A stretch of DNA of 62,642 bases from a virus (Duplodnaviria; Caudoviricetes), in the IMG/VR virus record IMGVR_UViG_3300046007_010469, positions 1 to 62,642 of that record; one strand, written 5' to 3'. Positions within the stretch are counted from its first letter, which is position 1, and each line of letters starts with the position of its first letter. The translations under genes and the position numbers were made by a program. Positions 1 to 62,642 of the stretch are shown here, in pieces. The notes under the pieces were generated by a model that had not been told where the DNA came from, searched no databases, and saw only the letters and a list, made by a program, of their open reading frames with translations.

Positions 1-670
1 TGGCGTAGTCGTTCGACCGCGCTTCTAGAAGTGTCGCATAGTCATTGGCGCGTGCAGCGAGCAAAGTACTGTAGTCGTTGGCTTGCGCAGCGAGCAGTGT
101 AACACCGTCATTAGCCTGTGCAGCTAGATAAGTGTTGTAGATGTTAGCGTCTAGAGCGTTATAGGTAGAGTAGTCATTCGCATAGGCACTGAGAAGAGTT
201 GCTCCATCATTCGACATCGCTGCGAGGTAGGTGCCGTAGTCGTTAGCAAGAGCTGCCTGATACGTGTTATAGATGTTGGCGTCTAGAGTGTTATAAGTAG
301 CGTAGTCGTTCGCGCGAGCACTGAGAAGAGTAGCTCCGTCATTCGACAGCGCCGCTAAAAGGGTGGAGTAGTCGTTTGCGCGATATTCACCCTGCAGCGT
401 GGTATATGTGCTATAGTCATTCGCGCGATATTCACCTTGCAGAGTGGTATAGGTGTTATAGTCGTTTGCCTGATAGCCCGAAGCACCTCCGCCGACATTA
501 CTAGCTACGTTGTTGATACGCGCGTCTAGAGTGGTATAAGTGCTATAGTCATTCGACAGCGCTGCCAGGTAGGTAGCATAGTCGTTGGCGAGAACGTTAA
601 CGCCGTTGACGATAATTGTGGTATTTGCCACAAGGCCAGATTTAAGAACAAAATCTTTAATGATTGCCAT
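1..670 (-). CDS. Partial tail-fibre-like structural protein with 11-residue (ANDYxT...) repeats; runs off the window start
   Basis: ATG at 670 behind AAGGA RBS; manual translation MAIIKDFVLKSGLVANTT...ANDYATYLAALSNDYSTY...; late-gene context. Confidence 0.7.
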   Translation of the reverse strand, partial: MAIIKDFVLKSGLVANTTIIVNGVNVLANDYATYLAALSNDYSTYTTLDARINNVASNVGGGASGYQANDYNTYTTLQGEYRANDYSTYTTLQGEYRANDYSTLLAALSNDGATLLSARANDYATYNTLDANIYNTYQAALANDYGTYLAAMSNDGATLLSAYANDYSTYNALDANIYNTYLAAQANDGVTLLAAQANDYSTLLAARANDYATLLEARSNDYA

Positions 671-681
671 AGTAGATTCCT

Positions 682-1347
682 TTATGCACTTAGGACAGTT
701 CTAAACACTTTGACAGTATTTACTGCGTAGGTCGGAGAGCCTAAGAGTCTTACAGTTGAATTAAAGATAGAAGCAGAGAATTCCATAAGTCGAGTGCCTT
801 GATTAATCACGGCGTATTCTGTCGCATAGATATTAGAGTCATCGTGAACTAAGAAGATCTCTGAAATCTCATACTCGTTCACACTCGCGCTGTAGACTTG
901 CACTTGATACTTTGCACTACGAAAATCACTTGCGCTCCACGAATCAATAATCTGATTCGGAACAGCCGTAGAAGTGGTCACAGTATAGGTGCCAAGTCCA
1001 ACTTCGCCAATTTGTAGATCAATGCGAGGATTGCTCTGATTGATACCAACCTTTGAGTTTGCAGCATCAATGTAGAGAACAGCATCGCCAAATCGCTTGT
1101 TGCCACCAATCTGCTGGTCGCCAGAGGTGCGGACGACAGTGTTATTGACCGCGATGCTAACGTTAGAGGCGAGGTTGCCGCCACCGCTAATACCATCACC
1201 GGCAATTACATAGGTGCCACCGAGAACTGCGTTACCACTCTCACCACGCGGTCCACGAGGGCCCACCACTGCCGGCGCATTAATAATAAGCCGGTCGGGA
1301 AGAGTAGTAACTGCATTCTGGTTAACAAAGACTGTAACGGTGGTCAT
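682..1347 (-). CDS. Virion structural/tail-associated protein
   Basis: Short collagen-like GPRGPRGE; C-terminal IDSW..DFRSAKYQVQV..EISEIFLVHD module typical of phage tail proteins. Confidence 0.65.
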   Translation of the reverse strand: MTTVTVFVNQNAVTTLPDRLIINAPAVVGPRGPRGESGNAVLGGTYVIAGDGISGGGNLASNVSIAVNNTVVRTSGDQQIGGNKRFGDAVLYIDAANSKVGINQSNPRIDLQIGEVGLGTYTVTTSTAVPNQIIDSWSASDFRSAKYQVQVYSASVNEYEISEIFLVHDDSNIYATEYAVINQGTRLMEFSASIFNSTVRLLGSPTYAVNTVKVFRTVLSA

Positions 1348-1730
1348 TCTACCACTGATCCTTGTACTTCAAATCGACCTTCAATGAGCGGAGTGACGAC
1401 TCCATCACTATCGGTAATGTTGAGCTGATAGCGAGCCACAAAGGCTCCAATGTTAGCCGAGTTCGCCGCAGTCATAAACAATCGTAAATTGCCGTTCGCA
1501 CCGTCTTCACGCTCTTCGGCTGGACCGCTTAAGTAGATAAAGCCGTTAGCCGTCAACGCGGTGTTGAACTCCACGAGCAGCGGAAACTGAGGTAGCTCGC
1601 GCACCTGCAACTTCGCAGTATACCCACTCATGTCAATCGGAGTGCCAGCACTATCCCGATAGGAGATTGGCAGATCAAAGGTTGCCGCTTGTTGTAAGAT
1701 GATGTCGTATCGACCGGGAAGTGCTGTCAC
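1344..1730 (-). CDS. Tail/baseplate-associated (BppU-like) protein
   Basis: YDIILQQAATFD...DMSGYTAKLQVR...LIEGRFEV pattern; 4-bp overlaps with neighbours. Confidence 0.6.
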   Translation of the reverse strand: MTALPGRYDIILQQAATFDLPISYRDSAGTPIDMSGYTAKLQVRELPQFPLLVEFNTALTANGFIYLSGPAEEREDGANGNLRLFMTAANSANIGAFVARYQLNITDSDGVVTPLIEGRFEVQGSVVE

Positions 1731-2179
1731 TTGTCGTCATCCTGATTAAAGAGGTCATTCATGAGAGTAGTGTAGTTATTCGTATTATTATTGACCTGCA
1801 CGGCAGTAGTCGGAGCTCGCGGACGAGCCTCTTTATCCATATCGTTTAGCAGTTTCATCCAGTCAAGCAAATCACGCTTTGACCACACACCGGTTTCGGC
1901 CGCTTCGGCAAGCTTCTCATCAACAACCCGATTGATAATCTGCATGCGACGCACTCGATTTAAGTAACCTTGACTCATGTACACAGCATCAACGTATCGA
2001 CGAATCTCACTACGCTCGACAATCGCCGTCACTTGATCTGTGCTGAGACCGGTCGCCTCAGCGATGCTCGGAATGCTCTTGCCACAGAGTAGTTCGTTCG
2101 CAACTAAGAGGTGCTGCGGGTCGAGTTCTGGCGCCTCGAGAGCGGCGTTAAGGTTTTCGCTATAGGTAAGAGCTGTCAT
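1727..2179 (-). CDS. Terminase small subunit, T5-like
   Basis: N-terminal HTH; GYLNR...DEKLAEAAETGVWSKRDLLD...VQVNN..NY..LM pattern of T5-family TerS; adjacent to the inferred genome end. Confidence 0.75.
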   Translation of the reverse strand: MTALTYSENLNAALEAPELDPQHLLVANELLCGKSIPSIAEATGLSTDQVTAIVERSEIRRYVDAVYMSQGYLNRVRRMQIINRVVDEKLAEAAETGVWSKRDLLDWMKLLNDMDKEARPRAPTTAVQVNNNTNNYTTLMNDLFNQDDDK

Positions 2180-2613
2180 CGTTGGTACAGTGCCTCAAGT
2201 TTAAATAGTGCCACACCGTAGGGTGCGTTTAGTCCCGTATCTGTTTCCACTGAAAGAATGCGAATCTCTTCAAAAGCGGGATACACGCGTTTAATCCATT
2301 GCATGATATGTTCCATGTCTTGCGCGAGCAGTTCGCCACTCTCTTCAACATAGTGGTCGAGCGTATACCCGCGAGCCTCCATCGTGAGCACGTGAAACTT
2401 ATTACGGTCGCCATAGTTGAAGTAGTCTTCGCGCTCGACAGTGAGGAATATGCTCGGAAAGTTGCTAATCTCGTCAAAGAATTTGTACCCGCGATAGACG
2501 TCGCGATGTACATTATAGTTGAAACGATAGTCAGGGTCGTAGGGTGAGATTCCGCCGTCAATCTTTGAGAACTCGCGGATTAACGCATTAACGATATCTA
2601 TAGAAGTTGTCAT
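2176..2613 (-). CDS. Tail terminator protein, T5 p142-like
   Basis: IDG...VYRGYKFFDEISNFPSIFLTVERE...LAQDMEH resembles T5 p142. Confidence 0.65.
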   Translation of the reverse strand: MTTSIDIVNALIREFSKIDGGISPYDPDYRFNYNVHRDVYRGYKFFDEISNFPSIFLTVEREDYFNYGDRNKFHVLTMEARGYTLDHYVEESGELLAQDMEHIMQWIKRVYPAFEEIRILSVETDTGLNAPYGVALFKLEALYQR

Positions 2614-2618
2614 ACTTT

Positions 2619-2647
2619 ATTATATGAGATATACGCTAGATTGTCAA
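2619..2647 (-). promoter_or_regulatory. Consensus sigma70 promoter TTGACA-N17-TATAAT driving leftward late genes; probably a leaderless mRNA
   Basis: Reverse complement ttgaca-atctagcgtatatctca-tataat; ATG 6 nt downstream with no RBS. Confidence 0.8.
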
Positions 2648-2992
2648 AGAGAATTTTCAAAAAAAGTTTCAGAGTGATTAGTGAGTTATAGGCGATGAAA
2701 TCTACAAAAACTACGAAACTATTGAAGATGTAGCAGTGACGAATGAATGAAAAGCGTTGAATATATTGAAATTGACTAATAAATGGAAATTGACTAATGA
2801 ATGGAGAGTGACGAAGTCACACGTGCGGGGTCGGTTTTGCAAAAAATCCCGTAAAGTTTTCGTCCGGTAGTGGGCCCGTCAAAAAATTGACACGCAGTCC
2901 TAAGAACCGCCCAGCCTCACCCCTCGCCGCAACCGGGCGCGAAATAAAATTATTTTTATTTTTTTTTAGAAAAAAGCAATATGCCCCCGCCC

Positions 2993-3322
2993 CTAGGGGC
3001 GGAAGGGCTGGGCCATCCGACCGAGCGAGCCATGCTCGGCGCGCTGAAGGTATGCAGCCCATGCAGCCCGGCGGCTCATCACAACGGCGGGCTCGAGGGT
3101 ATAGGTGGCGAAGGCGCGGAAGGCGACATTCTTCTTGCCCTGCACGCGGTTGCAGCGGCCGCACATGCGAAGCAGGTTGTCCTCGGTTGCAGCGCCGCCG
3201 TTGGCTTCGGCGATGATATGGCCGCACTCGTCGGCATCCCAGGTCCCGCAGACGACGCAGCAGTTGTGACGCGCGAGAACGATGGCGCGGGTGGCGGCGG
3301 CGATCTTTTCTTTCGTGGCCAT
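2993..3322 (-). CDS. HNH endonuclease (pre-early)
   Basis: CVVCG..ECGHIIAEANGG..DNLLRMCGRCNRVQG; AAGGAG RBS before ATG 3322. Confidence 0.8.
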   Translation of the reverse strand: MATKEKIAAATRAIVLARHNCCVVCGTWDADECGHIIAEANGGAATEDNLLRMCGRCNRVQGKKNVAFRAFATYTLEPAVVMSRRAAWAAYLQRAEHGSLGRMAQPFRP

Positions 3323-3609
3323 CTCGGGGTCTCCTTTGCTTCCCATGCCTAAGATATAAGGCGCGGCGCAGAGGATTGCAAGAGGGAATCGAGATTATTT
3401 TATTGCTTTGTTTGCCTCGCACGCGCAACATTCTTGCGTTCACGGTTTGTTCCGCGTTCACGATTTGTTCACGGTTTGTTCTCCTGCTGCGCCGCCCGGA
3501 ACAAAAGGTGAACATGCCAATCGCAAAATAATTTTAGGAAACCTCAATTTTCCCCTTGAAGTCTGCCACGCGATGCACTATGTTCTAGGCATAGAGAAGG
3601 AGAGACGCC

Positions 3610-4095
3610 ATGACCAAAGACGACGATCTGGTGAAGAGGCTTCGGGATAGGGCGAAACAAGAGAGACTTATTCAAGCCAATAACGAAGCTGTGGCGGCTG
3701 CGTTGATGGGCCAGCGCCTTCTGTTCGATCAGGGTCATCGCAGCCCCTCCAATACCTACGCTGTTCGTCTGTCTCTGGACCACGAGAAATGCGCGAGACA
3801 GGACGCCGAGCTAGCCGCTGATTGGGACGAAGCAGCCGACCACATCGAAGCCCTGACTGAGGCCCGCGATACGATGGGCCACTTGTGGGCTAAAGAAGCC
3901 GCTGAGAGACAAGTGGCCCTTGGTCGCATTGATGAGTTAGAGGCCAAGCTGGCGAAGGCGGTGGAGGCGCTTCTCCTTGCCCGTGTCCATGTTGCCAACA
4001 ATGAGCAGGGATGGAGCGTGGGTCGGGCCTCTGCGCGATCTGACCTAGAGATTATCAACGCCACGCTGGCCGAGATTGAGGGAGACAAGCCATGA
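3610..4095 (+). CDS. Hypothetical coiled-coil protein
   Basis: AAGGAG RBS; DDLVKRLR...EAADHIEAL motif common in alphaproteobacterial phages. Confidence 0.7.
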   Translation: MTKDDDLVKRLRDRAKQERLIQANNEAVAAALMGQRLLFDQGHRSPSNTYAVRLSLDHEKCARQDAELAADWDEAADHIEALTEARDTMGHLWAKEAAERQVALGRIDELEAKLAKAVEALLLARVHVANNEQGWSVGRASARSDLEIINATLAEIEGDKP

Positions 4096-4277
4096 CCGAC
4101 GACCTCATGCTGCGGCTGCGAAACTGCTATAATCTCCTTGAAGATGAAGGGCACTATGTCAAAGCCAATACGGTGCATCTTGCTACCGCCACGCTGGCGA
4201 GCGTGCGCGACATCACGCTTGGCACGATTGAACGGCTTGAAGCCGAGCTTGCCGACCTGAAACGTCTGTTCGCCTAA
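4092..4277 (+). CDS. Hypothetical protein
   Basis: ATGA overlap with upstream gene; GGAG RBS. Confidence 0.6.
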   Translation: MTDDLMLRLRNCYNLLEDEGHYVKANTVHLATATLASVRDITLGTIERLEAELADLKRLFA

Positions 4278-4287
4278 GGGGGGAACC

Positions 4288-4470
4288 ATGGAAAACCTAG
4301 ATGCAATCCGCGCGCGGTTTCAGGAAGCTTGCAATGCCTATGCGATAACAAGCGGCGCCGCGTCGCATTACTATGAAGGCGTTATGACAGGCATAATCGA
4401 CGCCGTGGCCGCGATGCTTAGCATTAGCTGGATCGAGGCCGACGTTTTGCTAAGAAAAACAAAGGATTAG
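4288..4470 (+). CDS. Hypothetical protein
   Basis: RBS; ends inside the first inverted repeat. Confidence 0.55.
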   Translation: MENLDAIRARFQEACNAYAITSGAASHYYEGVMTGIIDAVAAMLSISWIEADVLLRKTKD

Positions 4471-4969
4471 GCGGGGCGGCGGCAGCCGCCCTAAACCTTT
4501 GAAAACGCTTAGTTTTTGCTGTCGAGGCGCCAGCCGGAACAAAACATGAACATGCCAACCGCAAAATAATTTTGAAAAAACGCAAAAAAGGCTTGACGTC
4601 TAGCGCGGGACGCCCTATATTCAATTCATAGGCAAAGGAGAGACGCCATGACTCGCATCCACTCTGGAACTACTCGCTACCTCGCAAAGATTGAAGCGGA
4701 ACTTAAAACGCTAGGCTATACTATCACCTCTCGCAAGACTTGGGCTGATGGTAAGCAGACCTGGGTTTTTACTAGATAAAACAAAGAGTTAGCAGGGGGT
4801 GCCGCCCCTGCCAACCCCTTGATCTTACACGCTTTTTCGGCGGCAGGCGCCGACCGGAGAACAAAAGGTGAACAGCCCGAGCGCAAACTTTTTTAGAAAA
4901 AAAGCAAAAAAGCCCTTGAAGTCCGGCGCGGGAAGCCCTATATTCTAAGCATAGAGAAGGAGAACCGCC

Positions 4970-5173
4970 ATGACTCGCAACGTCCTCGTCACCGCTCAAA
5001 CCGAAAAAGCCGTCTGCATCGGCGCTAACACTTGGATTGCTCGCTCGCAGATTGTCGAGATGGTCGAGTTGGATGATATGTCGCAGATGGTCGATTGCGG
5101 TGCGGTCGAGCGTGTCGGCATCCCCCACGCTATCATCGTGACAGACAAGGCAGCCCAACGGGCAGGCTGGTAA
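4970..5173 (+). CDS. Hypothetical protein
   Basis: Own promoter (TTGAAG-N17-TATATT) and AAGGAG RBS. Confidence 0.65.
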   Translation: MTRNVLVTAQTEKAVCIGANTWIARSQIVEMVELDDMSQMVDCGAVERVGIPHAIIVTDKAAQRAGW

Positions 5174-5376
5174 AAGACAATCTTTTGAAGGGCTTAAGAG
5201 GCGGGGCGCAAGCCCCGCTAAGCCTTTGAAAAGATTAATTTTTTCTGTAGGTGGCGCCGATTTTAGCATAGGGAAAAAAGCGTGTCAAGCGAAAAAAAAT
5301 TGCGGTGATGCGATTTTTCCTCTTGAAGTCCGGCACAGTCGGACCTATATTCTAAGGAACAGGAAAGGAAACGGCC

Positions 5377-5859
5377 ATGTCCTACAAGCGCGTCATGATC
5401 TTCGACCTCGACGAAACCCTCGTTGATTCTAAGCATCGCACCCCGAACCGTCCCGACGGGACGCTAGACCTTGCCGGATACTTTCGCAATAAGACGCGCG
5501 AAAATATCATGCGCGATACACTCCTGCCGCTTGCGTCGGTTTTCAAATCGCTCGACCGCAACGAAAACTATGTCGTGATTTGCACGGCTCGTGCAATGAA
5601 TTGCGATGATTTCGACTTTCTCGCAATTCACGGAATTCAATTCCACGCAATTATGCGTCGTCCGTTGGACGGTTCCGAAAATCACATTCCGGACGGACAA
5701 TTGAAATTGCGGAAGATTAAGCGTCTGATGAATCTGCGTCAATTCCGCGGTTTGCCAGTCACAATGTTTGATGATGCGAAACCCGTTATCTCTGCAATTC
5801 GTCGCGCTGGAATGGTTTGCATTAATGCAATTACTGCCAATCGGAAATTGGAGGCGTAA
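5377..5859 (+). CDS. HAD-family phosphatase (T5 Dmp-like deoxynucleoside monophosphatase), copy 1
   Basis: IFDLDETL motif I, ICTAR motif II, K, FDD motif IV; pre-early position as for T5 dmp. Confidence 0.75.
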   Translation: MSYKRVMIFDLDETLVDSKHRTPNRPDGTLDLAGYFRNKTRENIMRDTLLPLASVFKSLDRNENYVVICTARAMNCDDFDFLAIHGIQFHAIMRRPLDGSENHIPDGQLKLRKIKRLMNLRQFRGLPVTMFDDAKPVISAIRRAGMVCINAITANRKLEA

Positions 5860-6124
5860 TTAAAACGCTAACATTTTCAAGGCGTTAGGAGGCGGGGCGC
5901 AAGCTGCCCCAAGCCTTTGAAAAGATTGACTTTTCTGTGGGCGGCGCCGACGGGAACAAAACGTGAACACGGTCGAACGTATGCTGCAATGCAGCATTTC
6001 AGGCGCCGATTTTATGGTCCCTCGCGCATCGTGTCAAGCGAAAAAAAATCGTGCGGCGTGCATTTTTCCTCTTGAAGTCGGGCGCGAAGGCCCCTATATT
6101 CTAAGGAACAGAGGAGAGAACGAC

Positions 6125-6469
6125 ATGGCAAAAAAGGCTGTCCCCGCGAAACTCGCCGCCGCTGTCAAAGCGCGTGACAACCATATCTGCCGCGCTTGCG
6201 GGTTCGGCGGTTCGGTCAACTATGCCTTCGCGCTGGAATGTGACCATATCGTGCCGGAAAGCGCGGGCGGCGCAACCACGCTGGACAATCTGCAATGCCT
6301 GTGCGGCGCGTGCAATCGCGCCAAGGGCAATCGGTTCGCCCGTCAGTTTCGCGTTCGGGTCGCGACCGCCACCGAGGAAATCTGGTCGCATAATCAACGG
6401 GTTATGTGGACCGCGTTCGCGGCGCTCACGGAAAGCGACCTCGCCACCCGCCTGAGAAAACTCAAATGA
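6125..6469 (+). CDS. HNH endonuclease (pre-early)
   Basis: RDNHICRACG..ECDHIVPESAGG..DNLQCLCGACNRAKG; GAGGAG RBS. Confidence 0.85.
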   Translation: MAKKAVPAKLAAAVKARDNHICRACGFGGSVNYAFALECDHIVPESAGGATTLDNLQCLCGACNRAKGNRFARQFRVRVATATEEIWSHNQRVMWTAFAALTESDLATRLRKLK

Positions 6470-6741
6470 AATCAAGGGGTTGGGCCGTTCACGCTTTGTT
6501 CCCCCGGCCCCCGCCGCGCAGGGCGGAACCTAGTTAAAAGTCGAAAGTTGACCTTCTACTATGGCGCGAGCTGCGCTCGCGCCAATGTGCAAAGTTGAAA
6601 ATAAGTGTAAAAAACTATGCAAAAACAAAAGTATGCAAGTCATCGTGGTAGCAGACGTAAGCTATTGACGTATCACAGAAATATAGTGCTTGTGTGTTGT
6701 TGTGTTATCTGCTAGTATTAACTTACAAAAGGAGATCTACT

Positions 6742-7098
6742 ATGTCGGTTGGAAAATATTCACCTCTTTGCCCTCACGCAAGCGAGCCTAATTGGGATGC
6801 TTACAGGTTTAACTGTTATGGCGAAGTTCCTACTAAATGGAACCAAGAAGTTGCCAATTCCGGTGTTGTCTATGATGAAAAAACCATGTTCGACAACTAC
6901 GATGACGAAGGTTTTGATAGATATGGCTACTCTGCCTTTGACATTGAAGGTAACTATGTTGGCATTGGCAACGGGATCGATCGTTTTGGTTATACCGAAA
7001 TGGACTACCTGCAGGATTCGATCAATGGTGGCGATCTTCATGACGATGTTCGGTATCAAAAACCTATGACTTCTTTTATTCGCATCCAGGAAACCTAA
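6742..7098 (+). CDS. Hypothetical protein with D-x-x-G-[FY]-D repeats
   Basis: AAGGAG RBS; YDDEGFDRYGY/GIDRFGY. Confidence 0.65.
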   Translation: MSVGKYSPLCPHASEPNWDAYRFNCYGEVPTKWNQEVANSGVVYDEKTMFDNYDDEGFDRYGYSAFDIEGNYVGIGNGIDRFGYTEMDYLQDSINGGDLHDDVRYQKPMTSFIRIQET

Positions 7099-7602
7099 TA
7101 AAAACAAGGGGTTAACCACCCCGGCGCCCCGCGGGCCAAGCCCTTGAAATCATATGCAAAAATAAGGGTTGACACGCCCATTCGTCTATGCAATAAGAGG
7201 CTATGAACAGACAGGAGACTGCCATGACCGCCATCGAACAAGCCGCCCGCCTTGAAATCCTGCTCGTCCAACTGAACGCCGTTCTGAACGCTCAGGCATC
7301 TGATGCAATTAAACTCGAAATTATTCGGGAACATGTAGCGCGTGCGTCAAAATAAACCTTGACAAAGGCTAAAACTTCTGGTAAATTGAAAGGATGCTGA
7401 AATGAATACGTTTCGCCTTGTCTTGGAAATCGTTCGCACAGGCGTGCCGATTGCCATCCTAACCCTGCAAATCCTGCTGTATATTCAATGAGTTAGGTGG
7501 GGTGACGCCCCGCGACCCAAGCCCTTGATAACACACGAAAAAATACGTATTGACACGCTTCTCCGTCTATGCGAGAAGGGTTCATCAACAGAGGGGATAC
7601 CT

Positions 7603-7767
7603 ATGACCACCTATCGCTTCATCTGGAAAATCCGCGGCGGTGACATGCACGAGCAGGACTATCGCGGATACGAGCACGAGGTTGATGCCGCCGACGATTG
7701 GATTGACAATCACGGTATCATTATGGAAGAAGTGGAATCTCTAGATATTCAGGAGATTGACGAATGA
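7603..7767 (+). CDS. Hypothetical acidic protein
   Basis: Promoter and GAGGGG RBS following repeat 7486. Confidence 0.55.
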   Translation: MTTYRFIWKIRGGDMHEQDYRGYEHEVDAADDWIDNHGIIMEEVESLDIQEIDE

Positions 7768-8057
7768 GCGCGATAAAAAAATGGGCAATTCGTGCTTATT
7801 TGACCTGGAGCGTGTGCGCGGACATTACATTGATTGGCGGCGTCATCTGGCTCATCATCACCTAGCGGGGGCAGCGCCCCCGCGCCGGTGCAAAGTTGAA
7901 AGTCAATAGTTGAAGGGCGAACACAAAAAAGCGTATGAGCTCAAAGAGTTAGCAGTCTCTGCGCCCCGCCGCGCAAGTGCTTGATAATGCAGAGAAAAAT
8001 AGTTGTTGACGGCTGGGGCGTGTTATGGCATACAGACTGAGTGAAAGGGAGAGCGCT

Positions 8058-8354
8058 ATGACTGACAAACTGATCGAGCATCGTATCCGCGAACACTATG
8101 TTTCCGAAAATGGCGAATGGCTTGTTGAAAAAGGCAAGGTCAAAGAAGCGCGGCTGCTGAAAGAGGCTTGCGAGACGCTTGAACGGCTGCGGCGAGAAAA
8201 CGCTAAACTCTGGAGTAACTATAACGAGGCTAGCAATCGCTATTATCGCAAAGAGCGTGAACTTGACGGCCGCGAAAAAGAGATTGCAGAACGTGAAGAA
8301 AAATTTGAAGCACGCAAGGCTTCTTTCATTCGTGACTTTGAGAAATGGGTGTAA
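8058..8354 (+). CDS. Hypothetical coiled-coil protein
   Basis: GGGAG RBS after promoter module. Confidence 0.65.
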   Translation: MTDKLIEHRIREHYVSENGEWLVEKGKVKEARLLKEACETLERLRRENAKLWSNYNEASNRYYRKERELDGREKEIAEREEKFEARKASFIRDFEKWV

Positions 8355-8356
8355 GC

Positions 8357-8596
8357 ATGAACTTTCAAGAAAGCAAACAATTCAAGCTAAAGCACTTGAA
8401 GTTGCTGCGAATAATGCACTACCTCGGCGCGATTGAGTGGCGTGAAAATAAATATGGGGAAGCAATTCAGCATCTTAGATTGCTGCATCCGCTTTCGTGG
8501 ATTTATGCTTTGCTGCTAACGATTACATCTGTGTGGATGCAAGGCGTTCCAGAAACTATTCGGGAACTGAAACAACTGAAAACTGTGTGGTGGTGA
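8357..8596 (+). CDS. Hypothetical membrane protein
   Basis: Operonic spacing; hydrophobic segment. Confidence 0.55.
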   Translation: MNFQESKQFKLKHLKLLRIMHYLGAIEWRENKYGEAIQHLRLLHPLSWIYALLLTITSVWMQGVPETIRELKQLKTVWW

Positions 8597-8607
8597 AAGG
8601 AGAAACC

Positions 8608-8811
8608 ATGTTTAGACTGTGGAGTGAATGGGATATTGGCGAAGGCAATATTGTTTTCGCCAGCCGTGAAGCCGGTATGCGCTGGCTGCACGCTAATGAG
8701 GCTATTAAAGAAATGGCTGCTGAGGAAAGTTATGACGATATTCCGTATTTTGTGGAGGGATTGTTTGCAGACTGTTATCTGAATTGGGAAGCTGTGGAGG
8801 TTATCCAATAA
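8608..8811 (+). CDS. Hypothetical protein
   Basis: AAGGAG RBS. Confidence 0.6.
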   Translation: MFRLWSEWDIGEGNIVFASREAGMRWLHANEAIKEMAAEESYDDIPYFVEGLFADCYLNWEAVEVIQ

Positions 8812-8932
8812 TAACAAGGGGTTAGCCACCCCGGCGCCTCGGCGTCTAAACGCTTGATAATAAAGCAAAAAATAGTTGTTGACAGCTAGGGCGTGTTATG
8901 GCATACAGACTGAGCAAACAACGGAGAGAGTT

Positions 8933-9232
8933 ATGCGCTACGACTATATTCGAGTTGTTAACAACGGGCTTGTTATCGGTAAGGACAACGGCGACGAGTA
9001 TATTGCCAAGAGCCTCACAGAGGCTGCGCAAATTGTGGGCGAACAGCCTGTTAGCCCTGTTGCCACGACCTATGCGCCCGAGTATTCTTTGGGCGACCTT
9101 CACACGGTTCGGGACTTTGCTCGTGAGGGCAAAAAGATTGAGGCTATCAAGAAGTTGAGGGACACCTTTAATCCGCGTCTTGGCTTGCGAGAGGCTAAAG
9201 AACTGGTGGAAGTGTTCTGGCTCAATAATTAG
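8933..9232 (+). CDS. Ribosomal L7/L12 C-terminal-domain-like protein
   Basis: GKKIEAIKKLR...GLREAKELVE signature. Confidence 0.75.
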   Translation: MRYDYIRVVNNGLVIGKDNGDEYIAKSLTEAAQIVGEQPVSPVATTYAPEYSLGDLHTVRDFAREGKKIEAIKKLRDTFNPRLGLREAKELVEVFWLNN

Positions 9233-9356
9233 TAATAACAAGGGGTTAGCCACCCCGGCGCCTCGGCGTCTAAACGCTTGATAAGACAGAGAAAAATAGT
9301 TGTTGACGGCTGGCGTGTGTTATGGCATACAAGCTGAGCAAACAGAGGAGAGACTA

Positions 9357-9500
9357 ATGGAACGCCTGCAAGAACTTGGATTTCTGCTGCTCGGAATTGC
9401 GGCTCTCATCAGCGCAATTTCGTGGAGTTACGTCGAAATACGCTATATGCACTGGGAGATTAACAATGTGGATTACGGCTTCACAACCTGCGAGGAATAA
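9357..9500 (+). CDS. Small membrane protein
   Basis: GAGGAG RBS; one TM helix. Confidence 0.5.
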   Translation: MERLQELGFLLLGIAALISAISWSYVEIRYMHWEINNVDYGFTTCEE

Positions 9501-9610
9501 GATGAAAGACGGCTGGGAATATGAACAGTATCTGGACTTTCTCAATTATCTGTTTATTCAGATGATGAGTGATGAGCCCTATACGCGTTACAAACTGAAA
9601 GGAGCGCACA

Positions 9611-10132
9611 ATGCCTAACTGGTGCGAAAACCATGTCTACCTCGAAGCTTCGCCCGAGGAAATTGCTGCGATTGCGGCGCTGATTAAGAGTGAGAATAAT
9701 GCCGCAAGTCTGCTAAACCATTTGCGCCCGGAGCCTGAATATCCCGAAAGCAACGACACCTTGATGCCGCATTGGTTTGGCTGGCGCGTGGCGAATTGGG
9801 GCACTAAATGGGACGTGCAAGCGGAGATTGTATCTCACTCAATCGAAGATGGGTGGATGAATCTTTGGTTTGATAGCGCATGGAGCCCGCCGATTGCGGC
9901 TCTCGACTATTGGGCTGAACAAGATAGCACTCGCCGATTTAACATTCGGTATATCGAATGGGGAAACGCGTTTTGCGGTGAAGCGGATAACACGGGATTG
10001 GATGAACACTTCTCAATTCCCGGCACTGTCGCGGAAGTGCAAGAAAAGATTCCGGAAGAATTGGATAACCAATTCGGCATTTCAGATGCTGTCGCGCAAT
10101 GGGAAGCAGAAAATGAGGAGGTGGAGGCGTAA
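9611..10132 (+). CDS. DUF1281/YubB ferredoxin-like (Api92-like) protein
   Basis: MPNWCEN, NWGTKWD and FDSAWSPP motifs. Confidence 0.8.
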   Translation: MPNWCENHVYLEASPEEIAAIAALIKSENNAASLLNHLRPEPEYPESNDTLMPHWFGWRVANWGTKWDVQAEIVSHSIEDGWMNLWFDSAWSPPIAALDYWAEQDSTRRFNIRYIEWGNAFCGEADNTGLDEHFSIPGTVAEVQEKIPEELDNQFGISDAVAQWEAENEEVEA

Positions 10133-10261
10133 AGCCTCCACTTTTCAAGAGGTTACAGCGCGGGGCGCCCCGACGGCTAACCACTTGAAATCATTACGAA
10201 ACATTCCTCTTGCAACATGCTATAGCCTATGGCATACAAGCTGAGCAAACAGGGAACTACT

Positions 10262-10456
10262 ATGGCACTGCTCGGAACACTTCTCGTCATCTCGCAAATG
10301 GCCCTGCTGGCAACCGGGTTCAACGTAAAAATCGCCTTGACATGTGGGCTGCTCGCTGCTATTGCATGGGCTGTCCACTCTGTCAAACAGCAAGACTGGT
10401 GGCTGTTGGTAACAAACGCCGCAGTTGGTAGTTTCGCCGTCTATGGCATAATCTAG
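10262..10456 (+). CDS. Small membrane protein
   Basis: Promoter module; several hydrophobic helices. Confidence 0.5.
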   Translation: MALLGTLLVISQMALLATGFNVKIALTCGLLAAIAWAVHSVKQQDWWLLVTNAAVGSFAVYGII

Positions 10457-10575
10457 GAGTCTGCAATGAAACTGAACTCTAACCTGCTCGATACAATTCT
10501 AATTGTGGTATTTACCACGCTTGGAATCAGCCTGATGATTCACCACTATTTTACCTTTAACTAAGGAGAGCGAAG

Positions 10576-10836
10576 ATGGACTTTGAAACTTGGAAAGCGG
10601 CGGTTGATGCGGTGCTGGTTCGCATTGCAGGTGTTGTGCAAGATGACTTGCCCGACTGGCTGGCGCGGGATGCCTATGACGACGGCGTGCCCCCCGAAGA
10701 GGCTGCGGAGATTTGCCTTGAATCCGCGGGCTGGTATGACGAAGAGGAAGATGACTATGACGACAGCATGGACGGGGACCATGCGTCGGCGCTGGCCTCG
10801 GCGGGTTGGGGAACTGATGAGGACTATGGGGGCTGA
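10576..10836 (+). CDS. Hypothetical acidic protein
   Basis: AAGGAG RBS; DSMDGDHASALASAGWGTDEDYG C-terminal motif typical of phage proteins. Confidence 0.7.
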   Translation: MDFETWKAAVDAVLVRIAGVVQDDLPDWLARDAYDDGVPPEEAAEICLESAGWYDEEEDDYDDSMDGDHASALASAGWGTDEDYGG

Positions 10837-10968
10837 AAAGCCCCCAATCTTCAAGGGGTTAGCCACCCCGGCGCCCCGCGCGCTAAACTCTTGATAACTA
10901 ACAGTTATTTTGTGCTTGACACGCGCGGCAGAGCGTGCGATAAGAAAGCATCAACAAAGGAGATAGCT

Positions 10969-11151
10969 ATGGAAAGCCTGATGGACAGTCTGCTAAAAGA
11001 CCGCCACTACATTGACGGCGAAATGCAAAAACTCGAAAATGAGATTGAGCGTCTTAAGATGCAGCGTGAATTGCTGCTCTATAAGCGTCGTCTCGTGACT
11101 GATGCCATTGCTCAACTTGAGGATATCGAATATGAAAGCGTTGGATTTTAG
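10969..11151 (+). CDS. Hypothetical coiled-coil protein
   Basis: AAGGAG RBS. Confidence 0.55.
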   Translation: MESLMDSLLKDRHYIDGEMQKLENEIERLKMQRELLLYKRRLVTDAIAQLEDIEYESVGF

Positions 11152-11335
11152 AAAACTAGAGCCGGTCGGCAAATGCTCGCATTGCGGCATTAATTGCTGG
11201 GCGGAAACAAATAATGAACCGGCAATCTGGCCTTGCGGCGTGGAAGGCTGCCCATACCCTCGTGGGCAAATCATTCAGTTTCCTCGCTCGCCGACAGGAA
11301 CTAGCCTTGCTCAAATCATCTATTCAGGGAGTTAA
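11132..11335 (+). CDS. Small Cys-rich (zinc-binding) protein
   Basis: CSHCG...C..C. Confidence 0.5.
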   Translation: MKALDFRKLEPVGKCSHCGINCWAETNNEPAIWPCGVEGCPYPRGQIIQFPRSPTGTSLAQIIYSGS

Positions 11336-11337
11336 AA

Positions 11338-11604
11338 ATGGCAAGTCGTGAAGAACTCGAAACACTCGCAGTGGAAATTGCCTGGAATAATGATGGCTGT
11401 TTCCATCTCGAATTTGGCGAAGAGTATGAGACGCTAACTAAAGAAGAGCAAAGCATTGTTTTCGATCTTGTTTGGGAGGATCTTGCAAATTGTGATGAAT
11501 GTGGCTGGCATTTTCTGCAAGACAATTTAGAGGTGGATAAAGCGACAGGCGATTGCCTCTGCTGGCAATGCTATAGCTGTCGAGAGGATGAAGAGGAAGA
11601 ATAA
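11338..11604 (+). CDS. Acidic zinc-finger protein
   Basis: CDECG...CWQC; GGGAG RBS. Confidence 0.6.
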   Translation: MASREELETLAVEIAWNNDGCFHLEFGEEYETLTKEEQSIVFDLVWEDLANCDECGWHFLQDNLEVDKATGDCLCWQCYSCREDEEEE

Positions 11605-11720
11605 CAAGGGGTTAATCACCCCGCCGCCCCCGCGGCTAACATCTTGAAACTAAGCATTTTATTGTGCTTGCAAGGCGCGCATAGTTATGCGATAAAAGCT
11701 TAACAGCAAGGGAGAATGAT

Positions 11721-12221
11721 ATGACTAGCACTTTTGACTTCCAAGACGGTAAAGGCCTTGTTCCTGCTCATCAACACTCTAACGGGGGTGGATGGGTCGC
11801 TGACACGGCGACTGTTGCCAGCACCACCTATATCGGGCCTAATGCCTGTGTCTTTGGCAATGCTTCAGTCTTTGACGATGCTTATGTCTATGGCAATGCT
11901 CGAGTCTTTGGCAATGCTCGAGTCTTTGACGATGCTTATGTCTATGGCTATGCTTCAATCTTTGACGATGCTTATGTCTATGGCAATGCTTATGTCTATG
12001 GCAATGCTCGAGTCTATGGCTATGCTCGAGTCTATGGCAATGCTTCAGTCTTTGACGATACTCGAGTCTTTGACGATGCTTCAGTCTTTGACGATGCTTC
12101 AGTCTATGGCACTGCTTCAGTCTATGGCAATGCTCGAGTCTTTGACGATGCTTCAGTCTATGGCAATGCTTCAGTCTTTGGCACTGCTTCAGTCTATGGC
12201 AATGCTCGAGTCTTTGGATAA
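11721..12221 (+). CDS. Hexapeptide-repeat (left-handed beta-helix) protein
   Basis: AHQHSNGGGWVA N-terminus followed by ~21 A-x-V-[FY]-[GD]-[ND] repeats (18-bp DNA repeats). Confidence 0.85.
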   Translation: MTSTFDFQDGKGLVPAHQHSNGGGWVADTATVASTTYIGPNACVFGNASVFDDAYVYGNARVFGNARVFDDAYVYGYASIFDDAYVYGNAYVYGNARVYGYARVYGNASVFDDTRVFDDASVFDDASVYGTASVYGNARVFDDASVYGNASVFGTASVYGNARVFG

Positions 12222-12438
12222 ACAGTTAACATTCATTTAGAATCAGGGTAGATTGACAATAGTTTCAAGGGGTTAACCACCCCGGCGCCCCGGCGGCTAA
12301 CACCTTGAAAACAAACACAAAAAAACTTTGCATCAAAACCCCAAGCCCTTGATATTGCAGGAAACATTTTTCTTGCATGTTGCCTCGGCCTGTGCGATAA
12401 ACACCTTACTGAAGGACAGCCAAGCAAAGGAGAACATC

Positions 12439-12798
12439 ATGGCTGAAGCGAAAACTAAACCCGCCAACTACACCGACGAAATGGTGGCCCGTATGCTCGA
12501 TATGTATGAGCAACTCGGGAATGACGGCCTTGACACTATCGCGGAAGCGATTGGCAAGCCCGTGCGTTCGGTCCGCTCGAAACTTGTGCGCGAGGGCGTC
12601 TATGTTGCCTCGCCCAAAGTGAAGGCGGCCAAGGTGGAAGGCCCGTCGAAAAAGGAACTGCTCAATATCCTCGAGGATATGGTGCCGTTCCCCGTGGACG
12701 GCCTGACTGGTGCCACGAAAGAGGCGCTGGCCCACCTCATCGCGTTCGCGGAAGCGAACGCGGACGCTGAGGCTCCGGCCTCTGATACTGCGGCTTAA
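12439..12798 (+). CDS. T5 A2-like DNA-binding/second-step-transfer protein, copy 1
   Basis: NYT.EMV...DGL..IA...KPVRSVRSKLVREGVY resembles T5 A2 (SVRSKL); AAGGAG RBS. Confidence 0.75.
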   Translation: MAEAKTKPANYTDEMVARMLDMYEQLGNDGLDTIAEAIGKPVRSVRSKLVREGVYVASPKVKAAKVEGPSKKELLNILEDMVPFPVDGLTGATKEALAHLIAFAEANADAEAPASDTAA

Positions 12799-12974
12799 TG
12801 TCGCGGGGGGCGGGCGACCGCCCCCTAAACCGGCCCGAATTCCTTGAGAAATCAAGGGGTTAGGGCCGGAGGCCCCCCGCCGCCCAAGCCCTTGAAATCA
12901 TACGCAAAAATACCTCTTGACGAATTGTGCCTGTTGACGTATATCAAACAGACTGAAACGCAAAAGGAAACAAC

Positions 12975-13682
12975 ATGCCTATCAAGCCGACTCTGTTCGT
13001 CGTCACGGATATTGAAACGACAATGCGGAAGCGCATTGCGTTTGATATTGGCTGGCGTATCATTGACAAATCGGGCCGCGAATACAACAAAGGGTCGTTT
13101 GTTATTCGTGAGGCTTTCCGCTATGACGTTCCATTCTATGCGGACAAATTGGGCCATTATTTTGATGACGCCTATTCGCAACTTATTCGTCCGGCAACTA
13201 TTGTCGAGGTTCGCAACGAATACAATCGGCAAATTGCCGAATTGCAAGCGGCGGGTCATCGCGTAATTGCGTGTGCCTATAATGCGGCTTTTGACTTCAA
13301 ATATCTGCCGCATACATTCAACGTGCTAATGGGCACAAGCGACATTCGCTGGATGGCGCAACGTGTTGAAATCATGGACATTTGGGACTTTTGGGGTTCA
13401 AGTGTTCCGCTCGACTATACGGCGCAACCGACGGCCTCGGGCAAATATGTTTCGACCAGCGCGGAAAGTGCCTATCGCTGGGAAATGAAACAGGCTGACT
13501 TTGAAGAGCGGCATATTGCGTGGCACGATTGCCTAATTGAGAGCGATATTCTGCTTAAAGCAATTCGTCGCAAAAAGCCGATGCCCGTTGTTTCCCGTCC
13601 GTCTGAATTGGCGGGTTCCGTCTGGAAAAAGATTAATACCCGGCTCGGAATTGACGGGCAAAATGCGTTGGTGGCCGCCTAG
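12975..13682 (+). CDS. DEDDh 3'-5' exonuclease
   Basis: DIET, AYNAAFD and H.A..D...E motifs. Confidence 0.8.
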   Translation: MPIKPTLFVVTDIETTMRKRIAFDIGWRIIDKSGREYNKGSFVIREAFRYDVPFYADKLGHYFDDAYSQLIRPATIVEVRNEYNRQIAELQAAGHRVIACAYNAAFDFKYLPHTFNVLMGTSDIRWMAQRVEIMDIWDFWGSSVPLDYTAQPTASGKYVSTSAESAYRWEMKQADFEERHIAWHDCLIESDILLKAIRRKKPMPVVSRPSELAGSVWKKINTRLGIDGQNALVAA

Positions 13683-13822
13683 GCCACCAAAAAACCGCGT
13701 GTAATCAAGGGGTTACACGCGGGGGCACCCGGCGCGCTAACCCTTTGATTTTACGAAGTAAAATAGGCGTTGACAGCCTCCTCCACTTATGCGATAAACG
13801 TTCATCAGCTAGGAGACAGCTC

Positions 13823-14302
13823 GTGAAACGCATCGTGGTTTTTGATCTAGACGAAACGCTCGTCAACTCTAAACATCGCACTCCCAATCGAGCGGATGGC
13901 ACTCTTGATTTGCAAGGGTATTTTCGGAATAAAACCCGTGCTAACATTATGCGTGACACGCTGCTGCCTCTGGCTGAAACTTTTAAGGCTCTAGATAGGA
14001 CAGAAAACTATGTCGTCATTTGCACGGCTCGTGCAATGGAGCAAGATGACTTTGATTTTCTCTCAATGCACGGCCTACACTTTCACTCTATTCTACATCG
14101 CCCTATTGACGGATCAGAAGATGGTATCCCGGATGGGCCTCTAAAGGTGCGAAAGATTAAACGTCTGCTAAATCTGCGGCAATTCCGCGGTTTGCCCGTA
14201 ATTGCTTTTGATGATGCTAAACCGGTAATCGCTGCTATTCGTCGCGCTGGGATAGTTTGTCTCAATGCAATTCGCGTCAATCAAAAACTGGGAGAGGCTT
14301 AA
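13823..14302 (+). CDS. HAD-family phosphatase (Dmp-like), copy 2
   Basis: Close paralog of 5377-5859; GTG start after AGGAG. Confidence 0.75.
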   Translation: MKRIVVFDLDETLVNSKHRTPNRADGTLDLQGYFRNKTRANIMRDTLLPLAETFKALDRTENYVVICTARAMEQDDFDFLSMHGLHFHSILHRPIDGSEDGIPDGPLKVRKIKRLLNLRQFRGLPVIAFDDAKPVIAAIRRAGIVCLNAIRVNQKLGEA

Positions 14303-14443
14303 ATGCGAATTAGGCTTAAACTACCAAAACCTCGCAATCCGGTTGCTGCGGCGATGAGTCGCAGCAACGCTACAAAGCCGCGTGTCATACGCGACAAAAC
14401 CCGCTATACCCGCAAACAAAAGCACAAACTTTCAAGGGGTTAG
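14303..14443 (+). CDS. Small basic protein with ArfA-like C-terminus (46 aa)
   Basis: Manual translation MRIRLKLPKPRNPVAAAMSR...DKTRYTRKQKHKLSRG; GGAGAGG RBS. Confidence 0.55.
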   Translation: MRIRLKLPKPRNPVAAAMSRSNATKPRVIRDKTRYTRKQKHKLSRG

Positions 14444-14606
14444 GCGGCGCGGCGCCCCCGCGGCTAAGCCCTTGAAAACACTACATAATCTTTTTTGCCT
14501 TAAACGACCAAGCCCTTGATATCACAGCAAACATTTTTCTTGCACTATGCTTCGCGCTCGCGTATGGTGTTCTTACTGAGAGAGGCAGCCAACAACGGAG
14601 GTTCCA

Positions 14607-14945
14607 ATGGCTGAACGTGCGAAGGCCGCGAAAGCGGAAAACTACACCTCGGAAATGGTCGAGCGTCTGCTCGCCCGTTACGAGGAACTCGGCAACGATG
14701 GTCTCGAGACCATTGCGGCTGAACTCGGCAAGCCGGTCCGGTCGGTCCGGTCGAAGCTGGTTCGGGAAGGCGCCTATGTCGCTGCCCCGAAGGCTGCCAA
14801 GGCGAAGCGTGAGGAAGGTCCGAGCAAAAAAGACCTTCTGAACGAACTTGAGGCCGTCGCCCCGTTTGCGGTCGAGGGTTTCATGGGTGCGACGAAGGAA
14901 GCGATTGCGTCCGTCATCGCGTTTGTCAAGGCTGCTCAAGCCTAA
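14607..14945 (+). CDS. T5 A2-like protein, copy 2
   Basis: Paralog of 12439-12798; GGAGG RBS. Confidence 0.75.
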   Translation: MAERAKAAKAENYTSEMVERLLARYEELGNDGLETIAAELGKPVRSVRSKLVREGAYVAAPKAAKAKREEGPSKKDLLNELEAVAPFAVEGFMGATKEAIASVIAFVKAAQA

Positions 14946-15221
14946 CGACCGAGGGTGTGGCTGCAAGGCCACACCCGCCTATCGCCTCGGATCAGAAAAG
15001 ATACCAGACCCGGCGTTAAATGGTCAAAGCAAATCCGTGTCGCTTGCGTCACCCGGCGGTTAATCGTGCTATACCGTATGCACGCCCAAAACCCCTTGTA
15101 TATCAAGGGGTTGCAGGGCGGGGCGCCCCGCCGGCTAAACCGCTAATAACACTAGAAAATATTCCTCTTGCAAAGCTCGTAGCTTTATGCGATATAATGC
15201 TCAATCTTTAGGAGAACTGAG

Positions 15222-15485
15222 ATGATAGACGTAGTTGAACGTGACAGACTGGACCGCAACCTAGCAGAAGCCTTTCTCAAATTTGTTCTGGCGCAAGTGA
15301 ACCTGCATAAAGCAAAAGCGGATATTGCTGAACTGGCACTGAAGAATGAGCCAATTCCGGAGGCGCTGCGTGAGACGATTACAGATGCGGAATTGGATAT
15401 AGACTACTGGCCGCAACGCTTGCAGGAAATAAAAGACGAATACATCCAACTAATCAGAGAAATCAAACTTCCCGTAATCTACTGA
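15222..15485 (+). CDS. Hypothetical protein
   Basis: TTGCAA-N17-TATAAT promoter; AGGAG RBS. Confidence 0.65.
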   Translation: MIDVVERDRLDRNLAEAFLKFVLAQVNLHKAKADIAELALKNEPIPEALRETITDAELDIDYWPQRLQEIKDEYIQLIREIKLPVIY

Positions 15486-15496
15486 GGAGAAATGAA

Positions 15497-15712
15497 ATGA
15501 TGAAAATGCGGCTGATAAGCGGAATTGAGTGCTACGGAGATCTTAACGACTCCTCAAACTTTAGCATTGTCTGCGATGATGAAGAGGATGACGGTGTTTG
15601 GTGTGAGGGAAATCCTGACGACCCGAACTTTACTTTTGAAAGCTGGGAACAGGTGGTCGAAACGCTAAAGGCGTATTGGGCTGGTGACATTATAGAAATT
15701 AGCGCGGTGTGA
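15497..15712 (+). CDS. Hypothetical acidic protein
   Basis: GAGGAG RBS. Confidence 0.6.
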   Translation: MMKMRLISGIECYGDLNDSSNFSIVCDDEEDDGVWCEGNPDDPNFTFESWEQVVETLKAYWAGDIIEISAV

Positions 15713-15713
15713 T

Positions 15714-15908
15714 ATGGCAACTAATACAGAGATTACCGCGCGACTCAACTCTTTCTTAGAGGAGTTGCGCGGTATTATGACCGAGCGTCGTGCTCGCGTT
15801 AACGAGCTGCTGGCGCAGATTGAAAGCCTACAGGCTGAGATCGCCGAGATTGAACGCCAGAACGAGACACTCGAGCGAACTGTCGCCGACCTGCTAAAAT
15901 CCTTCTAA
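15714..15908 (+). CDS. Hypothetical coiled-coil protein
   Basis: Operonic; heptad pattern. Confidence 0.6.
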   Translation: MATNTEITARLNSFLEELRGIMTERRARVNELLAQIESLQAEIAEIERQNETLERTVADLLKSF

Positions 15909-16059
15909 ATCAAGGTGTTAGCCGGCGCGGGGCCCGGCCCCCTAAGCGCTTGAAATTCAACATTAATCTACACCCTCACCACGATTCCATGCTGTTTCAC
16001 CCTCCTCCCAACGCGTTGAAAAGATTGACTTTTTCTCCCCCCGCTGCACTGCAGCGCGC

Positions 16060-16450
16060 CAAAGTAGTAGTTCGACGACTTGTTGTCAAGTGGAAACGCG
16101 ATTTGAGAGGAGTACGCGTACATGACGAAGTCATATCTTTTGCTACCTCTACTCCCCTGCGCCAGTAGTAGTAGATCGACGACGCATTGTCAAGTGGAAA
16201 GGCGATTTGAGCCGTGGCCGCGTACATGACGAAGTCATATCTTTTGCTACCTCTACTCTCCTGCGCCTATTTTAGTAGTCTTTCGACGACTTGTCAAGCG
16301 TAAAGATGTTTTGAAGCGTGGTTGCACTGTGCACAGAGTCATATTGCGAGCCCCCACTGCACAGCAGCGCCGATTCTAGTAGTAATTCGACGACGTGTCA
16401 AACGTAAACGTGATTCAAACCGTGGCCGCGTACGTGACGAAGTCACATTG
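16060..16450 (-). repeat. Four degenerate 104-bp tandem units, each a leftward TTGACA-N17-TA(C/A/G)nnn promoter plus a TGAC-GAA-GTCA palindrome (degenerate in unit 3)
   Basis: TGTCAA at 16084, 16188, 16292, 16396; TGACGAAGTCA at 16123, 16227, 16435. Confidence 0.85.
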
Positions 16451-16640
16451 CGGGTTCAGGAGATTAAATGTTAAGCATATATCTTGTAATTGCACTGTTC
16501 TCTACTGCAGGAGCATACTTTTGGTTGGGCTGGCTTGTCGGCGAGACTAACTTTAGTGCAAGTTTGCTGCTAGGGCTAACCTGGCCTCTACTATTAATTT
16601 ATTTTATGAGTTATTACCTAAAAAAGAACGATAAAAACTA

Positions 16641-16667
16641 AAAAACCCGGGTAAGTCCCGGGTTTTT
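16641..16667. terminator. Bidirectional intrinsic terminator-like hairpin
   Basis: aaaaacccggg-taagt-cccgggttttt. Confidence 0.65.
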
Positions 16668-16962
16668 ACATTTTTTCTAACGAAGAAAACGAATGATTGC
16701 ACGTCGTTGGGGCGGCGGGGCGACCCGACAAACCCTCTTTTCTCTAAAAAGAGACTAGAGAGGGAGAGAAGCTAGGACGTCGTGGGACTGAATGTGCGCT
16801 CCTGGCCGGGAGGGAGAGTCAGAAAAAAATGAAATTTTTTCGACTGCAAGGCGCTCAAGCAACCACCTCCTAATCAATCCTAAAATGTAGTAATTAAAAA
16901 CTGGTCGATAGACAGACCTCTAGCTGGTAGATTTAAAACGCCTAGTCGGCACTTCGTGCCCT

Positions 16963-17142
16963 AGCCAAGGCCCCAGATTAAACTTCGTTTAAAAACAAAC
17001 AGCCAAGGCCCCAGATTAAACTTCGTTTAAAAACAAACAGCCAAGGCCCCAGATTAAACTTCGTTTAAAAACAAACAGCCAAGGCCCCAGATTAAACTTC
17101 GTTTAAAAACAAACAGCCAAGGCCGCACACTAAACTTCGTTT
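16963..17142. repeat. 38-bp tandem repeat x4 plus a degenerate fifth copy (AGCCAAGGCCCCAGATTAAACTTCGTTTAAAAACAAAC)
   Basis: Units start at 16963, 17001, 17039, 17077, 17115; internal palindrome TAAAC-TTC-GTTTA. Confidence 0.95.
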
Positions 17143-17537
17143 CGCCCCAGCACCGACAACGAAACCTCGTTTCTCTACAGCTCTAAGAGTAGAAATAAAA
17201 AAAATCCCGAAGCACCTGGCTCGGGATTCAGTAGTTTTAATCTAGTATATAGCTCTTTTTAATGAAATCTAGTCTAAATCCTGGTTTTAGGGTCTTTTTA
17301 ATGCAGGGTTTTAATAAACTCTAGTCTTAATCAGGTGTTTTTAACTCTCTGGGGTTAGGATTCTCTAAACCCCAGTGTTTTTCAGTTTCTTTTTAGCATC
17401 TTCCCTAAATAATAGTAGCCGAAGATAAACCAAGAGTCAATATTTTTTATTTTAGCTTTTGGGGATTGCCCTTTTCTAGAAGGTGACACTTGACTTTAAG
17501 CGTAGATTAGGCTATCCTAGTATAAAGGAGAAATCCG

Positions 17538-18266
17538 ATGAAGCGTATTTTTGGATTGCAGCGTAACATGTTTAGAGAGCTAGTAGGCAGCAGCTCTACT
17601 TTTGTTACCGATGGACTACACTTTCGCTTTGAGAGCAGTGACTATACTTCAGGAGCCTGGACTAGTCGTGTCAACTCTGTTGTAGCTACTATAGAGGGAG
17701 CTACTTTTGATGGTACTTTTAGTTTAGATGGCAGCAACGATAGAATTAGTGTTGCTGCTAGCCCCGAGCTCTCTTTAAGCGTTGCTACCGAAAAAACACT
17801 GCAAGTATGGGTTCTCGTGAATTCTTATGGTGCCGCCAATACCCAAGTTCCAGTTTTTGGCAAGCTATCCTCTAGTTTTAATTTTGACGGGTACTGGGGT
17901 GGACTGTTCAGTAATGCGGGAGCCGTACGAGTAGTTACAAATGGGGCTAGTGGTCAACGAATTAGTACTACTGCAAACGACGTTTTACCATTAAATACCT
18001 GGAAGCTATTCACCTTTGTCTCGCGTATCTCAGCTGAGGCAGGTAGTACTCGGGTATCTTTAAATGATGTAGAGATTATTAGTACCGCTCACGGCACTGA
18101 CTCCTACTCAGAAAACAATCCTTTGTATTTTGGATTTATCGGGGCTGGAGTAAGTTCGCTCTACTTAAATGGTCGAATTGGGGCAGCCTATTTTTACACT
18201 CGAGGGCTTAGTGCTGAAGAGATTAGCGCAAATTTTGAAGCCACTCGTGCTACCTATGGAGTGTAG
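17538..18266 (+). CDS. LamG/concanavalin-like domain protein (possible receptor-binding/virion protein)
   Basis: FSLDGSND...LNGRIGAAYFYTRGLSAEEISANFEA LamG signature; promoter TTGACT-N17-TATCCT. Confidence 0.8.
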   Translation: MKRIFGLQRNMFRELVGSSSTFVTDGLHFRFESSDYTSGAWTSRVNSVVATIEGATFDGTFSLDGSNDRISVAASPELSLSVATEKTLQVWVLVNSYGAANTQVPVFGKLSSSFNFDGYWGGLFSNAGAVRVVTNGASGQRISTTANDVLPLNTWKLFTFVSRISAEAGSTRVSLNDVEIISTAHGTDSYSENNPLYFGFIGAGVSSLYLNGRIGAAYFYTRGLSAEEISANFEATRATYGV

Positions 18267-18275
18267 GAGAACAAT

Positions 18276-18521
18276 ATGAGTATATATACTATGAACACCT
18301 CTTGGGCGGTGTTATCTAACTCGGCTACCGTAGCTTTTCAAGTTGTGGGAGCTCATCCTGTGGAGATTGGACTAGGCACGAATAATGTCGCGCCTAGTGC
18401 CGGATTCATCTATGCCCCTGGATATGGCGATCGAGGTGCGATTACCACCCTGTTTCCGACGGAGAGCGGTAATACGATTTGGGGTCGATCTAGTGCTGGG
18501 TCTAGCGTCTACGTCGGTTAA
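18276..18521 (+). CDS. Small beta-rich protein, possibly virion
   Basis: AGGAG RBS; operonic with the LamG gene. Confidence 0.6.
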   Translation: MSIYTMNTSWAVLSNSATVAFQVVGAHPVEIGLGTNNVAPSAGFIYAPGYGDRGAITTLFPTESGNTIWGRSSAGSSVYVG

Positions 18522-18757
18522 GCTTCACACAGCGTTCTGAGTTCTCGCAGCGTGTTGGCCGTGTCCGGTTGTAGCTTTGTCACGCTGCGGGTGATCGGAG
18601 TTCCAGTGTCGGAATATCCGAGGACGGCTTCCCAGACGCATTCGTGCACATTCGAGTAAATGTTGAGAGCAATCACATTGTGCTGAAACCAGCGTGCTTC
18701 CGGCAGGTCGATTTGAATTGGGGTAACGTCGAGGATTGTGTGGAGTAGGGCTTTCAT
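18518..18757 (-). CDS. Hypothetical protein
   Basis: Overlap-coupled to the upstream HNH gene. Confidence 0.5.
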   Translation of the reverse strand: MKALLHTILDVTPIQIDLPEARWFQHNVIALNIYSNVHECVWEAVLGYSDTGTPITRSVTKLQPDTANTLRELRTLCEA

Positions 18758-19710
18758 AGTGTTCCTGTAAAGTTGTATGAGTGGATGGCTTTTAGTTGTA
18801 GATTGTGTGCGGCACGTTGCAGTGCCGGATTAGCATTTGGGTAGGCGTCATAGAGTTCGTCTAGTGTTGCCTGCTCCTCATCTGTAAAAGTATAGACGGG
18901 TTTGTACCTTTGAATCGCAGATTCATATGCGGCTCGGGCTTGCTCTTCTGTGTCAAAGGTACCTAATTGTATTTGTTTACCTTGTATTGATATCGTAGAC
19001 TGGTACTTACCTGAGTTAATTCTAAAGTTAAAACGTTTTGCTGGTGCAGCAGCCTGGACGTTAAAACTAGAATCAGCTAATCGTAGATTCTTGATACAGT
19101 TATTGTTTTTACAGCCATCAATGTGGTCAATCTGATAGTTGACAGGGTCCACTCCGTAGTAGAGTAGCCAAGAGATTCTGTGTGCTTTATAACGAAGTCT
19201 GCATCCGTCAATACTTACCTTAACATCGACATATCCCCGACTATTAGTATATCCTGCTATGGTATTAGCATATCTAGCATCCCAACTCTTATTTCCCCTA
19301 GGGTTCCAAAACAGCTCTCCTGTTTTGTGGTCGTAGCGGAGCAATTCAAAACACTCTGTAGGAATTGGTTTATAACTTTGCGCCTTACCACTAGGAGCCG
19401 CACTTACTTTCGCATCTATATCATGCATCGGTACTAGGTTAGAAATCGAGTAATCAAGCGAGTCCTTATTTACATAACGCAGCTTATCTACTTCAGTTCC
19501 GTGATACATCTTGTACAGAATATACGCCGTAGAGTAGGTTTTACCATGTATACGAAGTTCTCTAGAGAGGCTCTTATTAGCGTACCTAGCGTTAAAACCT
19601 TTCCAGGCAGGTCCATAACTCTCGTCTACCGTTTTCCAGCGAGCTTCACCTGTTTCGGGATTATAGTAAATCCTGGACTGTAAATAGCTTTGAGAAGGTA
19701 GTTTAGACAT
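18754..19710 (-). CDS. HNH homing endonuclease with duplicated N-terminal module and AP2-like domain
   Basis: YxPETG/YDHKTG repeats, AHR..W, IDHIDG.K.NN...NLR, LGTFDT.EQA. Confidence 0.85.
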   Translation of the reverse strand: MSKLPSQSYLQSRIYYNPETGEARWKTVDESYGPAWKGFNARYANKSLSRELRIHGKTYSTAYILYKMYHGTEVDKLRYVNKDSLDYSISNLVPMHDIDAKVSAAPSGKAQSYKPIPTECFELLRYDHKTGELFWNPRGNKSWDARYANTIAGYTNSRGYVDVKVSIDGCRLRYKAHRISWLLYYGVDPVNYQIDHIDGCKNNNCIKNLRLADSSFNVQAAAPAKRFNFRINSGKYQSTISIQGKQIQLGTFDTEEQARAAYESAIQRYKPVYTFTDEEQATLDELYDAYPNANPALQRAAHNLQLKAIHSYNFTGTL

Positions 19711-19763
19711 TAGTTAGTCCCTATTTTCAAAAGGTGTGCGATAGCCCGATGCGTTCTGGTGCG

Positions 19764-19949
19764 TCAGTCATAGTGTGCCTCCATGCACTGTACTTTCGCT
19801 GAATCTGTAGCCATCTTAGCACACGTATCCCAAGGTGTCAACGCAAAAACGGCTTGCCAGAGGACGTATCCAGCAAGCATTATCGCAGCGGCTACAGCAA
19901 ACATAATTATATAAAAGAGTCCTGTTAGGACTTCACCAACGTTAAACAT
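19764..19949 (-). CDS. Small membrane protein
   Basis: TM helix; chain of overlapping ORFs. Confidence 0.5.
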   Translation of the reverse strand: MFNVGEVLTGLFYIIMFAVAAAIMLAGYVLWQAVFALTPWDTCAKMATDSAKVQCMEAHYD

Positions 19950-20127
19950 TATCTAGTCCTAACAGTTTACGAGCTTCTGTAATGCGCTGGCTCCAGAGTT
20001 CGTGTGGCAGTCGTTCGCCGTGTGGGTCTTTGACGAGACCCATCGCTTCAGCAGCCAACATACGAGCTAGGGGCTCTACCCGTTCTTCGAGCCAGTTACG
20101 ATCAAATGTAGTGCTATTATCTTCCAT
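19942..20127 (-). CDS. Hypothetical protein
   Basis: Overlapping ORF chain. Confidence 0.5.
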   Translation of the reverse strand: MEDNSTTFDRNWLEERVEPLARMLAAEAMGLVKDPHGERLPHELWSQRITEARKLLGLDNV

Positions 20128-20335
20128 AGTACTGCAACACAGCGCGCAAGTGAACCAGATCTTGCTTCCAACGTGCGATATCTTCTAGCTCCAGACGGTC
20201 ATAGGCCCGCGATTCATACTCTCGTATGAGTTCTTCTGTCACCTCAATCGAGTTACGCAGTTTATCACAAATTAGCGCCTCAAGAAAGTCACTCTGCAGA
20301 AAGGCACGCACAAACTCATTGGCATTCATCACCAC
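20117..20335 (-). CDS. Hypothetical protein
   Basis: GAGGAG RBS. Confidence 0.55.
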   Translation of the reverse strand: MVMNANEFVRAFLQSDFLEALICDKLRNSIEVTEELIREYESRAYDRLELEDIARWKQDLVHLRAVLQYYGR

Positions 20336-20532
20336 GCACTCCTCTTAATCTCTTCACGATACTCATGAATAGGGCGCACCCAGGTTAACACTGCATCAAT
20401 CGCCTCTTCGAGGCTGCCACAGCCTTCGATAATCGCTTCAATCTCTGCGGGCGTGAGTGTTTCGACAATGATATCACAACCATCTTCTTCATAGTGGTCT
20501 ACGCAAAATTGAATAACATCTCTAGCGCTCAT
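20329..20532 (-). CDS. Hypothetical protein
   Basis: GAGGAG RBS; promoter TTGCAT-N17-TATATT upstream. Confidence 0.6.
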   Translation of the reverse strand: MSARDVIQFCVDHYEEDGCDIIVETLTPAEIEAIIEGCGSLEEAIDAVLTWVRPIHEYREEIKRSAW

Positions 20533-20640
20533 GGCTGTTCTCCTCTGTATGTTTTAATATAGTGTATTTTGAGCAACTATGCAAAAGAAAAAGAGGCCGC
20601 AGCGCTGCAGCCTCTCTCTTTATTGCAATTTTTTGTACTA

Positions 20641-21021
20641 TCAGAAGTTGAGTGAAAATCCAACGAGCGTACGAGTATAGGTCCAATCTGAGTCAAAACC
20701 GGCTTCAAGATAAAGCTCGGCACCCATTGGTCCGATTGGGGGAAGTGCGTAGTCGGCTCCTAGATTGATACCCGTGAAGGCATCCCCGTTAAGGTTCAGG
20801 TTAGTGCCGTCATAGACGTTGAGGTCAGTTCCGGCCCACAGAGCCAAACCGTTCATAGGCTTGTAGACAATCTCAGGAGACACTGTCGTAGTGAAGAGTT
20901 CAGTAGCAGTGCTATACTCTCCGTCGATAGAGGTGTTAAGAGCAAGACTCGAATTGAGTTCAATAGCAGAGGCTGAAGTGGCAGTCAGCACTAGAGCTGC
21001 AGCGGCAAGAGTTGTTTTCAT
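20641..21021 (-). CDS. Small outer-membrane beta-barrel-like protein
   Basis: Signal peptide, amphipathic strands, C-terminal Phe (GFSLNF). Confidence 0.65.
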   Translation of the reverse strand: MKTTLAAAALVLTATSASAIELNSSLALNTSIDGEYSTATELFTTTVSPEIVYKPMNGLALWAGTDLNVYDGTNLNLNGDAFTGINLGADYALPPIGPMGAELYLEAGFDSDWTYTRTLVGFSLNF

Positions 21022-21161
21022 GTAAGTTTCCTTTCTATATGTTGCAATCTGTTAAGGTCGATTGTTTACCTAATCTTAATATAACATAGAATCAGTCTCT
21101 TGTCAACTGCTTCTGAGATAAATTTTGCAGGTGTGACAAAAATGTCACACCTGCAAAAGTG

Positions 21162-22169
21162 TTAGTTACCTGAGATGACTTGAAGTTGTACGTCAGCGCG
21201 CATTTCATCACTGAGAGCTACGAGACCACGCTCAGAAAGGTATCCGTCTTTTGAGAGCGCAGCATCACTCATATACTCTTCAATGAACTCTTGCAGACCG
21301 GGAATAACTCCACGATGTGCGTTCTTGACGTAGAAGTAGAGCGGGCGAGAGATAGGATACGACCCATCACCGATGCTATCAAGGCTAGGCTCTACACCGT
21401 CGATGTTAACACCCTTGAGCTTGTCAAGGTTTTCATAGAGAAATGAGTAGCCAAAGATTCCCAGAGCGTTGACATCTGCTTCGAGACGCTGAACGATAAG
21501 ATTGTCATTCTCGCCGGCTTCAACAAACGCACCGTCCTGTCTCATGCCCGAACAGTTCTCAGCAATCCAGTCCTTATCAAATTTGCCTTCTACAACATGC
21601 GGCAACTTAGCACAACCGGCATGCATTGCAAGTTCTACAAAGGCGTCACGTGTTCCTGAAGTAGGAGGCGGACCATAAACTAAAATAGGATTTGCAGGCA
21701 AAGCTGCATTAATCTCGTTCCAAGTTTTATATGGATTTGCAACCCACTCTCCGTTTACCGGAACTTGTGCTGCCAGTGCAAGATAAACTTCTTCAAGTGT
21801 AAGATCCCAGTTAAAGTCGTTTGCTCTAGAACCACTAATTGACAGTCCGTCATATCCAATCAGCGCTTCTGAAATATCAGTTACACCGTTTTGTGTGCAG
21901 AGTTCGGTTTCTGAACTTTTGATTGCTCTGCTGGCTCCGGTAAGATCAGGGGTATCTTGGCCAATGCCTTTGCAAAACTCTTTAAAACCACCGCCAGTTC
22001 CAGTGGACTCGACGATAGGGGCTGTATATCCAAGATTAGAGAAGTTTTCTGCTACGGCTTGGGTATAAGGAAATACGGTGCTAGATCCAACGATACGAAT
22101 CTGGTCTCTAGCGTATGCAGTGCCGGCAATCATGATTGAGGCAGCTGTAAGGGCTACTAGTGTTTTCAT
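21162..22169 (-). CDS. pstS: Phosphate ABC transporter substrate-binding protein
   Basis: IVGSSTVFP, STGTGGG, GPPPTSGTRDAF, YPISRPLYFY; signal peptide. Confidence 0.95.
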   Translation of the reverse strand: MKTLVALTAASIMIAGTAYARDQIRIVGSSTVFPYTQAVAENFSNLGYTAPIVESTGTGGGFKEFCKGIGQDTPDLTGASRAIKSSETELCTQNGVTDISEALIGYDGLSISGSRANDFNWDLTLEEVYLALAAQVPVNGEWVANPYKTWNEINAALPANPILVYGPPPTSGTRDAFVELAMHAGCAKLPHVVEGKFDKDWIAENCSGMRQDGAFVEAGENDNLIVQRLEADVNALGIFGYSFLYENLDKLKGVNIDGVEPSLDSIGDGSYPISRPLYFYVKNAHRGVIPGLQEFIEEYMSDAALSKDGYLSERGLVALSDEMRADVQLQVISGN

Positions 22170-22208
22170 AAATCTCTCCTATAGGTTATCGCATCTCTGC
22201 GTATATTC

Positions 22209-22251
22209 ACTATAACAGAAATTTGTAACAGTTTTGTAACTATTTTGTGTC
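22209..22251 (-). promoter_or_regulatory. Pho-box-like promoter for pstS
   Basis: Reverse complement shows 11-bp-phased TAGTTAC-aaaa-CTGTTAC repeats followed by TGT-TATAGT -10. Confidence 0.6.
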
Positions 22252-22272
22252 GGAGGGCAATTATTTTTTAAT

Positions 22273-23268
22273 TTATTTTACCGGTACCAGAGCGTCTCGA
22301 AAAATATCCCAGGCTCGTTCCCAACTCCAGCGTAGACTACTTTGATATACACAAGTTCTATCTAGTAAGAGTGCTTGCTGCACTGCAAGGTCTAAAAATT
22401 CGTGCAGTACTCCTGTCACTCCATCATCTACTACATCTAGAGGTCCTTGTACGGGATAGGCTGCTACTGGAGTGCCACAGGCCATTGCTTCAATCATAAC
22501 CAACCCAAAGGTATCCCAACGACTTGGAAATACAAACACGTCTGCTTGTTGGTAGTAATATGCTAGTTCTGCTCCACGCTTTGCTCCGACAAAGTCAACA
22601 TTTGAGTACTTCTGTTTGTACTCTGCAAGCTTTGGTCCCTCTCCTACCATAATTTTCTTAGTACCTGGGCAGTCTAAGTTAAAAAATGCCTCGAGGTTCT
22701 TCTCTGCGCTCACTCGGCTAACACATAGGAGAACTGTTTTGCTGTTGCCATTTCTAACTGCCGGCTTAAAGAGACTACGGTCTACTCCTCGAGTCCATGA
22801 AACTACGTTATCCTTAAATCCGTGGTTACGTAACTCTGTTACCATGCTGTCAGTTGTAGTTAGTACTCTATTTGAATTTGAGTGAAACCAACGTATGAGA
22901 GGCCAGGTAATAGTTTCTGGTACTCCGAATAGCGCTTTTAACCCTTCAGGAAACTTAGTGTGGTAAGCAGTATTGTAACGATACCCACGTACTGTAAAAT
23001 ACCTTCGAGCAAACAGACCAAGAGGACCTTCTGTGGCGATGTGTATATAATCCGGAGCAATCGCCTCGATCTCCGCCCCCATCCCTGCGGGATAGGCAAG
23101 TTTGACTTCGTTATAGCGAGGGCAATCAACATAGCGGTACCGCCCGGGGTGAATATAACTAACGTTATAACCATCACGAGCCGCATACGGTTCAATATTT
23201 TTGTAGGTAGTGACAACACCGTTAATCTGCGTCGGAAGATTGTCCGTGACTATCAGTATCTGTTTCAT
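22273..23268 (-). CDS. GT4 glycosyltransferase (Agt-like glycolipid synthase)
   Basis: PQINGVV-like start, HIATEGPLG, YHTKFPE, DTFGLVMIEAMACGTPVAAYPV. Confidence 0.85.
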   Translation of the reverse strand: MKQILIVTDNLPTQINGVVTTYKNIEPYAARDGYNVSYIHPGRYRYVDCPRYNEVKLAYPAGMGAEIEAIAPDYIHIATEGPLGLFARRYFTVRGYRYNTAYHTKFPEGLKALFGVPETITWPLIRWFHSNSNRVLTTTDSMVTELRNHGFKDNVVSWTRGVDRSLFKPAVRNGNSKTVLLCVSRVSAEKNLEAFFNLDCPGTKKIMVGEGPKLAEYKQKYSNVDFVGAKRGAELAYYYQQADVFVFPSRWDTFGLVMIEAMACGTPVAAYPVQGPLDVVDDGVTGVLHEFLDLAVQQALLLDRTCVYQSSLRWSWERAWDIFRDALVPVK

Positions 23269-23992
23269 AATAAACTAATTCCCACCTTCCATCTAAATGT
23301 TCTAAGAGTGCGGTACGACTCTCTACCCAATCGCCGTCGTTCATATAGCTTACATCATTGATGCGCTTAATCTCTGCTCGATGAATATGCCCACATATAA
23401 CTCCGTTATACCCCTCACTCTTACAGTACTGTGCTAGGTGTTGCTCATACGAACTAATATACTGCAGAGCCTGTTTAGCATTCTGTTTTAAGTAGTTACT
23501 TAAACTCCAATATTCAAGTTTTAGCAGTTTACGCAGTGAATTTAACTGTAGGTTTAGCCAGATAGAAAAATTATACAGAGAGTCGCCAACGTGCATTAAC
23601 CACTTATGGTCAATCATTAGAGAGTCAAAAAAATCGCCATGTATGACTAGATAACGGTTACCGTCTAACCCTACATAGTCATAGCGGTCTAGCAGTTTGA
23701 TATTACCGAGTTCGAGTTCAAAGGGCAAAAACTTCCGTAGAGCTTCATCATGATTACCAAGTATGTAGTAGACTGCTGTACCACGTTTTGCCGCAGTTAG
23801 AATACGTCTAACTACGTTAGAATGCGATTGAGGCCAGTACCAACGTTGTTTCAGTCTCCAACCGTCAACAATATCTCCCACTAGGAATAAGTTGTCACAG
23901 GTGTATGTTTTTAAAAAAGCGCAGAGAGCGTCTGCGCTGCAACCTCGAGTACCGAGGTGAACATCTGAAATAAAGATACTCTTAACTTTCAC
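23222..23992 (-). CDS. plcP: Calcineurin-like phosphoesterase, PlcP/LpxH-like phospholipase C
   Basis: ISDVHLG, GDIVDGW, GNHDE, HGD.FD, CGHIH, NDGDWVES; coupled to GT4 gene; GTG start inferred. Confidence 0.75.
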   Translation of the reverse strand: MKVKSIFISDVHLGTRGCSADALCAFLKTYTCDNLFLVGDIVDGWRLKQRWYWPQSHSNVVRRILTAAKRGTAVYYILGNHDEALRKFLPFELELGNIKLLDRYDYVGLDGNRYLVIHGDFFDSLMIDHKWLMHVGDSLYNFSIWLNLQLNSLRKLLKLEYWSLSNYLKQNAKQALQYISSYEQHLAQYCKSEGYNGVICGHIHRAEIKRINDVSYMNDGDWVESRTALLEHLDGRWELVYYETDTDSHGQSSDAD

Positions 23993-24214
23993 GAGGCGGT
24001 TTCTCTTTTTGCTCTCGAACACGCTTATCTTTTTGCTCACACAAACAGTGGTCGCAAAAGGCAGAACCGTATTCCGCACAGCGCTTGCAAGGTGGGCGTT
24101 CTTTTTCTACTGACATAAATCTTCATACCGAGTAGTATACACTCTGTGAGTGCTAAGGTCTTTATGAGTTTTTTTAAATAGCGCTTCTAACAGTGTTTTC
24201 ATTTTATTCCTCTA

Positions 24215-24505
24215 AGTGCCCCACTTCTGTTGCTAGGCAGGGGCCTCCCCCTTACATTAGGCTGCTAGAGCCTGTGCAGAAGGTGCAAAGTTATCGTTTG
24301 CAGTTGTTGGTTTCTTGCGGTTACAGTCGCTTGCGCACTGGCTCCTAGTTTCCTTTTTCACACCTGTCGATCCCATTTCGGCCCCATCAAAGATACACTG
24401 TCATTACCACCATGCTCCCCCGCTTTACAGGGGCTATGTCTGTTCAGTTTATCTATGGTGGAGCCGTCGGCTTCGAAGCCGAGTCCAGCCTGTGTCTGAT
24501 TTACG
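24215..24505 (-). ncRNA. ssrA: Permuted two-piece tmRNA; tag (A)ANDNFAPSAQALAA
   Basis: T-arm/ACCA piece ends at 24456 and precedes the 5' piece GGGGCCGAAATGGGATCGAC starting at 24385; tag frame 24301-24257; outer boundaries approximate. Confidence 0.9.
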
Positions 24506-25154
24506 TCATCAGAGCTTGTACTTTTTCTTTTTGCAGTAATTCTGAGTGCATACCTTGATGTATTTCTCTGTGGCAATTAGCACACACGATTATACATTTG
24601 AGTAGCTCTTCCATTAAAATATGTTTTTCTGAGTGCCTCAAGTCAGATATTTTATACTCTTTTTTATCGGGGTCAAGATGATGAAAATCTAGTGCTGCTT
24701 TACATCTATCATACCCGCATATTTTACAAGAATAGTAACCCAATATTTTTAAAACAATCTCATATTTTTTAGTAGCTTCATTAGTAGCTATGCACTGGCG
24801 ACAATGTGCTCTGTAAAGTCTTTTTCCGTTACGGCTATGACCCGCGGTATAAAAACTGTCAAGAGGGAGTTCTTTTTTACAAGTGTTGCAGGTTTTTAAA
24901 GTATCAACCTCTACACCTAATATAGTTTTACGATACTGTTTCATAAAGTACGTGTTAAACGACGTAGCCACCGACTTATCAGACGGTTTTCCAAATATAG
25001 CTATAAGACCTCTACTAACTGCTTTACTGTCAATTTTATCTATTAAATAAGTACTAGGAGAGACATCTGTTTGTAGCACTGCTTCTAATACTAATTCATA
25101 ATTTTTTACATCTTTACGTTTAACTTTAGATAGCACAAATTCTTCATATGTCAT
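24501..25154 (-). CDS. HNH endonuclease abutting tmRNA
   Basis: CKICGYDRC.AALDFHHLDP..KE...KCIIVCANCHREIH; own promoter TTGACT-N17-CATAAT. Confidence 0.85.
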   Translation of the reverse strand: MTYEEFVLSKVKRKDVKNYELVLEAVLQTDVSPSTYLIDKIDSKAVSRGLIAIFGKPSDKSVATSFNTYFMKQYRKTILGVEVDTLKTCNTCKKELPLDSFYTAGHSRNGKRLYRAHCRQCIATNEATKKYEIVLKILGYYSCKICGYDRCKAALDFHHLDPDKKEYKISDLRHSEKHILMEELLKCIIVCANCHREIHQGMHSELLQKEKVQALMT

Positions 25155-25207
25155 GGTATTTTTCTTAATATATTATGACACTTAGACCCCTAAAAGTCAA
25201 GCTTTTT

Positions 25208-25390
25208 TTACATATAAGTTCGGAGATCCACTAGAGATATTTCAAAGCGCGGGCGAACGTCAATATTCAATCCGTATACGCCAACCCAGAGAGAGAACCA
25301 TAGCACAGAGTGGTATGACGCTTTTTCTCCAAGGTGCCCTACAGAGATAAATCCTTTGAGATACTCTGTAACATTAATTTCATCTTCCAT
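25208..25390 (-). CDS. Hypothetical protein
   Basis: Overlapping ORF chain. Confidence 0.4.
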   Translation of the reverse strand: MEDEINVTEYLKGFISVGHLGEKASYHSVLWFSLWVGVYGLNIDVRPRFEISLVDLRTYM

Positions 25391-25562
25391 CTTTATTCCT
25401 TACTGCACGCAATACAACTTCGTTGTTTCTCAGTTCGATCTCAATTTGCGAACCTTCCTCTAGTCCGAGTGCTTCCACAATCTCTGGCGGGATGCTCATT
25501 AGCACGTTATCATCATTGTACGGGTCGTCGAAAAAGATCTCGTCATAGGAGTAGGTTTTCAC
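25380..25562 (-). CDS. AbrB/MazE-like small protein
   Basis: MSIPPEIVEALGLEEGSQIEIE pattern. Confidence 0.6.
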   Translation of the reverse strand: MKTYSYDEIFFDDPYNDDNVLMSIPPEIVEALGLEEGSQIEIELRNNEVVLRAVRNKDGR

Positions 25563-25744
25563 TAGACGCTCCTGTTAATTGTCACAATCTCGTGCTCTTC
25601 AATCGTTGTTATCACATGTCCGTAGTCACTCTCAAAGCTATGCTCTAATTCATCAATCATTTGATCGAGTTCATCAGGGTCGAGCCGATCTTCGGTTTCA
25701 AGCTTTAAGATGACGGTCATTGCGACTGTATGTTTATAACTCAT
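25562..25744 (-). CDS. Hypothetical protein
   Basis: AGGAG RBS; overlap coupling. Confidence 0.55.
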   Translation of the reverse strand: MSYKHTVAMTVILKLETEDRLDPDELDQMIDELEHSFESDYGHVITTIEEHEIVTINRSV

Positions 25745-26991
25745 TGTAATGTTCTCCTATGTTCTTCTAGTTCTTTCAGCAGCGTGCCGAGTCTCCAATT
25801 TTCGCTCATGTCTACAGGCTCTAGTGTAAAAAACTCACTAGAGATAGCGTGCTTGATGCAGTTCCGGGTGAATGCCAGAGGATATCGAACGCCTGAAGCA
25901 TTCATGCCCGTGTTGACTAAGTAGACATTACAACGGTGCTGCTGTATTCGGTTCATCAGCAGGTTGCTATACTCGTGAATAGGACGCGGCATAAACGGCG
26001 AGCCATAGCACGGTGAGAACACCTTTTTGACTTCGCGCAATCCAGCTTCTGTGCCCGGCATTAGGCTGGTATAGCCGGTCTCGAACAGCAAGCGGATAGT
26101 CTCACCGCGCACCTGACTAATCGGAGGAAGGATGCCCTCTGCATCCATTGCAAGAAAGAAGATGTTGTGAGGGCTTTTAAAGGCAAATGGTGTGTGCGCA
26201 TACGCGTTTTCGACCATCTTCAGCGGATAGCTCAATCGAGCATTTGCCTCGTCGGGATTTTCAACTACAAGACAACCTTCGCTCCTAGCCAGTTCGACAG
26301 CATTGAAGATAGTCGGATGCGTCTCAGGTGACAGCCCCTCGCTCTTGGCATAGCAACCGGACTCGACCATATGTATTCCATTGTCGCTCCAGTACACCTC
26401 GTCGTCGCTAATCAATTGAAAATCTGGGTCAGAGCTCAGAGTCGTCTTACCAGTTCCACTAAGACCGAACATCAGGTTGTTCTGTCCGTTATAGGTAAAC
26501 GCACTACAGTGCATTGGTAAAGTGTTACGACGAGGCAGTTCGAAACCGAGGATGCCGAACACGCCCTTCTTGATTTCACCTAAGTAGGTTGTACCAGCAA
26601 TCAGCATCTCTCGAGCATCAAGATGAACGTAGATGCGTGGATGAGGAACTTCAACCTTCACACTATGAATGATTACCCAGTCTACCTGGTCGAAAGGAGC
26701 TGGGTAATCATAAGAAAGAACACTAAACATATTACGAACAAACTGAGCATGAACGTCGCTGTCTGTCAATACTAGAAAAAGGATTCCACCGCTGTAGAAA
26801 TATAGACGATGCGGGTATGCGTCTGAAATAGGAATACCCATCTTTAGACGGAGAGCAGTAAACTGCCCTTCTGTGCCGACCTTACAGTACTGCGGTCGAT
26901 GAGTACAGAGCTCTCGCGTCGCCTCTCCAAAGAAGACTTTGTGTTCTGGACTACGACCAGAGGGAACGGTTGTTATGTTATAGTTAGGCAT
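25741..26991 (-). CDS. pckA: Phosphoenolpyruvate carboxykinase (ATP), compact form
   Basis: GRSP, Y.GEIKK, PMHCS, FGLSGTGKTTLS, DDE, GCYAK, FSPCYGSPF, YLVNTG. Confidence 0.9.
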   Translation of the reverse strand: MPNYNITTVPSGRSPEHKVFFGEATRELCTHRPQYCKVGTEGQFTALRLKMGIPISDAYPHRLYFYSGGILFLVLTDSDVHAQFVRNMFSVLSYDYPAPFDQVDWVIIHSVKVEVPHPRIYVHLDAREMLIAGTTYLGEIKKGVFGILGFELPRRNTLPMHCSAFTYNGQNNLMFGLSGTGKTTLSSDPDFQLISDDEVYWSDNGIHMVESGCYAKSEGLSPETHPTIFNAVELARSEGCLVVENPDEANARLSYPLKMVENAYAHTPFAFKSPHNIFFLAMDAEGILPPISQVRGETIRLLFETGYTSLMPGTEAGLREVKKVFSPCYGSPFMPRPIHEYSNLLMNRIQQHRCNVYLVNTGMNASGVRYPLAFTRNCIKHAISSEFFTLEPVDMSENWRLGTLLKELEEHRRTLQ

Positions 26992-27125
26992 TGCGATGTT
27001 CCTTCGCACGCTGTTCTAGCAGCGCAATAATTTCTTGTGCAAGAGTCCAGTTCGGAACTCCGCAGTATTCAGGAACCTTATAGCGATCTAGTGTCACTAT
27101 AAGGTCCTGTAGTAGTTGGTGACGA

Positions 27126-27437
27126 CTACGCACGATTGTCTTGCCAACTATCGAGATACCGAATCTTTTGTTCTGTGGTCCAGCCTCGAAGATAGGAGTT
27201 ATCTTCATCAAAGAGTTGCAGGGTCTCTTCTTGTGTCATAATCCTAGAGTCTATAATTTGCTCTCCAAGGTGTTCTTGTGAGAGCTCTTTCACTTCCTCC
27301 ATTGTGACTTCGTCACGGGCCCACTCCAGCAGGTCAGAGTTAGTAGCCTCAACCTCTAAATTAAGACGCCGCAGTTCTTCCACTGGAATGCAATAGCGAT
27401 GCCGAAAAGTCTGAACAGTTGTAACGACTACATACAT
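27126..27437 (-). CDS. Conserved phage hypothetical protein
   Basis: FRHRY...EVKELSQEHLGEQI motif. Confidence 0.65.
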   Translation of the reverse strand: MYVVVTTVQTFRHRYCIPVEELRRLNLEVEATNSDLLEWARDEVTMEEVKELSQEHLGEQIIDSRIMTQEETLQLFDEDNSYLRGWTTEQKIRYLDSWQDNRA

Positions 27438-28082
27438 TTAAATCTCCAAATCTAGATAGTCAAGTTCGCCAATGCACTGAAAGAGAGTGGTTTCGGTCTG
27501 CAGTTGAGTAGTAAAATGCCAGTGCCCGAATATCCACTGCTGAGGCTGATGTGCCTCATAAAACTTATCCAGCCAATCAGCGGTGCGATTACGATACGTA
27601 GGACCGTGCAGCTTACCACTTTTCCAAAACATCTCATAGGAGATGCTGGCAGGGCAATCGTGCGTAATGAGAATGCGCGGCTTTGCAGACGTATAGGCGT
27701 CTAGCATAGCCTCGAATTGCTCATCACTGCACTCTTCGTCTGGCCACCAGTCATACATAGGAGTACGACGATACCAGCCGGGCGGCGCGTTTGGATTGTC
27801 AATACTCCACGCTCCACCAATGAACATGATGTCACCCTCAATCGTCCCGTCCGCAATATAGTTTGGGGCGGCACGACATGTCGCAGGATTGTCGTGGTTG
27901 CCGCGGATGAAACGGTGCTGCGGATGACGAGACTGCCATCCGAGAATATAGTCGTCTACTTCTTCACAGCCCGAGAAACCCAGACCATAGTCACCAATCT
28001 GGATACTCGGTCCGTCCCAGTCTTGCAGTAGAGCGCGGTAGGGAGTGTGAAGACCGTGAATATCACCAATCAAGCGTAGCAT
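27438..28082 (-). CDS. Metallophosphoesterase
   Basis: GDIHG, GDYG, RGNHD, THDCP, FGHWH. Confidence 0.85.
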   Translation of the reverse strand: MLRLIGDIHGLHTPYRALLQDWDGPSIQIGDYGLGFSGCEEVDDYILGWQSRHPQHRFIRGNHDNPATCRAAPNYIADGTIEGDIMFIGGAWSIDNPNAPPGWYRRTPMYDWWPDEECSDEQFEAMLDAYTSAKPRILITHDCPASISYEMFWKSGKLHGPTYRNRTADWLDKFYEAHQPQQWIFGHWHFTTQLQTETTLFQCIGELDYLDLEI

Positions 28083-28315
28083 TTTGTGTACTCCAAAGGT
28101 TATAGTAGAGATATGCGTTAGCGCCGGCTAAGAAGGCTACAAGCAGGGAAGGAGATGCCAAAGCGACGGCTGCGATATGCGTAAGAAAAAGCGCTTGACA
28201 GACTATTTTCATAGAACCTCCTGTAGGGTGAGTAAAAAGCGTTGCAGCAGTTCGATAAAGGCTGGCAGAATAGCGATAGTGGCGTAGAGACTTAGAATCC
28301 AGAAACCGAGACGTA

Positions 28316-28618
28316 TCATCTTTTTTTCAAGTAGCTCCGCACATCAAAGTTATAGTTGTCCAGTATTTGTTTGAACTCTTCTGAGTCCTCAAAACGTTCT
28401 GAATATCCAAGATAGCTTTCAACTGTTTCGAGTTGTTGAGGCTGCGGCGTCTTTTGCCGTTTTTTCTTCTTCTTTTTGTGCACTACAGGTTCTTCTTCTA
28501 CTTGGGCCTCTGCCCAATGGTAGACGCCACGAGTCACTGTTGACGTAAAGCTAAAGATAGCAATCGCCGGCAACAGAATAACAAAGACAAAAACGAAGAA
28601 TCCAAGTAGTATTTCCAT
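28316..28618 (-). CDS. Membrane protein
   Basis: N-terminal TM helix, poly-Lys stretch. Confidence 0.55.
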   Translation of the reverse strand: MEILLGFFVFVFVILLPAIAIFSFTSTVTRGVYHWAEAQVEEEPVVHKKKKKKRQKTPQPQQLETVESYLGYSERFEDSEEFKQILDNYNFDVRSYLKKR

Positions 28619-28719
28619 GACAACTCAACATAGCATAGTTTTAGCACTAGAGCAAGAAAAAAATGAAAAAGGCTAGAGCGTTTCCACTCTAGCCAGTTTG
28701 TTCCCAGTAGTTTTACAAC

Positions 28720-29814
28720 TTACTGAGGAATATCACCCTGAATACCTTCTACATAAAAGTTCATGCTTAGTAGGTCACCATCAGGAGCAGTCACACCATC
28801 CTCTAGCCAGACCGAGCCATCTTGACGGCGAATCGGACCTGTAAAGGGATGGTAGGTACCGGCAGCAATCGCATCACGTAGAGCTTCCGCTTCTGCCTTC
28901 ACATCCGCAGGCACTACGTCTGTAATAACGCCAATCTCAACCTCGCCTTCACGAATTCCAGCCCAGGTGTCTGTAGAGGTCCAAGTTCCCTCAAGTACTT
29001 CTCCTACTCGCTTAACATAGTAAGGAGCCCAGTTATCGATGATAGAAGAAATGCGAGGGCTTGGAGCATAGTCAAGCATGTCAGATGCTTGTCCAAATCC
29101 TAGTACTGCTTCTCCAGCCTTAGCAGCTTCTGCAAGTGGAGCTGTAGAATCAGTATGTGAAGCAATAATGTCTACACCTTGGTCAATGAGTGCTCTAGCT
29201 GCATCAGCTTCTTTAGCAGGGTCAAACCAAGTGAATGCCCACACTACAGACAGCTCAACGTCTGGATTTACTCGCTTTGCGTGTAGGTAGTAGGCGTTAA
29301 TGCCCATAACTACTTCGGGAATTGGGAAAGAAGCAATATATCCAATCTTATTAGTTTTGGTTAGTCGACCTGCCATAGTTCCTTGTACGGCACGCCCTTC
29401 ATAGAATCGAGCATTGTAGATTGCAACATTCTCATGGTCACGCTTATAGCCGGTTGCGTGCTCAAAGCGTACATCTGGAAATTGAGCCGCTACAGTATTA
29501 GTAGCATCCATATATCCGAATGAAGTGGTAAAGATAATATTACAGCCTGACAAGGCCATTTGAGTTAAAACTCGTTCGGCATCAGCTCCTTCTGGAACAC
29601 TCTCCTGCCACGCAATCTCAACTCGGTCACCATACGCCTCTTTAACAGCAAGAGCGCCTTGGTGATGTTGGTAGGACCAACCTAAGTCTCCAATCGGACC
29701 TACATACACAAAACAGGCTTTAGCCTTTTCTAGGGGTTGTGCAGCAGCTGCACTAGTAAACATACCGAGACTCATAGCAGCCGCGGCCAATAGACTATTA
29801 GACAAAAATTTCAA
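28720..29814 (-). CDS. BMP-family (PnrA-like) ABC substrate-binding protein
   Basis: YVGPIGDLGWSYQH, TTSFGY, FEHATGYK, WFDPAKE; signal peptide; terminator hairpin at ~28668-28695. Confidence 0.9.
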   Translation of the reverse strand: MKFLSNSLLAAAAMSLGMFTSAAAAQPLEKAKACFVYVGPIGDLGWSYQHHQGALAVKEAYGDRVEIAWQESVPEGADAERVLTQMALSGCNIIFTTSFGYMDATNTVAAQFPDVRFEHATGYKRDHENVAIYNARFYEGRAVQGTMAGRLTKTNKIGYIASFPIPEVVMGINAYYLHAKRVNPDVELSVVWAFTWFDPAKEADAARALIDQGVDIIASHTDSTAPLAEAAKAGEAVLGFGQASDMLDYAPSPRISSIIDNWAPYYVKRVGEVLEGTWTSTDTWAGIREGEVEIGVITDVVPADVKAEAEALRDAIAAGTYHPFTGPIRRQDGSVWLEDGVTAPDGDLLSMNFYVEGIQGDIPQ

Positions 29815-29829
29815 TGTGTGCTCCTAACT

Positions 29830-31478
29830 TAAAATGAAAAATTAAAGGCTAGAACATCGCTGCTCTAGCCTTTGCAACTGTTTAGTTGCTATTCACACTC
29901 TGAGTTCATCCTTTTACGTTGTGCAGCGCTACACATGAATATAACGAGTTATCGCAGAGTGCGCCTATTGGGTCCGCCCTATACCCACCGCTACGCAGAA
30001 GGCATTTGATTTCGTCTCGAGCCGACGGACAACATCGAGCATAGACTGTTACTGCAGAGTTGATTCTCTGTCAGAGTGTGTGCCAACAGCCTAATTTGCA
30101 CACTCCTATCACCCCCTATACGGGATGAGATACGTCATTAAAATACAACGTGGTTAACCAACTGCTAGCGTGCAGCTGCCTTCTTAGGGCACGGAGGACC
30201 GACGACTTTTATTATAGAGAGTTTGGCTCCACAGCTATCAGACTTCTCTCTAGGGGGTTAACCCAACTGTTTCCAGTTGCTGGACATATCCCTTAATTCC
30301 AGTGACTCTAAGGCTTGCCTAAATTGCAAGGAAAGGAGGTTTTTTGCTTAGAGTATTCTACAGGATTGCGTTGTTGTTTTAATAACCAATATTAAACATT
30401 TTTAGTTGCTGCAACAATCCTAATTGACAAGTGAAACCGGGGTATTGCGTATCTCTAGCTGCGGCGCCACACTAGAGAACTTTTGGCTTGTGCTTTCGTT
30501 ACCTACTCACTTTCCCCACGCCAAGCACGCTAACGACTTCACTAAAACTGTAGACAGGCTCTAAATGGGGTGTCTCCCTTGGTCTAAACCGTAAAGAGCT
30601 GTGAACGTCCTGTCTACAGATTAAGTGAAGTTGCCAGTTACTTCCTTCTGGCAGTATCTCTTTCGTGGATACAGGTTAGTGGGTTGGACGAGTGTTTACG
30701 GACATATTTTAAGGCTGTCTCACCTATCTCCCTACACAATCACACTAGTTGGGCAGGGTAGCGTAACTAGAACCCATCTCTGTTACGCATATTGCGCTAC
30801 TCTTAAGTGCAGGATTCACACCTGCGTGGCCCCGTCTACCAGGGCATCTTAGTTTGTTTGTGCCTTGCACTTCTAGATCAACTTAAGGTAGTCACGGAGA
30901 GGTGTTTTGCTACGCGGGCACAACCTCAACAAAGCCTGCAGCAGTTGACGTTAAAACGAGTAATACCCCCGCATTAAGACAACTGTAACCTACGGAACAC
31001 CAAGAACGGTCATCTCTTGCTTTAACGGCTCCATACACCGCACAGTCATTAAATCCCTCGTACGTCAGACTGCGAATTGAGTACGAAGAAGTAGAGACAC
31101 TGCTCAGACAGCTTCTACATATTTATCACCTAGCCCACACTCGGTTTCCCGCAAGGTCTAAGGCTGAGAAAAGCTAGCATCCGCACGCATAGATGCTACG
31201 ACTACCATTTAGCGAGGTCTCAGTTTCACTGGAATCTATACACAGACGCAATTGCTTGCCGACGGGTTACTCCGAAGAAACCTATTGAACACTAGGTAGT
31301 TAAATACGGCAGATTGTTCAGGGCACAATCTGCAAGGCCCAACTTACTACCTCCCCGCAGGGTAGAGTTCAGTATATCAACTAGAAGAACTGAGTCCTCC
31401 TAGTGACGAGCGAACAGTGAAATAACCGTCTTAGACTTACAGCCTACGACCTGGGCTAGTCCGCTGTTTCGCTCTGTA
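29830..31478 (-). ncRNA. Candidate large structured ncRNA or ncRNA cluster
   Basis: No credible ORF over ~1.65 kb; TTGCTT-N17-TATATT promoter at ~31486-31514; many hairpins; terminator-like stem at ~29842-29873. Confidence 0.55.
30361..30421 (-). ncRNA. CAGCAA hairpin RNA, copy C
   Basis: GGATTGT...CAGCAA...hairpin...GCAATCC, matching copies at 43012 and 43248. Confidence 0.6.
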
Positions 31479-31521
31479 TAATTTAATATACGCAATTTTT
31501 AAGGAACAAGCAAGCGTAAAA

Positions 31522-31664
31522 TGGATTGGAGGGAGCACGTAGCAAGGATAAAAACTGCAATCAATTACTCGAGATACTCAATTGCAAGAGTCTTCATCCA
31601 CCCATCTTCCTACATCGCGTAGGCTGTGTTACTAGTTGCGCGACTAGTTATTACACCACTCCAA
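31522..31664 (-). ncRNA. tRNA-like ~143-nt RNA with CCA end
   Basis: Acceptor-like UUGGAG/CUCCAA plus UCCA; starts 3 nt after the tRNA-Met CCA. Confidence 0.5.
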
Positions 31665-31667
31665 ACT

Positions 31668-31744
31668 TGGTTGCGGAAGGGGAGGACTCGAACCTCCGAT
31701 CTTCTGGTTATGAGCCAGACGAGATGCCGCTTCTCTACCCCGCA
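31668..31744 (-). tRNA. tRNA-Met(CAU), initiator-like, with a 2-nt insertion in the 3' acceptor strand
   Basis: Cloverleaf; CU-CAU-AA loop; encoded CCA. Confidence 0.75.
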
Positions 31745-32188
31745 AAAGTTCTACTCTCAGCTGCACTGCATCTACTATTAAGCCCGATACGCTGGCGCAC
31801 TTAGTGCAGGTGAGAGTAGAAGCGGGAGATGGCCTCTAGGCCTAGGACCATCTCCCATGTGACTACAACTGGTAAGGTTGCTTTTTATAGACTTAATCAC
31901 TCAGTCCCGCGAGAGTCAAACCACCCGCTCGGTTCTGTTGACATACTCTACAACAGCATAGAGTCACCTTGTTACTCTTGGTGCCAGAGATGTGATGAAT
32001 TAGTAGCTACCAGGAACCATTCATCATATTTCGCATCAATACGCAGCCCCCAACCCGCCCGTATCGTGACCGCTCCATTTTCCGCCCAAACCGTCGAAAC
32101 GGGCTAAACGTCTAACATGCGGCCTTCCTTATTTCTGTATTTAATATAACTCAAAAAATAGCAAGGGGCAAGTGTAAAATTACTACAA

Positions 32189-32482
32189 TTACAGTATTAC
32201 CCCCGCACGCATCGCATCTACTAGTCTCTGCGTTGCTGCCTCCGAAAGAACTCCGTTCTTCCATCGACAAGCCTTCCAACCGCGCGACCGAGTCCAGATA
32301 GCAAAGGCTCGACCACGAAGATAAGGAATAGCCTCTTCCTTAGTATAGAGGTCATAGTCGTATGGCAGATTCTTCATGGCACTAGCATATCCGCGCTGAA
32401 ACGCCTCAACACGAGATAGACTTTGCGCAAGCCTTAGTGGTGATACAAAAACTCCGCCAGTATTGTGCTTACGTTCAATCAT
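32189..32482 (-). CDS. Hypothetical protein
   Basis: GAGGAG RBS; own promoter. Confidence 0.65.
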   Translation of the reverse strand: MIERKHNTGGVFVSPLRLAQSLSRVEAFQRGYASAMKNLPYDYDLYTKEEAIPYLRGRAFAIWTRSRGWKACRWKNGVLSEAATQRLVDAMRAGVIL

Positions 32483-32543
32483 GCTTGTCTCCTCTATCTA
32501 TATTTTATATTAGCGTATTTTTAGGAAACAAGCAAGAACATTT

Positions 32544-32792
32544 TTACGCTGCCGACTGCTGTGACTCTGGTGAATGTTCAAGTAAGCTGTCCCAACGGAA
32601 CGACCGCCATTCATCTTTGTCTACATCCCAAACACACTGAACGTGCTCCGGGCCGCGTGCGATACTATACGTATCAATCCCAATCAAGTCAGGAACAAGC
32701 GTAGCACGCATGTCTCGAATACTACCATCACGTTTCCGAAAACGTAGACTCACGATTCCGGTTTCCAGCAGACTGATTAGATCTTTGTTCAA
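32544..32792 (-). CDS. WYL_2/Sm-like SH3 (DUF2693-like) protein
   Basis: F.K.DGSIR.M.ATL...WD..K.EWRSFR. Confidence 0.8.
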   Translation of the reverse strand: MNKDLISLLETGIVSLRFRKRDGSIRDMRATLVPDLIGIDTYSIARGPEHVQCVWDVDKDEWRSFRWDSLLEHSPESQQSAA

Positions 32793-33001
32793 CTAGTTCT
32801 CCATATTCATGTTGCAAAACAGTGGCAAGGTGTGAAAGGTCTTGTAGAGCACTAACAGTATTTTCTGCGGACTCTACATAGGTGCACATATAGTCATAGA
32901 GTTTAAGATATTGCACAGACGGTTTCATGTTTTCCTCTTTATAATTTAATATAGCTCAAACTTTAGTAAGAGTCAAGACCTATTTTAATGTAACTAGGCA
33001 C

Positions 33002-33532
33002 TTAAACTAGCAATAGCTTTCGTAACTTACTTGCTTCTGTCTCATGCAAACGCTTCATTAGAGTAGTTACGTTCATACGCAGCTCTTCTAGACTACCATT
33101 ATTATCAATCGTAAAGTCTGTCATCCACGGTTCAATACTAATCGAGGTAGACGGTTCTGGAGGTAGATGGTCACTGCGGTCTACCCAAATAGAATAGTCG
33201 AAGCTTCCTGAGTTGCGTAGCGCGTGAAACTCTGCTTTGTTACGCAGTCCACAGTAGATATCATATCGTTCGTAGAGTGCTCGTCCAAGTCGAGAAGCGT
33301 CAGGCCGATTGAAGGCCCGAATGAGTTCGTACCACTCTTGACGGTGATTATGCCTATCTTCAAAACACTGCTCTAGTGAAGAGTATCCGTATTTGCTCTT
33401 TAGTGCATCATAGATAAACAGTTCCGCACAAAACATTGAGGAACTTTGAAAGCTGTAACGATACAGTGTGCGAAGCAGCTCACACACTGTATCTTTACCG
33501 TGCCTAGCGTATCCGACTACCATTAGTCGCAT
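33002..33532 (-). CDS. Deoxynucleoside monophosphate kinase-like protein
   Basis: G.ARHGKDT P-loop; IDNNGSL. Confidence 0.75.
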   Translation of the reverse strand: MRLMVVGYARHGKDTVCELLRTLYRYSFQSSSMFCAELFIYDALKSKYGYSSLEQCFEDRHNHRQEWYELIRAFNRPDASRLGRALYERYDIYCGLRNKAEFHALRNSGSFDYSIWVDRSDHLPPEPSTSISIEPWMTDFTIDNNGSLEELRMNVTTLMKRLHETEASKLRKLLLV

Positions 33533-33985
33533 TTTAAAATATCCTTTCCATAAAGTTGATGCAGTGCACGCACAAGATCACGTACATCTACAGCAACTCC
33601 TTCATACGGATTGCCTGCATAGTGAATACCTACCTTGTGGCGATTATAACTCTCGCGCTGTACGACTACAGGAGCGTGCTTATCACTAATGAGTATTTTT
33701 GTCATAGACTCGGCTTTCGTCTTCCACAGGCTTTTTCACTTCGTGAATTACCCAAAGCGCTAGAGGCAGATAGGAAACTCCCAGCACAATTGCCAGCATC
33801 AATAGTCCTCTCCTAAGGAACCCGAAGGGTTTCGATATGCACAGGCGTATAGTCAGTTTGCTCCACACAAACGCAGAATGTTAGCGTGTCCGAAGTGTGT
33901 ATCTGATGTAACCCATATATCACGCATGTCTCGCTCCTTTTATGATTTAATATACCTTAAAAAGAGTGAGACTGCAAGACGCAAC

Positions 33986-34462
33986 TTAATTTCCTGGGAC
34001 GACTCGTTGCAACCAAGAGCTGTTTTCTTGAGACTCTGCGTTCGCAAGAGTAGCCTGAGTGGCTTGACTACGAATCTGTGCGTTAGCCTGATCTAAGGCT
34101 GCGGCACTCTCTTTGTAGTAGTTCTCGTAGGCTAGTATGATAGCTTGTTGCTGTTGAACTAGTGCACGAATATCACTAAAGTTTAGACCTAGATTGCCAT
34201 ATCCATCTCCCGTAAGAGCATAGAGAGCAAAGGCTTGACCTTGAGTTTCTAGTCTAGATTTGACTGCATCAATATTATCTTTATTAATCACAATCCACTC
34301 TACCTTACGTAAGTTAAGTTCGTCTACCGGAGGTAGAGTAAGTGGCGGCTTTTCCACAGGCTTTGCACTAATTTCAATTGCCCGGGGCGGAGGTGTTGAG
34401 CAAGCCACGAGACTTATAGCTATCATAGAGCCAAGGACACTCTTTGTTAAAAGCTGTCGCAT
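33986..34462 (-). CDS. o-spanin (Rz1-like lipoprotein)
   Basis: Lipobox LVAC followed by Pro-rich segment; overlaps i-spanin. Confidence 0.7.
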   Translation of the reverse strand: MRQLLTKSVLGSMIAISLVACSTPPPRAIEISAKPVEKPPLTLPPVDELNLRKVEWIVINKDNIDAVKSRLETQGQAFALYALTGDGYGNLGLNFSDIRALVQQQQAIILAYENYYKESAAALDQANAQIRSQATQATLANAESQENSSWLQRVVPGN

Positions 34463-34868
34463 TTTCTGCATTCCTTTCTGCATCTGTTAGTTCTGCTCCT
34501 GAAAGAAGCTCAAAACATCTACCGGCGTTTTCTGTACCGCGATTTACTGCACGTTCGATACCTTCGGCATTTGCTAGAGCGGCGGCAGTAAGGTCGATTT
34601 GCTGCAGCTTTGTTGCAAGTTGCTGGTTTTGACGACGAATATTTTGATAGGCGGCGTTGAGAGTATTTAGCTCTGTCTGTGCTGCGGCATAGCTCTCTTG
34701 CAGTGAGTTAATAGTTTCTTCATTCATCTGCACTGCAGTCTCTAACTTTGCGGCATTTTCTACTAGAACTGCCATACGCTTCTGAGTGTCTTGATAATAG
34801 AGGTAAAATCCTCCAGCCATAGTAGCCATAATAGCGCCCATGACCATCATTCCTTTGAGTCCTAACAT
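34374..34868 (-). CDS. i-spanin (Rz-like)
   Basis: N-terminal TM plus coiled coil; downstream of endolysin. Confidence 0.7.
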   Translation of the reverse strand: MLGLKGMMVMGAIMATMAGGFYLYYQDTQKRMAVLVENAAKLETAVQMNEETINSLQESYAAAQTELNTLNAAYQNIRRQNQQLATKLQQIDLTAAALANAEGIERAVNRGTENAGRCFELLSGAELTDAERNAENATAFNKECPWLYDSYKSRGLLNTSAPGN

Positions 34869-34951
34869 AGAGCTGACTCCTTTTAGCGGGGCTATACTAG
34901 CAAAGCTTAAAACTTTGCTAGCAGCAATCTTAATGCCTAACGGCGGGTATT

Positions 34952-35821
34952 TTATTTTAGGAGCTTGGCGAGGGTTTTTGGCCCGGCGACTCCGTCTGCG
35001 ACTAATCCATTTTTTGACTGCCAGGATTTCAAGGCTTTTTCGGTTCCAGGGCCAAAGGAGCCGTCGGATGTAAGGCCAAGCGCCCGCTGTAGCGCTTCGA
35101 CGACGGGGCCGCTCGACCCTTTGCGGAGGGTTTGGGATAGGTTCAGAGCGCTCGGGTTCGGGGGCGGAGCGCTCGGAGTAAAATTTCCACCAAGTACCTG
35201 CAGTGCGTGTTCAAATCGCTGTTTGCGGTCAGCTAAACCAATGTCCCCACCATTGATTATCTTAGTCATCTTTACTATGTCTTTAGCGTCTGCGACGGCA
35301 TTAAGCTTCTTTGCATTCCAGAACCAGCAGGCACTCTCAATTGCACCTTTTTCTGTCGCAACATACGCTGCAGCCTCATCTGCAGTCATGCCCACAGTCG
35401 ATCCAAAAGCTCCATAGTTATTACGCCCCGTGAGCTGCTTTAATCCACGACCACGAAACTTCCATCCGTCTCCAGGCTGCACATTACCTAGTGCTCCTTT
35501 AGCAGACCGGTTTTCATCCATATAGACATAGTTAGCAATTTTTTCTGGATTACGTGCGTACTCTGCGGCGTTCCGCTTGCCTGGTCCAAAATACTTTGGA
35601 AAAACTCGTAGTAGCGTTTCTTCCCGATAGTTTAAGTTCTCTTCGAGTGTTTTAAAATTATTAGACTCGTGTGCGCATTGGGCTAGAAAGCCGGCGACAC
35701 GAGCCTCAGTAGTAATATCATATTTTGGAAAAATAGAGACACAAGCCTCATACCAACGGTCTGAGTCTGGATTGCCTCGTAGAATTTCTCTTAGTTGTTC
35801 CTTTGTAAAGTTAAATTTCAA
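34952..35821 (-). CDS. Endolysin, GH19 plus C-terminal peptidoglycan-binding domain
   Basis: FLAQCAHES, GDGWKFRGRGLKQLTGRNNY, TKIINGG..GL.DR; DG.FGPGT repeats. Confidence 0.92.
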   Translation of the reverse strand: MKFNFTKEQLREILRGNPDSDRWYEACVSIFPKYDITTEARVAGFLAQCAHESNNFKTLEENLNYREETLLRVFPKYFGPGKRNAAEYARNPEKIANYVYMDENRSAKGALGNVQPGDGWKFRGRGLKQLTGRNNYGAFGSTVGMTADEAAAYVATEKGAIESACWFWNAKKLNAVADAKDIVKMTKIINGGDIGLADRKQRFEHALQVLGGNFTPSAPPPNPSALNLSQTLRKGSSGPVVEALQRALGLTSDGSFGPGTEKALKSWQSKNGLVADGVAGPKTLAKLLK

Positions 35822-35839
35822 TAACTTTCTCCTTTCTGT

Positions 35840-36481
35840 CTAGTTCCAGAGGGCTTCATAGTACTTGCCGAACAGCCGGAATCCGTTGTTCATACGTGCT
35901 TGATGAGCACGTTCGCCCTCACGGTCATATTTACCTTCTTTTTTCAGTTTAAACTCACGATTACCGTCCTCATCTGGCTCTGAGCTAAATTCAAACTCTG
36001 CGTGCTCAATGATGTAGTCCTCTTCCCACCAAGCACGAGTCTTCTGCTCAAATGCCCAAATCATCTCATTGAGAACCCAATCCCAACGAGCGTGAACATT
36101 ACCGTCCTCGTGCCACTTCTCGACAGGAGGCGACTCAGTGCTACGAAGATGCTCAGGAACGTCATCATCATCGACGTTCGGAGAGCCGTGCTTAGTCGTT
36201 TTAAGTTGCTTCAGCATAGGAAGAATAATATGGGCAAGAGTATGGTCCATACTCCAAGTATCCCAACGGTCGAGCTTTACGACAATGCGACGTTCTTTTT
36301 TGTCCAGATAGCGATTAATCGTAGCATTGTAAAAAGATTGAAGACCGTTCTCAATTTTTTCAAGAGTATTGTCAATCCAGTCTTTATTATCCTGCCACTC
36401 ATTACCATATCGCCGAGTCATGTGACGTTCGTGAACTCGACTAATCCAGCGGTCAATGTACGGACCAATATATACTTTCAT
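35840..36481 (-). CDS. Conserved phage hypothetical protein
   Basis: WDTWSMDHTLA...GFRLFGKYY..LW family pattern. Confidence 0.75.
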   Translation of the reverse strand: MKVYIGPYIDRWISRVHERHMTRRYGNEWQDNKDWIDNTLEKIENGLQSFYNATINRYLDKKERRIVVKLDRWDTWSMDHTLAHIILPMLKQLKTTKHGSPNVDDDDVPEHLRSTESPPVEKWHEDGNVHARWDWVLNEMIWAFEQKTRAWWEEDYIIEHAEFEFSSEPDEDGNREFKLKKEGKYDREGERAHQARMNNGFRLFGKYYEALWN

Positions 36482-36627
36482 CTTTGTCCTCTTCTACAAT
36501 CTTATAGGCTTTCCAAGCACGTGCAGCTGCAAGTGCATCTTCCCAAGTTTGAAAAGATGCACGCTCTTCTTGATTTTTCATTACATAGAGAAAACCATCC
36601 TCAAATGGAACTAGTATGTAGTAAAGT

Positions 36628-37278
36628 TTATCCGCAATAGTCAACTGTACGCTCCGCCCACTGGCTCAAGTCAGCTATGTCATCCATATTTACATTGCAC
36701 CACGGGTCGGTAATGACAAGTACCTCTCCCCGCAACATAAAGTTGCCACGGTGCATATCAAGACGACGACCCTCACAATCGTCATCATCATCCTGTTCAT
36801 TCTCACAATAGGTATTAGTGCCCATACCAAAAGGACGCCCGCTCTTTGCGTGAGTAGTATTTTCCTTAATGGCATTAACTACTTCTAGCAACTGCTGAGG
36901 ATTAGGAACTCGAGTCGGATAGGTATCAAGAAACTCCTGAGCTTCCTCATCTGAGTGATAGCCAAGCACGTAGTCACGGATAAAATCCGTAAGCGATTCG
37001 TCACTGTAGGTAGTAGGAGCCAGACGTTCCATCGTACACACATAGAACTCATTAGCAGAGTCGCTATAGAACGAGTGAATGTGCGGCACATGCGGGTTAT
37101 TGGAATAAGCGTCAATGACCAGCCCACGATAGTCCAACCACGGGTCATCCATATTAGTGCCAATCTTAATGGCAACATCTGAGTTGCTACGAGTAGCCAA
37201 AGCGGCGCTGTAGCAGCCAACCCCGAGAACAGCGTTACCTTGACGAGTGAGATTTCGGATGATGCGGTGGCCAGTCAT
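36628..37278 (-). CDS. Ser/Thr protein kinase-like (T7 0.7-type)
   Basis: LG.G.YS, AIK, MERL, LDMHRGNFM, ITDP. Confidence 0.75.
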   Translation of the reverse strand: MTGHRIIRNLTRQGNAVLGVGCYSAALATRSNSDVAIKIGTNMDDPWLDYRGLVIDAYSNNPHVPHIHSFYSDSANEFYVCTMERLAPTTYSDESLTDFIRDYVLGYHSDEEAQEFLDTYPTRVPNPQQLLEVVNAIKENTTHAKSGRPFGMGTNTYCENEQDDDDDCEGRRLDMHRGNFMLRGEVLVITDPWCNVNMDDIADLSQWAERTVDYCG

Positions 37279-37344
37279 AGTTATCTCCGTTGCTGATAAC
37301 TAAATATAACCTATCCAAGAGCTTAGAGCAAGTGTACAGTAACT

Positions 37345-37596
37345 TTAACGTTGTAGGTATTCTACAACGGATTCACGATAGTCGAGACTCCTCGCATACA
37401 ATACTACGAGAATAGCAGCTACAACTGCTACAAATCTGATACCAATTCCAAGCACTTCTAGCGGTGGCACTGTCAAAGGAATCCAGAAGATAAAGTGTAA
37501 TGTCAGGGCAGCTGCAATAATAATAACTGTGCTCATTATATAGGCTACAGTATAAGCAGACGCTAAAATATAGAGGTGTGCTAACACTTTTTTCAA
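37345..37596 (-). CDS. Membrane protein
   Basis: Two TM helices. Confidence 0.55.
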   Translation of the reverse strand: MKKVLAHLYILASAYTVAYIMSTVIIIAAALTLHFIFWIPLTVPPLEVLGIGIRFVAVVAAILVVLYARSLDYRESVVEYLQR

Positions 37597-37982
37597 GTTA
37601 CTCTCCGCACAGTGATACCCGCAGTTTCTGCAATTTCACACATCATTTCAGTTCCACGACCTCCTGGAAACGCAATAACAATATCAGGTTTACCCTCTTC
37701 TAGCATTTGAGTATTACGTCGATATCCTGCAGACTTGCCGTATTGCTTCCAGTTAGCTGGAAAACTAAGGGTCATGACTTTATTTCGAATGGCCCAATCT
37801 TTAGCTAGGGTATCTGCTCCGCGCGCCTCTCCCTGAATAATAACTAAATCGGTAAACTCAGTTTTAAGACTATCTAAGATAGTGTTTAAATAACTAACTT
37901 CATCAGTATTAATAACTGTATATCCTTCTTCAGTTACCCGAGTGCCATACTCGCGACCGCCACATACCAACACTCTAGTCAT
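37593..37982 (-). CDS. SLOG/YspA (DUF2493) family protein
   Basis: LVCGGR, G.ARGAD, W..YGKSAG.RRN, AFPGGRGT. Confidence 0.85.
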   Translation of the reverse strand: MTRVLVCGGREYGTRVTEEGYTVINTDEVSYLNTILDSLKTEFTDLVIIQGEARGADTLAKDWAIRNKVMTLSFPANWKQYGKSAGYRRNTQMLEEGKPDIVIAFPGGRGTEMMCEIAETAGITVRRVT

Positions 37983-38349
37983 TTTTTAACTTCACCATAG
38001 TAGTTTCAACTTCAATACCTTTAGAGGCTAGCTCACGGTCACGAAGTTCTCGCATCTCTTCGTGAGTGTAGATTGCATTATGCAGCTCTAGATACCCACA
38101 TTCCATTCCCTGAACATACATGCCTGGACCAAATCCAAACACATTATACAGGACATAGCGATAAGATCCACGCTCTTTGATCTCGCCTTGATAGATACGT
38201 TTTACAACTGCGTAAAACGCATCTTCACGCTCAGTCTCGGTAAGAGAGTTCCACCAAGCGTCGTTCTTGACCTCATACTCCTTAACAGCTTCTTCCCATT
38301 CTCTTGAGGCATTTGAGAGCGCTTCAAGCAAGTTAGATTTGTTGCTCAT
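37975..38349 (-). CDS. Conserved phage hypothetical protein
   Basis: GSYRYVLY..FGF...GM.CGY.ELHN. Confidence 0.65.
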   Translation of the reverse strand: MSNKSNLLEALSNASREWEEAVKEYEVKNDAWWNSLTETEREDAFYAVVKRIYQGEIKERGSYRYVLYNVFGFGPGMYVQGMECGYLELHNAIYTHEEMRELRDRELASKGIEVETTMVKLKND

Positions 38350-38560
38350 TTTTAATACTCAAAATAAGGTTGTTTGCATAGGACAGTACGAATTATAGCA
38401 TTTATAGTTCATAGCTCCCTTCCATTCCATACCACATTTCCCACATTTTATAGTTTGCGAATCTAGCTTTATGGGATGGATGGGAGGAACAGCTCTAATT
38501 TGCATTTCAATATCGTCTAGCCGTTTCAGCACTTGTCTAAGTAAATCACTAAGACTAGGC

Positions 38561-38800
38561 TCATGTTCCATGCGAGCCTCCCCAAGTAGGTTTAACAACT
38601 TGTGACACACTTTTGGTTGCTATCTCAATTTTAGGATGAGCTGAGATAACTTCTTCAATCTTCGGTTCATAGGTCACTCGAATCTTACGACCCAATTCAT
38701 ACAAAGTATCTTTATCCGGGTTGTATCCGTGCTGCTCCAGTTCGTCAAGAGACTTGAGCAGATAAGCACGGTCTAGCAGTAGTACATATTTATAATTCAT
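38561..38800 (-). CDS. Hypothetical protein
   Basis: GAGGA RBS. Confidence 0.5.
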   Translation of the reverse strand: MNYKYVLLLDRAYLLKSLDELEQHGYNPDKDTLYELGRKIRVTYEPKIEEVISAHPKIEIATKSVSQVVKPTWGGSHGT

Positions 38801-38809
38801 TTTATCCTC

Positions 38810-39433
38810 TTAGAAAAAAGCGTGTAGCAATTCACGTTCGCGTTCGACGTCCTCACGACTACGTGGGACAACACCAAATTCTAGCTGCATCATGTTTGCT
38901 GTATCAATGCGTAGATGTTTGCATCCATCTTTAAAATGCTTCCAAGTCAAACCATCATTATAGTCTGGAATGATAGCATGAGCCTTCGCATCTATATCTT
39001 CAATCCACGGTACAGAATAATTATTAATAGCGGCAATAGAACTATCATCATCTACAATGAGATAGTTATCGCCGTCTCGACCGTAGTCCTCAACCCACAA
39101 ACCAACGTTATGCAGTTTGTTAGAAGTAAGACGGAACGGAGTTACTGGATGACTATGATACTGAAAGTTTAAATCGTTACTCGCCATGATATGCTTGACA
39201 AACTCAACTGCGCGTTCACTGCGAAAAGCCCAAGTAGTGCTGAACACAATCTGCGCAGATGAGTAGGTAGACCAGAGCTGAAACATGCGCACAGCAACCG
39301 GGTCAAAATAAGGTACAAGCCCATCAGGCGAACCAGCCATAAAATCTGCAACAGCTTTGCGGTTACGGTCAAAGAGGTGCATCTTGCCTGGCAGGAGCAC
39401 TCCGTCGATATCCACAAAGATAATATTACGCAT
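38810..39433 (-). CDS. HAD-like (Swiss Army Knife RNA-repair type) protein
   Basis: FVDIDGVL, IVFSTTW, YLIVDD, DGLT. Confidence 0.75.
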   Translation of the reverse strand: MRNIIFVDIDGVLLPGKMHLFDRNRKAVADFMAGSPDGLVPYFDPVAVRMFQLWSTYSSAQIVFSTTWAFRSERAVEFVKHIMASNDLNFQYHSHPVTPFRLTSNKLHNVGLWVEDYGRDGDNYLIVDDDSSIAAINNYSVPWIEDIDAKAHAIIPDYNDGLTWKHFKDGCKHLRIDTANMMQLEFGVVPRSREDVERERELLHAFF

Positions 39434-39830
39434 TTTTCTGTTCCTCAACAGCCGCTACATACAAATCAGTTTGACGAGCTTTTTGATAAGCAATCACTAG
39501 TGCAGACATCAACCCGTCAGCTAAAAAAGTATAGGTTTGTGAGTGCTCAAAAGTAGTTGGGTGGTGTAGATAAGCTAGAAATTTTTTCAACGCACTCAGC
39601 TTTCAGATTCAGCTACAATTTTTCTCAGTTGTTCGGCTGCATTAACAATGAGGTCGAGTTCCTCAAAACTCAAACGCACTTGCTGCATACCGCGGTTTTC
39701 AGTTTCTTGAGTCAGAGTGAGAAAGTATCCTTCATTGTCATCTTCCAACCTAACACGAGTTAGATTGTCTCCAAACATTAGGTTAGCACCTTCCAGGTGC
39801 ACGGCAAGTTCTGTAATGCTAATTTTCATT

Positions 39831-40097
39831 TTAATCTCCTTCATAGCTAATAGTTTTGTCGGTCTTTTCATAGACTTGTTCCCAAGCGCAACCGTATGCT
39901 GGGCAGATGCGAACAAACTGAGGTAACTCATTAGCATCTGTCTCGCCGTGTCCACCAGTAAGAAAGTAGACTCCAGTCATCTCTGGGTGTGCGTGACGAA
40001 AACGAGCACGCTCACGCTCATAGAGATCGAGCGCTCTACGAAGATGTACAATTTGCTCAATTAACTGTTCGCGGGTCATGCCCTCTAAATCAGTCAT
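39831..40097 (-). CDS. Conserved hypothetical protein
   Basis: AGGAG RBS; LP.FVRICPAYG. Confidence 0.55.
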   Translation of the reverse strand: MTDLEGMTREQLIEQIVHLRRALDLYERERARFRHAHPEMTGVYFLTGGHGETDANELPQFVRICPAYGCAWEQVYEKTDKTISYEGD

Positions 40098-40185
40098 GCA
40101 AGTCTCCTGTTTCATACTATAATATAGCAAAAGAAAAAGCGGCTGTCAAGCCGCTTTTTTGAATTTTTTACCTGCTTTAGAAGTA

Positions 40186-40599
40186 TTAGCTTTGATTTTG
40201 AGAGACGCGTGCTCGCAAATCGCTAGAACTAAACCTATGGTCTCTAGTATTGAAGTAGATACTAATACCGCGACGTTTACAAATCTCTCGACCAGTAAAA
40301 TCTTTATCCTTATACTCAATACCCATAACGCGCACATTAATCGGATACAGACCGAGTATATCTTCTAGGTCTTGTTCTGTCTGATAACAGACAATCTCAT
40401 CTACATACTTCACAGCCGATAGCTGGGCGTATCGCTCTACGAGCGTTTGCACAGGCCGATTCTTTTGTGGTCTATCTACCGAGGGGTCTACTTGTAGTCC
40501 ACAGATTAAATAGTCACACTGACTTTTGGCTTCCCGCAGCATCATAATATGACCCGCATGTAGCAAATCAAAAGTTGATGCGGTAAATCCAACTATCAT
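40186..40599 (-). CDS. tagD: Glycerol-3-phosphate cytidylyltransferase-like protein
   Basis: FDLLHAGH, R.HRFSSS. Confidence 0.85.
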   Translation of the reverse strand: MIVGFTASTFDLLHAGHIMMLREAKSQCDYLICGLQVDPSVDRPQKNRPVQTLVERYAQLSAVKYVDEIVCYQTEQDLEDILGLYPINVRVMGIEYKDKDFTGREICKRRGISIYFNTRDHRFSSSDLRARVSQNQS

Positions 40600-41111
40600 G
40601 CCCCAGTACTCCCAAATCCGCCTTTACGAGACGATTTTGGCTCTGGACGGTCTGTCATTTCTTCAATCTCGTAGGTTTCTGAACGAACCAACTCCCCTTG
40701 TGCGACTCTGTCGCCATCCTTAATCTCTACAATAGAGTCACTTAAGTTAAGTAGAGTGATGTAGGTAGGCTCAACATAATCGCTATCAATTACTCCTTCA
40801 CAGTTGATGAGAGTAATACCACTCTTTAGTGCCAGACCGCTGCGTGGATGAATACGCACTGAGAAACGCTCAGGAATATCCATAATAAGATTAGTCGGAA
40901 TAAGATATCGGTGTCCAGGACGTAGTGCAATACTACGAGAGTTGCCAACAGCTTCTAGGCCTACCACATTGAGCCAAGTATAGGATTTAATCTCAGCACC
41001 GGGAATCAATGAGGCACAGAGGTCAAAACAGGCGGAACCTTCTGTAGCAAAAGAGGGAAGCCGAGCTTCTGGATGAAGCCGAAAGAATTTGAGTGTGCGA
41101 CTTAAAAACAT
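40596..41111 (-). CDS. dut: dUTPase (trimeric)
   Basis: ACFDL, PRSGL, GVIDSDY, GDRVAQ, RKGGFGSTG. Confidence 0.92.
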   Translation of the reverse strand: MFLSRTLKFFRLHPEARLPSFATEGSACFDLCASLIPGAEIKSYTWLNVVGLEAVGNSRSIALRPGHRYLIPTNLIMDIPERFSVRIHPRSGLALKSGITLINCEGVIDSDYVEPTYITLLNLSDSIVEIKDGDRVAQGELVRSETYEIEEMTDRPEPKSSRKGGFGSTGA

Positions 41112-41280
41112 TATACACTAAATCCAATTGCTTCACAAAATCGCTCAAAATGAGCATAGAGCGTGTCAAGCTCGGTCTCATCGGTAATCTCAAACTCATA
41201 GCTCACGTTTTTAGGTTGAGACTCTATAAGACGAGTGTTCATTTCATCATAGGTGCTATAACGCAGTTCAATAGTACGGC

Positions 41281-41556
41281 TCATTGCATTCCTCCAGTGC
41301 TAAGATTATTTTTTGGGATTGCTTTCCAAATTGTAGAAGCCTCTACATACAGATAGGGACGATTAGTCTCTTCTTTATTCGGGTTATCAATCTTTACGAC
41401 TACCCGCTTACCTTTTCGAAAGGCTCGGAGCTGGTTCATTACTCGTGCCCCACTTTGCATATACTCTCTACGCAGGGCACGAGTGATACTACGACTGACA
41501 TTGCTGTGCAGCCCTTTAGAAGTGTAAGTTTTGCCAGAGGCTTTACCTTTTGCCAT
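41281..41556 (-). CDS. Basic conserved phage protein
   Basis: YTSKG...NPNKEETN.P pattern; AGGA RBS. Confidence 0.6.
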   Translation of the reverse strand: MAKGKASGKTYTSKGLHSNVSRSITRALRREYMQSGARVMNQLRAFRKGKRVVVKIDNPNKEETNRPYLYVEASTIWKAIPKNNLSTGGMQ

Positions 41557-41570
41557 TGTCTTTTCCTAGA

Positions 41571-42995
41571 TTAAGGGTTGTAACGAGGATTTAGTAGAGT
41601 TTTCAACATAACATTGTAGGGAGTGTAGTCTTCGAGGTCGTTTGCAAGAACACTCTGCATAACGCTAGGAGAAAATCCAGACACATGCGCGGTTCCACGG
41701 GAATCGAACTGTACCGGAGAACCGTTCTTATCATAACGAGCATTTAGGTTCCAGAAGACAATGCGAGGAACAGTATAGCCAACTGCTTCGTATTTACGCT
41801 TAATCATCTCCATAGCTGTATCGTCGTAGCGAGTGCACTGGTCGAACTGCATGTCAGAGAGGATAAGCAGTGTTGCAGGCATGTCTGCTTGAGGTACTCG
41901 ATACTTCAGAGCTACATCCAGAATGCGGTCAAATGCAGCGTGCAGATTAGTATTCATAGCCCACTTAGCACCGCTAAGCTGACGCATACGGCTGGACAGA
42001 TTGCCTTGCAAGTGCACAAACTCAGGAGCCCCACTAAAAGTCAAGATTAGGTCTTTAAACTTAGAACGGTTTTTTTCGCTGAGATAAACACCAAGAGCTA
42101 TTGCAACGTCAATCGGCTGCACAACGCCTGGAGCAGAGTAGCCCGCGTTACCCATCGAACCGCTTACATCTACCATCGGCAGAATGCTAGCGTCGCCTAC
42201 ATAGTTAGGCAGGGCTTGCCACTGAGCGTCTGCAACCGCAGCATTGCCACGGGCAACAGACTTAACAACATCGTGCGGGTAAACAGCACCAGCGTTAATC
42301 TTAACAGTAGGGTCACGCTGTTGAACAGGCTTTTGCAGCTCTCGAATATAGGTGCTGTACGCCTCTGGAGCGTTACACCCAAAAGCCTTTTGGTACCGAG
42401 CACTTGCAAGCGACGGAACATGTGAGAAGTTAATGGAATTCCACTCCTTAGCACACATCTGCGACTCGACTACCTTAGTAAGGCGAACGAGTAGCTTACG
42501 GTACTGCTTCGGAGACAGTTCAAGAAACCGAGTCAGCTCAGCGGCGACTGGACCTTTACGCGGCATCCATTTTGCACAAAGGGCGTTACCATCAGACAGT
42601 GCTTGCTTGATGAGAGCAAATGCAGCCTGACGATTAGTTGCATCACGATAAGTGAACAAATCGTCCCAACGACCGAGTTCCGGTATCTTGTGCATAAACT
42701 CTCCGGCCAGAGCTGGGTCGGTAGACTCTAGAGAGGAGAGTAGATTGCGAAAGGTCTGTCGCTCGCCAGCCCCGCCACGGATATCACGTGCCCATAGCAG
42801 AGTACGCACAGTGAGGTCTTCGCTCTCACCGAGCGCAGCATGAAGCTGAGAAGTTAAATCAACACCGCGGGCGCTGCCCACAGTAGAGAATAGGTCAAGG
42901 ATACGCGAACCGGTGTTAGCGTGAGCACGCATCCCGTTCTCAGTACGAGTTTCGGCAGTTTTAAGATGATTACGTACAGCAGCAGTAAAGTTCAT
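41571..42995 (-). CDS. DUF2828-family protein (TROVE-like helical domain plus vWA)
   Basis: TENG, RDIRGG.GER, GRWDDL, KWMPR, DVSGSM (MIDAS), SDMQFD, VFWNL, SGFS. Confidence 0.85.
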   Translation of the reverse strand: MNFTAAVRNHLKTAETRTENGMRAHANTGSRILDLFSTVGSARGVDLTSQLHAALGESEDLTVRTLLWARDIRGGAGERQTFRNLLSSLESTDPALAGEFMHKIPELGRWDDLFTYRDATNRQAAFALIKQALSDGNALCAKWMPRKGPVAAELTRFLELSPKQYRKLLVRLTKVVESQMCAKEWNSINFSHVPSLASARYQKAFGCNAPEAYSTYIRELQKPVQQRDPTVKINAGAVYPHDVVKSVARGNAAVADAQWQALPNYVGDASILPMVDVSGSMGNAGYSAPGVVQPIDVAIALGVYLSEKNRSKFKDLILTFSGAPEFVHLQGNLSSRMRQLSGAKWAMNTNLHAAFDRILDVALKYRVPQADMPATLLILSDMQFDQCTRYDDTAMEMIKRKYEAVGYTVPRIVFWNLNARYDKNGSPVQFDSRGTAHVSGFSPSVMQSVLANDLEDYTPYNVMLKTLLNPRYNP

Positions 42996-43011
42996 GATAT
43001 TTTCCTTCAAT

Positions 43012-43080
43012 CTGGATTGTGTGTTTCGGTCTGATTATAAGTCAGATGCTCTTCGAGCGATTAGTTGCTGAAACAATCCT
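43012..43080 (-). ncRNA. CAGCAA hairpin RNA, copy A, with an Ile(UAU) anticodon-like stem-loop
   Basis: GGAUUGU/ACAAUCC closing stem; UCUGA-CUUAUAA-UCAGA; directly upstream of the DUF2828 RBS. Confidence 0.65.
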
Positions 43081-43247
43081 ATATTCTTATTTATTTAGCC
43101 AATTTAGTGTTCTTTGAGCCCAGCTTCGAGTCTTATATCCTTGACGCCATGCTCTAGTACAATCTGGCCACATGACGTACCAAAGACCGTTAATCTCTTC
43201 GATGTAGCATTGTGAGTACATCATACCATAATCCTCTGTTATTTTAG

Positions 43248-43311
43248 CTGGATGACATATTTACCTTCTCAGATATGGTGAGAATTTTCAATGGTTTGCG
43301 GAAGTCATCCA
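43248..43311 (-). ncRNA. CCGCAA hairpin RNA, copy B
   Basis: GGAUGAC/GUCAUCC stem (covarying); UUCUCA-7nt-UGAGAA; just downstream of promoter TTGCAT-N17-TATAAA. Confidence 0.6.
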
Positions 43312-43360
43312 ATTGATAATTATTTATACGATATTTTTAACTAACATGCAAAGATATTTT

Positions 43361-43435
43361 TGGAGCGGGTAGGGGGATTCGAACCCCCGACATCAACCTT
43401 GGCAAGGTTGCGCTCTACCACTGAGCTATACCCGC
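43361..43435 (-). tRNA. tRNA-Gly(GCC)
   Basis: Cloverleaf; CCA. Confidence 0.95.
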
Positions 43436-43438
43436 AAC

Positions 43439-43514
43439 TGGTACAGAATGGTGGAATCGAACCACCCCCGCTAGATCCACAATCTAGAGTGCTAACCTCT
43501 ATCACTAATTCTGC
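43439..43514 (-). tRNA. tRNA-His(GUG), A73, no G-1
   Basis: Cloverleaf; ACCA end. Confidence 0.9.
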
Positions 43515-43894
43515 GTAGTTGTTCTACTATCCAAGTGTATACAGAGATGCTAGGAAATAGCACACCCCAAAAAAGTAGATACCCAAGAAAACCAATCTCA
43601 CCCTCAGAACTGTTTTTTGATTTAGATGAGTGTGCACGAGTCCAGTATACGCCACTACTATGACTTTTCGGTTTTAGTCCACCTTGTCGCATTAGCTCTC
43701 CTATTAGTTGTTATGTTTTAATATAACAAAAAAGAGAGTAAGATGCAAGCTAATTTTTTCTGTGAATTGTAAATTTTTAGTGACAGGACAGATAGATAAT
43801 GTATTTTTTCAGAAAATAGTACGGCAAGCAACCTAAACTAAAAAAATTTTGCTACTTGCCTTTTGTTATATTTTACGCTATAATAGTTTTGAAG

Positions 43895-44383
43895 ATGAGA
43901 GTATTAGCTTTGGTATTTTTACTTGCCGGCTGCTCAATATCTACTCCTAAACCTACTACAGTCTTATCGCTATCTGGCGCAAATGCTTTAGTAGGATTAC
44001 ATGAAAAGAGTGATAGGGAATTCCTAAAATCCCTTATGGGGATTGACCCGGTAAGATATGAGTGGTGCGCGGCATTTGTAAACGCAATTTTAAGTAGAAA
44101 TGGAATACCGGGCTCTGAATCAGTGTCTGATAACCCTCTTTTGGCTCGAAGCTTTTTAGCCTGGGGAACTCCGGTAACGTCTCCTAAACGTGGAGATATA
44201 GTAATATTTCCAAGAGGCGACGAGAGTTGGCAAGGTCACGTAGGATTTTATAAAGGTAAAGTCTATCGAGACGGAGTTCTTTACTATATTATTCTTGGTG
44301 GAAATCAAAGTAATATAATATCCTATGAATTTTATCCCGCTAAATCTGCTCTAGGCATTAGACGCTGGATTGTGAAGGAATAG
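43895..44383 (+). CDS. TIGR02594-like NlpC/P60/CHAP cell-wall peptidase, lipoprotein
   Basis: LAGC lipobox, WCAAFV, GHVGF, LGGNQ. Confidence 0.85.
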   Translation: MRVLALVFLLAGCSISTPKPTTVLSLSGANALVGLHEKSDREFLKSLMGIDPVRYEWCAAFVNAILSRNGIPGSESVSDNPLLARSFLAWGTPVTSPKRGDIVIFPRGDESWQGHVGFYKGKVYRDGVLYYIILGGNQSNIISYEFYPAKSALGIRRWIVKE

Positions 44384-44384
44384 T

Positions 44385-44663
44385 ATGGATTTTTTAGCAT
44401 TAGTAGCTGACGTAGGTTTTCCAATAGCTTCTGCACTTGCAGGAGGTTTTTTCGTATTTTTAACTCTAAAGTTTATTCTTGCGGGAGTGCTAGAGTCTAT
44501 CAAAACTCAAAGAGGCTTTGTACTCGCACTCAACAATAGAGTTAAGACTATGAATAACGAGCTTGTACGAATTGATGTGCTAATTTGTAATAGTTTTAAT
44601 ATCAGACCTGATTTAGACCGGATAGCGCGTGCTGACGGACAACAGGATGCTAGAAAGGATTAA
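44385..44663 (+). CDS. Small membrane protein
   Basis: GFPIA TM; L.NRVKTMNN.L. Confidence 0.65.
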   Translation: MDFLALVADVGFPIASALAGGFFVFLTLKFILAGVLESIKTQRGFVLALNNRVKTMNNELVRIDVLICNSFNIRPDLDRIARADGQQDARKD

Positions 44664-44666
44664 AAA

Positions 44667-44918
44667 ATGACGGAACAAGATAAAGATTTTAAAGATGTAC
44701 ACGTAGACCTAGTAACTAAAGGGGATAAAGTCGCTACACACTTTACATACTGGTTTGCTTGGTTTTGGGGTGTTGTAAGCGCAGTTTACTTTTTTGCAGT
44801 TACGTTTCTACCTATTCCCGCTGCCGGAGAAAACTTTGCTAATATCATCTTAGGATTTCTACTAGGCACTGCGGTCTCCACAATTATCAACTTCTTCTTT
44901 GGGAGTAGTGAGCAATAA
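44667..44918 (+). CDS. Holin-like two-TM protein
   Basis: ILGFLLGT...FFFGSS. Confidence 0.55.
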   Translation: MTEQDKDFKDVHVDLVTKGDKVATHFTYWFAWFWGVVSAVYFFAVTFLPIPAAGENFANIILGFLLGTAVSTIINFFFGSSEQ

Positions 44919-45220
44919 TGGAACTAGACATTGCAGCGGCGATTAGCCAATATGGATTTCCAATCATTGCTGCTTTTGGGTTGGGGTATTTTATCTTCTA
45001 TATCTGGACCTGGGTAACACAAGAAGTAGACCCTGTCGTAAACGAGTCTCACATGACTCTTATTGGACTTATTGATCGTATTCGTATGTTAGATAACGAT
45101 TTAATACGCTTAAATACTAAATTAAATATGATTTTACAAGAGCAAGAGCGACGACAAAAGGAGAGAGAGTATGAAACTCCTAATACTACTCCCGTTGATA
45201 CTAATAGCTCCAACAACTAA
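44918..45220 (+). CDS. Small membrane protein, paralog of 44385
   Basis: YGFPIIAA TM; LIDRIRMLDNDLIRL. Confidence 0.65.
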   Translation: MELDIAAAISQYGFPIIAAFGLGYFIFYIWTWVTQEVDPVVNESHMTLIGLIDRIRMLDNDLIRLNTKLNMILQEQERRQKEREYETPNTTPVDTNSSNN

Positions 45221-45629
45221 TGCGGGTGAACTCGCTTTTCAATTTAGTTCGCCTGCGTTTAGCGGTAATGGATACAGCTCACACGTATTAACAATAGAGC
45301 AACTAGAACAACAACGCAAAGAAAAAATTATCTCAGACGCTACTGCGGCACTAGAAAAAGAAGAACGAGAACTAAAAAACTCTAATGTGTATAAGTTTCG
45401 TAATAATTTAGAATCTCGAATCTATGCCCAGCTGAGCCGTCAAATAGCTGATAATCTTTTTGGGGAAGGTGCAACGGTAGTAGACGGAGAATGGTACACT
45501 ACCGAAACTCCTTTTGGAGATGTAATAAATTGGAAGCGAGAAGATAATAGAATCTACGTAACTATTGAAGATTCTAATGGAGAGCTAGTAGCAGAGTTTG
45601 ATGCTCCAATTGGGGAGTTTGCATTCTGA
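45171..45629 (+). CDS. csgF: Curli assembly CsgF-like protein
   Basis: Signal peptide; L.FQFSSPAFSGNG; adjacent to csgG. Confidence 0.75.
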   Translation: MKLLILLPLILIAPTTNAGELAFQFSSPAFSGNGYSSHVLTIEQLEQQRKEKIISDATAALEKEERELKNSNVYKFRNNLESRIYAQLSRQIADNLFGEGATVVDGEWYTTETPFGDVINWKREDNRIYVTIEDSNGELVAEFDAPIGEFAF

Positions 45630-46405
45630 TGAAAAAAATAGTAATTAGCCTATTACTGGCTTTTAACCTAGCAAGTTGTTCTACTATTATTAATAGGCTA
45701 GAACCCACAGAACCTGAAATAGTAAAACCGGCAGCTACAGAATTTGACAGTTTGCCGGCCCCTAAAAATGGTCAGATGGTAGCTGCTGTTTATGGCTTTG
45801 AAGATAAAACTGGACAGCGTAAGCCGAGTGACAGACTCGCTAATATTTCTACGGCAGTAACACAAGGTGCTGAAGTCTGGGTAATTAAAGCCCTACAAGA
45901 AGTTGGCGGAGGAAAGTGGTTTAAGGTTGTTGAGCGTGTAGGGTTAGAAAATCTTTCACGAGAGCGACAAATTATTCGTCAAACTAGGGATAGCGTTGAA
46001 GACCCTACTCCCGTAGCTCCTATGATGTTTGCAGGAGTACTTGTAGAAGGGGCTGTTATTGGTTATGACTCAAACACTCTAACAGGAGGTGCAGGAGCAC
46101 GCTATTTAGGCGTTGGGCCTAGCACTCAATATAGAGAAGACGTTGTTACTGTTACTATGAGAGCAGTATCTGTGCAGACAGGTGAAGTTCTAGTGAGTGT
46201 AGCAGTATCTAAAACAATTGTAAGTACTAGCACGAATATGGGAGTATTTAAGTTCATAGAGGCAGGAACTGAGAATGTCGAACTTGAAATCGGCAACTCT
46301 CAAAACGAGCCGGTAAACTATGCCGTGCGAGTAGCAATCGAACAGGCTGTTGTTGAAATGATAAAAGAAGGTGCAGTTAAAGGATATTGGTCTTTTAAAA
46401 GGTAG
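45629..46405 (+). CDS. csgG: Curli secretion channel CsgG-like lipoprotein
   Basis: LASC lipobox, AVYGFEDKTGQRK, STAVTQG, VVERVGLENL.RERQIIR. Confidence 0.9.
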   Translation: MKKIVISLLLAFNLASCSTIINRLEPTEPEIVKPAATEFDSLPAPKNGQMVAAVYGFEDKTGQRKPSDRLANISTAVTQGAEVWVIKALQEVGGGKWFKVVERVGLENLSRERQIIRQTRDSVEDPTPVAPMMFAGVLVEGAVIGYDSNTLTGGAGARYLGVGPSTQYREDVVTVTMRAVSVQTGEVLVSVAVSKTIVSTSTNMGVFKFIEAGTENVELEIGNSQNEPVNYAVRVAIEQAVVEMIKEGAVKGYWSFKR

Positions 46406-46412
46406 AGCATAA

Positions 46413-47021
46413 ATGAAAAAGTTAATATTACTTCTTAGTTTACTAAGTAGTCCAGTATTTGCGGCTGAAGTATATATAGATCAGGCAGGTGGGGCTGCAA
46501 CTGTAGACATACTGCAAGAAAACGGTATGAATAGAGTTAATGCCGAATCTGACCCTGCACTTCTAAGCGGTGATGATATTATTTTAAATATTCTTCAGAG
46601 CGGAGATTTAAATACTGCCGATCTGTATTTTGACCAGAACGCTAATAGTACAGATTTTTCGTACTACGCCACAGGCAGTTTTAATGAGATACTAGCAAGT
46701 ATTTTTGGAGGAGTTAACAACTATTTTCTAACTACAATTACGGGAGATACTAATATAGTGACTGCCTGTAAGAACCTCTATGCAACTACTTGTAACGGAG
46801 TAATTGTAAATAACACCCAAAACACCCTAACACTAGTAGGTAATAACAACGAAATTAACTACGCTCTAGACAGCGGAGATGCAATTAACAATATAAACAT
46901 TGGATCTACGGTGCCCAGCGATTTTAACGTTATTAACTTAACTCAAACAGGTGCAGGTGAGCATATGGCTACTATTACAATAGATGGGAATAACAATTTA
47001 GTTGACCTAGTTCAGAATTGA
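46413..47021 (+). CDS. Curlin-like repeat secreted protein
   Basis: Signal peptide; I.Q.G..N repeats. Confidence 0.7.
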   Translation: MKKLILLLSLLSSPVFAAEVYIDQAGGAATVDILQENGMNRVNAESDPALLSGDDIILNILQSGDLNTADLYFDQNANSTDFSYYATGSFNEILASIFGGVNNYFLTTITGDTNIVTACKNLYATTCNGVIVNNTQNTLTLVGNNNEINYALDSGDAINNINIGSTVPSDFNVINLTQTGAGEHMATITIDGNNNLVDLVQN

Positions 47022-47022
47022 A

Positions 47023-48117
47023 ATGTGGAAATCTGTACTAGTGCTCATTTTATTACCTACTATAGCACTAGGAGAAGTTGGTGCAGTAACTGAGTTTTCA
47101 GGTAATCCAGCACAAGCAAAAAGATCTGAAGAAAGCTTCATAGTTGAAATGGGTTTTACGGTAGAGATGCTAGACGAACTTATTACCGCTAATACTAGAA
47201 TGGGATTAACTTTTGAAGACGGGTCTAGGGCAGAGATTACTGAGCAGAGTGAGCTAATAATAGACGACTTTGTATATGACCCTAATAGCGGTGCGGGAAA
47301 AATGAGCATGAAAGTAGCTCTTGGCACGGTTCAAATGGCTTCCGGTCGTATTGCTAGAACTTCTCGAGAAAATGTAAGTATTAAAACTCCTACTGCAAGT
47401 ATTACGGTACGAGGTACTAGTTTTTCTATGACTGTGGATGAACTTGGTAGAAGTCTTATTATCAACCTACCTATTGACTGCCCGGACCCTGAACTAGAAG
47501 AAGATGAGTGTCCTAGTGGGGTAATTGAAGTCAGTACTGACGCCGGGTCGGTAACACTAAATAAACCTTTCTTAGGTACTATGGTTAGTAGTTCTAGCCT
47601 ATTACCTGCAGACCCGAGACGATTACTTTTAGACGGTCGTAAGATTGACAACGACCTTATTATTGTGCCGCCTTCAGAGTTTCCTAGAGGCTTCTCTGAC
47701 GAGGATGAGGAAGAGGAAACATCTACAGCACTTGATATAGACCTTCTAGAGTACCAAGAACTGAGTCAAGACTTTTTAGACCAGGATTTTCTAAAAACTA
47801 GTGCATTAGATATTAACAGACTAAAAAACGACTATCTAGATAACTTGCTAGATATAACAGCCCAAAGTTTAGACAACGAATTAGATGAAGAAGGGCCTGA
47901 CGTATTACCCAATATTAAACGTTTTCCTTGGATTCAGTGGGCTTATAATGAAGAATTTATTTTACTAGATTCTGATAGACCACCACATATTGCAGTTTTA
48001 ACTGTAGATAGAGACACACAGGGAACATTTGCTCTAACACAAGATGAGTACTCAGCTACTGTACAAATTAATAGTGGGGGGACTGATGTGAGCATAAAGG
48101 TAGTTCAAAAACAATGA
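47023..48117 (+). CDS. FecR-domain protein
   Basis: F.DGS...I.E.S.L.ID.FVYDP, TPTA.I.VRGT.F. Confidence 0.85.
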   Translation: MWKSVLVLILLPTIALGEVGAVTEFSGNPAQAKRSEESFIVEMGFTVEMLDELITANTRMGLTFEDGSRAEITEQSELIIDDFVYDPNSGAGKMSMKVALGTVQMASGRIARTSRENVSIKTPTASITVRGTSFSMTVDELGRSLIINLPIDCPDPELEEDECPSGVIEVSTDAGSVTLNKPFLGTMVSSSSLLPADPRRLLLDGRKIDNDLIIVPPSEFPRGFSDEDEEEETSTALDIDLLEYQELSQDFLDQDFLKTSALDINRLKNDYLDNLLDITAQSLDNELDEEGPDVLPNIKRFPWIQWAYNEEFILLDSDRPPHIAVLTVDRDTQGTFALTQDEYSATVQINSGGTDVSIKVVQKQ

Positions 48118-49229
48118 AAGGAATTTTAAAAACATTAGCAATTATGATTACAATGGCTTGGGCTACGGTAGCGCAGGCCGGTATATTAGATGGTAAGTTT
48201 GGTACAGGTCAAATGTTTGACGTCCAGTACTACTGGAGCGGAAACGATTTAGTTGCCAGTAGCTTCACGCGAGTGTTCTCTAGCACAGGCCAGTTAACTG
48301 TGCAGGACTATACAGATATGGATGCGAATAATAGATACTTTGCATTTTTTAACTCAACTACACATCCAGGTGAGTACGGATTGGCTGTATATAATAGCGA
48401 TGGTACAGTGAATAGAACACTTCATACTAGAGGAACTATTACTGCGATAGGTAATGATGCTATCTTTTATCTAGGCAGCGGATTTTATGGTACCGTGATA
48501 CCGACAACTCAAGGATACGCTTTTGGAGACAGTGCTACGTTTACAGGGATGAACCAGTCGCCCACAGCCAGTGAGATAAGCAACTATAATGCAGGTACCA
48601 CACCTCTTGCACCTGGTCAAAGCGGTGGTGGTGGGCCTACCCCCGTCTACATAAGTTCAATTACTACAGCTCAAACTACTACAAAAACTGCTGCTCTTGC
48701 AACTACTACAGGCAATAACGCTAACATTACTATACTAGGAAACGATAACGAAGTGGATATTAGACAGTTAACAAATGGTAATTATTTAGATCTCAGTATA
48801 GACGGAGACGAGAATATTGTAGACATAGAACAAACTAGCACTACTCTAGCAAGACACTTCGCTGAGATAGATTTAATAGGAGATAATAACGAGTACACTA
48901 TGCTACAAAGCGGAACTGCTAAAACAGCTTTTATCTCTTCTGACGGCAATGAGAATATACTTAGCATTATCCAAAAAGACGGTGGAGAACACTACCTTAG
49001 CCTAAACAATATTGGAAATGAAGCTGAGATTACAATTTTACAAGAGGGTGCAGGAAATCATAGTGCAACTCTAGAGCTTGAGAATGGCGGCGGAAACTGG
49101 GTATTTAACCTAACACAAAGTGGAGCTACTAACTACTTATATAGCTTACCGCATAACCTTACCGACAATACAGTAGTTACGGGAATCTGTTATACTGGCA
49201 CTTGTAGTATGACGATTGTACAACAATGA
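48114..49229 (+). CDS. Secreted protein with C-terminal curlin-associated repeats
   Basis: Signal peptide; G.DN.V.I.Q repeats. Confidence 0.7.
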   Translation: MKGILKTLAIMITMAWATVAQAGILDGKFGTGQMFDVQYYWSGNDLVASSFTRVFSSTGQLTVQDYTDMDANNRYFAFFNSTTHPGEYGLAVYNSDGTVNRTLHTRGTITAIGNDAIFYLGSGFYGTVIPTTQGYAFGDSATFTGMNQSPTASEISNYNAGTTPLAPGQSGGGGPTPVYISSITTAQTTTKTAALATTTGNNANITILGNDNEVDIRQLTNGNYLDLSIDGDENIVDIEQTSTTLARHFAEIDLIGDNNEYTMLQSGTAKTAFISSDGNENILSIIQKDGGEHYLSLNNIGNEAEITILQEGAGNHSATLELENGGGNWVFNLTQSGATNYLYSLPHNLTDNTVVTGICYTGTCSMTIVQQ

Positions 49230-49564
49230 ATTTTTTACTTAGTTTAGCTACTACTATGCATTTAGGTTTTGAGGGTGAGTACAATAGTATTCACCCTCAT
49301 ACTCGTTTTGAGAGTAATGATTATGCTATTGGTGCTTACTTAAACAGTGAAAATAATATTAGCCCTTACATCTCGTACAGCCTAAAAATGCAATCTTATA
49401 GTTTAGAATTAGGTTTAGTAGGAGGATATAACATTCCTGCAGTTCCCTTACTACGTTTAGGCAAATCTCTCTCTAAAGACGTAGATATTTTTATTACGCC
49501 AGGATTTGAGAATAACACAGAAAACCCCAAAATAGTTTTGGGACTTGAATTTACATTGAGGTAA
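49226..49564 (+). CDS. Small outer-membrane beta-barrel-like protein
   Basis: YNSIHPH, GAYLNSE, LVGGY. Confidence 0.55.
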   Translation: MNFLLSLATTMHLGFEGEYNSIHPHTRFESNDYAIGAYLNSENNISPYISYSLKMQSYSLELGLVGGYNIPAVPLLRLGKSLSKDVDIFITPGFENNTENPKIVLGLEFTLR

Positions 49565-49566
49565 AG

Positions 49567-51600
49567 ATGATACAAAAAATACTAACCAGCGCCATTTGGA
49601 GTATCGTTACTCTAGCATTAATGGTCGGAATAGCCTATCTGAATCCGTCATTTATTGAAAGCGTAAAACTCCGATATTTTGACACTCTAATTACGTCAAC
49701 TCCCAAAATAGAAAATAATATCTATACCGTAAACATAGATGAAGCAGCTATTGAACAGTACGGTCAGTGGCCTTGGTCAAGAGATATATATGCCAATATT
49801 ATAGAAGAACTTTACGCTAGAGAAGCTGGTTTAGTAGTTTGGAATATATTAATGTCCGAATACGACAGAAGCGGTAAAGATTCTTACTTAGGGGATACTT
49901 TAGCGCAGTATCCGGTAATACTAAATATACTAGGTGCAGAAGAATCTAAAAATTCTGCAATAAATCCCGGGGCTGCAATAATTAATTCTGAGTACCAAGA
50001 TTTAATACTCTCCTATCCAGGAATTATTGCAAATATTCCTGAGTTAGAAAACCTAGCTTCGGGTAGTGGTATTGTTAATACGCTACCAGAAATTGACGGG
50101 GTCACACGTCGTGTGCCGATGGTAATCTCCAGTGGGGGCACTCTGTATCCTAACCTTACTCTAGAAACACTTCGAGTTCTTGCTGGAGACCCAAGTTTTC
50201 AGATTAAGCTTTCTCCCCTTGGAGTTGACCGACTGCGTATTCCTCAGTTTGGAGAAATACCAACTGACGAACTCGGACGCGTATGGGTCGATTGGAGTCA
50301 AAGTAGTAAAAGTGTTTCTCTCACTAATCTTCCTGATAGTTTTGGAGGTGCGATAGTTTATATAGCGCCCACTGCAGCAGGATTAAATAATCCTATTGCA
50401 ACTGCTGCTGGAGGTGTTTGGCCTCATGAATTGCAGGCTGCACTTCTAGGTACAGTTTTTAATCAGAGTAATATTGAGCGTCCCGCTTGGGCATCAGGCG
50501 CAGAACTAATTTCATTAGTACTCGGGGGTATTCTCTTAATCTTCTCAGCACGCTGGACCTATTTAGGATTAGGAGTTTTTGTACTACTGCTTGCTAGCAC
50601 TGTAGGCGGTAGCTGGTATGTTTTTGTGGAATATAAGTGGCTACTCGATGGTGTTACGCTTACGGCATCGTTCATTCTAATCGGTCTTGTACGATATGCT
50701 GTGAAGTTTATTTCAGAGTACCTACAAAAGTTAAAAATTAAAAAGCAGTTTGGCGGATATGTCTCTCCGCTTGTCATTGAACAGTTACAAAAAAACCCCG
50801 AGCTTGTCAGCCGGGGCATTAAACGCGATGTTTCTATTGTAATGACAGACTTACGAGGTTTTACACCACTAGGAGAGTCATATGGGGATGACGTCCACGG
50901 TCTCACACAGATTATGAATGACTATATGACTGCTATTTCACAACCTGTACTTGACGATGGAGGCACTATTATCAAGTATATTGGCGATGCAACTCTACAC
51001 ATTCATGGAGCGCCTCTCACTGATGAGCATCATGCAAAGCACGCCGTTGCAACTACGTTGCGAATGATTAAAGCGGTCGAAGAGTTTAACACTGAGCTAG
51101 ATGCTATCGGTAAACCACGAGTAGCAATGGGAGCAGGTATCAATACTGGCCCTGCTGTTATTGGCAATATCGGTTCTAAGACTCGATTTGGGTATGATAT
51201 ACTAGGAGATAGTGTTTCTACCGCGGCTCGATTAGAGGGTCAGAGCAAGCCCTACGGAGTCAAGATTGTTATTGGTGAGAGCACCGCAGAGCTAGTACGA
51301 GATGACTATATCTTATTAGAACTCGATAAAATTGCGGTAAAAGGCAAGACAATTGGACTACGCATGTATACCGTAGTTGCTGAAGGTAGTCCTGAAGCTG
51401 TTCAAAAGCACGAAGAGATGTTACAGCTCTATCGCGCACGTGAGTTTAGCAAAGCTAGTGTCGCGTGTGTGCTGCTCAAAAATGAGTTTGGCGGTGAAAT
51501 GCGTGACTACTATAAAATGTGGATGTCTCGCTGTGAAGAAATGCGAAACTCTAGTCTTCCCGAAGACTGGGATGGAATTTATCGAGCCACTTCTAAATAG
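49567..51600 (+). CDS. CHASE2-domain class III adenylate/guanylate cyclase
   Basis: GQWPW, DGVTRR, 3 TM, DLRGFT, KYIGD, GDSVSTAARLE, VKGK. Confidence 0.92.
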   Translation: MIQKILTSAIWSIVTLALMVGIAYLNPSFIESVKLRYFDTLITSTPKIENNIYTVNIDEAAIEQYGQWPWSRDIYANIIEELYAREAGLVVWNILMSEYDRSGKDSYLGDTLAQYPVILNILGAEESKNSAINPGAAIINSEYQDLILSYPGIIANIPELENLASGSGIVNTLPEIDGVTRRVPMVISSGGTLYPNLTLETLRVLAGDPSFQIKLSPLGVDRLRIPQFGEIPTDELGRVWVDWSQSSKSVSLTNLPDSFGGAIVYIAPTAAGLNNPIATAAGGVWPHELQAALLGTVFNQSNIERPAWASGAELISLVLGGILLIFSARWTYLGLGVFVLLLASTVGGSWYVFVEYKWLLDGVTLTASFILIGLVRYAVKFISEYLQKLKIKKQFGGYVSPLVIEQLQKNPELVSRGIKRDVSIVMTDLRGFTPLGESYGDDVHGLTQIMNDYMTAISQPVLDDGGTIIKYIGDATLHIHGAPLTDEHHAKHAVATTLRMIKAVEEFNTELDAIGKPRVAMGAGINTGPAVIGNIGSKTRFGYDILGDSVSTAARLEGQSKPYGVKIVIGESTAELVRDDYILLELDKIAVKGKTIGLRMYTVVAEGSPEAVQKHEEMLQLYRAREFSKASVACVLLKNEFGGEMRDYYKMWMSRCEEMRNSSLPEDWDGIYRATSK

Positions 51601-51677
51601 TGGAGCCTCTGGCAGGATTCGAACCCACAACCCTCGCGTTCGAAGCGCGATGCTCTATCCAGTTGAGCTACAGAGGC
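51601..51677 (-). tRNA. tRNA-Arg(UCG)
   Basis: Cloverleaf; CCA. Confidence 0.92.
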
Positions 51678-51681
51678 AATT

Positions 51682-51759
51682 TGGTAGGGCATACGGGTTT
51701 CGAACCCGTTATCTCCGCCTTGAAAGGGCGGCGACCATCGCCAAGTAGTCCTATGCCCC
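51682..51759 (-). tRNA. tRNA-Glu(UUC)
   Basis: Cloverleaf; CCA. Confidence 0.92.
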
Positions 51760-51764
51760 AAAAT

Positions 51765-51841
51765 TGGTTGTCCCTGATAGATTCGAACTATCGACCCCAG
51801 TCTTATCAGGACTGTGCTCTAACCAACTGAGCTAAGGGACA
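51765..51841 (-). tRNA. tRNA-Ile(GAU)
   Basis: Cloverleaf; CCA. Confidence 0.92.
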
Positions 51842-51846
51842 ATATG

Positions 51847-51922
51847 TGGTGCCTGAGGTTTGAATCGAACGAACATCTCCTGCTCTTCAGGCAGGCGCTA
51901 AGACCACATCAGCTACTCAGGC
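51847..51922 (-). tRNA. tRNA-Phe(GAA)
   Basis: Cloverleaf; CCA. Confidence 0.9.
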
Positions 51923-51927
51923 GTTAT

Positions 51928-52003
51928 TGGTGAACCGGGTGGGAGTCGAACCCACGTTGACACGGATTAAAAGTCCATCGCTAAACCGCTCAGCTACCGG
52001 TCC
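51928..52003 (-). tRNA. tRNA-Lys(UUU)
   Basis: Cloverleaf; CCA. Confidence 0.9.
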
Positions 52004-52224
52004 TAAAAAGGAATTTCTTCGTCTTCGGGCTGATCACCATACAACTCATCCCACTCTTCGTCGGTCATACCCGTCAAGATAAACTCTCTAGCACTGGCCG
52101 AGAGCTGGGGAAAGGCATATTGAATTAGCACCCCGCTTTTCCAAGCATCAATCTGTTCCTGGGTGATAGGCAAATCACGTCCACGAGTTTCACCAGTAAA
52201 CGGAGAGGTACGAACAACAATCAT
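52003..52224 (-). CDS. Conserved phage hypothetical protein
   Basis: IQ.AFP.LS...REFILTG.T..EWD. Confidence 0.7.
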   Translation of the reverse strand: MIVVRTSPFTGETRGRDLPITQEQIDAWKSGVLIQYAFPQLSASAREFILTGMTDEEWDELYGDQPEDEEIPF

Positions 52225-52475
52225 TTCTGATATCCTACATTTTTGAGCATACGAGAGGTGGAAGTGTTAAGAAGGATTTCTGCACGAGGATAGAAGCACT
52301 CTTTTAAAGTAGACGATGACTGGATGAGTTTGCGTTTATACTGTCGCTTAAACCGAGCGTTCCAATCTAGCACAGTTTGCTTATCTTCATGTTTATAAAC
52401 GAGCCACCACCACTCTCGACGAGTGTTTGGAATTTCATCACAGTCAGTTCCGTGCGTTTCGTATAAGTAGTACAT
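52221..52475 (-). CDS. Hypothetical protein
   Basis: GAGGT RBS. Confidence 0.55.
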   Translation of the reverse strand: MYYLYETHGTDCDEIPNTRREWWWLVYKHEDKQTVLDWNARFKRQYKRKLIQSSSTLKECFYPRAEILLNTSTSRMLKNVGYQK

Positions 52476-52490
52476 CTATACCTCATAGTT

Positions 52491-52574
52491 TGGTGGGAGT
52501 GAAGGGAATCGAACCCAACATGAGTTTCCTCGACGGAGTTACAGTCCGCTGCCTCACCTTGAGGCGTCACTCCC
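52491..52574 (-). tRNA. tRNA-Tyr(GUA)
   Basis: Class II cloverleaf; CCA. Confidence 0.9.
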
Positions 52575-52620
52575 AATAAGCTAATATCGCATATTACTAA
52601 GTATTGAGCAAGGCTGATGT

Positions 52621-52696
52621 TGGTAGTGCTAGTAGGACTCGAACCTACGACTTACAGAATATGAGTCTGCTGTTCTACCAGCTGAACTATAGCACT
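52621..52696 (-). tRNA. tRNA-Met(CAU), elongator-like
   Basis: Cloverleaf; CCA. Confidence 0.85.
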
Positions 52697-53106
52697 CCGA
52701 GAACCTCGTATCCGTCTAACTGAGATTTGTAGTGTTGATGTGGACCAAGATAGTAATAATCAAATCCACGAGACTTATAAAGCGCACACTCGTGATAGTT
52801 AGCAATCCACCCTAACTGAAGGCTAGGATTGTGATAGGTCCAGGCGAATTGATACCCCCGCACACTGTTACTGTCTAGAAGCTGTACTAGAGTGAAAGCT
52901 TCTAGCACTCCATCATCGTAGTATCCAACTGTCTCCGCGTTATCAATATCAAAGTCAAAAAGTGGTTCCACTGAAAGAAACTGTTTATGCGCACAGTATC
53001 TAGCATAGATGTCTCGTAACTGTGACTTATTTGGGTTAGTGATGATTCGAGCCTGTGAGTAGAGAGGATAGTTTGTGCGGCTCAGCACTACTCTACCGTA
53101 CTTCAT
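52687..53106 (-). CDS. GNAT-like / arginyl-tRNA-protein-transferase C-terminal-like protein
   Basis: QFAW.Y.NP.L.LG...E....K..G..YYYLG...YK. Confidence 0.5.
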   Translation of the reverse strand: MKYGRVVLSRTNYPLYSQARIITNPNKSQLRDIYARYCAHKQFLSVEPLFDFDIDNAETVGYYDDGVLEAFTLVQLLDSNSVRGYQFAWTYHNPSLQLGWIANYHECALYKSRGFDYYYLGPHQHYKSQLDGYEVLGVL

Positions 53107-53771
53107 CGTACGAAGAACCCAAGTCTAACTTCGTTAGAATACGGATTAACGTCAGACATATCAGTAGAATTTGGAATAAATCGATAACCTTTAGTGTATA
53201 GATTTATTAGTTGTTGTCCATCAGATTTCCAGACTGGAATATACTCATTGTATTGTGAGTAGATGGACCCATCAGGATTGCCCGATGCACGTAGATGAAT
53301 CTCTATTGGCTTATCACCTTTAAACTCAATATTTATATATCGTACGTCTGAGAGTACGTTTAATATAGCAGGAACCGGTGGAACATACTCACTACGAGTC
53401 CAGCGAGTAAACTTAGTTAAATTCTCGGTAGAATTCATTCCCTGCCAACAAGAAAGAGGTTTCCAAAGTGGCCGAACACCATGATAAAACTCATACGTGG
53501 CGCTATAGTGAGGCGCGTCAAAGTACTCACACCAAAAATATCCCGGAGGGACGGAACTACGATCTCCCGCTTCAATATATTGCAGCCGAGCCCCTAGACC
53601 CATACCAGCTAAGTTATAAATCGGACGAACAATATAGTTATCACTGCGAGGAGGAGGATAACCTCCTGGACCACATAGGTAGTTAAGACAATTAGCTAGA
53701 TAGAGTTTATTAAACCAAAGTCTGTGTTGAGGATATCTATCCCAAAGCTCCCACTCGTCTAAGTCTTCCAA
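53103..53771 (-). CDS. ATP-grasp-like phage protein
   Basis: NKL, YIVRPIYNL.GMG, INIEF.G...IEIHLR. Confidence 0.55.
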   Translation of the reverse strand: MEDLDEWELWDRYPQHRLWFNKLYLANCLNYLCGPGGYPPPRSDNYIVRPIYNLAGMGLGARLQYIEAGDRSSVPPGYFWCEYFDAPHYSATYEFYHGVRPLWKPLSCWQGMNSTENLTKFTRWTRSEYVPPVPAILNVLSDVRYINIEFKGDKPIEIHLRASGNPDGSIYSQYNEYIPVWKSDGQQLINLYTKGYRFIPNSTDMSDVNPYSNEVRLGFFVR

Positions 53772-53785
53772 ACATACTCTCCTTT

Positions 53786-53869
53786 TGGAGGTCGGTGCGT
53801 GAATCGAACACGCTACTTTTCAGTGCTATGGAGTTGCAGTCCATCCCCTTACCATCCGGGCCACCGACC
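53786..53869 (-). tRNA. tRNA-Cys(GCA) with extended variable arm
   Basis: Cloverleaf; U73-CCA; ~14-nt variable region. Confidence 0.85.
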
Positions 53870-54007
53870 ATGAAAAAACCCCTCCAGTGATACTGAGAGG
53901 GGTTTAGCGTTTGCATAAACAATACTAAACTGCTCCCAGCCCTAATAGCTGTGATACATCTCAATAAAAGTTTTGCAAATAGTACGCATTGTTTTCTCTC
54001 TATACTA

Positions 54008-54082
54008 TGGTGCGCAGGGAGGGACTCGAACCCCCGACAGCTTGCGTGTAAAGCAAGAGTTCTACCGCTGAACTACCCGCGC
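54008..54082 (-). tRNA. tRNA-Val(UAC)
   Basis: Cloverleaf; CCA. Confidence 0.92.
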
Positions 54083-54088
54083 AAAAAA

Positions 54089-54165
54089 TGGCGACCTATG
54101 CCGGGCTCGAACCGGCGATTTCCTGCGTGACAGGCAGGCGTCTTAAACCACTCGACTAATAGGCC
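54089..54165 (-). tRNA. tRNA-Asp(GUC)
   Basis: Cloverleaf; GCCA. Confidence 0.92.
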
Positions 54166-54293
54166 TTACTTTAACATTCCAGCTGCAGCCCCTATGAATA
54201 CGGCTGCAGCTCCTGATACTAGTACTGGGTCAGACTGTACTAACTTACGTTCTTCCGCGCAACCGGCTAAAGCCAAAAGCACTAATAGCGCTC

Positions 54294-54734
54294 TCATTTT
54301 ACAAAATCAACGTTATAGCGTTTACCGTCAATCCTAAAAGAGGCAGTTGAATGGCTATACTGCTGTACGCGTTCGTCTCTATATCGAACAACTTCAGAAC
54401 ATTGACGCTCGGTACGATAACCTACAATTTCATTACGCGTGCTGCGAGAGGCAGCATCCGCACCTGCAATCGCGCCGAGAACGGTCATTGCGTCTTTGCC
54501 TTTACCCTCTCCAAACTGATTACCTAAAAGACCGCCAATAATAGCGCCAGCTACAGCATCACCTGTTGAAGCAGGTTTTTGAGCATAGACGGGAACCTCT
54601 ACATTCTGACACTCTGTTGCACTAACAGGAATAGAAACTGTTTTTGTGGTATAGTGGTCTGTAATTGTAGCAGTAATTGATTGACTATCAGCAATAGTTG
54701 GAAAGAACATTGCAAAGACAATTACATATTTCAC
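54294..54734 (-). CDS. Glycine-zipper 2TM domain protein
   Basis: GAIIGGLLGNQFGEGKGK.A.T.LGAIAG. Confidence 0.85.
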   Translation of the reverse strand: MKYVIVFAMFFPTIADSQSITATITDHYTTKTVSIPVSATECQNVEVPVYAQKPASTGDAVAGAIIGGLLGNQFGEGKGKDAMTVLGAIAGADAASRSTRNEIVGYRTERQCSEVVRYRDERVQQYSHSTASFRIDGKRYNVDFVK

Positions 54735-54753
54735 GGCATTTCTCCAGTATGGG

Positions 54754-54844
54754 TGGCGGAACGTATTGGATTCGAACCAATGGTACCCTATTCAGGTACG
54801 ACGGTTTAGCAAACCGCTGCCTTAAACCTCTCGGCCAACGCTCC
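54754..54844 (-). tRNA. tRNA-Ser(GCU)
   Basis: Class II cloverleaf; GCCA. Confidence 0.92.
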
Positions 54845-55405
54845 TTATTTCTTAGCTAGAATACTCAAACCCCAATTATGTGTAAAGTGTTCTTTTAAAT
54901 ACCAGTCAGGATTTGTTTCTAAGAATTCTAGAACAGCTGGACCTAATCCCTTGTATCTAACTCCGTTAGCATCGTATTTTTGGCCGTGCATATCTTCTCC
55001 AAACTCTTGAAAAAATTCAGTGTCGTGAAGAACGATATACTTACGAACCTTAGAACCATGAAGTGCAAGCTCTTGTTTTAGCTGGTCATAGTAGTGTGCT
55101 GTGTCAATAAAGAGTAGGTCAGTTTCTTCAATGGAGACATCTAACACATCAGCTTTAATAAAAGTTAGCTCTACATTATGAGCCTTGGCATACTCTTGTG
55201 CTTGTGTCAACCTATCTACAGGAGGGTCGGCAATATCATAGAGAACTAATTTTTGTGGGTAGGATTCTAGCCAAGCCCACACCGAAACTACGTTTCGCAC
55301 TCCCATCTCTGTAATATGCTTACAGTGTTTAGCATAGTCATGCATAACTTGCAAGTGTTCGTTAATATCACCGGGAGTTGAGATTAAAAGTTTAAGTTCT
55401 GACAT
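54845..55405 (-). CDS. Class I SAM-dependent methyltransferase (Methyltransf_24-like)
   Basis: EMGVR..VS, DLLFIDT.H, LHDT. Confidence 0.8.
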   Translation of the reverse strand: MSELKLLISTPGDINEHLQVMHDYAKHCKHITEMGVRNVVSVWAWLESYPQKLVLYDIADPPVDRLTQAQEYAKAHNVELTFIKADVLDVSIEETDLLFIDTAHYYDQLKQELALHGSKVRKYIVLHDTEFFQEFGEDMHGQKYDANGVRYKGLGPAVLEFLETNPDWYLKEHFTHNWGLSILAKK

Positions 55406-55422
55406 ATGGGTTCCTATCTTTA

Positions 55423-55514
55423 TGGCGGGCAGAGAGGGATTCGAACCCCCGGAACGCTCTCACGTTCGTCGGTTTTCAAGACCGATGTAATAAACCAGAC
55501 TCTACCATCTACCC
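55423..55514 (-). tRNA. tRNA-Ser(UGA)
   Basis: Class II cloverleaf; GCCA. Confidence 0.92.
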
Positions 55515-55802
55515 TTTATTTTGCATTTTAGCAAGTTGTTTTTGAAGTCTGCCAATGGTAGCTAGCAACTTCAATTTTTCCTGTTGTAGCACAAAGTTTT
55601 TTACTTGTAAATTAATAGTGCTAGCCAGGCATACAATATCTTTATTCTCGTGTGACGCTTTTAGAAACCCTTTATATACCGCTACAGCTAAAGTTTTATA
55701 AACCTCGTCTTCGTCAACCTCTATCATACCAAAATCTGTGGGTTCTATATCAGCAGCTCTAGCTAGATTAATCAGTTGTTCAAGAGTTAGTTTTGTAGTC
55801 AC
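55509..55802 (-). CDS. Hypothetical protein
   Basis: AAGGAG RBS; GTG start. Confidence 0.6.
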   Translation of the reverse strand: MTTKLTLEQLINLARAADIEPTDFGMIEVDEDEVYKTLAVAVYKGFLKASHENKDIVCLASTINLQVKNFVLQQEKLKLLATIGRLQKQLAKMQNKG

Positions 55803-55818
55803 ACAAATTCTCCTTTTT

Positions 55819-55895
55819 TGGCTCCCCCGGCTGGACTCGAACCAGCGACACTCTGATTAACAGTCAGATGCTACTACCAACTGAGCTACAGGGGA
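55819..55895 (-). tRNA. tRNA-Asn(GUU)
   Basis: Cloverleaf; GCCA. Confidence 0.92.
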
Positions 55896-56028
55896 ACTGT
55901 ATTTTTACGATAATCTTCATATGTGAGGTAGATAAACATGCCAATAAATAACCCTAACATATTAAACTGCAGCAGTCCAGCAGAAATTAAATCTGCACAG
56001 AGGGCGCACGCTAAATAGTCGTACCATT

Positions 56029-56490
56029 TTAGAGGTTGTCCATGCGGAGAAATATGTGGTTTTTCCATGTTCCTACCTCTTCGTATTGCCTAGCCCAACG
56101 AGGCTTATGAGACACGAGTTTTGGATTATAGTAATGTGTAGCTCCCATATTGTAGAGAGGAAGACTACCCTCAAGTAATCCCCACGCTATCATACGGGCC
56201 ATAAGCCACGAGTACTCGTCTCTCGGCGTATGGTCATCTATTAAATGCGTCCAGGAAAACTGATAGGGTTGATATACAACACCACAAACAGAATTTGGAA
56301 ACTCGTCTAGACGCACTCGATTTAATGTTACTTCCCCTACTAGTTGCATACCTTGAAAGCCTTGATTGCGAGCTTCGTGATACATATTTAGAGCAAGTGC
56401 GCGTACTTGGCTGTCAAAGTTACAGGCACCGCCTTTGGCCCCTGTCGCACCTGCAATTAGTAGTAGGGCTACTAATACAGTCACTATCAT
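56029..56490 (-). CDS. SleB/CwlJ-like cell wall hydrolase
   Basis: LA.N.YHEAR, NRV...FPNSVCGVVYQ..QFSW, H.F. Confidence 0.9.
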   Translation of the reverse strand: MIVTVLVALLLIAGATGAKGGACNFDSQVRALALNMYHEARNQGFQGMQLVGEVTLNRVRLDEFPNSVCGVVYQPYQFSWTHLIDDHTPRDEYSWLMARMIAWGLLEGSLPLYNMGATHYYNPKLVSHKPRWARQYEEVGTWKNHIFLRMDNL

Positions 56491-56502
56491 TCATTTTCCT
56501 TT

Positions 56503-56586
56503 TGGTGCGGGTAGAGGGACTTGAACCCCCACGCTAAAAGCGTCAGAACCTAAATCTGATGCGTCTACCTGTTTCGCCATACCCGC
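56503..56586 (-). tRNA. tRNA-Leu(UAG)
   Basis: Class II cloverleaf; ACCA. Confidence 0.92.
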
Positions 56587-56592
56587 GAAATG

Positions 56593-57213
56593 TTATTGGT
56601 ATTTTAAGAAGTTTTCTCTATGTCGCCTATAATAGAGTAAGCCCTCTTGATGGTAGGAAAGCGTAGCACCTCGCTTACGCATTTGATTCCATAAGTACCA
56701 GTCTTCGTTTGGTTGTTCTGTGCCGTATCGTTCAGGCTGATAACCAATTTCTTGTCCAAGTCGCGTACGATAGAGCATCGAACCATGATGCGCAGCAGTT
56801 CGCTTCCAGTATAAATCACCTTGTAGAGGAGTCAAGTTAGGAGACTCTAGTTTAGGAGGGGCAATGCCTTTTAATTCTCCAGTTACAACAATATCATAAG
56901 TAACTATATCAGTAACTGGAGGGCTAAGAACTTCAAGTGCGTCAGACCTAAGCCAGTTATCGGCCCCAAGAAACATGACGTACTCTGATTGCACTCTCAT
57001 TAACATATCTTGAAAGTTGTTAACAGTACCAAGATTACGATCTCGGAGCACGTATTCTACTTCTGGATACAGCGCTGGAAGATGAGTGCAGTCACCTATA
57101 CCATCATCTACAAATAGTATGCGCTCAGGAGACTTTGTCTGACTAAGAATAGATTCTATACAGTGGGCAGCTAAGTGTCCATAACGATAAGAGGCTATAA
57201 CAACTGTAATCAT
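56593..57213 (-). CDS. GT2 glycosyltransferase
   Basis: VVIASY, FVDDG, ADNW, EDW, YYRRH. Confidence 0.85.
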   Translation of the reverse strand: MITVVIASYRYGHLAAHCIESILSQTKSPERILFVDDGIGDCTHLPALYPEVEYVLRDRNLGTVNNFQDMLMRVQSEYVMFLGADNWLRSDALEVLSPPVTDIVTYDIVVTGELKGIAPPKLESPNLTPLQGDLYWKRTAAHHGSMLYRTRLGQEIGYQPERYGTEQPNEDWYLWNQMRKRGATLSYHQEGLLYYRRHRENFLKYQ

Positions 57214-57734
57214 TCAAACCAAGCCACGTAATCTCTATAAATTTTAAATTGCCAGTCTGGAACAGAAGTGTCAAGAGTGCCTTGACGCACGCTCCACGCA
57301 CGTTCATACCCAGCATTCTTCACCGCCTGTACAACTTCGTTGTTATAGGCTCCGTATGGATAGGCAAAATATCTACAAGGAAACGGTGGAGTAATTTCTT
57401 GAATTAACTGCTGACGAGACACTTTAGTAAGGTCTGGATGGTTCCAGGTGTGCCAACCAATCTCAAAATTATACTCGTTACAAATCTCTTGTACCTGCTC
57501 TAGCGTGCAGTAGCGCTCTAGTGCTGGCACATATTCAAGGTCAAAAGAGTTGTCTCGACCTAGATAGTTACCCATTACAAACATAATACCAGACTTACCG
57601 GCTAGTATATCACGATTTTCGTACACATTGAGATAGATACCGTCAAAACCTATTTCGTCGTGACAAGCAGCTATCTCTTCTCGAGTATGGTAGTTCGAAT
57701 GTTTGTGTGTTCCAATATTATGGGCTAACTTCAT
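57210..57734 (-). CDS. Polysaccharide deacetylase (CE4/NodB-like)
   Basis: GFDG, HTWNHPDL, FAYPYG. Confidence 0.8.
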   Translation of the reverse strand: MKLAHNIGTHKHSNYHTREEIAACHDEIGFDGIYLNVYENRDILAGKSGIMFVMGNYLGRDNSFDLEYVPALERYCTLEQVQEICNEYNFEIGWHTWNHPDLTKVSRQQLIQEITPPFPCRYFAYPYGAYNNEVVQAVKNAGYERAWSVRQGTLDTSVPDWQFKIYRDYVAWFE

Positions 57735-58203
57735 AAAGAGTCAATTCTTGGTGTAGGGTGTCACGATAACTAAAGTTACATTGTGTTAGTATAGTTCCAA
57801 AACTATATGGAAGCAACCAATCTTTAATGCCAGATACTAGCACAAGTCGAGAAGCACTAGCCCGTATCCAAGAAGCGATTAGTACATGGTCATATTCTCG
57901 ATAGAGTGTACCAGTAGTGATGACAAGGTCGTAGCGACCGTCAGGAACTTGCACCCGACGAATATTAGATGCTAGTCGCGCGGCAGCCTTGTCAGATATC
58001 TCTATGCCATCAATACTAGCTGCGGGAAGGTCTTCTGTAATATACCCTTCACCACAACCAATATCGAGAGCACGCTGAAAAGGTGCGTATGGTTGTAGGG
58101 TCTGAAGTATAGTTAGTTTACGATGGGCATCATCAGGAGTACTGCGATAGCCCCAAGGGTCTTCTTTAAGATACCAAGCTTCAAACCAACTTTTTTCAAA
58201 CAT
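57718..58203 (-). CDS. NodS-like SAM methyltransferase
   Basis: EDPWGY N-terminus; LDIGCGEG. Confidence 0.75.
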   Translation of the reverse strand: MFEKSWFEAWYLKEDPWGYRSTPDDAHRKLTILQTLQPYAPFQRALDIGCGEGYITEDLPAASIDGIEISDKAAARLASNIRRVQVPDGRYDLVITTGTLYREYDHVLIASWIRASASRLVLVSGIKDWLLPYSFGTILTQCNFSYRDTLHQELTLYEVSP

Positions 58204-58214
58204 GCTTTATCCTT

Positions 58215-58290
58215 TGGCTGGGAATCAGGGATTCGAACCCCAAACCTGCGGTACCAAAAACCGTTGCTCTGCCAATTGAGCTAATTCCCA
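58215..58290 (-). tRNA. tRNA-Gln(UUG)
   Basis: Cloverleaf; GCCA. Confidence 0.9.
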
Positions 58291-58291
58291 G

Positions 58292-58365
58292 TGGTGCCGC
58301 TAGAGAGAATCGAACTCCCGTCGGCGCATTACTAATGCGCTGCTAAACCACTCAGCTATAGCGGC
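58292..58365 (-). tRNA. tRNA-Thr(AGU)
   Basis: UU-AGU-AA loop; ACCA. Confidence 0.88.
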
Positions 58366-58370
58366 AATCT

Positions 58371-58445
58371 TGGAGCGGGTAGCCGGCATCGAACCGGTCC
58401 TCTCTAGCTTGGAAGGCTAGGGCACATCCTCTATACCATACCCGC
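58371..58445 (-). tRNA. tRNA-Gly(UCC)
   Basis: Cloverleaf; UCCA. Confidence 0.92.
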
Positions 58446-58495
58446 TTAATTCTTTTCAAGAATAACACAAATAATACGTGATAGCAAGAAAAAAA

Positions 58496-59026
58496 TTATG
58501 CTAAGCTCTCATCGAGCTGAAGCCATTGAGACCAACTGTCGTGACGCAGATTAAAGGGTAACTGTTTACGCTTGCGCACTAACTCGTAGTATCCAGGCTT
58601 GTACGGAGCATAATTTGGCTTCATACCAAGACTGTTACCTTTTCGCATATTGCAAGGAGAACACGCGGTAACAATGTTTTCCCAGTTAGTACGTCCACCC
58701 CGTGATAATGGCAGTACGTGGTCAAGCGTACCGCTGTTATTATTTACTGCGGTTCCGCAATACAGACAGTGATACTGGTCCCGCAAAAAGACATTCGTCT
58801 TTGAGAATCTAACCTCTGTTGCTCTACGTAAATAGTCTTTTAACATGATGACGGCAGGCACACGAGTTTCCCAATGCGCACTATGCACAACCCAATTGTC
58901 GTACCATTCCATAACATCACACTTGTCATGATACATATAGAGAATGGCTTCTTTCCAAGAGACTACACTAAGAGGTACGACGCTCACCGGTAGCCCATCT
59001 GCGTTAATTACTAGCGTGTCTGACAT
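58496..59026 (-). CDS. HNH endonuclease (McrA-like)
   Basis: RD.YHCLYCG, TLDHVLP.SRGG..WEN.VTAC..CN..KG. Confidence 0.88.
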   Translation of the reverse strand: MSDTLVINADGLPVSVVPLSVVSWKEAILYMYHDKCDVMEWYDNWVVHSAHWETRVPAVIMLKDYLRRATEVRFSKTNVFLRDQYHCLYCGTAVNNNSGTLDHVLPLSRGGRTNWENIVTACSPCNMRKGNSLGMKPNYAPYKPGYYELVRKRKQLPFNLRHDSWSQWLQLDESLA

Positions 59027-59175
59027 GATAATTCTATGAGGGCTTTTTCATACTTTTTGCAGCTAAATACGTTGGATAGTGCATTGCCGCTAATACAGAT
59101 AAGTAAACACTCGCTTCGTCGGTTTTTCGAGCGACTAGAGAGCGTATATATAGACGCTTATAGTGCTCTAGTAAA

Positions 59176-59340
59176 TCAACTAAGATGTTTGCGGTTTCCA
59201 TTAATTCTCTCTAATACACCTAGTTTTTCTAGGTCACTCATTCCTAACCAGCGTGATATCTCATCACGCGTACGGTAACACCCTACACAAATATCACGAC
59301 TATTAAGGTGACAAACTTTAATACAAGGGCTAGAAATCAA
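59176..59340 (-). CDS. DUF1289 Fe-S/Zn protein
   Basis: SPCIKVC...C.GCYRT.DEI..W; TTG start inferred. Confidence 0.7.
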   Translation of the reverse strand: MISSPCIKVCHLNSRDICVGCYRTRDEISRWLGMSDLEKLGVLERINGNRKHLS

Positions 59341-59785
59341 CTGAGGTGGGCGTTTGTTTCGGCGCAACTTGAAATACCTGTAATCCAGCCTCTCGCCACA
59401 TTTCAACGGAGAGTGGATTGTCCTCAAAAACTGCTTCGGGAGAATATCCATCACGACGAATGCAGTCAAGTAGTATACGTTTAATCTGATAGTTGCGTAG
59501 ATACTCTTCACTACGCTGACGCATATACAAATCGTGAGCCGGAATACTTTGACTCTGAAGCCACTGAATTGTCAAGTTACGGCATCGCTCTGGACGCCCC
59601 GTACAAAGTACGATACGGTGACCTGCTGCATCAAGGGCTTTAAGAATAGCGACCGCAGAAGCAATAGGAGGGTCTTCTACTAAGAGGCTATAGTAAAGCT
59701 CCCAATCCTTATGAGGACCATGAATAAGGTGTTCTCTATGTGAACTATTACTAAGTGTATCGTCTATATCGAATATATAGTCCAT
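59330..59785 (-). CDS. HAD acid phosphatase (PNKP phosphatase-like)
   Basis: FDIDDTL, TGR, LYMR, FED...V.MWR. Confidence 0.85.
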   Translation of the reverse strand: MDYIFDIDDTLSNSSHREHLIHGPHKDWELYYSLLVEDPPIASAVAILKALDAAGHRIVLCTGRPERCRNLTIQWLQSQSIPAHDLYMRQRSEEYLRNYQIKRILLDCIRRDGYSPEAVFEDNPLSVEMWREAGLQVFQVAPKQTPTSVDF

Positions 59786-59818
59786 GTGAGACTCTAAAAA
59801 GTTAAGGAAATAGAAAGT

Positions 59819-59894
59819 TGGTGGACCCGAGGAGACTTGAACTCCTAGCCGCTTGCTTGCAGGGCAAATGCTCTCCCAGTTGAGCTACGGGCCC
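59819..59894 (-). tRNA. tRNA-Ala(UGC), C at position 33
   Basis: G3:U70; loop CC-UGC-AA. Confidence 0.88.
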
Positions 59895-59915
59895 TCTGTA
59901 TAAAAAATGCGGCAG

Positions 59916-60031
59916 GTGCGGTATCTGGCGTTTTATGAGAACGCTTGCCCATGCTCCTTTTACAGTTTGGCCAAACTGCTCTAAACATATGCCTATGATC
60001 ACTTGGCTTGTCCAGACTTTCCTTACCGCAC
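59916..60031 (-). ncRNA. Candidate miniature RNase P-like RNA
   Basis: Terminal stem GUGCGGUA/UACCGCAC; AGGAAAGUCUGG pairs with AAAACGCCAGAU; between two tRNAs. Confidence 0.5.
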
Positions 60032-60034
60032 TAT

Positions 60035-60109
60035 TGGCATCAGTGGAAGGAATCGAACCCTCTACGCGCGGTTTTGGAGACCGCCGCTCTACCATTGAGC
60101 TACACTGAT
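60035..60109 (-). tRNA. tRNA-Trp(CCA)
   Basis: Cloverleaf; GCCA. Confidence 0.92.
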
Positions 60110-60110
60110 A

Positions 60111-60473
60111 TTAACCAGCGCTACGAGTGATGAAGTTGACTCGAACCTTCTTAGGGTTGAAGTACTTACGAATGAGATCCTCTGCAATCTTCACATCAAC
60201 AGTCTTACAAGAGAAGATGTCAATGTAGGCATCACCATTTATATCGACAAAGTGGGCAGTAATGCTGCTAGTCTCAATCAACTGAGTAGCGGTAATACCA
60301 GCTTTATCCGGCTCGTGAGTAGCAAAGTGTTGGATTTGCGGCTCTCCGAATGCTATCATGTCGATAGCCGGGACGAGTTCTTTAATAAAATTATAAACGT
60401 TTTCTTCACTTGTGACTTTTTCGATATCGCAAGCAGCGCAATCAAACATTGCGTGGTATCCCCAGTATGACAT
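60111..60473 (-). CDS. speD: S-adenosylmethionine decarboxylase proenzyme-like protein
   Basis: YWG.H..FD...C, QLIETSSITAHF, YIDIFSC. Confidence 0.75.
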   Translation of the reverse strand: MSYWGYHAMFDCAACDIEKVTSEENVYNFIKELVPAIDMIAFGEPQIQHFATHEPDKAGITATQLIETSSITAHFVDINGDAYIDIFSCKTVDVKIAEDLIRKYFNPKKVRVNFITRSAG

Positions 60474-60474
60474 A

Positions 60475-60675
60475 TTAAATACTCCTAAGTTGTTTTAAAT
60501 TCCACGCTTCTTCAAACCCATCCTCGTGGTAGACGGCTTCGTGATTACCCCATAGCCTAAAAAAATAGGACTTATGCATATCAACGATAGATTGTTCACT
60601 CCAGCTATCAGGAATTAGATGGCCTTTTACAATCCAGTGTAGGCGATTAGCTTCTTTTAGTTCTTCTGTACTCAT
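60475..60675 (-). CDS. Hypothetical protein
   Basis: Own promoter TTGACA-N17-TAATAT. Confidence 0.55.
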   Translation of the reverse strand: MSTEELKEANRLHWIVKGHLIPDSWSEQSIVDMHKSYFFRLWGNHEAVYHEDGFEEAWNLKQLRSI

Positions 60676-60724
60676 AGCTTATATTAACACAAGTAGAGTT
60701 CTGTGTCAAACAAAAAATTAAAAG

Positions 60725-60801
60725 TGGTGCCCCAGGAGAGATTCGAACTCCCGACTTTCGGTTTACAAAACCGCTACTCTGGCCAGCTGAGTTACTAGGG
60801 C
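60725..60801 (-). tRNA. tRNA-Thr(UGU)
   Basis: Cloverleaf; ACCA. Confidence 0.92.
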
Positions 60802-60808
60802 AAAATTA

Positions 60809-60883
60809 TGGTAGGAGCATAAGGAATTGAACCTCATCTTTAAGCGTTATGAGCGCCACGTGCAACCTTCACACCCTACTCCC
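60809..60883 (-). tRNA. tRNA(CAU), probably Ile2; 5' end overlaps the HNH stop
   Basis: GGGAGUA/UGCUCCU acceptor; CU-CAU-AA loop. Confidence 0.75.
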
Positions 60884-61495
60884 TTTACTAACGTTACAAC
60901 TTCTGCATAATAATTGAATGTTATCTACAGTAGTTGTTCCCCCTTTAGAAAAAGGGATAATATGGTCTAAATGTAAATTTTGACCATAATCAATGTTGTG
61001 GTCTAAATTATCGTAACCACAATATACACATTTGTTACCGAACTTATTAAAAATAAACTCTATTTCTGATTGAGATAAGCTTCTGTCTAACTTTCTATCT
61101 CTTTTTCGCACTCTAGAATTTTGAGCTTCTGGAGTTCTGTCATAGTAATTTTTTTGCTCTTTATTGTGACAAACTCTACAAGACCCCATAAGTCCGTCTA
61201 AATTTGTATTATTAACGCCAAAATCACTTATATCTTTTACGCAATCACATTTTTTACAATACTTTTTATTTATAGATCGTAAAAGGTACGATATAAAATT
61301 TTGTCTATCTCTTCTATCTGGAAATAACTTTTTTACTAGACTAGTAGTTTTTGTCGGGCTTAGAACTAAGTTATCTGACAATTTTCCCGGTTGTAGCAAC
61401 GCTTCAACAAATAAAAGTTTAGAAAACGGCATATCTAAAAAACAAATGTTTTCTAGTGCTAACAATAAATGTTTTTTTAGCTCAGCCTCATTCAT
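60869..61495 (-). CDS. HNH homing endonuclease
   Basis: CVYCG...LDHIIP.SKGG....NIQLLC..CN.SKG; low GC. Confidence 0.88.
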   Translation of the reverse strand: MNEAELKKHLLLALENICFLDMPFSKLLFVEALLQPGKLSDNLVLSPTKTTSLVKKLFPDRRDRQNFISYLLRSINKKYCKKCDCVKDISDFGVNNTNLDGLMGSCRVCHNKEQKNYYDRTPEAQNSRVRKRDRKLDRSLSQSEIEFIFNKFGNKCVYCGYDNLDHNIDYGQNLHLDHIIPFSKGGTTTVDNIQLLCRSCNVSKGSRV

Positions 61496-61507
61496 GGTAT
61501 ATTTTTA

Positions 61508-61538
61508 CGCTCTGCATTAACCGTTATGCTACAGGCCC
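61508..61538 (-). pseudogene. Orphan 5' half of a tRNA (acceptor 5' strand, D arm, 5' anticodon stem)
   Basis: GGGCCTGTAGCATAACGGTTAATGCAGAGCG, truncated just before the HNH gene. Confidence 0.7.
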
Positions 61539-61685
61539 TCATTTACTTTTTAGTTCATAGAGACGGTCTGGTATCCAACGCATTACAGACAGCTCATCGT
61601 CAGTTGGATCTTTTAGAGTTTTTAAATATTGCAACGTGAGTTGCAATCCAGCGATTTCAGCATAGTCTAAACTAGTTTTGCACAT
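61539..61685 (-). CDS. Hypothetical 48-aa protein
   Basis: GAGG RBS; MCKTSLDYAEIAGLQLTLQYLK... Confidence 0.5.
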   Translation of the reverse strand: MCKTSLDYAEIAGLQLTLQYLKTLKDPTDDELSVMRWIPDRLYELKSK

Positions 61686-61701
61686 TTAAACCTCTCTAAA
61701 A

Positions 61702-61795
61702 TGGTAGTCCTGGTAGGATTCGAACCTACGACGCTCTCTAATCTGGAGACGATGCCGAGTATAAGCCGGGTGTTTTACCACTAAACTACAGGACC
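61702..61795 (-). tRNA. tRNA-Ile(UAU) with long variable arm
   Basis: CU-UAU-AC loop; ~24-nt variable region; ACCA. Confidence 0.8.
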
Positions 61796-61800
61796 GAATT

Positions 61801-61883
61801 TGGTGCCCGCAGCCGGACTCGAACCGGCACGCACCAGCGAGGGTTTTTAAGACCCTTGTGTCTACCTATTCCACCATGCGGGC
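61801..61883 (-). tRNA. tRNA-Leu(UAA)
   Basis: Class II cloverleaf; ACCA. Confidence 0.92.
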
Positions 61884-61890
61884 TAATTAT

Positions 61891-62642
61891 TTAGATAAAA
61901 TCCAGTAAAGACGATTTTATGTATATATTAGAAACATCAATAAATATACACTTACGATTTAATGTTTTATTTATCTCTATCTTTTCTTTAGTAGTCTCTG
62001 GTCTTAAACCTCCATTTAACTCAATATATAAGTCTAAAGAAGGTATATACCAATCATAGTATTTATTATAAGGTTTTGGATACTTAGGCTCTATTTCATA
62101 TTCGTATTTTTTATATAGATATGTATCTGCAAAATAAGCTTCATGCTTACTTCTATATAATCGGCCATCTAATCCGTAAGTATCTATACCAAATCCGTTT
62201 TGAATATTTGGTACAAAACCAGCAGCTTTTATGGCATTATTCCAAGAACCAAATTTTTCTTCAAAATTTGTATAATTAGGTTTTGTATGTTTGAAATCTC
62301 TAGAAGATGGAATTTTACCGTGTTTTTGAACATAAGTTATCAGTAGGTCTAAAAGTTCTTGTTCTGTATAAAAAACTTTTTTAAATCTGAAAGTAGAGTC
62401 TAACAAACCGTATTTTTTACTTTTTCGAATATAGCCTCTATAAGCTTTTTTTAATAGTGGGTACTTGTTAAACAATTTTTCTATATCAGGTATGGTTGTT
62501 AAATCTTCTATTCTTAGAATACCATAATCAGTAGATATTATATATTCGTGAGAATTATTTAAGCACCTAGAAGTATGCCTAACAACCGCATTCCAAGATT
62601 CAAATTTTCCTGACTTTTTACTAGTTTTAGCATAACTATCTT
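61891..62642 (-). CDS. Homing endonuclease with HNH-associated repeats and a PD-(D/E)XK-like C-terminus; start probably beyond the window
   Basis: P.......FGSWN.AI..AG repeats; RS..E...YDWY...YIEL.G; very low GC. Confidence 0.7.
   Translation of the reverse strand, partial: DSYAKTSKKSGKFESWNAVVRHTSRCLNNSHEYIISTDYGILRIEDLTTIPDIEKLFNKYPLLKKAYRGYIRKSKKYGLLDSTFRFKKVFYTEQELLDLLITYVQKHGKIPSSRDFKHTKPNYTNFEEKFGSWNNAIKAAGFVPNIQNGFGIDTYGLDGRLYRSKHEAYFADTYLYKKYEYEIEPKYPKPYNKYYDWYIPSLDLYIELNGGLRPETTKEKIEINKTLNRKCIFIDVSNIYIKSSLLDFI

Follow-up and report, generated by a model that had tools for sequence, protein, structure and literature searches.

Gene Content and Organization of the Island

The window, meaning the whole stretch of DNA that was analysed (62,642 nt), is a 62.6-kb fragment of a large, tRNA-rich freshwater phage. 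It contains a gene-free island of ∼2.2 kb (29,830–32,135), which lies on the minus strand, the same strand as the genes, and is bracketed by the promoters P1 and P2 and an intrinsic terminator (Table 1). The island is modular, consisting of a leader RNA (U, 390 nt) with a tRNA-Met, module C, module B with a Y-like hairpin, and module A.

Table 1. Positions in the window of the features of the island and of the protein gene with hairpins located outside it.
Feature	Position	Strand	Description
Promoter P1	32143..32171	-	TTGCCC-17-TATATT, then AAAT; member of a minus-strand promoter family of ∼10 sites
Leader RNA U, ∼390 nt, ahead of tRNA	31745..32136	-	92–96% identical to L052
tRNA-Met (CAU)	31673..31744	-	ARAGORN; Rfam tRNA 51.1 bits vs. 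cut-off 29
Spacer, ∼140 nt	31528..31668	-	Absent from the closest relatives L050–L052 (four-way alignment, indel list)
Promoter P2	31486..31513	-	TTGCTT-17-TATATT, then AAAT; identical in L050–L052
5′ hairpin of P2 transcript	31408..31474	-	z = -5.4
Module C, ∼660–800 nt	30680..31390	-	RNA-library contigs; compensatory changes in L060; no Rfam match
Module B core, ∼240 nt	30425..30660	-	Long interrupted hairpin, arms 30,631–30,609/30,558–30,536; second domain
Y-RNA-like hairpin, 61 nt, adjoining B	30361..30421	-	Closing stem AGGAUUGU/GCAAUCCU, 5′ loop motif UGCAGCAAC, small apical hairpin
Module A, ∼290–380 nt	29966..30353	-	Core shared with distant homologues 30,252–29,966
Intrinsic terminator	29844..29873	-	13-bp stem, then AAUUUUU; closes the island
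Predicted Ro60-fold protein gene, 479 aa	41,571–43,010	-	Pfam DUF2828 + DUF7788 + VWA_2; outside island
Two Y-RNA-like hairpins upstream of the 479-aa gene	43,312–43,248; 43,079–43,014	-	

The poverty of the island in open reading frames, which an earlier note on this DNA had pointed out, is evident when segments of 2,300 nt are stepped across the whole 62.6-kb stretch, as the longest stop-free frame in 29,901–32,200 is 95 codons, the lowest of 54 segments (the next being 112 and 115). Stops of all three kinds are scattered through all six frames, and reading TAA, TAG or TGA singly as sense opens no frame in the island, the maximum being 148 codons in any frame and 90 codons on the minus strand. 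No reading frame of the transcribed strand is conserved in the island. With regard to small ORFs tiling the region, which the earlier note had also raised, comparison with relatives revealed that none of the 11 minus-strand ORFs of at least 25 aa is intact in both L050 and L051. Three of 15 antisense ORFs do survive in the comparison with these two genomes, all within a stretch that is 96–98% identical, and a 92-aa antisense ORF over leader U is broken in the relatives. Substitutions in the island are distributed 52/44/53 by position modulo 3 and show no codon periodicity, and 11 of the 14 indels relative to L051 are not multiples of three, the largest two being deletions of 52 and 98 nt in the tRNA/spacer region.

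Both of the early promoters proposed previously were confirmed on the minus strand. Both belong to a family with the pattern TTG(C/A)NN-17-TATATTAAA, which has ∼10 distinct minus-strand sites and one plus-strand site (16 raw matches overall, vs. a mean of 1.8 and a maximum of 6 in shuffles). Relative to L051 and L052, P1 differs at three spacer positions only, with no change in either hexamer (-35 or -10), and a promoter resembling P2 is also found ahead of the homologous RNA in G001 and L060. A similar terminator directly follows module A in L051 and L052. The start of leader U was placed from P1 alone.

The association with a tRNA described in the earlier note holds in that a tRNA-Met is present, but the gene is located inside the island and not beside it. 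It is 95% identical over 79 nt to a copy in G001, which was the sole match in a search with a 38-mer of the gene; in L050–L052, the 3′ half is replaced by a different sequence that is not called as a tRNA by ARAGORN. Three of the four long stems singled out in the same note were recovered, namely 31,749–31,821 (19-nt arms, 95% complementary), 31,823–31,856 and 31,408–31,474; the fourth is real, but its arms are at 30,536–30,558 and 30,609–30,631 rather than 30,562–30,620. The first two are hairpins of leader U (z = -5.6), where a compensatory change from C-G to U-A was observed in L050. The 31,408–31,474 hairpin is the most variable stretch (88% identity bin), its stem being kept through one-sided changes, and is absent from L060, which begins directly at the next element. 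Structure in the island is local rather than uniform, with 11 of 44 overlapping 120-nt minus-strand windows having z ≤ -2 and a mean z of -0.8.

Conservation and Relatives

The island is among the best-conserved DNA of its neighbourhood. In comparison with L052, the top three of all 200-nt bins are those of 30,100–30,699 (0.965, 0.980 and 0.970), with flanking genes spanning 0.665–0.96 identity in the 14-kb comparison, and megablast pieces have 92.1% identity over the island vs. 83.0 and 87.6% over the flanks. The order C-B-hairpin-A is common to all four close genomes. The bmp gene that flanks the island is an obvious insertion, absent from L051 and L052, and when this neighbour was used as bait, homology to the island was found at none of 30 viral loci.

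Among cultured phages, a megablast search with 29,600–32,400 against 50,697 phage records gave no match, and a sensitive blastn search gave matches to the tRNA-Met alone, in 58 records. A scan of viral contigs with a 17-base motif returned six loci, five of which were chance matches. The single match in a scan of reference prokaryote genomes, to an archaeal MAG, was judged to be due to chance.

Three RNA Modules and Their Covariation

A search with Infernal against Rfam 15, which the earlier note had suggested, returned the tRNA as the sole match, and modules A, B and C are therefore new to Rfam (cmscan with gathering cut-offs on the whole stretch, and with E ≤ 5–10 on 29,600–32,400, 30,670–31,490 and 29,950–30,690). 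No large-RNA model, including GOLLD and ROOL, was matched even at E ≤ 10, on which basis the modules are neither GOLLD nor ROOL, and no tRNA-like part was detected in module A, the module B core or module C by ARAGORN or Rfam. Collecting homologues and looking for covariation, as had likewise been proposed, yielded compensatory changes in both A and B, and helices of the modules are kept by such changes.

For module A, an alignment of six sequences has 41 predicted pairs, 90.4% paired, with 11 compensatory vs. 5.1 ± 1.6 in shuffles; none of 500 shuffles reached 11, and slid controls gave 3–4. Its homologues in G001, L046 and L047/48/49 lie inside tRNA arrays, and it occurs once per genome, with no paralogue found in the 62.6-kb stretch or in G001. 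A block containing AAGUC prompted a comparison with RNase P, which was dropped as no RNase P model matched. For module B, 78 pairs were predicted, 94.2% paired, with 11 compensatory vs. 2.8 ± 1.4 in shuffles (0 of 500 reaching 11; slid controls 0–4), in an alignment of four sequences of which only one is distant. The second domain of this module is closed by GCGUGGGG/CCCCGGU, its homologue in G001 is at 9,103–8,860 (E = 2e-17), and L060 shares its apical loop. In G001, modules A and B are separated by 18 kb.

Module C comprises a 5′ sub-module, C1 (∼31,372–31,310), followed by a large core (∼31,347–30,680). RNAalifold on four close sequences predicted 261 pairs, six of them compensatory, and an end-closing helix (31,341–31,335/30,686–30,680). 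In L060, C1 and a second piece of C (30,846–30,797) are found again, separated by 7 kb and with compensatory changes, and the syntenic site of that genome carries a version of ∼200 nt made up of C1, the B loop and a similar terminator.

No prior description of modules A, B and C was found in the literature, although the 8,495 structured-RNA candidates of IMG/VR in PMC10690425, a source available in part, may include some of them.

Presence in RNA Libraries

Whether the island occurs as RNA, a point that had been raised previously, was looked at in RNA libraries. In 17 RNA-library runs from eight studies, 10–34% of sampled words were present. In four freshwater runs from four studies, contigs span 29,973–31,347, and modules A, B and C all occur in them. 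These are assembled contigs, showing neither ends, strand nor level. Module A is represented by 29,984–30,345 (X3), 29,974–30,353 (X8), 30,055–30,313 (X1) and 30,146–30,344 (X4), module B by 30,368–30,582 (X3) and 30,339–30,592 (X8), and module C by 30,682–31,272 (X1), 30,682–31,238 (X3, with adapter at both ends), 30,679–31,145 (X4) and 31,045–31,347 (X8). Contig ends at 30,679–30,682 are common to three studies, and those at 30,345–30,353, where an A-run is polymorphic in length, may be assembly breaks and not RNA ends.

In the same four runs, the regions 23,000–29,275 and 31,348–36,000 yielded only a 30-nt piece at 32,081–32,110, which is also the only cover of leader U, and two contigs of depth 3 were found in the bmp gene. 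Gaps in this cover carry no evidential weight; the permuted tmRNA at 24,215–24,562 is also without a contig, and uneven cover therefore says nothing about abundance. The permuted form of this tmRNA suggests an alphaproteobacterial host.

A Predicted Ro60-Fold Protein and the Hairpin Family Near Its Gene

The 479-aa protein encoded outside the island is predicted to have a HEAT-repeat ring and a vWA fold. An AlphaFold model built with an alignment of 31 sequences (pLDDT 71; a single-sequence model with pLDDT 42.8 was set aside) was compared with the PDB using Foldseek, and the best 12 matches were all Ro60/TROVE structures (E = 1.4e-8 to 2.7e-5), at modest TM-scores of 0.30–0.46 over ∼510–550 aligned columns for this pLDDT-71 model. 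TROVE is absent from the Pfam matches listed for the protein (DUF2828, DUF7788 and VWA_2), and searches of the PDB by sequence (phmmer and profile searches) returned neither Ro60 nor any other PDB chain. Among cultured phages, 710 records have a homologue of the protein, with Escherichia, Vibrio, Mycobacterium and Staphylococcus phages among them; no literature on the function of DUF2828 was found.

The island hairpin is ∼10 kb from this gene, and two other copies are directly upstream of it. A strict hairpin motif occurs three times in the 62.6-kb stretch and four times in G001, always on the gene strand, vs. 0.075 expected, and a relaxed detector gave 47 hairpins in 518 kb vs. 0–2 in five shuffles, these counts accepting the GGAU...AUCC form only. 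(A looser detector, requiring a stem and CNGCA, was unspecific, with seven matches vs. ∼9 in shuffles). Hairpins were detected at 15 of 24 loci with the protein gene, all on the strand of the gene and mostly within 750 nt upstream, and in G001 module B and two Y-like hairpins are immediately upstream of it. The predicted fold of 30,425–30,355 consists of a closing stem of 9 bp with a large loop and a hairpin at the apex, a plan common to all seven copies folded, and the 61-nt hairpin is identical in L050 and L052.

Several of the 47 relatives have a T-arm, an acceptor-like hairpin and a D-arm in the order found in YrlA, and two score below threshold with the Rfam YrlA model (33.1 and 29.1 bits vs. 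a cut-off of 69). The tRNA-like domain is present in G001 (Rfam tRNA, 41.3 bits) and in many of the 47, but absent from the three copies in the stretch. The island hairpin had no match to the Rfam YrlA or Y_RNA models, its best match being a sub-threshold one to Dictyostelium Class I RNA (21.6 bits vs. 41.5). YrlA is defined by a conserved GNCGAAN0-1G motif (PMC4201824, available in part); this is absent from the hairpin copies, where U(N)C(A/C)GCAA is found in its place.

Interpretation and Alternatives

Taken together, the island is best explained as a non-coding RNA operon, a polycistronic array of stable RNAs that would in part serve a phage particle resembling that of Ro60 and Y RNA, to which a probability of roughly 0.6 is given. 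Host sigma-70 RNA polymerase would initiate at P1 and P2 and stop at the terminator, and the precursors would be trimmed to stable RNAs by enzymes that mature tRNAs or structured RNAs. In other phages, module A directly precedes a tRNA, and RNase P cleavage at the 5′ end of that tRNA would set the 3′ end of A; we infer processing solely from this arrangement in L047.

The 61-nt hairpin, probably one RNA with module B, may be a Y-RNA-like scaffold for the ring protein, a proposal that is given slightly less than an even chance. The phage protein would bind the hairpin at its end-closing stem and C(A/C)GCAA loop, and the domain attached to the hairpin would bring a second partner, in the way that Y RNA links PNPase to Ro60 in bacterial RYPER and in the Thermus phage phiLo complexes (PMC4201824; PMC12135203; both available in part). 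In this way, the phage would divert the turnover or quality control of RNA in the infected cell. Modules A and C appear to be new stable RNAs of the same transcript; that they serve the same Ro60-like particle is rather doubtful. A wider version, in which C (∼660 nt, the size class of GOLLD and ROOL), A and B (∼300 nt) and the Y-like hairpins are all RNA subunits or clients of such a particle, is tentative and somewhat unlikely.

The earlier note had left a choice between a new large RNA and a polycistronic array of small RNA decoys, and of these an array of RNAs fits better, as the modules are conserved and covary, are found in RNA libraries and are separable in other phages, a single RNA being less likely. 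A single giant ornate RNA, similar to GOLLD and ROOL, would occupy the whole transcript from P2 to the terminator (∼1.6 kb; C, B, hairpin and A) and would have grown by domain accretion. This agrees with the module order kept in all four close genomes and with the single promoter and terminator that bracket the transcript, and the minimal form of ∼200 nt at the equivalent site in L060 would then represent a stage before domains were added inside one transcript. Contigs of neighbouring modules also overlap by ∼15 nt in X8 (30,339–30,592/29,974–30,353), and tRNA genes adjoin in a phage, as for GOLLD and ROOL (PMC12286853, available in part). However, modules A, B and parts of C are separate in other phages, which counts against one large RNA: in G001, A is found 18 kb away from B, A is alone between tRNAs in L046 and L047, and two C pieces are 7 kb apart in L060. 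With contigs of three studies stopping at 30,679–30,682, one of them with adapter, no large-RNA Rfam model matched and no long-range helix between modules among those predicted, this explanation is considered improbable.

It is equally improbable that the RNAs are decoys or sponges that soak up factors of host defence or RNA decay (for example, nucleases that target tRNAs, or regulators that bind RNA) and act independently of the Ro60-like protein. Co-transcription with a tRNA, location inside the tRNA arrays of relatives and the tRNA-like domains of some hairpin family members would all suit a decoy, as would occurrence in environmental RNA libraries of several studies and the shuffling of modules between phages, which would be expected of accessory counter-defence cargo. 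Yet the sequence points to no target, no repeats mimicking a known guide or substrate were found in the island, modules A, C and the B core have no tRNA-like part, and the sole specific association found is with the Ro60-like gene. A further reading, in which the stretch is left over from decayed genes or acts at the DNA level, for instance as an origin of replication or a packaging site, with incidental transcripts, would account for the lack of ORFs, the adjoining insertion (bmp, absent from L051 and L052) and folding energies that are overall only mildly below those of shuffles (mean z -0.8). Conservation above that of the flanks together with compensatory changes in RNA helices indicates that the island is not decayed DNA; it is the most conserved DNA of the 14-kb comparison, has no iterons or direct-repeat arrays, has homologues at different genome positions in other phages and is covered by contigs from four RNA libraries, making this reading very improbable.

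To our knowledge, stable phage RNAs other than tRNAs are few, and the known ones (GOLLD, ROOL and those of the T4 cluster) are without assigned function. The island adds three covarying RNA modules that have no Rfam family and occur in RNA libraries from lakes in several studies, and it provides evidence for a cassette-like movement of such modules between phages, within tRNA arrays. The fusion of module B to a member of a hairpin family that flanks a predicted Ro60-fold gene offers a functional handle, and the role of phage Ro60-like proteins and their RNAs becomes testable in tractable phage-host pairs. If the wider version given above holds, in which all of the RNAs are subunits or clients of a Ro60-like particle, RNA-scaffolded rewiring of host RNA decay would be a widespread, so far unstudied phage strategy.

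Comparison With Known RNAs

As in Y RNA and YrlA, the 5′ and 3′ ends of the island hairpin are predicted to pair under a large internal loop, several hairpin copies are present per genome, adjoining a gene for a putative Ro60 fold (HEAT ring and vWA), and some relatives carry a permuted tRNA-like domain. Unlike in YrlA, the loop motif of the phage hairpins is C(A/C)GCAA and not GNCGAA (PMC4201824, in the part available), and the island hairpin is without a tRNA-like domain, fused to the 240-nt module B and 10 kb away from the gene of the protein. The phage hairpins stay below the cut-off of every Rfam Y-RNA model, and the neighbouring protein differs from Ro60 in matching Pfam DUF2828/DUF7788, with TROVE not among the matches listed.

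Like GOLLD and ROOL, the island RNAs are large (hundreds of nt), structured, phage-borne, adjacent to tRNAs and present in lake samples (PMC12286853, as far as available). The module C contigs, at 557–591 nt, are in the same size class as those RNAs (about 500–800 nt). The island differs in being a mosaic of modules found separately elsewhere, and, of the RNAs compared here, self-assembly is a trait of GOLLD and ROOL. The tRNA cluster of phage T4 encodes stable RNAs (species 1 and 2) of ∼120–140 nt, which are co-transcribed with the tRNAs and freed by tRNA-processing enzymes. The island RNAs are likewise non-tRNA RNAs encoded among phage tRNA genes, but are 240–700 nt in length, and the likeness is one of description.

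In Listeria phage CKA15, three highly transcribed non-coding regions are located upstream of an Rsr-like gene, at distances of up to 2 kb, and the authors propose that these upstream transcripts are Y RNAs (PMC12282133, available in part). Both cases have non-coding RNAs near a phage Rsr/Ro60-like gene and on its strand, but CKA15 belongs to a different phage group and the island and the 479-aa gene are at separate positions, the two cases being likened by description only. As a minor observation, CGUCGG and AAGUCG are weakly enriched in the island, with 3 of 13 and 2 of 11 minus-strand sites, respectively.

Organization and Coding Capacity of the Island

The island (~29,830–32,135, minus strand; parts listed in the table) is the most ORF-poor 2.3 kb of the window, and its longest stop-free frame of 95 codons is the lowest of 54 windows, bearing out the near-absence of ORFs noticed earlier. 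Reading any one stop codon as sense still does not open it. The earlier note had also named two promoters leading into this sequence, and both P1 and P2 do belong to a family of the form TTG(C/A)NN-17-TATATTAAA, with about 10 distinct sites on the minus strand and one on the plus strand (16 raw matches; shuffles gave a mean of 1.8 and a maximum of 6). Three of the four long stems named in that note were found in place (z −5.4 to −5.6), while the fourth had been displaced, its true arms lying at 30,536–30,558 and 30,609–30,631. Folding is local and not uniform, with z ≤ −2 in 11 of 44 minus-strand windows and a mean z of −0.8. Just past P1 (32,105–32,130, minus strand) there is a strong Shine-Dalgarno-like AAGGAAGG, followed by an ATG and four codons only; a divergent contig from RNA-library run X8 retains the AAGGAAGGC block despite different upstream sequence, a loose end at 32,110.

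Features of the island and related loci (window positions unless a locus is named)
Feature	Position	Strand	Remark
Promoter P1	32,171–32,143	minus	
Leader	~390 nt, between P1 and tRNA-Met	minus	
tRNA-Met	31,744–31,673	minus	
Promoter P2	31,513–31,486	minus	
RNA-coding sequence	~1.6 kb, from P2 to terminator	minus	
Module C	P2 to ~30,680	minus	
C1 (piece of module C)	~31,372–31,310		In L060 directly behind a like promoter
Second recurring piece of module C	30,846–30,797		Also in L060
Module B	~30,635–30,395		Matches G001 9,103–8,828
Y-RNA-like hairpin, 61 nt	30,421–30,361	minus	Between B and A
Module A	~30,258–29,966		Matches G001 27,577–27,293
Terminator hairpin	29,873–29,844	minus	13-bp stem and U-run; then bmp gene
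PnrA-like Bmp lipoprotein gene	28,720–29,814		Inside insertion relative to L051/L052
Ro60-fold protein gene, 479 aa	41,571–43,010	minus	
Two more copies of hairpin design	43,312–43,248; 43,079–43,014		Directly upstream of 479-aa gene
Compact Y-like hairpins, best match Class I RNA	30,361–30,420; L067 7,473–7,526; L073 1,230–1,319		
Module A RNA contigs	29,973/29,974/29,984 to 30,345/30,353		
Module B + hairpin RNA contigs	30,339/30,368 to 30,582/30,592		
Module C RNA contigs	30,679/30,682 to 31,145/31,238/31,272; 31,045–31,347		
Unusual cargo genes	25,741–27,009; 49,567–51,600		PEP-carboxykinase-like; CHASE2-cyclase

Relatives and Sequence Constraint

The island was found in no cultured phage. 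A metagenome scan, using as query a 57-nt block common to the window and the distant viral contig G001 (also L002), returned a close group, L050 (island identity 95%), L051 and L052 (both 92%), and a distant group of four loci (L046 and L047/L048/L049). When 15.9 kb of the window was aligned with the 14.4 kb locus L052 in 200-nt bins, the three best bins of all were those at 30,100–30,699 (96.5, 98.0, and 97.0% identity), compared with 66.5 to 96% in the protein-coding flanks. Because the best-conserved bins fall in the ORF-free island, its constraint is at least that of the surrounding genes.

The island has not changed in the manner of coding DNA. The 149 substitutions relative to L051 are spread over position modulo three as 52/44/53, and 11 of 14 indels have a length not divisible by three; deletions of 52 and 98 nt, both in the tRNA/spacer region, are the two largest. 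Of 11 minus-strand ORFs of ≥25 aa, not one has stayed intact in L050 as well as L051; three of 15 antisense ORFs survive, all within a 96–98% identical stretch where survival is expected.

A stretch of ~140 nt that lies between the tRNA and P2 in the window has no counterpart in the close relatives. At the tRNA-Met site, L050 (~3,095–3,165) and the corresponding stretches of L051 and L052 (window 31,744–31,673) carry a variant uncalled by ARAGORN, in which the 5′ end and CAU anticodon arm are kept and the D-arm and T-arm differ. The window copy is canonical and 95% identical to that of the distant G001, which, with the 140 nt of extra sequence, suggests a replacement through recombination. Judged by the alignment, window 28,695–29,970 with the bmp gene is an insertion absent from L051 and L052, where a like terminator directly follows the island. 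The insertion is bracketed by similar terminator hairpins, GGCUAGAG...CUCUAGCC, at 28,694–28,671 and 29,873–29,844.

Modular and Mosaic Structure

A profile of the four close sequences matched G001 in two stretches only, modules A and B, which lie 18 kb apart there. The consensus of module A, from six sequences, comprises 41 pairs with 90.4% of cells paired: a hairpin with AGAGAG, ACAGAG, or AGUGAG in its stem and a matching partner each time, the single-stranded UAUAAUAAAAGUCG, which is invariant, a long-range helix GGUCC.CC / GG.GGACC, and two 3′ hairpins. In 11 pairs both bases had changed, compared with 5.1 ± 1.6 in shuffles (0/500 reach this; slid controls 3–4). For module B, four sequences gave 78 pairs (94.2% paired) and 11 compensatory pairs, against 2.8 ± 1.4 in shuffles (0/500; slid controls 0–4), almost all of this information coming from one distant sequence. 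Most of the length of module C has close relatives only, and six of its 261 predicted pairs are compensatory.

In L046, L047–L049, and G001, module A always lies within a tRNA array, and in L046 and L047–L049 it is shorter, without the central insert. In L047 a tRNA with a CUA anticodon (887–962), of the amber-suppressor type, starts directly at the 3′ end of module A; ~400 nt downstream of module A in G001 is an unusual tRNA-like gene whose anticodon could not be assigned (26,818–26,893). Two pieces of module C recur 7 kb apart in phage L060, where they show compensatory changes as well as a paired deletion that is itself compensatory. The syntenic site of L060 holds a minimal RNA gene of ~200 nt, made up of a promoter, C1, the module B apical loop, and a same-family terminator, followed by a homologue of the window's 100-aa gene. 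The island is thus a mosaic grown by cassette addition, with cassettes that occur at other places in other phages as well.

The Y-RNA-like Hairpin and the Ro60-fold Protein

The hairpin between modules B and A is closed by a stem of 9 bp (AGGAUUGU / GCAAUCCU); its large loop starts UGCAGCAAC, and a small stem lies at the apex. There are three copies of this design in the window and four in G001, all on the gene strand, where 0.075 are expected by chance. A detector (stem, U(N)C(A/C)GCA, and closing CCUG) was run on 24 viral loci with a gene for the 479-aa protein and found 47 elements in 518 kb, against 0–2 in five shuffles. Matches occurred in 15 of the 24 loci, all on the strand of the protein gene and mostly ≤750 nt upstream; in most of the remaining loci, hairpin variants were seen by eye ahead of the gene. 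In G001, two tRNA-like hairpins come immediately after module B, and next comes the protein gene (67% identity with that of the window). Module B and the hairpin are thus a conserved unit, which lies beside the Ro60-fold gene in G001 and in the island in the window.

The 479-aa protein matches Pfam DUF2828, DUF7788, and VWA_2, has relatives in thousands, and its family occurs in 710 cultured phage records (Escherichia, Mycobacterium, Salmonella, Vibrio, Listeria, Staphylococcus, and others). No sequence match was found in the PDB. With an AlphaFold model (31-sequence alignment, pLDDT 71), the 12 best Foldseek PDB matches were all Ro60/TROVE (E 1.4e-8 to 2.7e-5, TM 0.30–0.46, ~510–550 columns), namely Ro60 of Thermus phage phiLo, Deinococcus Rsr, and Xenopus and human Ro60. 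PhiLo Ro60 is described as binding PNPase of the host and two Y-like RNAs of the phage (PMC12135203). In Listeria phage CKA15, three non-coding regions with high transcription are described ≤2 kb upstream of an Rsr-like gene (PMC12282133).

Comparison With Known RNA Families

The comparison with Rfam that the earlier note proposed (Infernal, Rfam 15, at gathering cut-offs and at E ≤ 5–10 on the whole island and its halves) recovered the tRNA and no other family, modules A, B, and C matching none. The island shares its phage and tRNA context with GOLLD and ROOL, and module C their size class, but the failed model test rules out both as identities of the island. YrlA RNAs are described beside Ro60 genes in bacteria and phages, with a GNCGAA motif (PMC4201824), and many of the detected elements present a T-arm, acceptor-like hairpin, and D-arm in that order, as does the permuted tRNA-like domain in YrlA of bacteria. 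Two of these elements scored 33.1 and 29.1 bits against the Rfam YrlA model, below its cut-off of 69. The island hairpin itself would act like a Y RNA but fails two defining tests for YrlA, motif and model, and is filed here as a putative divergent Y-like family separate from YrlA.

The best Rfam match of three independent compact Y-like hairpins was Dictyostelium Class I RNA, at a sub-threshold 21.6–26.3 bits (cut-off 41.5), which like them has a short end-closing stem and then a ...UACAGCAA-type motif. DUF2828 also occurs in eukaryotes, and it is conceivable that Class I RNA and Y-like hairpins share a protein partner. No description of modules A, B, or C was found in the literature; the motif lists from IMG/VR mining in PMC10690425 may contain them.

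Presence in RNA Libraries

Each of 17 RNA-labelled runs from eight studies, mostly with a freshwater label, contained 10–34% of the island's sampled words. Contigs of four RNA runs, one from each of four studies, were placed on 13 kb; such contigs carry no information on strand, level, or true ends, and the break at 30,345–30,353 falls on an A-run length polymorphism. Contigs end at 30,679–30,682 in three studies, and one module C contig is flanked by sequencing adapter on either side (at 30,682 and 31,238), which hints weakly that an RNA truly ends at the C/B border. Contigs of two runs match module A in nothing but its invariant block of 51 nt and diverge beyond it, and other members of the module A family are therefore present in those libraries.

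Interpretation

As shown here, the island does not encode protein, is under constraint, and consists of structured modules, and RNA libraries contain its sequence. It is very probably a real array of functional structured RNAs. We favor a composite reading, with a probability of about 0.6, of a non-coding stable-RNA array that partly serves a phage Ro60/Y-RNA-like particle. Transcription would run from P1 and P2 to the terminator, and stable species would be released by tRNA-processing and other endonucleases. The hairpin, probably in one RNA with module B, is proposed as a Y-like scaffold of the phage Ro60-fold protein that would, by analogy with RYPER and phiLo, connect a nuclease or client RNAs with the Ro60-fold ring. 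For module B with the hairpin, the chance of a Ro60 link is put slightly below even; for modules A and C such a link is unlikely, and these may act as additional partners, as regulators in their own right, or as decoys. The island is a variation on two known kinds, the stable RNAs of phage tRNA clusters and the Y-like RNAs; module C could be a new large-RNA class.

Phage and Gene Setting

The window is a 62.6 kb IMG/VR fragment with a completeness estimate of 27%, with most genes on the minus strand and 25 tRNA genes, and its source is a large, tRNA-rich phage. Most runs with window sequence carry a freshwater label. Neighboring genes include those for a metallophosphoesterase, the PnrA-like Bmp lipoprotein, a dNMP-kinase-like protein, spanin, endolysin, a PEP-carboxykinase-like protein, and a CHASE2-cyclase. 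Two of these are unusual cargo in a phage, namely the PEP-carboxykinase-like protein (Pfam PEPCK_ATP, E 4e-87) and the fusion of a CHASE2 sensor with an adenylate/guanylate cyclase. A tmRNA of the permuted two-piece alphaproteobacterial type (24,215–24,562, minus strand; 104.5 bits, Rfam tmRNA_permuted), present also in the related phages G001 (45,445–45,830) and L060 (12,515–12,886), hints at an alphaproteobacterial host. A second ORF-poor stretch lies at 14,972–17,538, where the longest stop-free frame is 112 codons (in 14,951–17,250) and no ORF of ≥45 aa is listed for 16,642–17,537. Roughly 400 nt upstream of the island (32,544–32,792, minus strand) is a gene for an 82-aa WYL_2 protein (Sm-like SH3 barrel), possibly a small nucleic-acid-binding protein.
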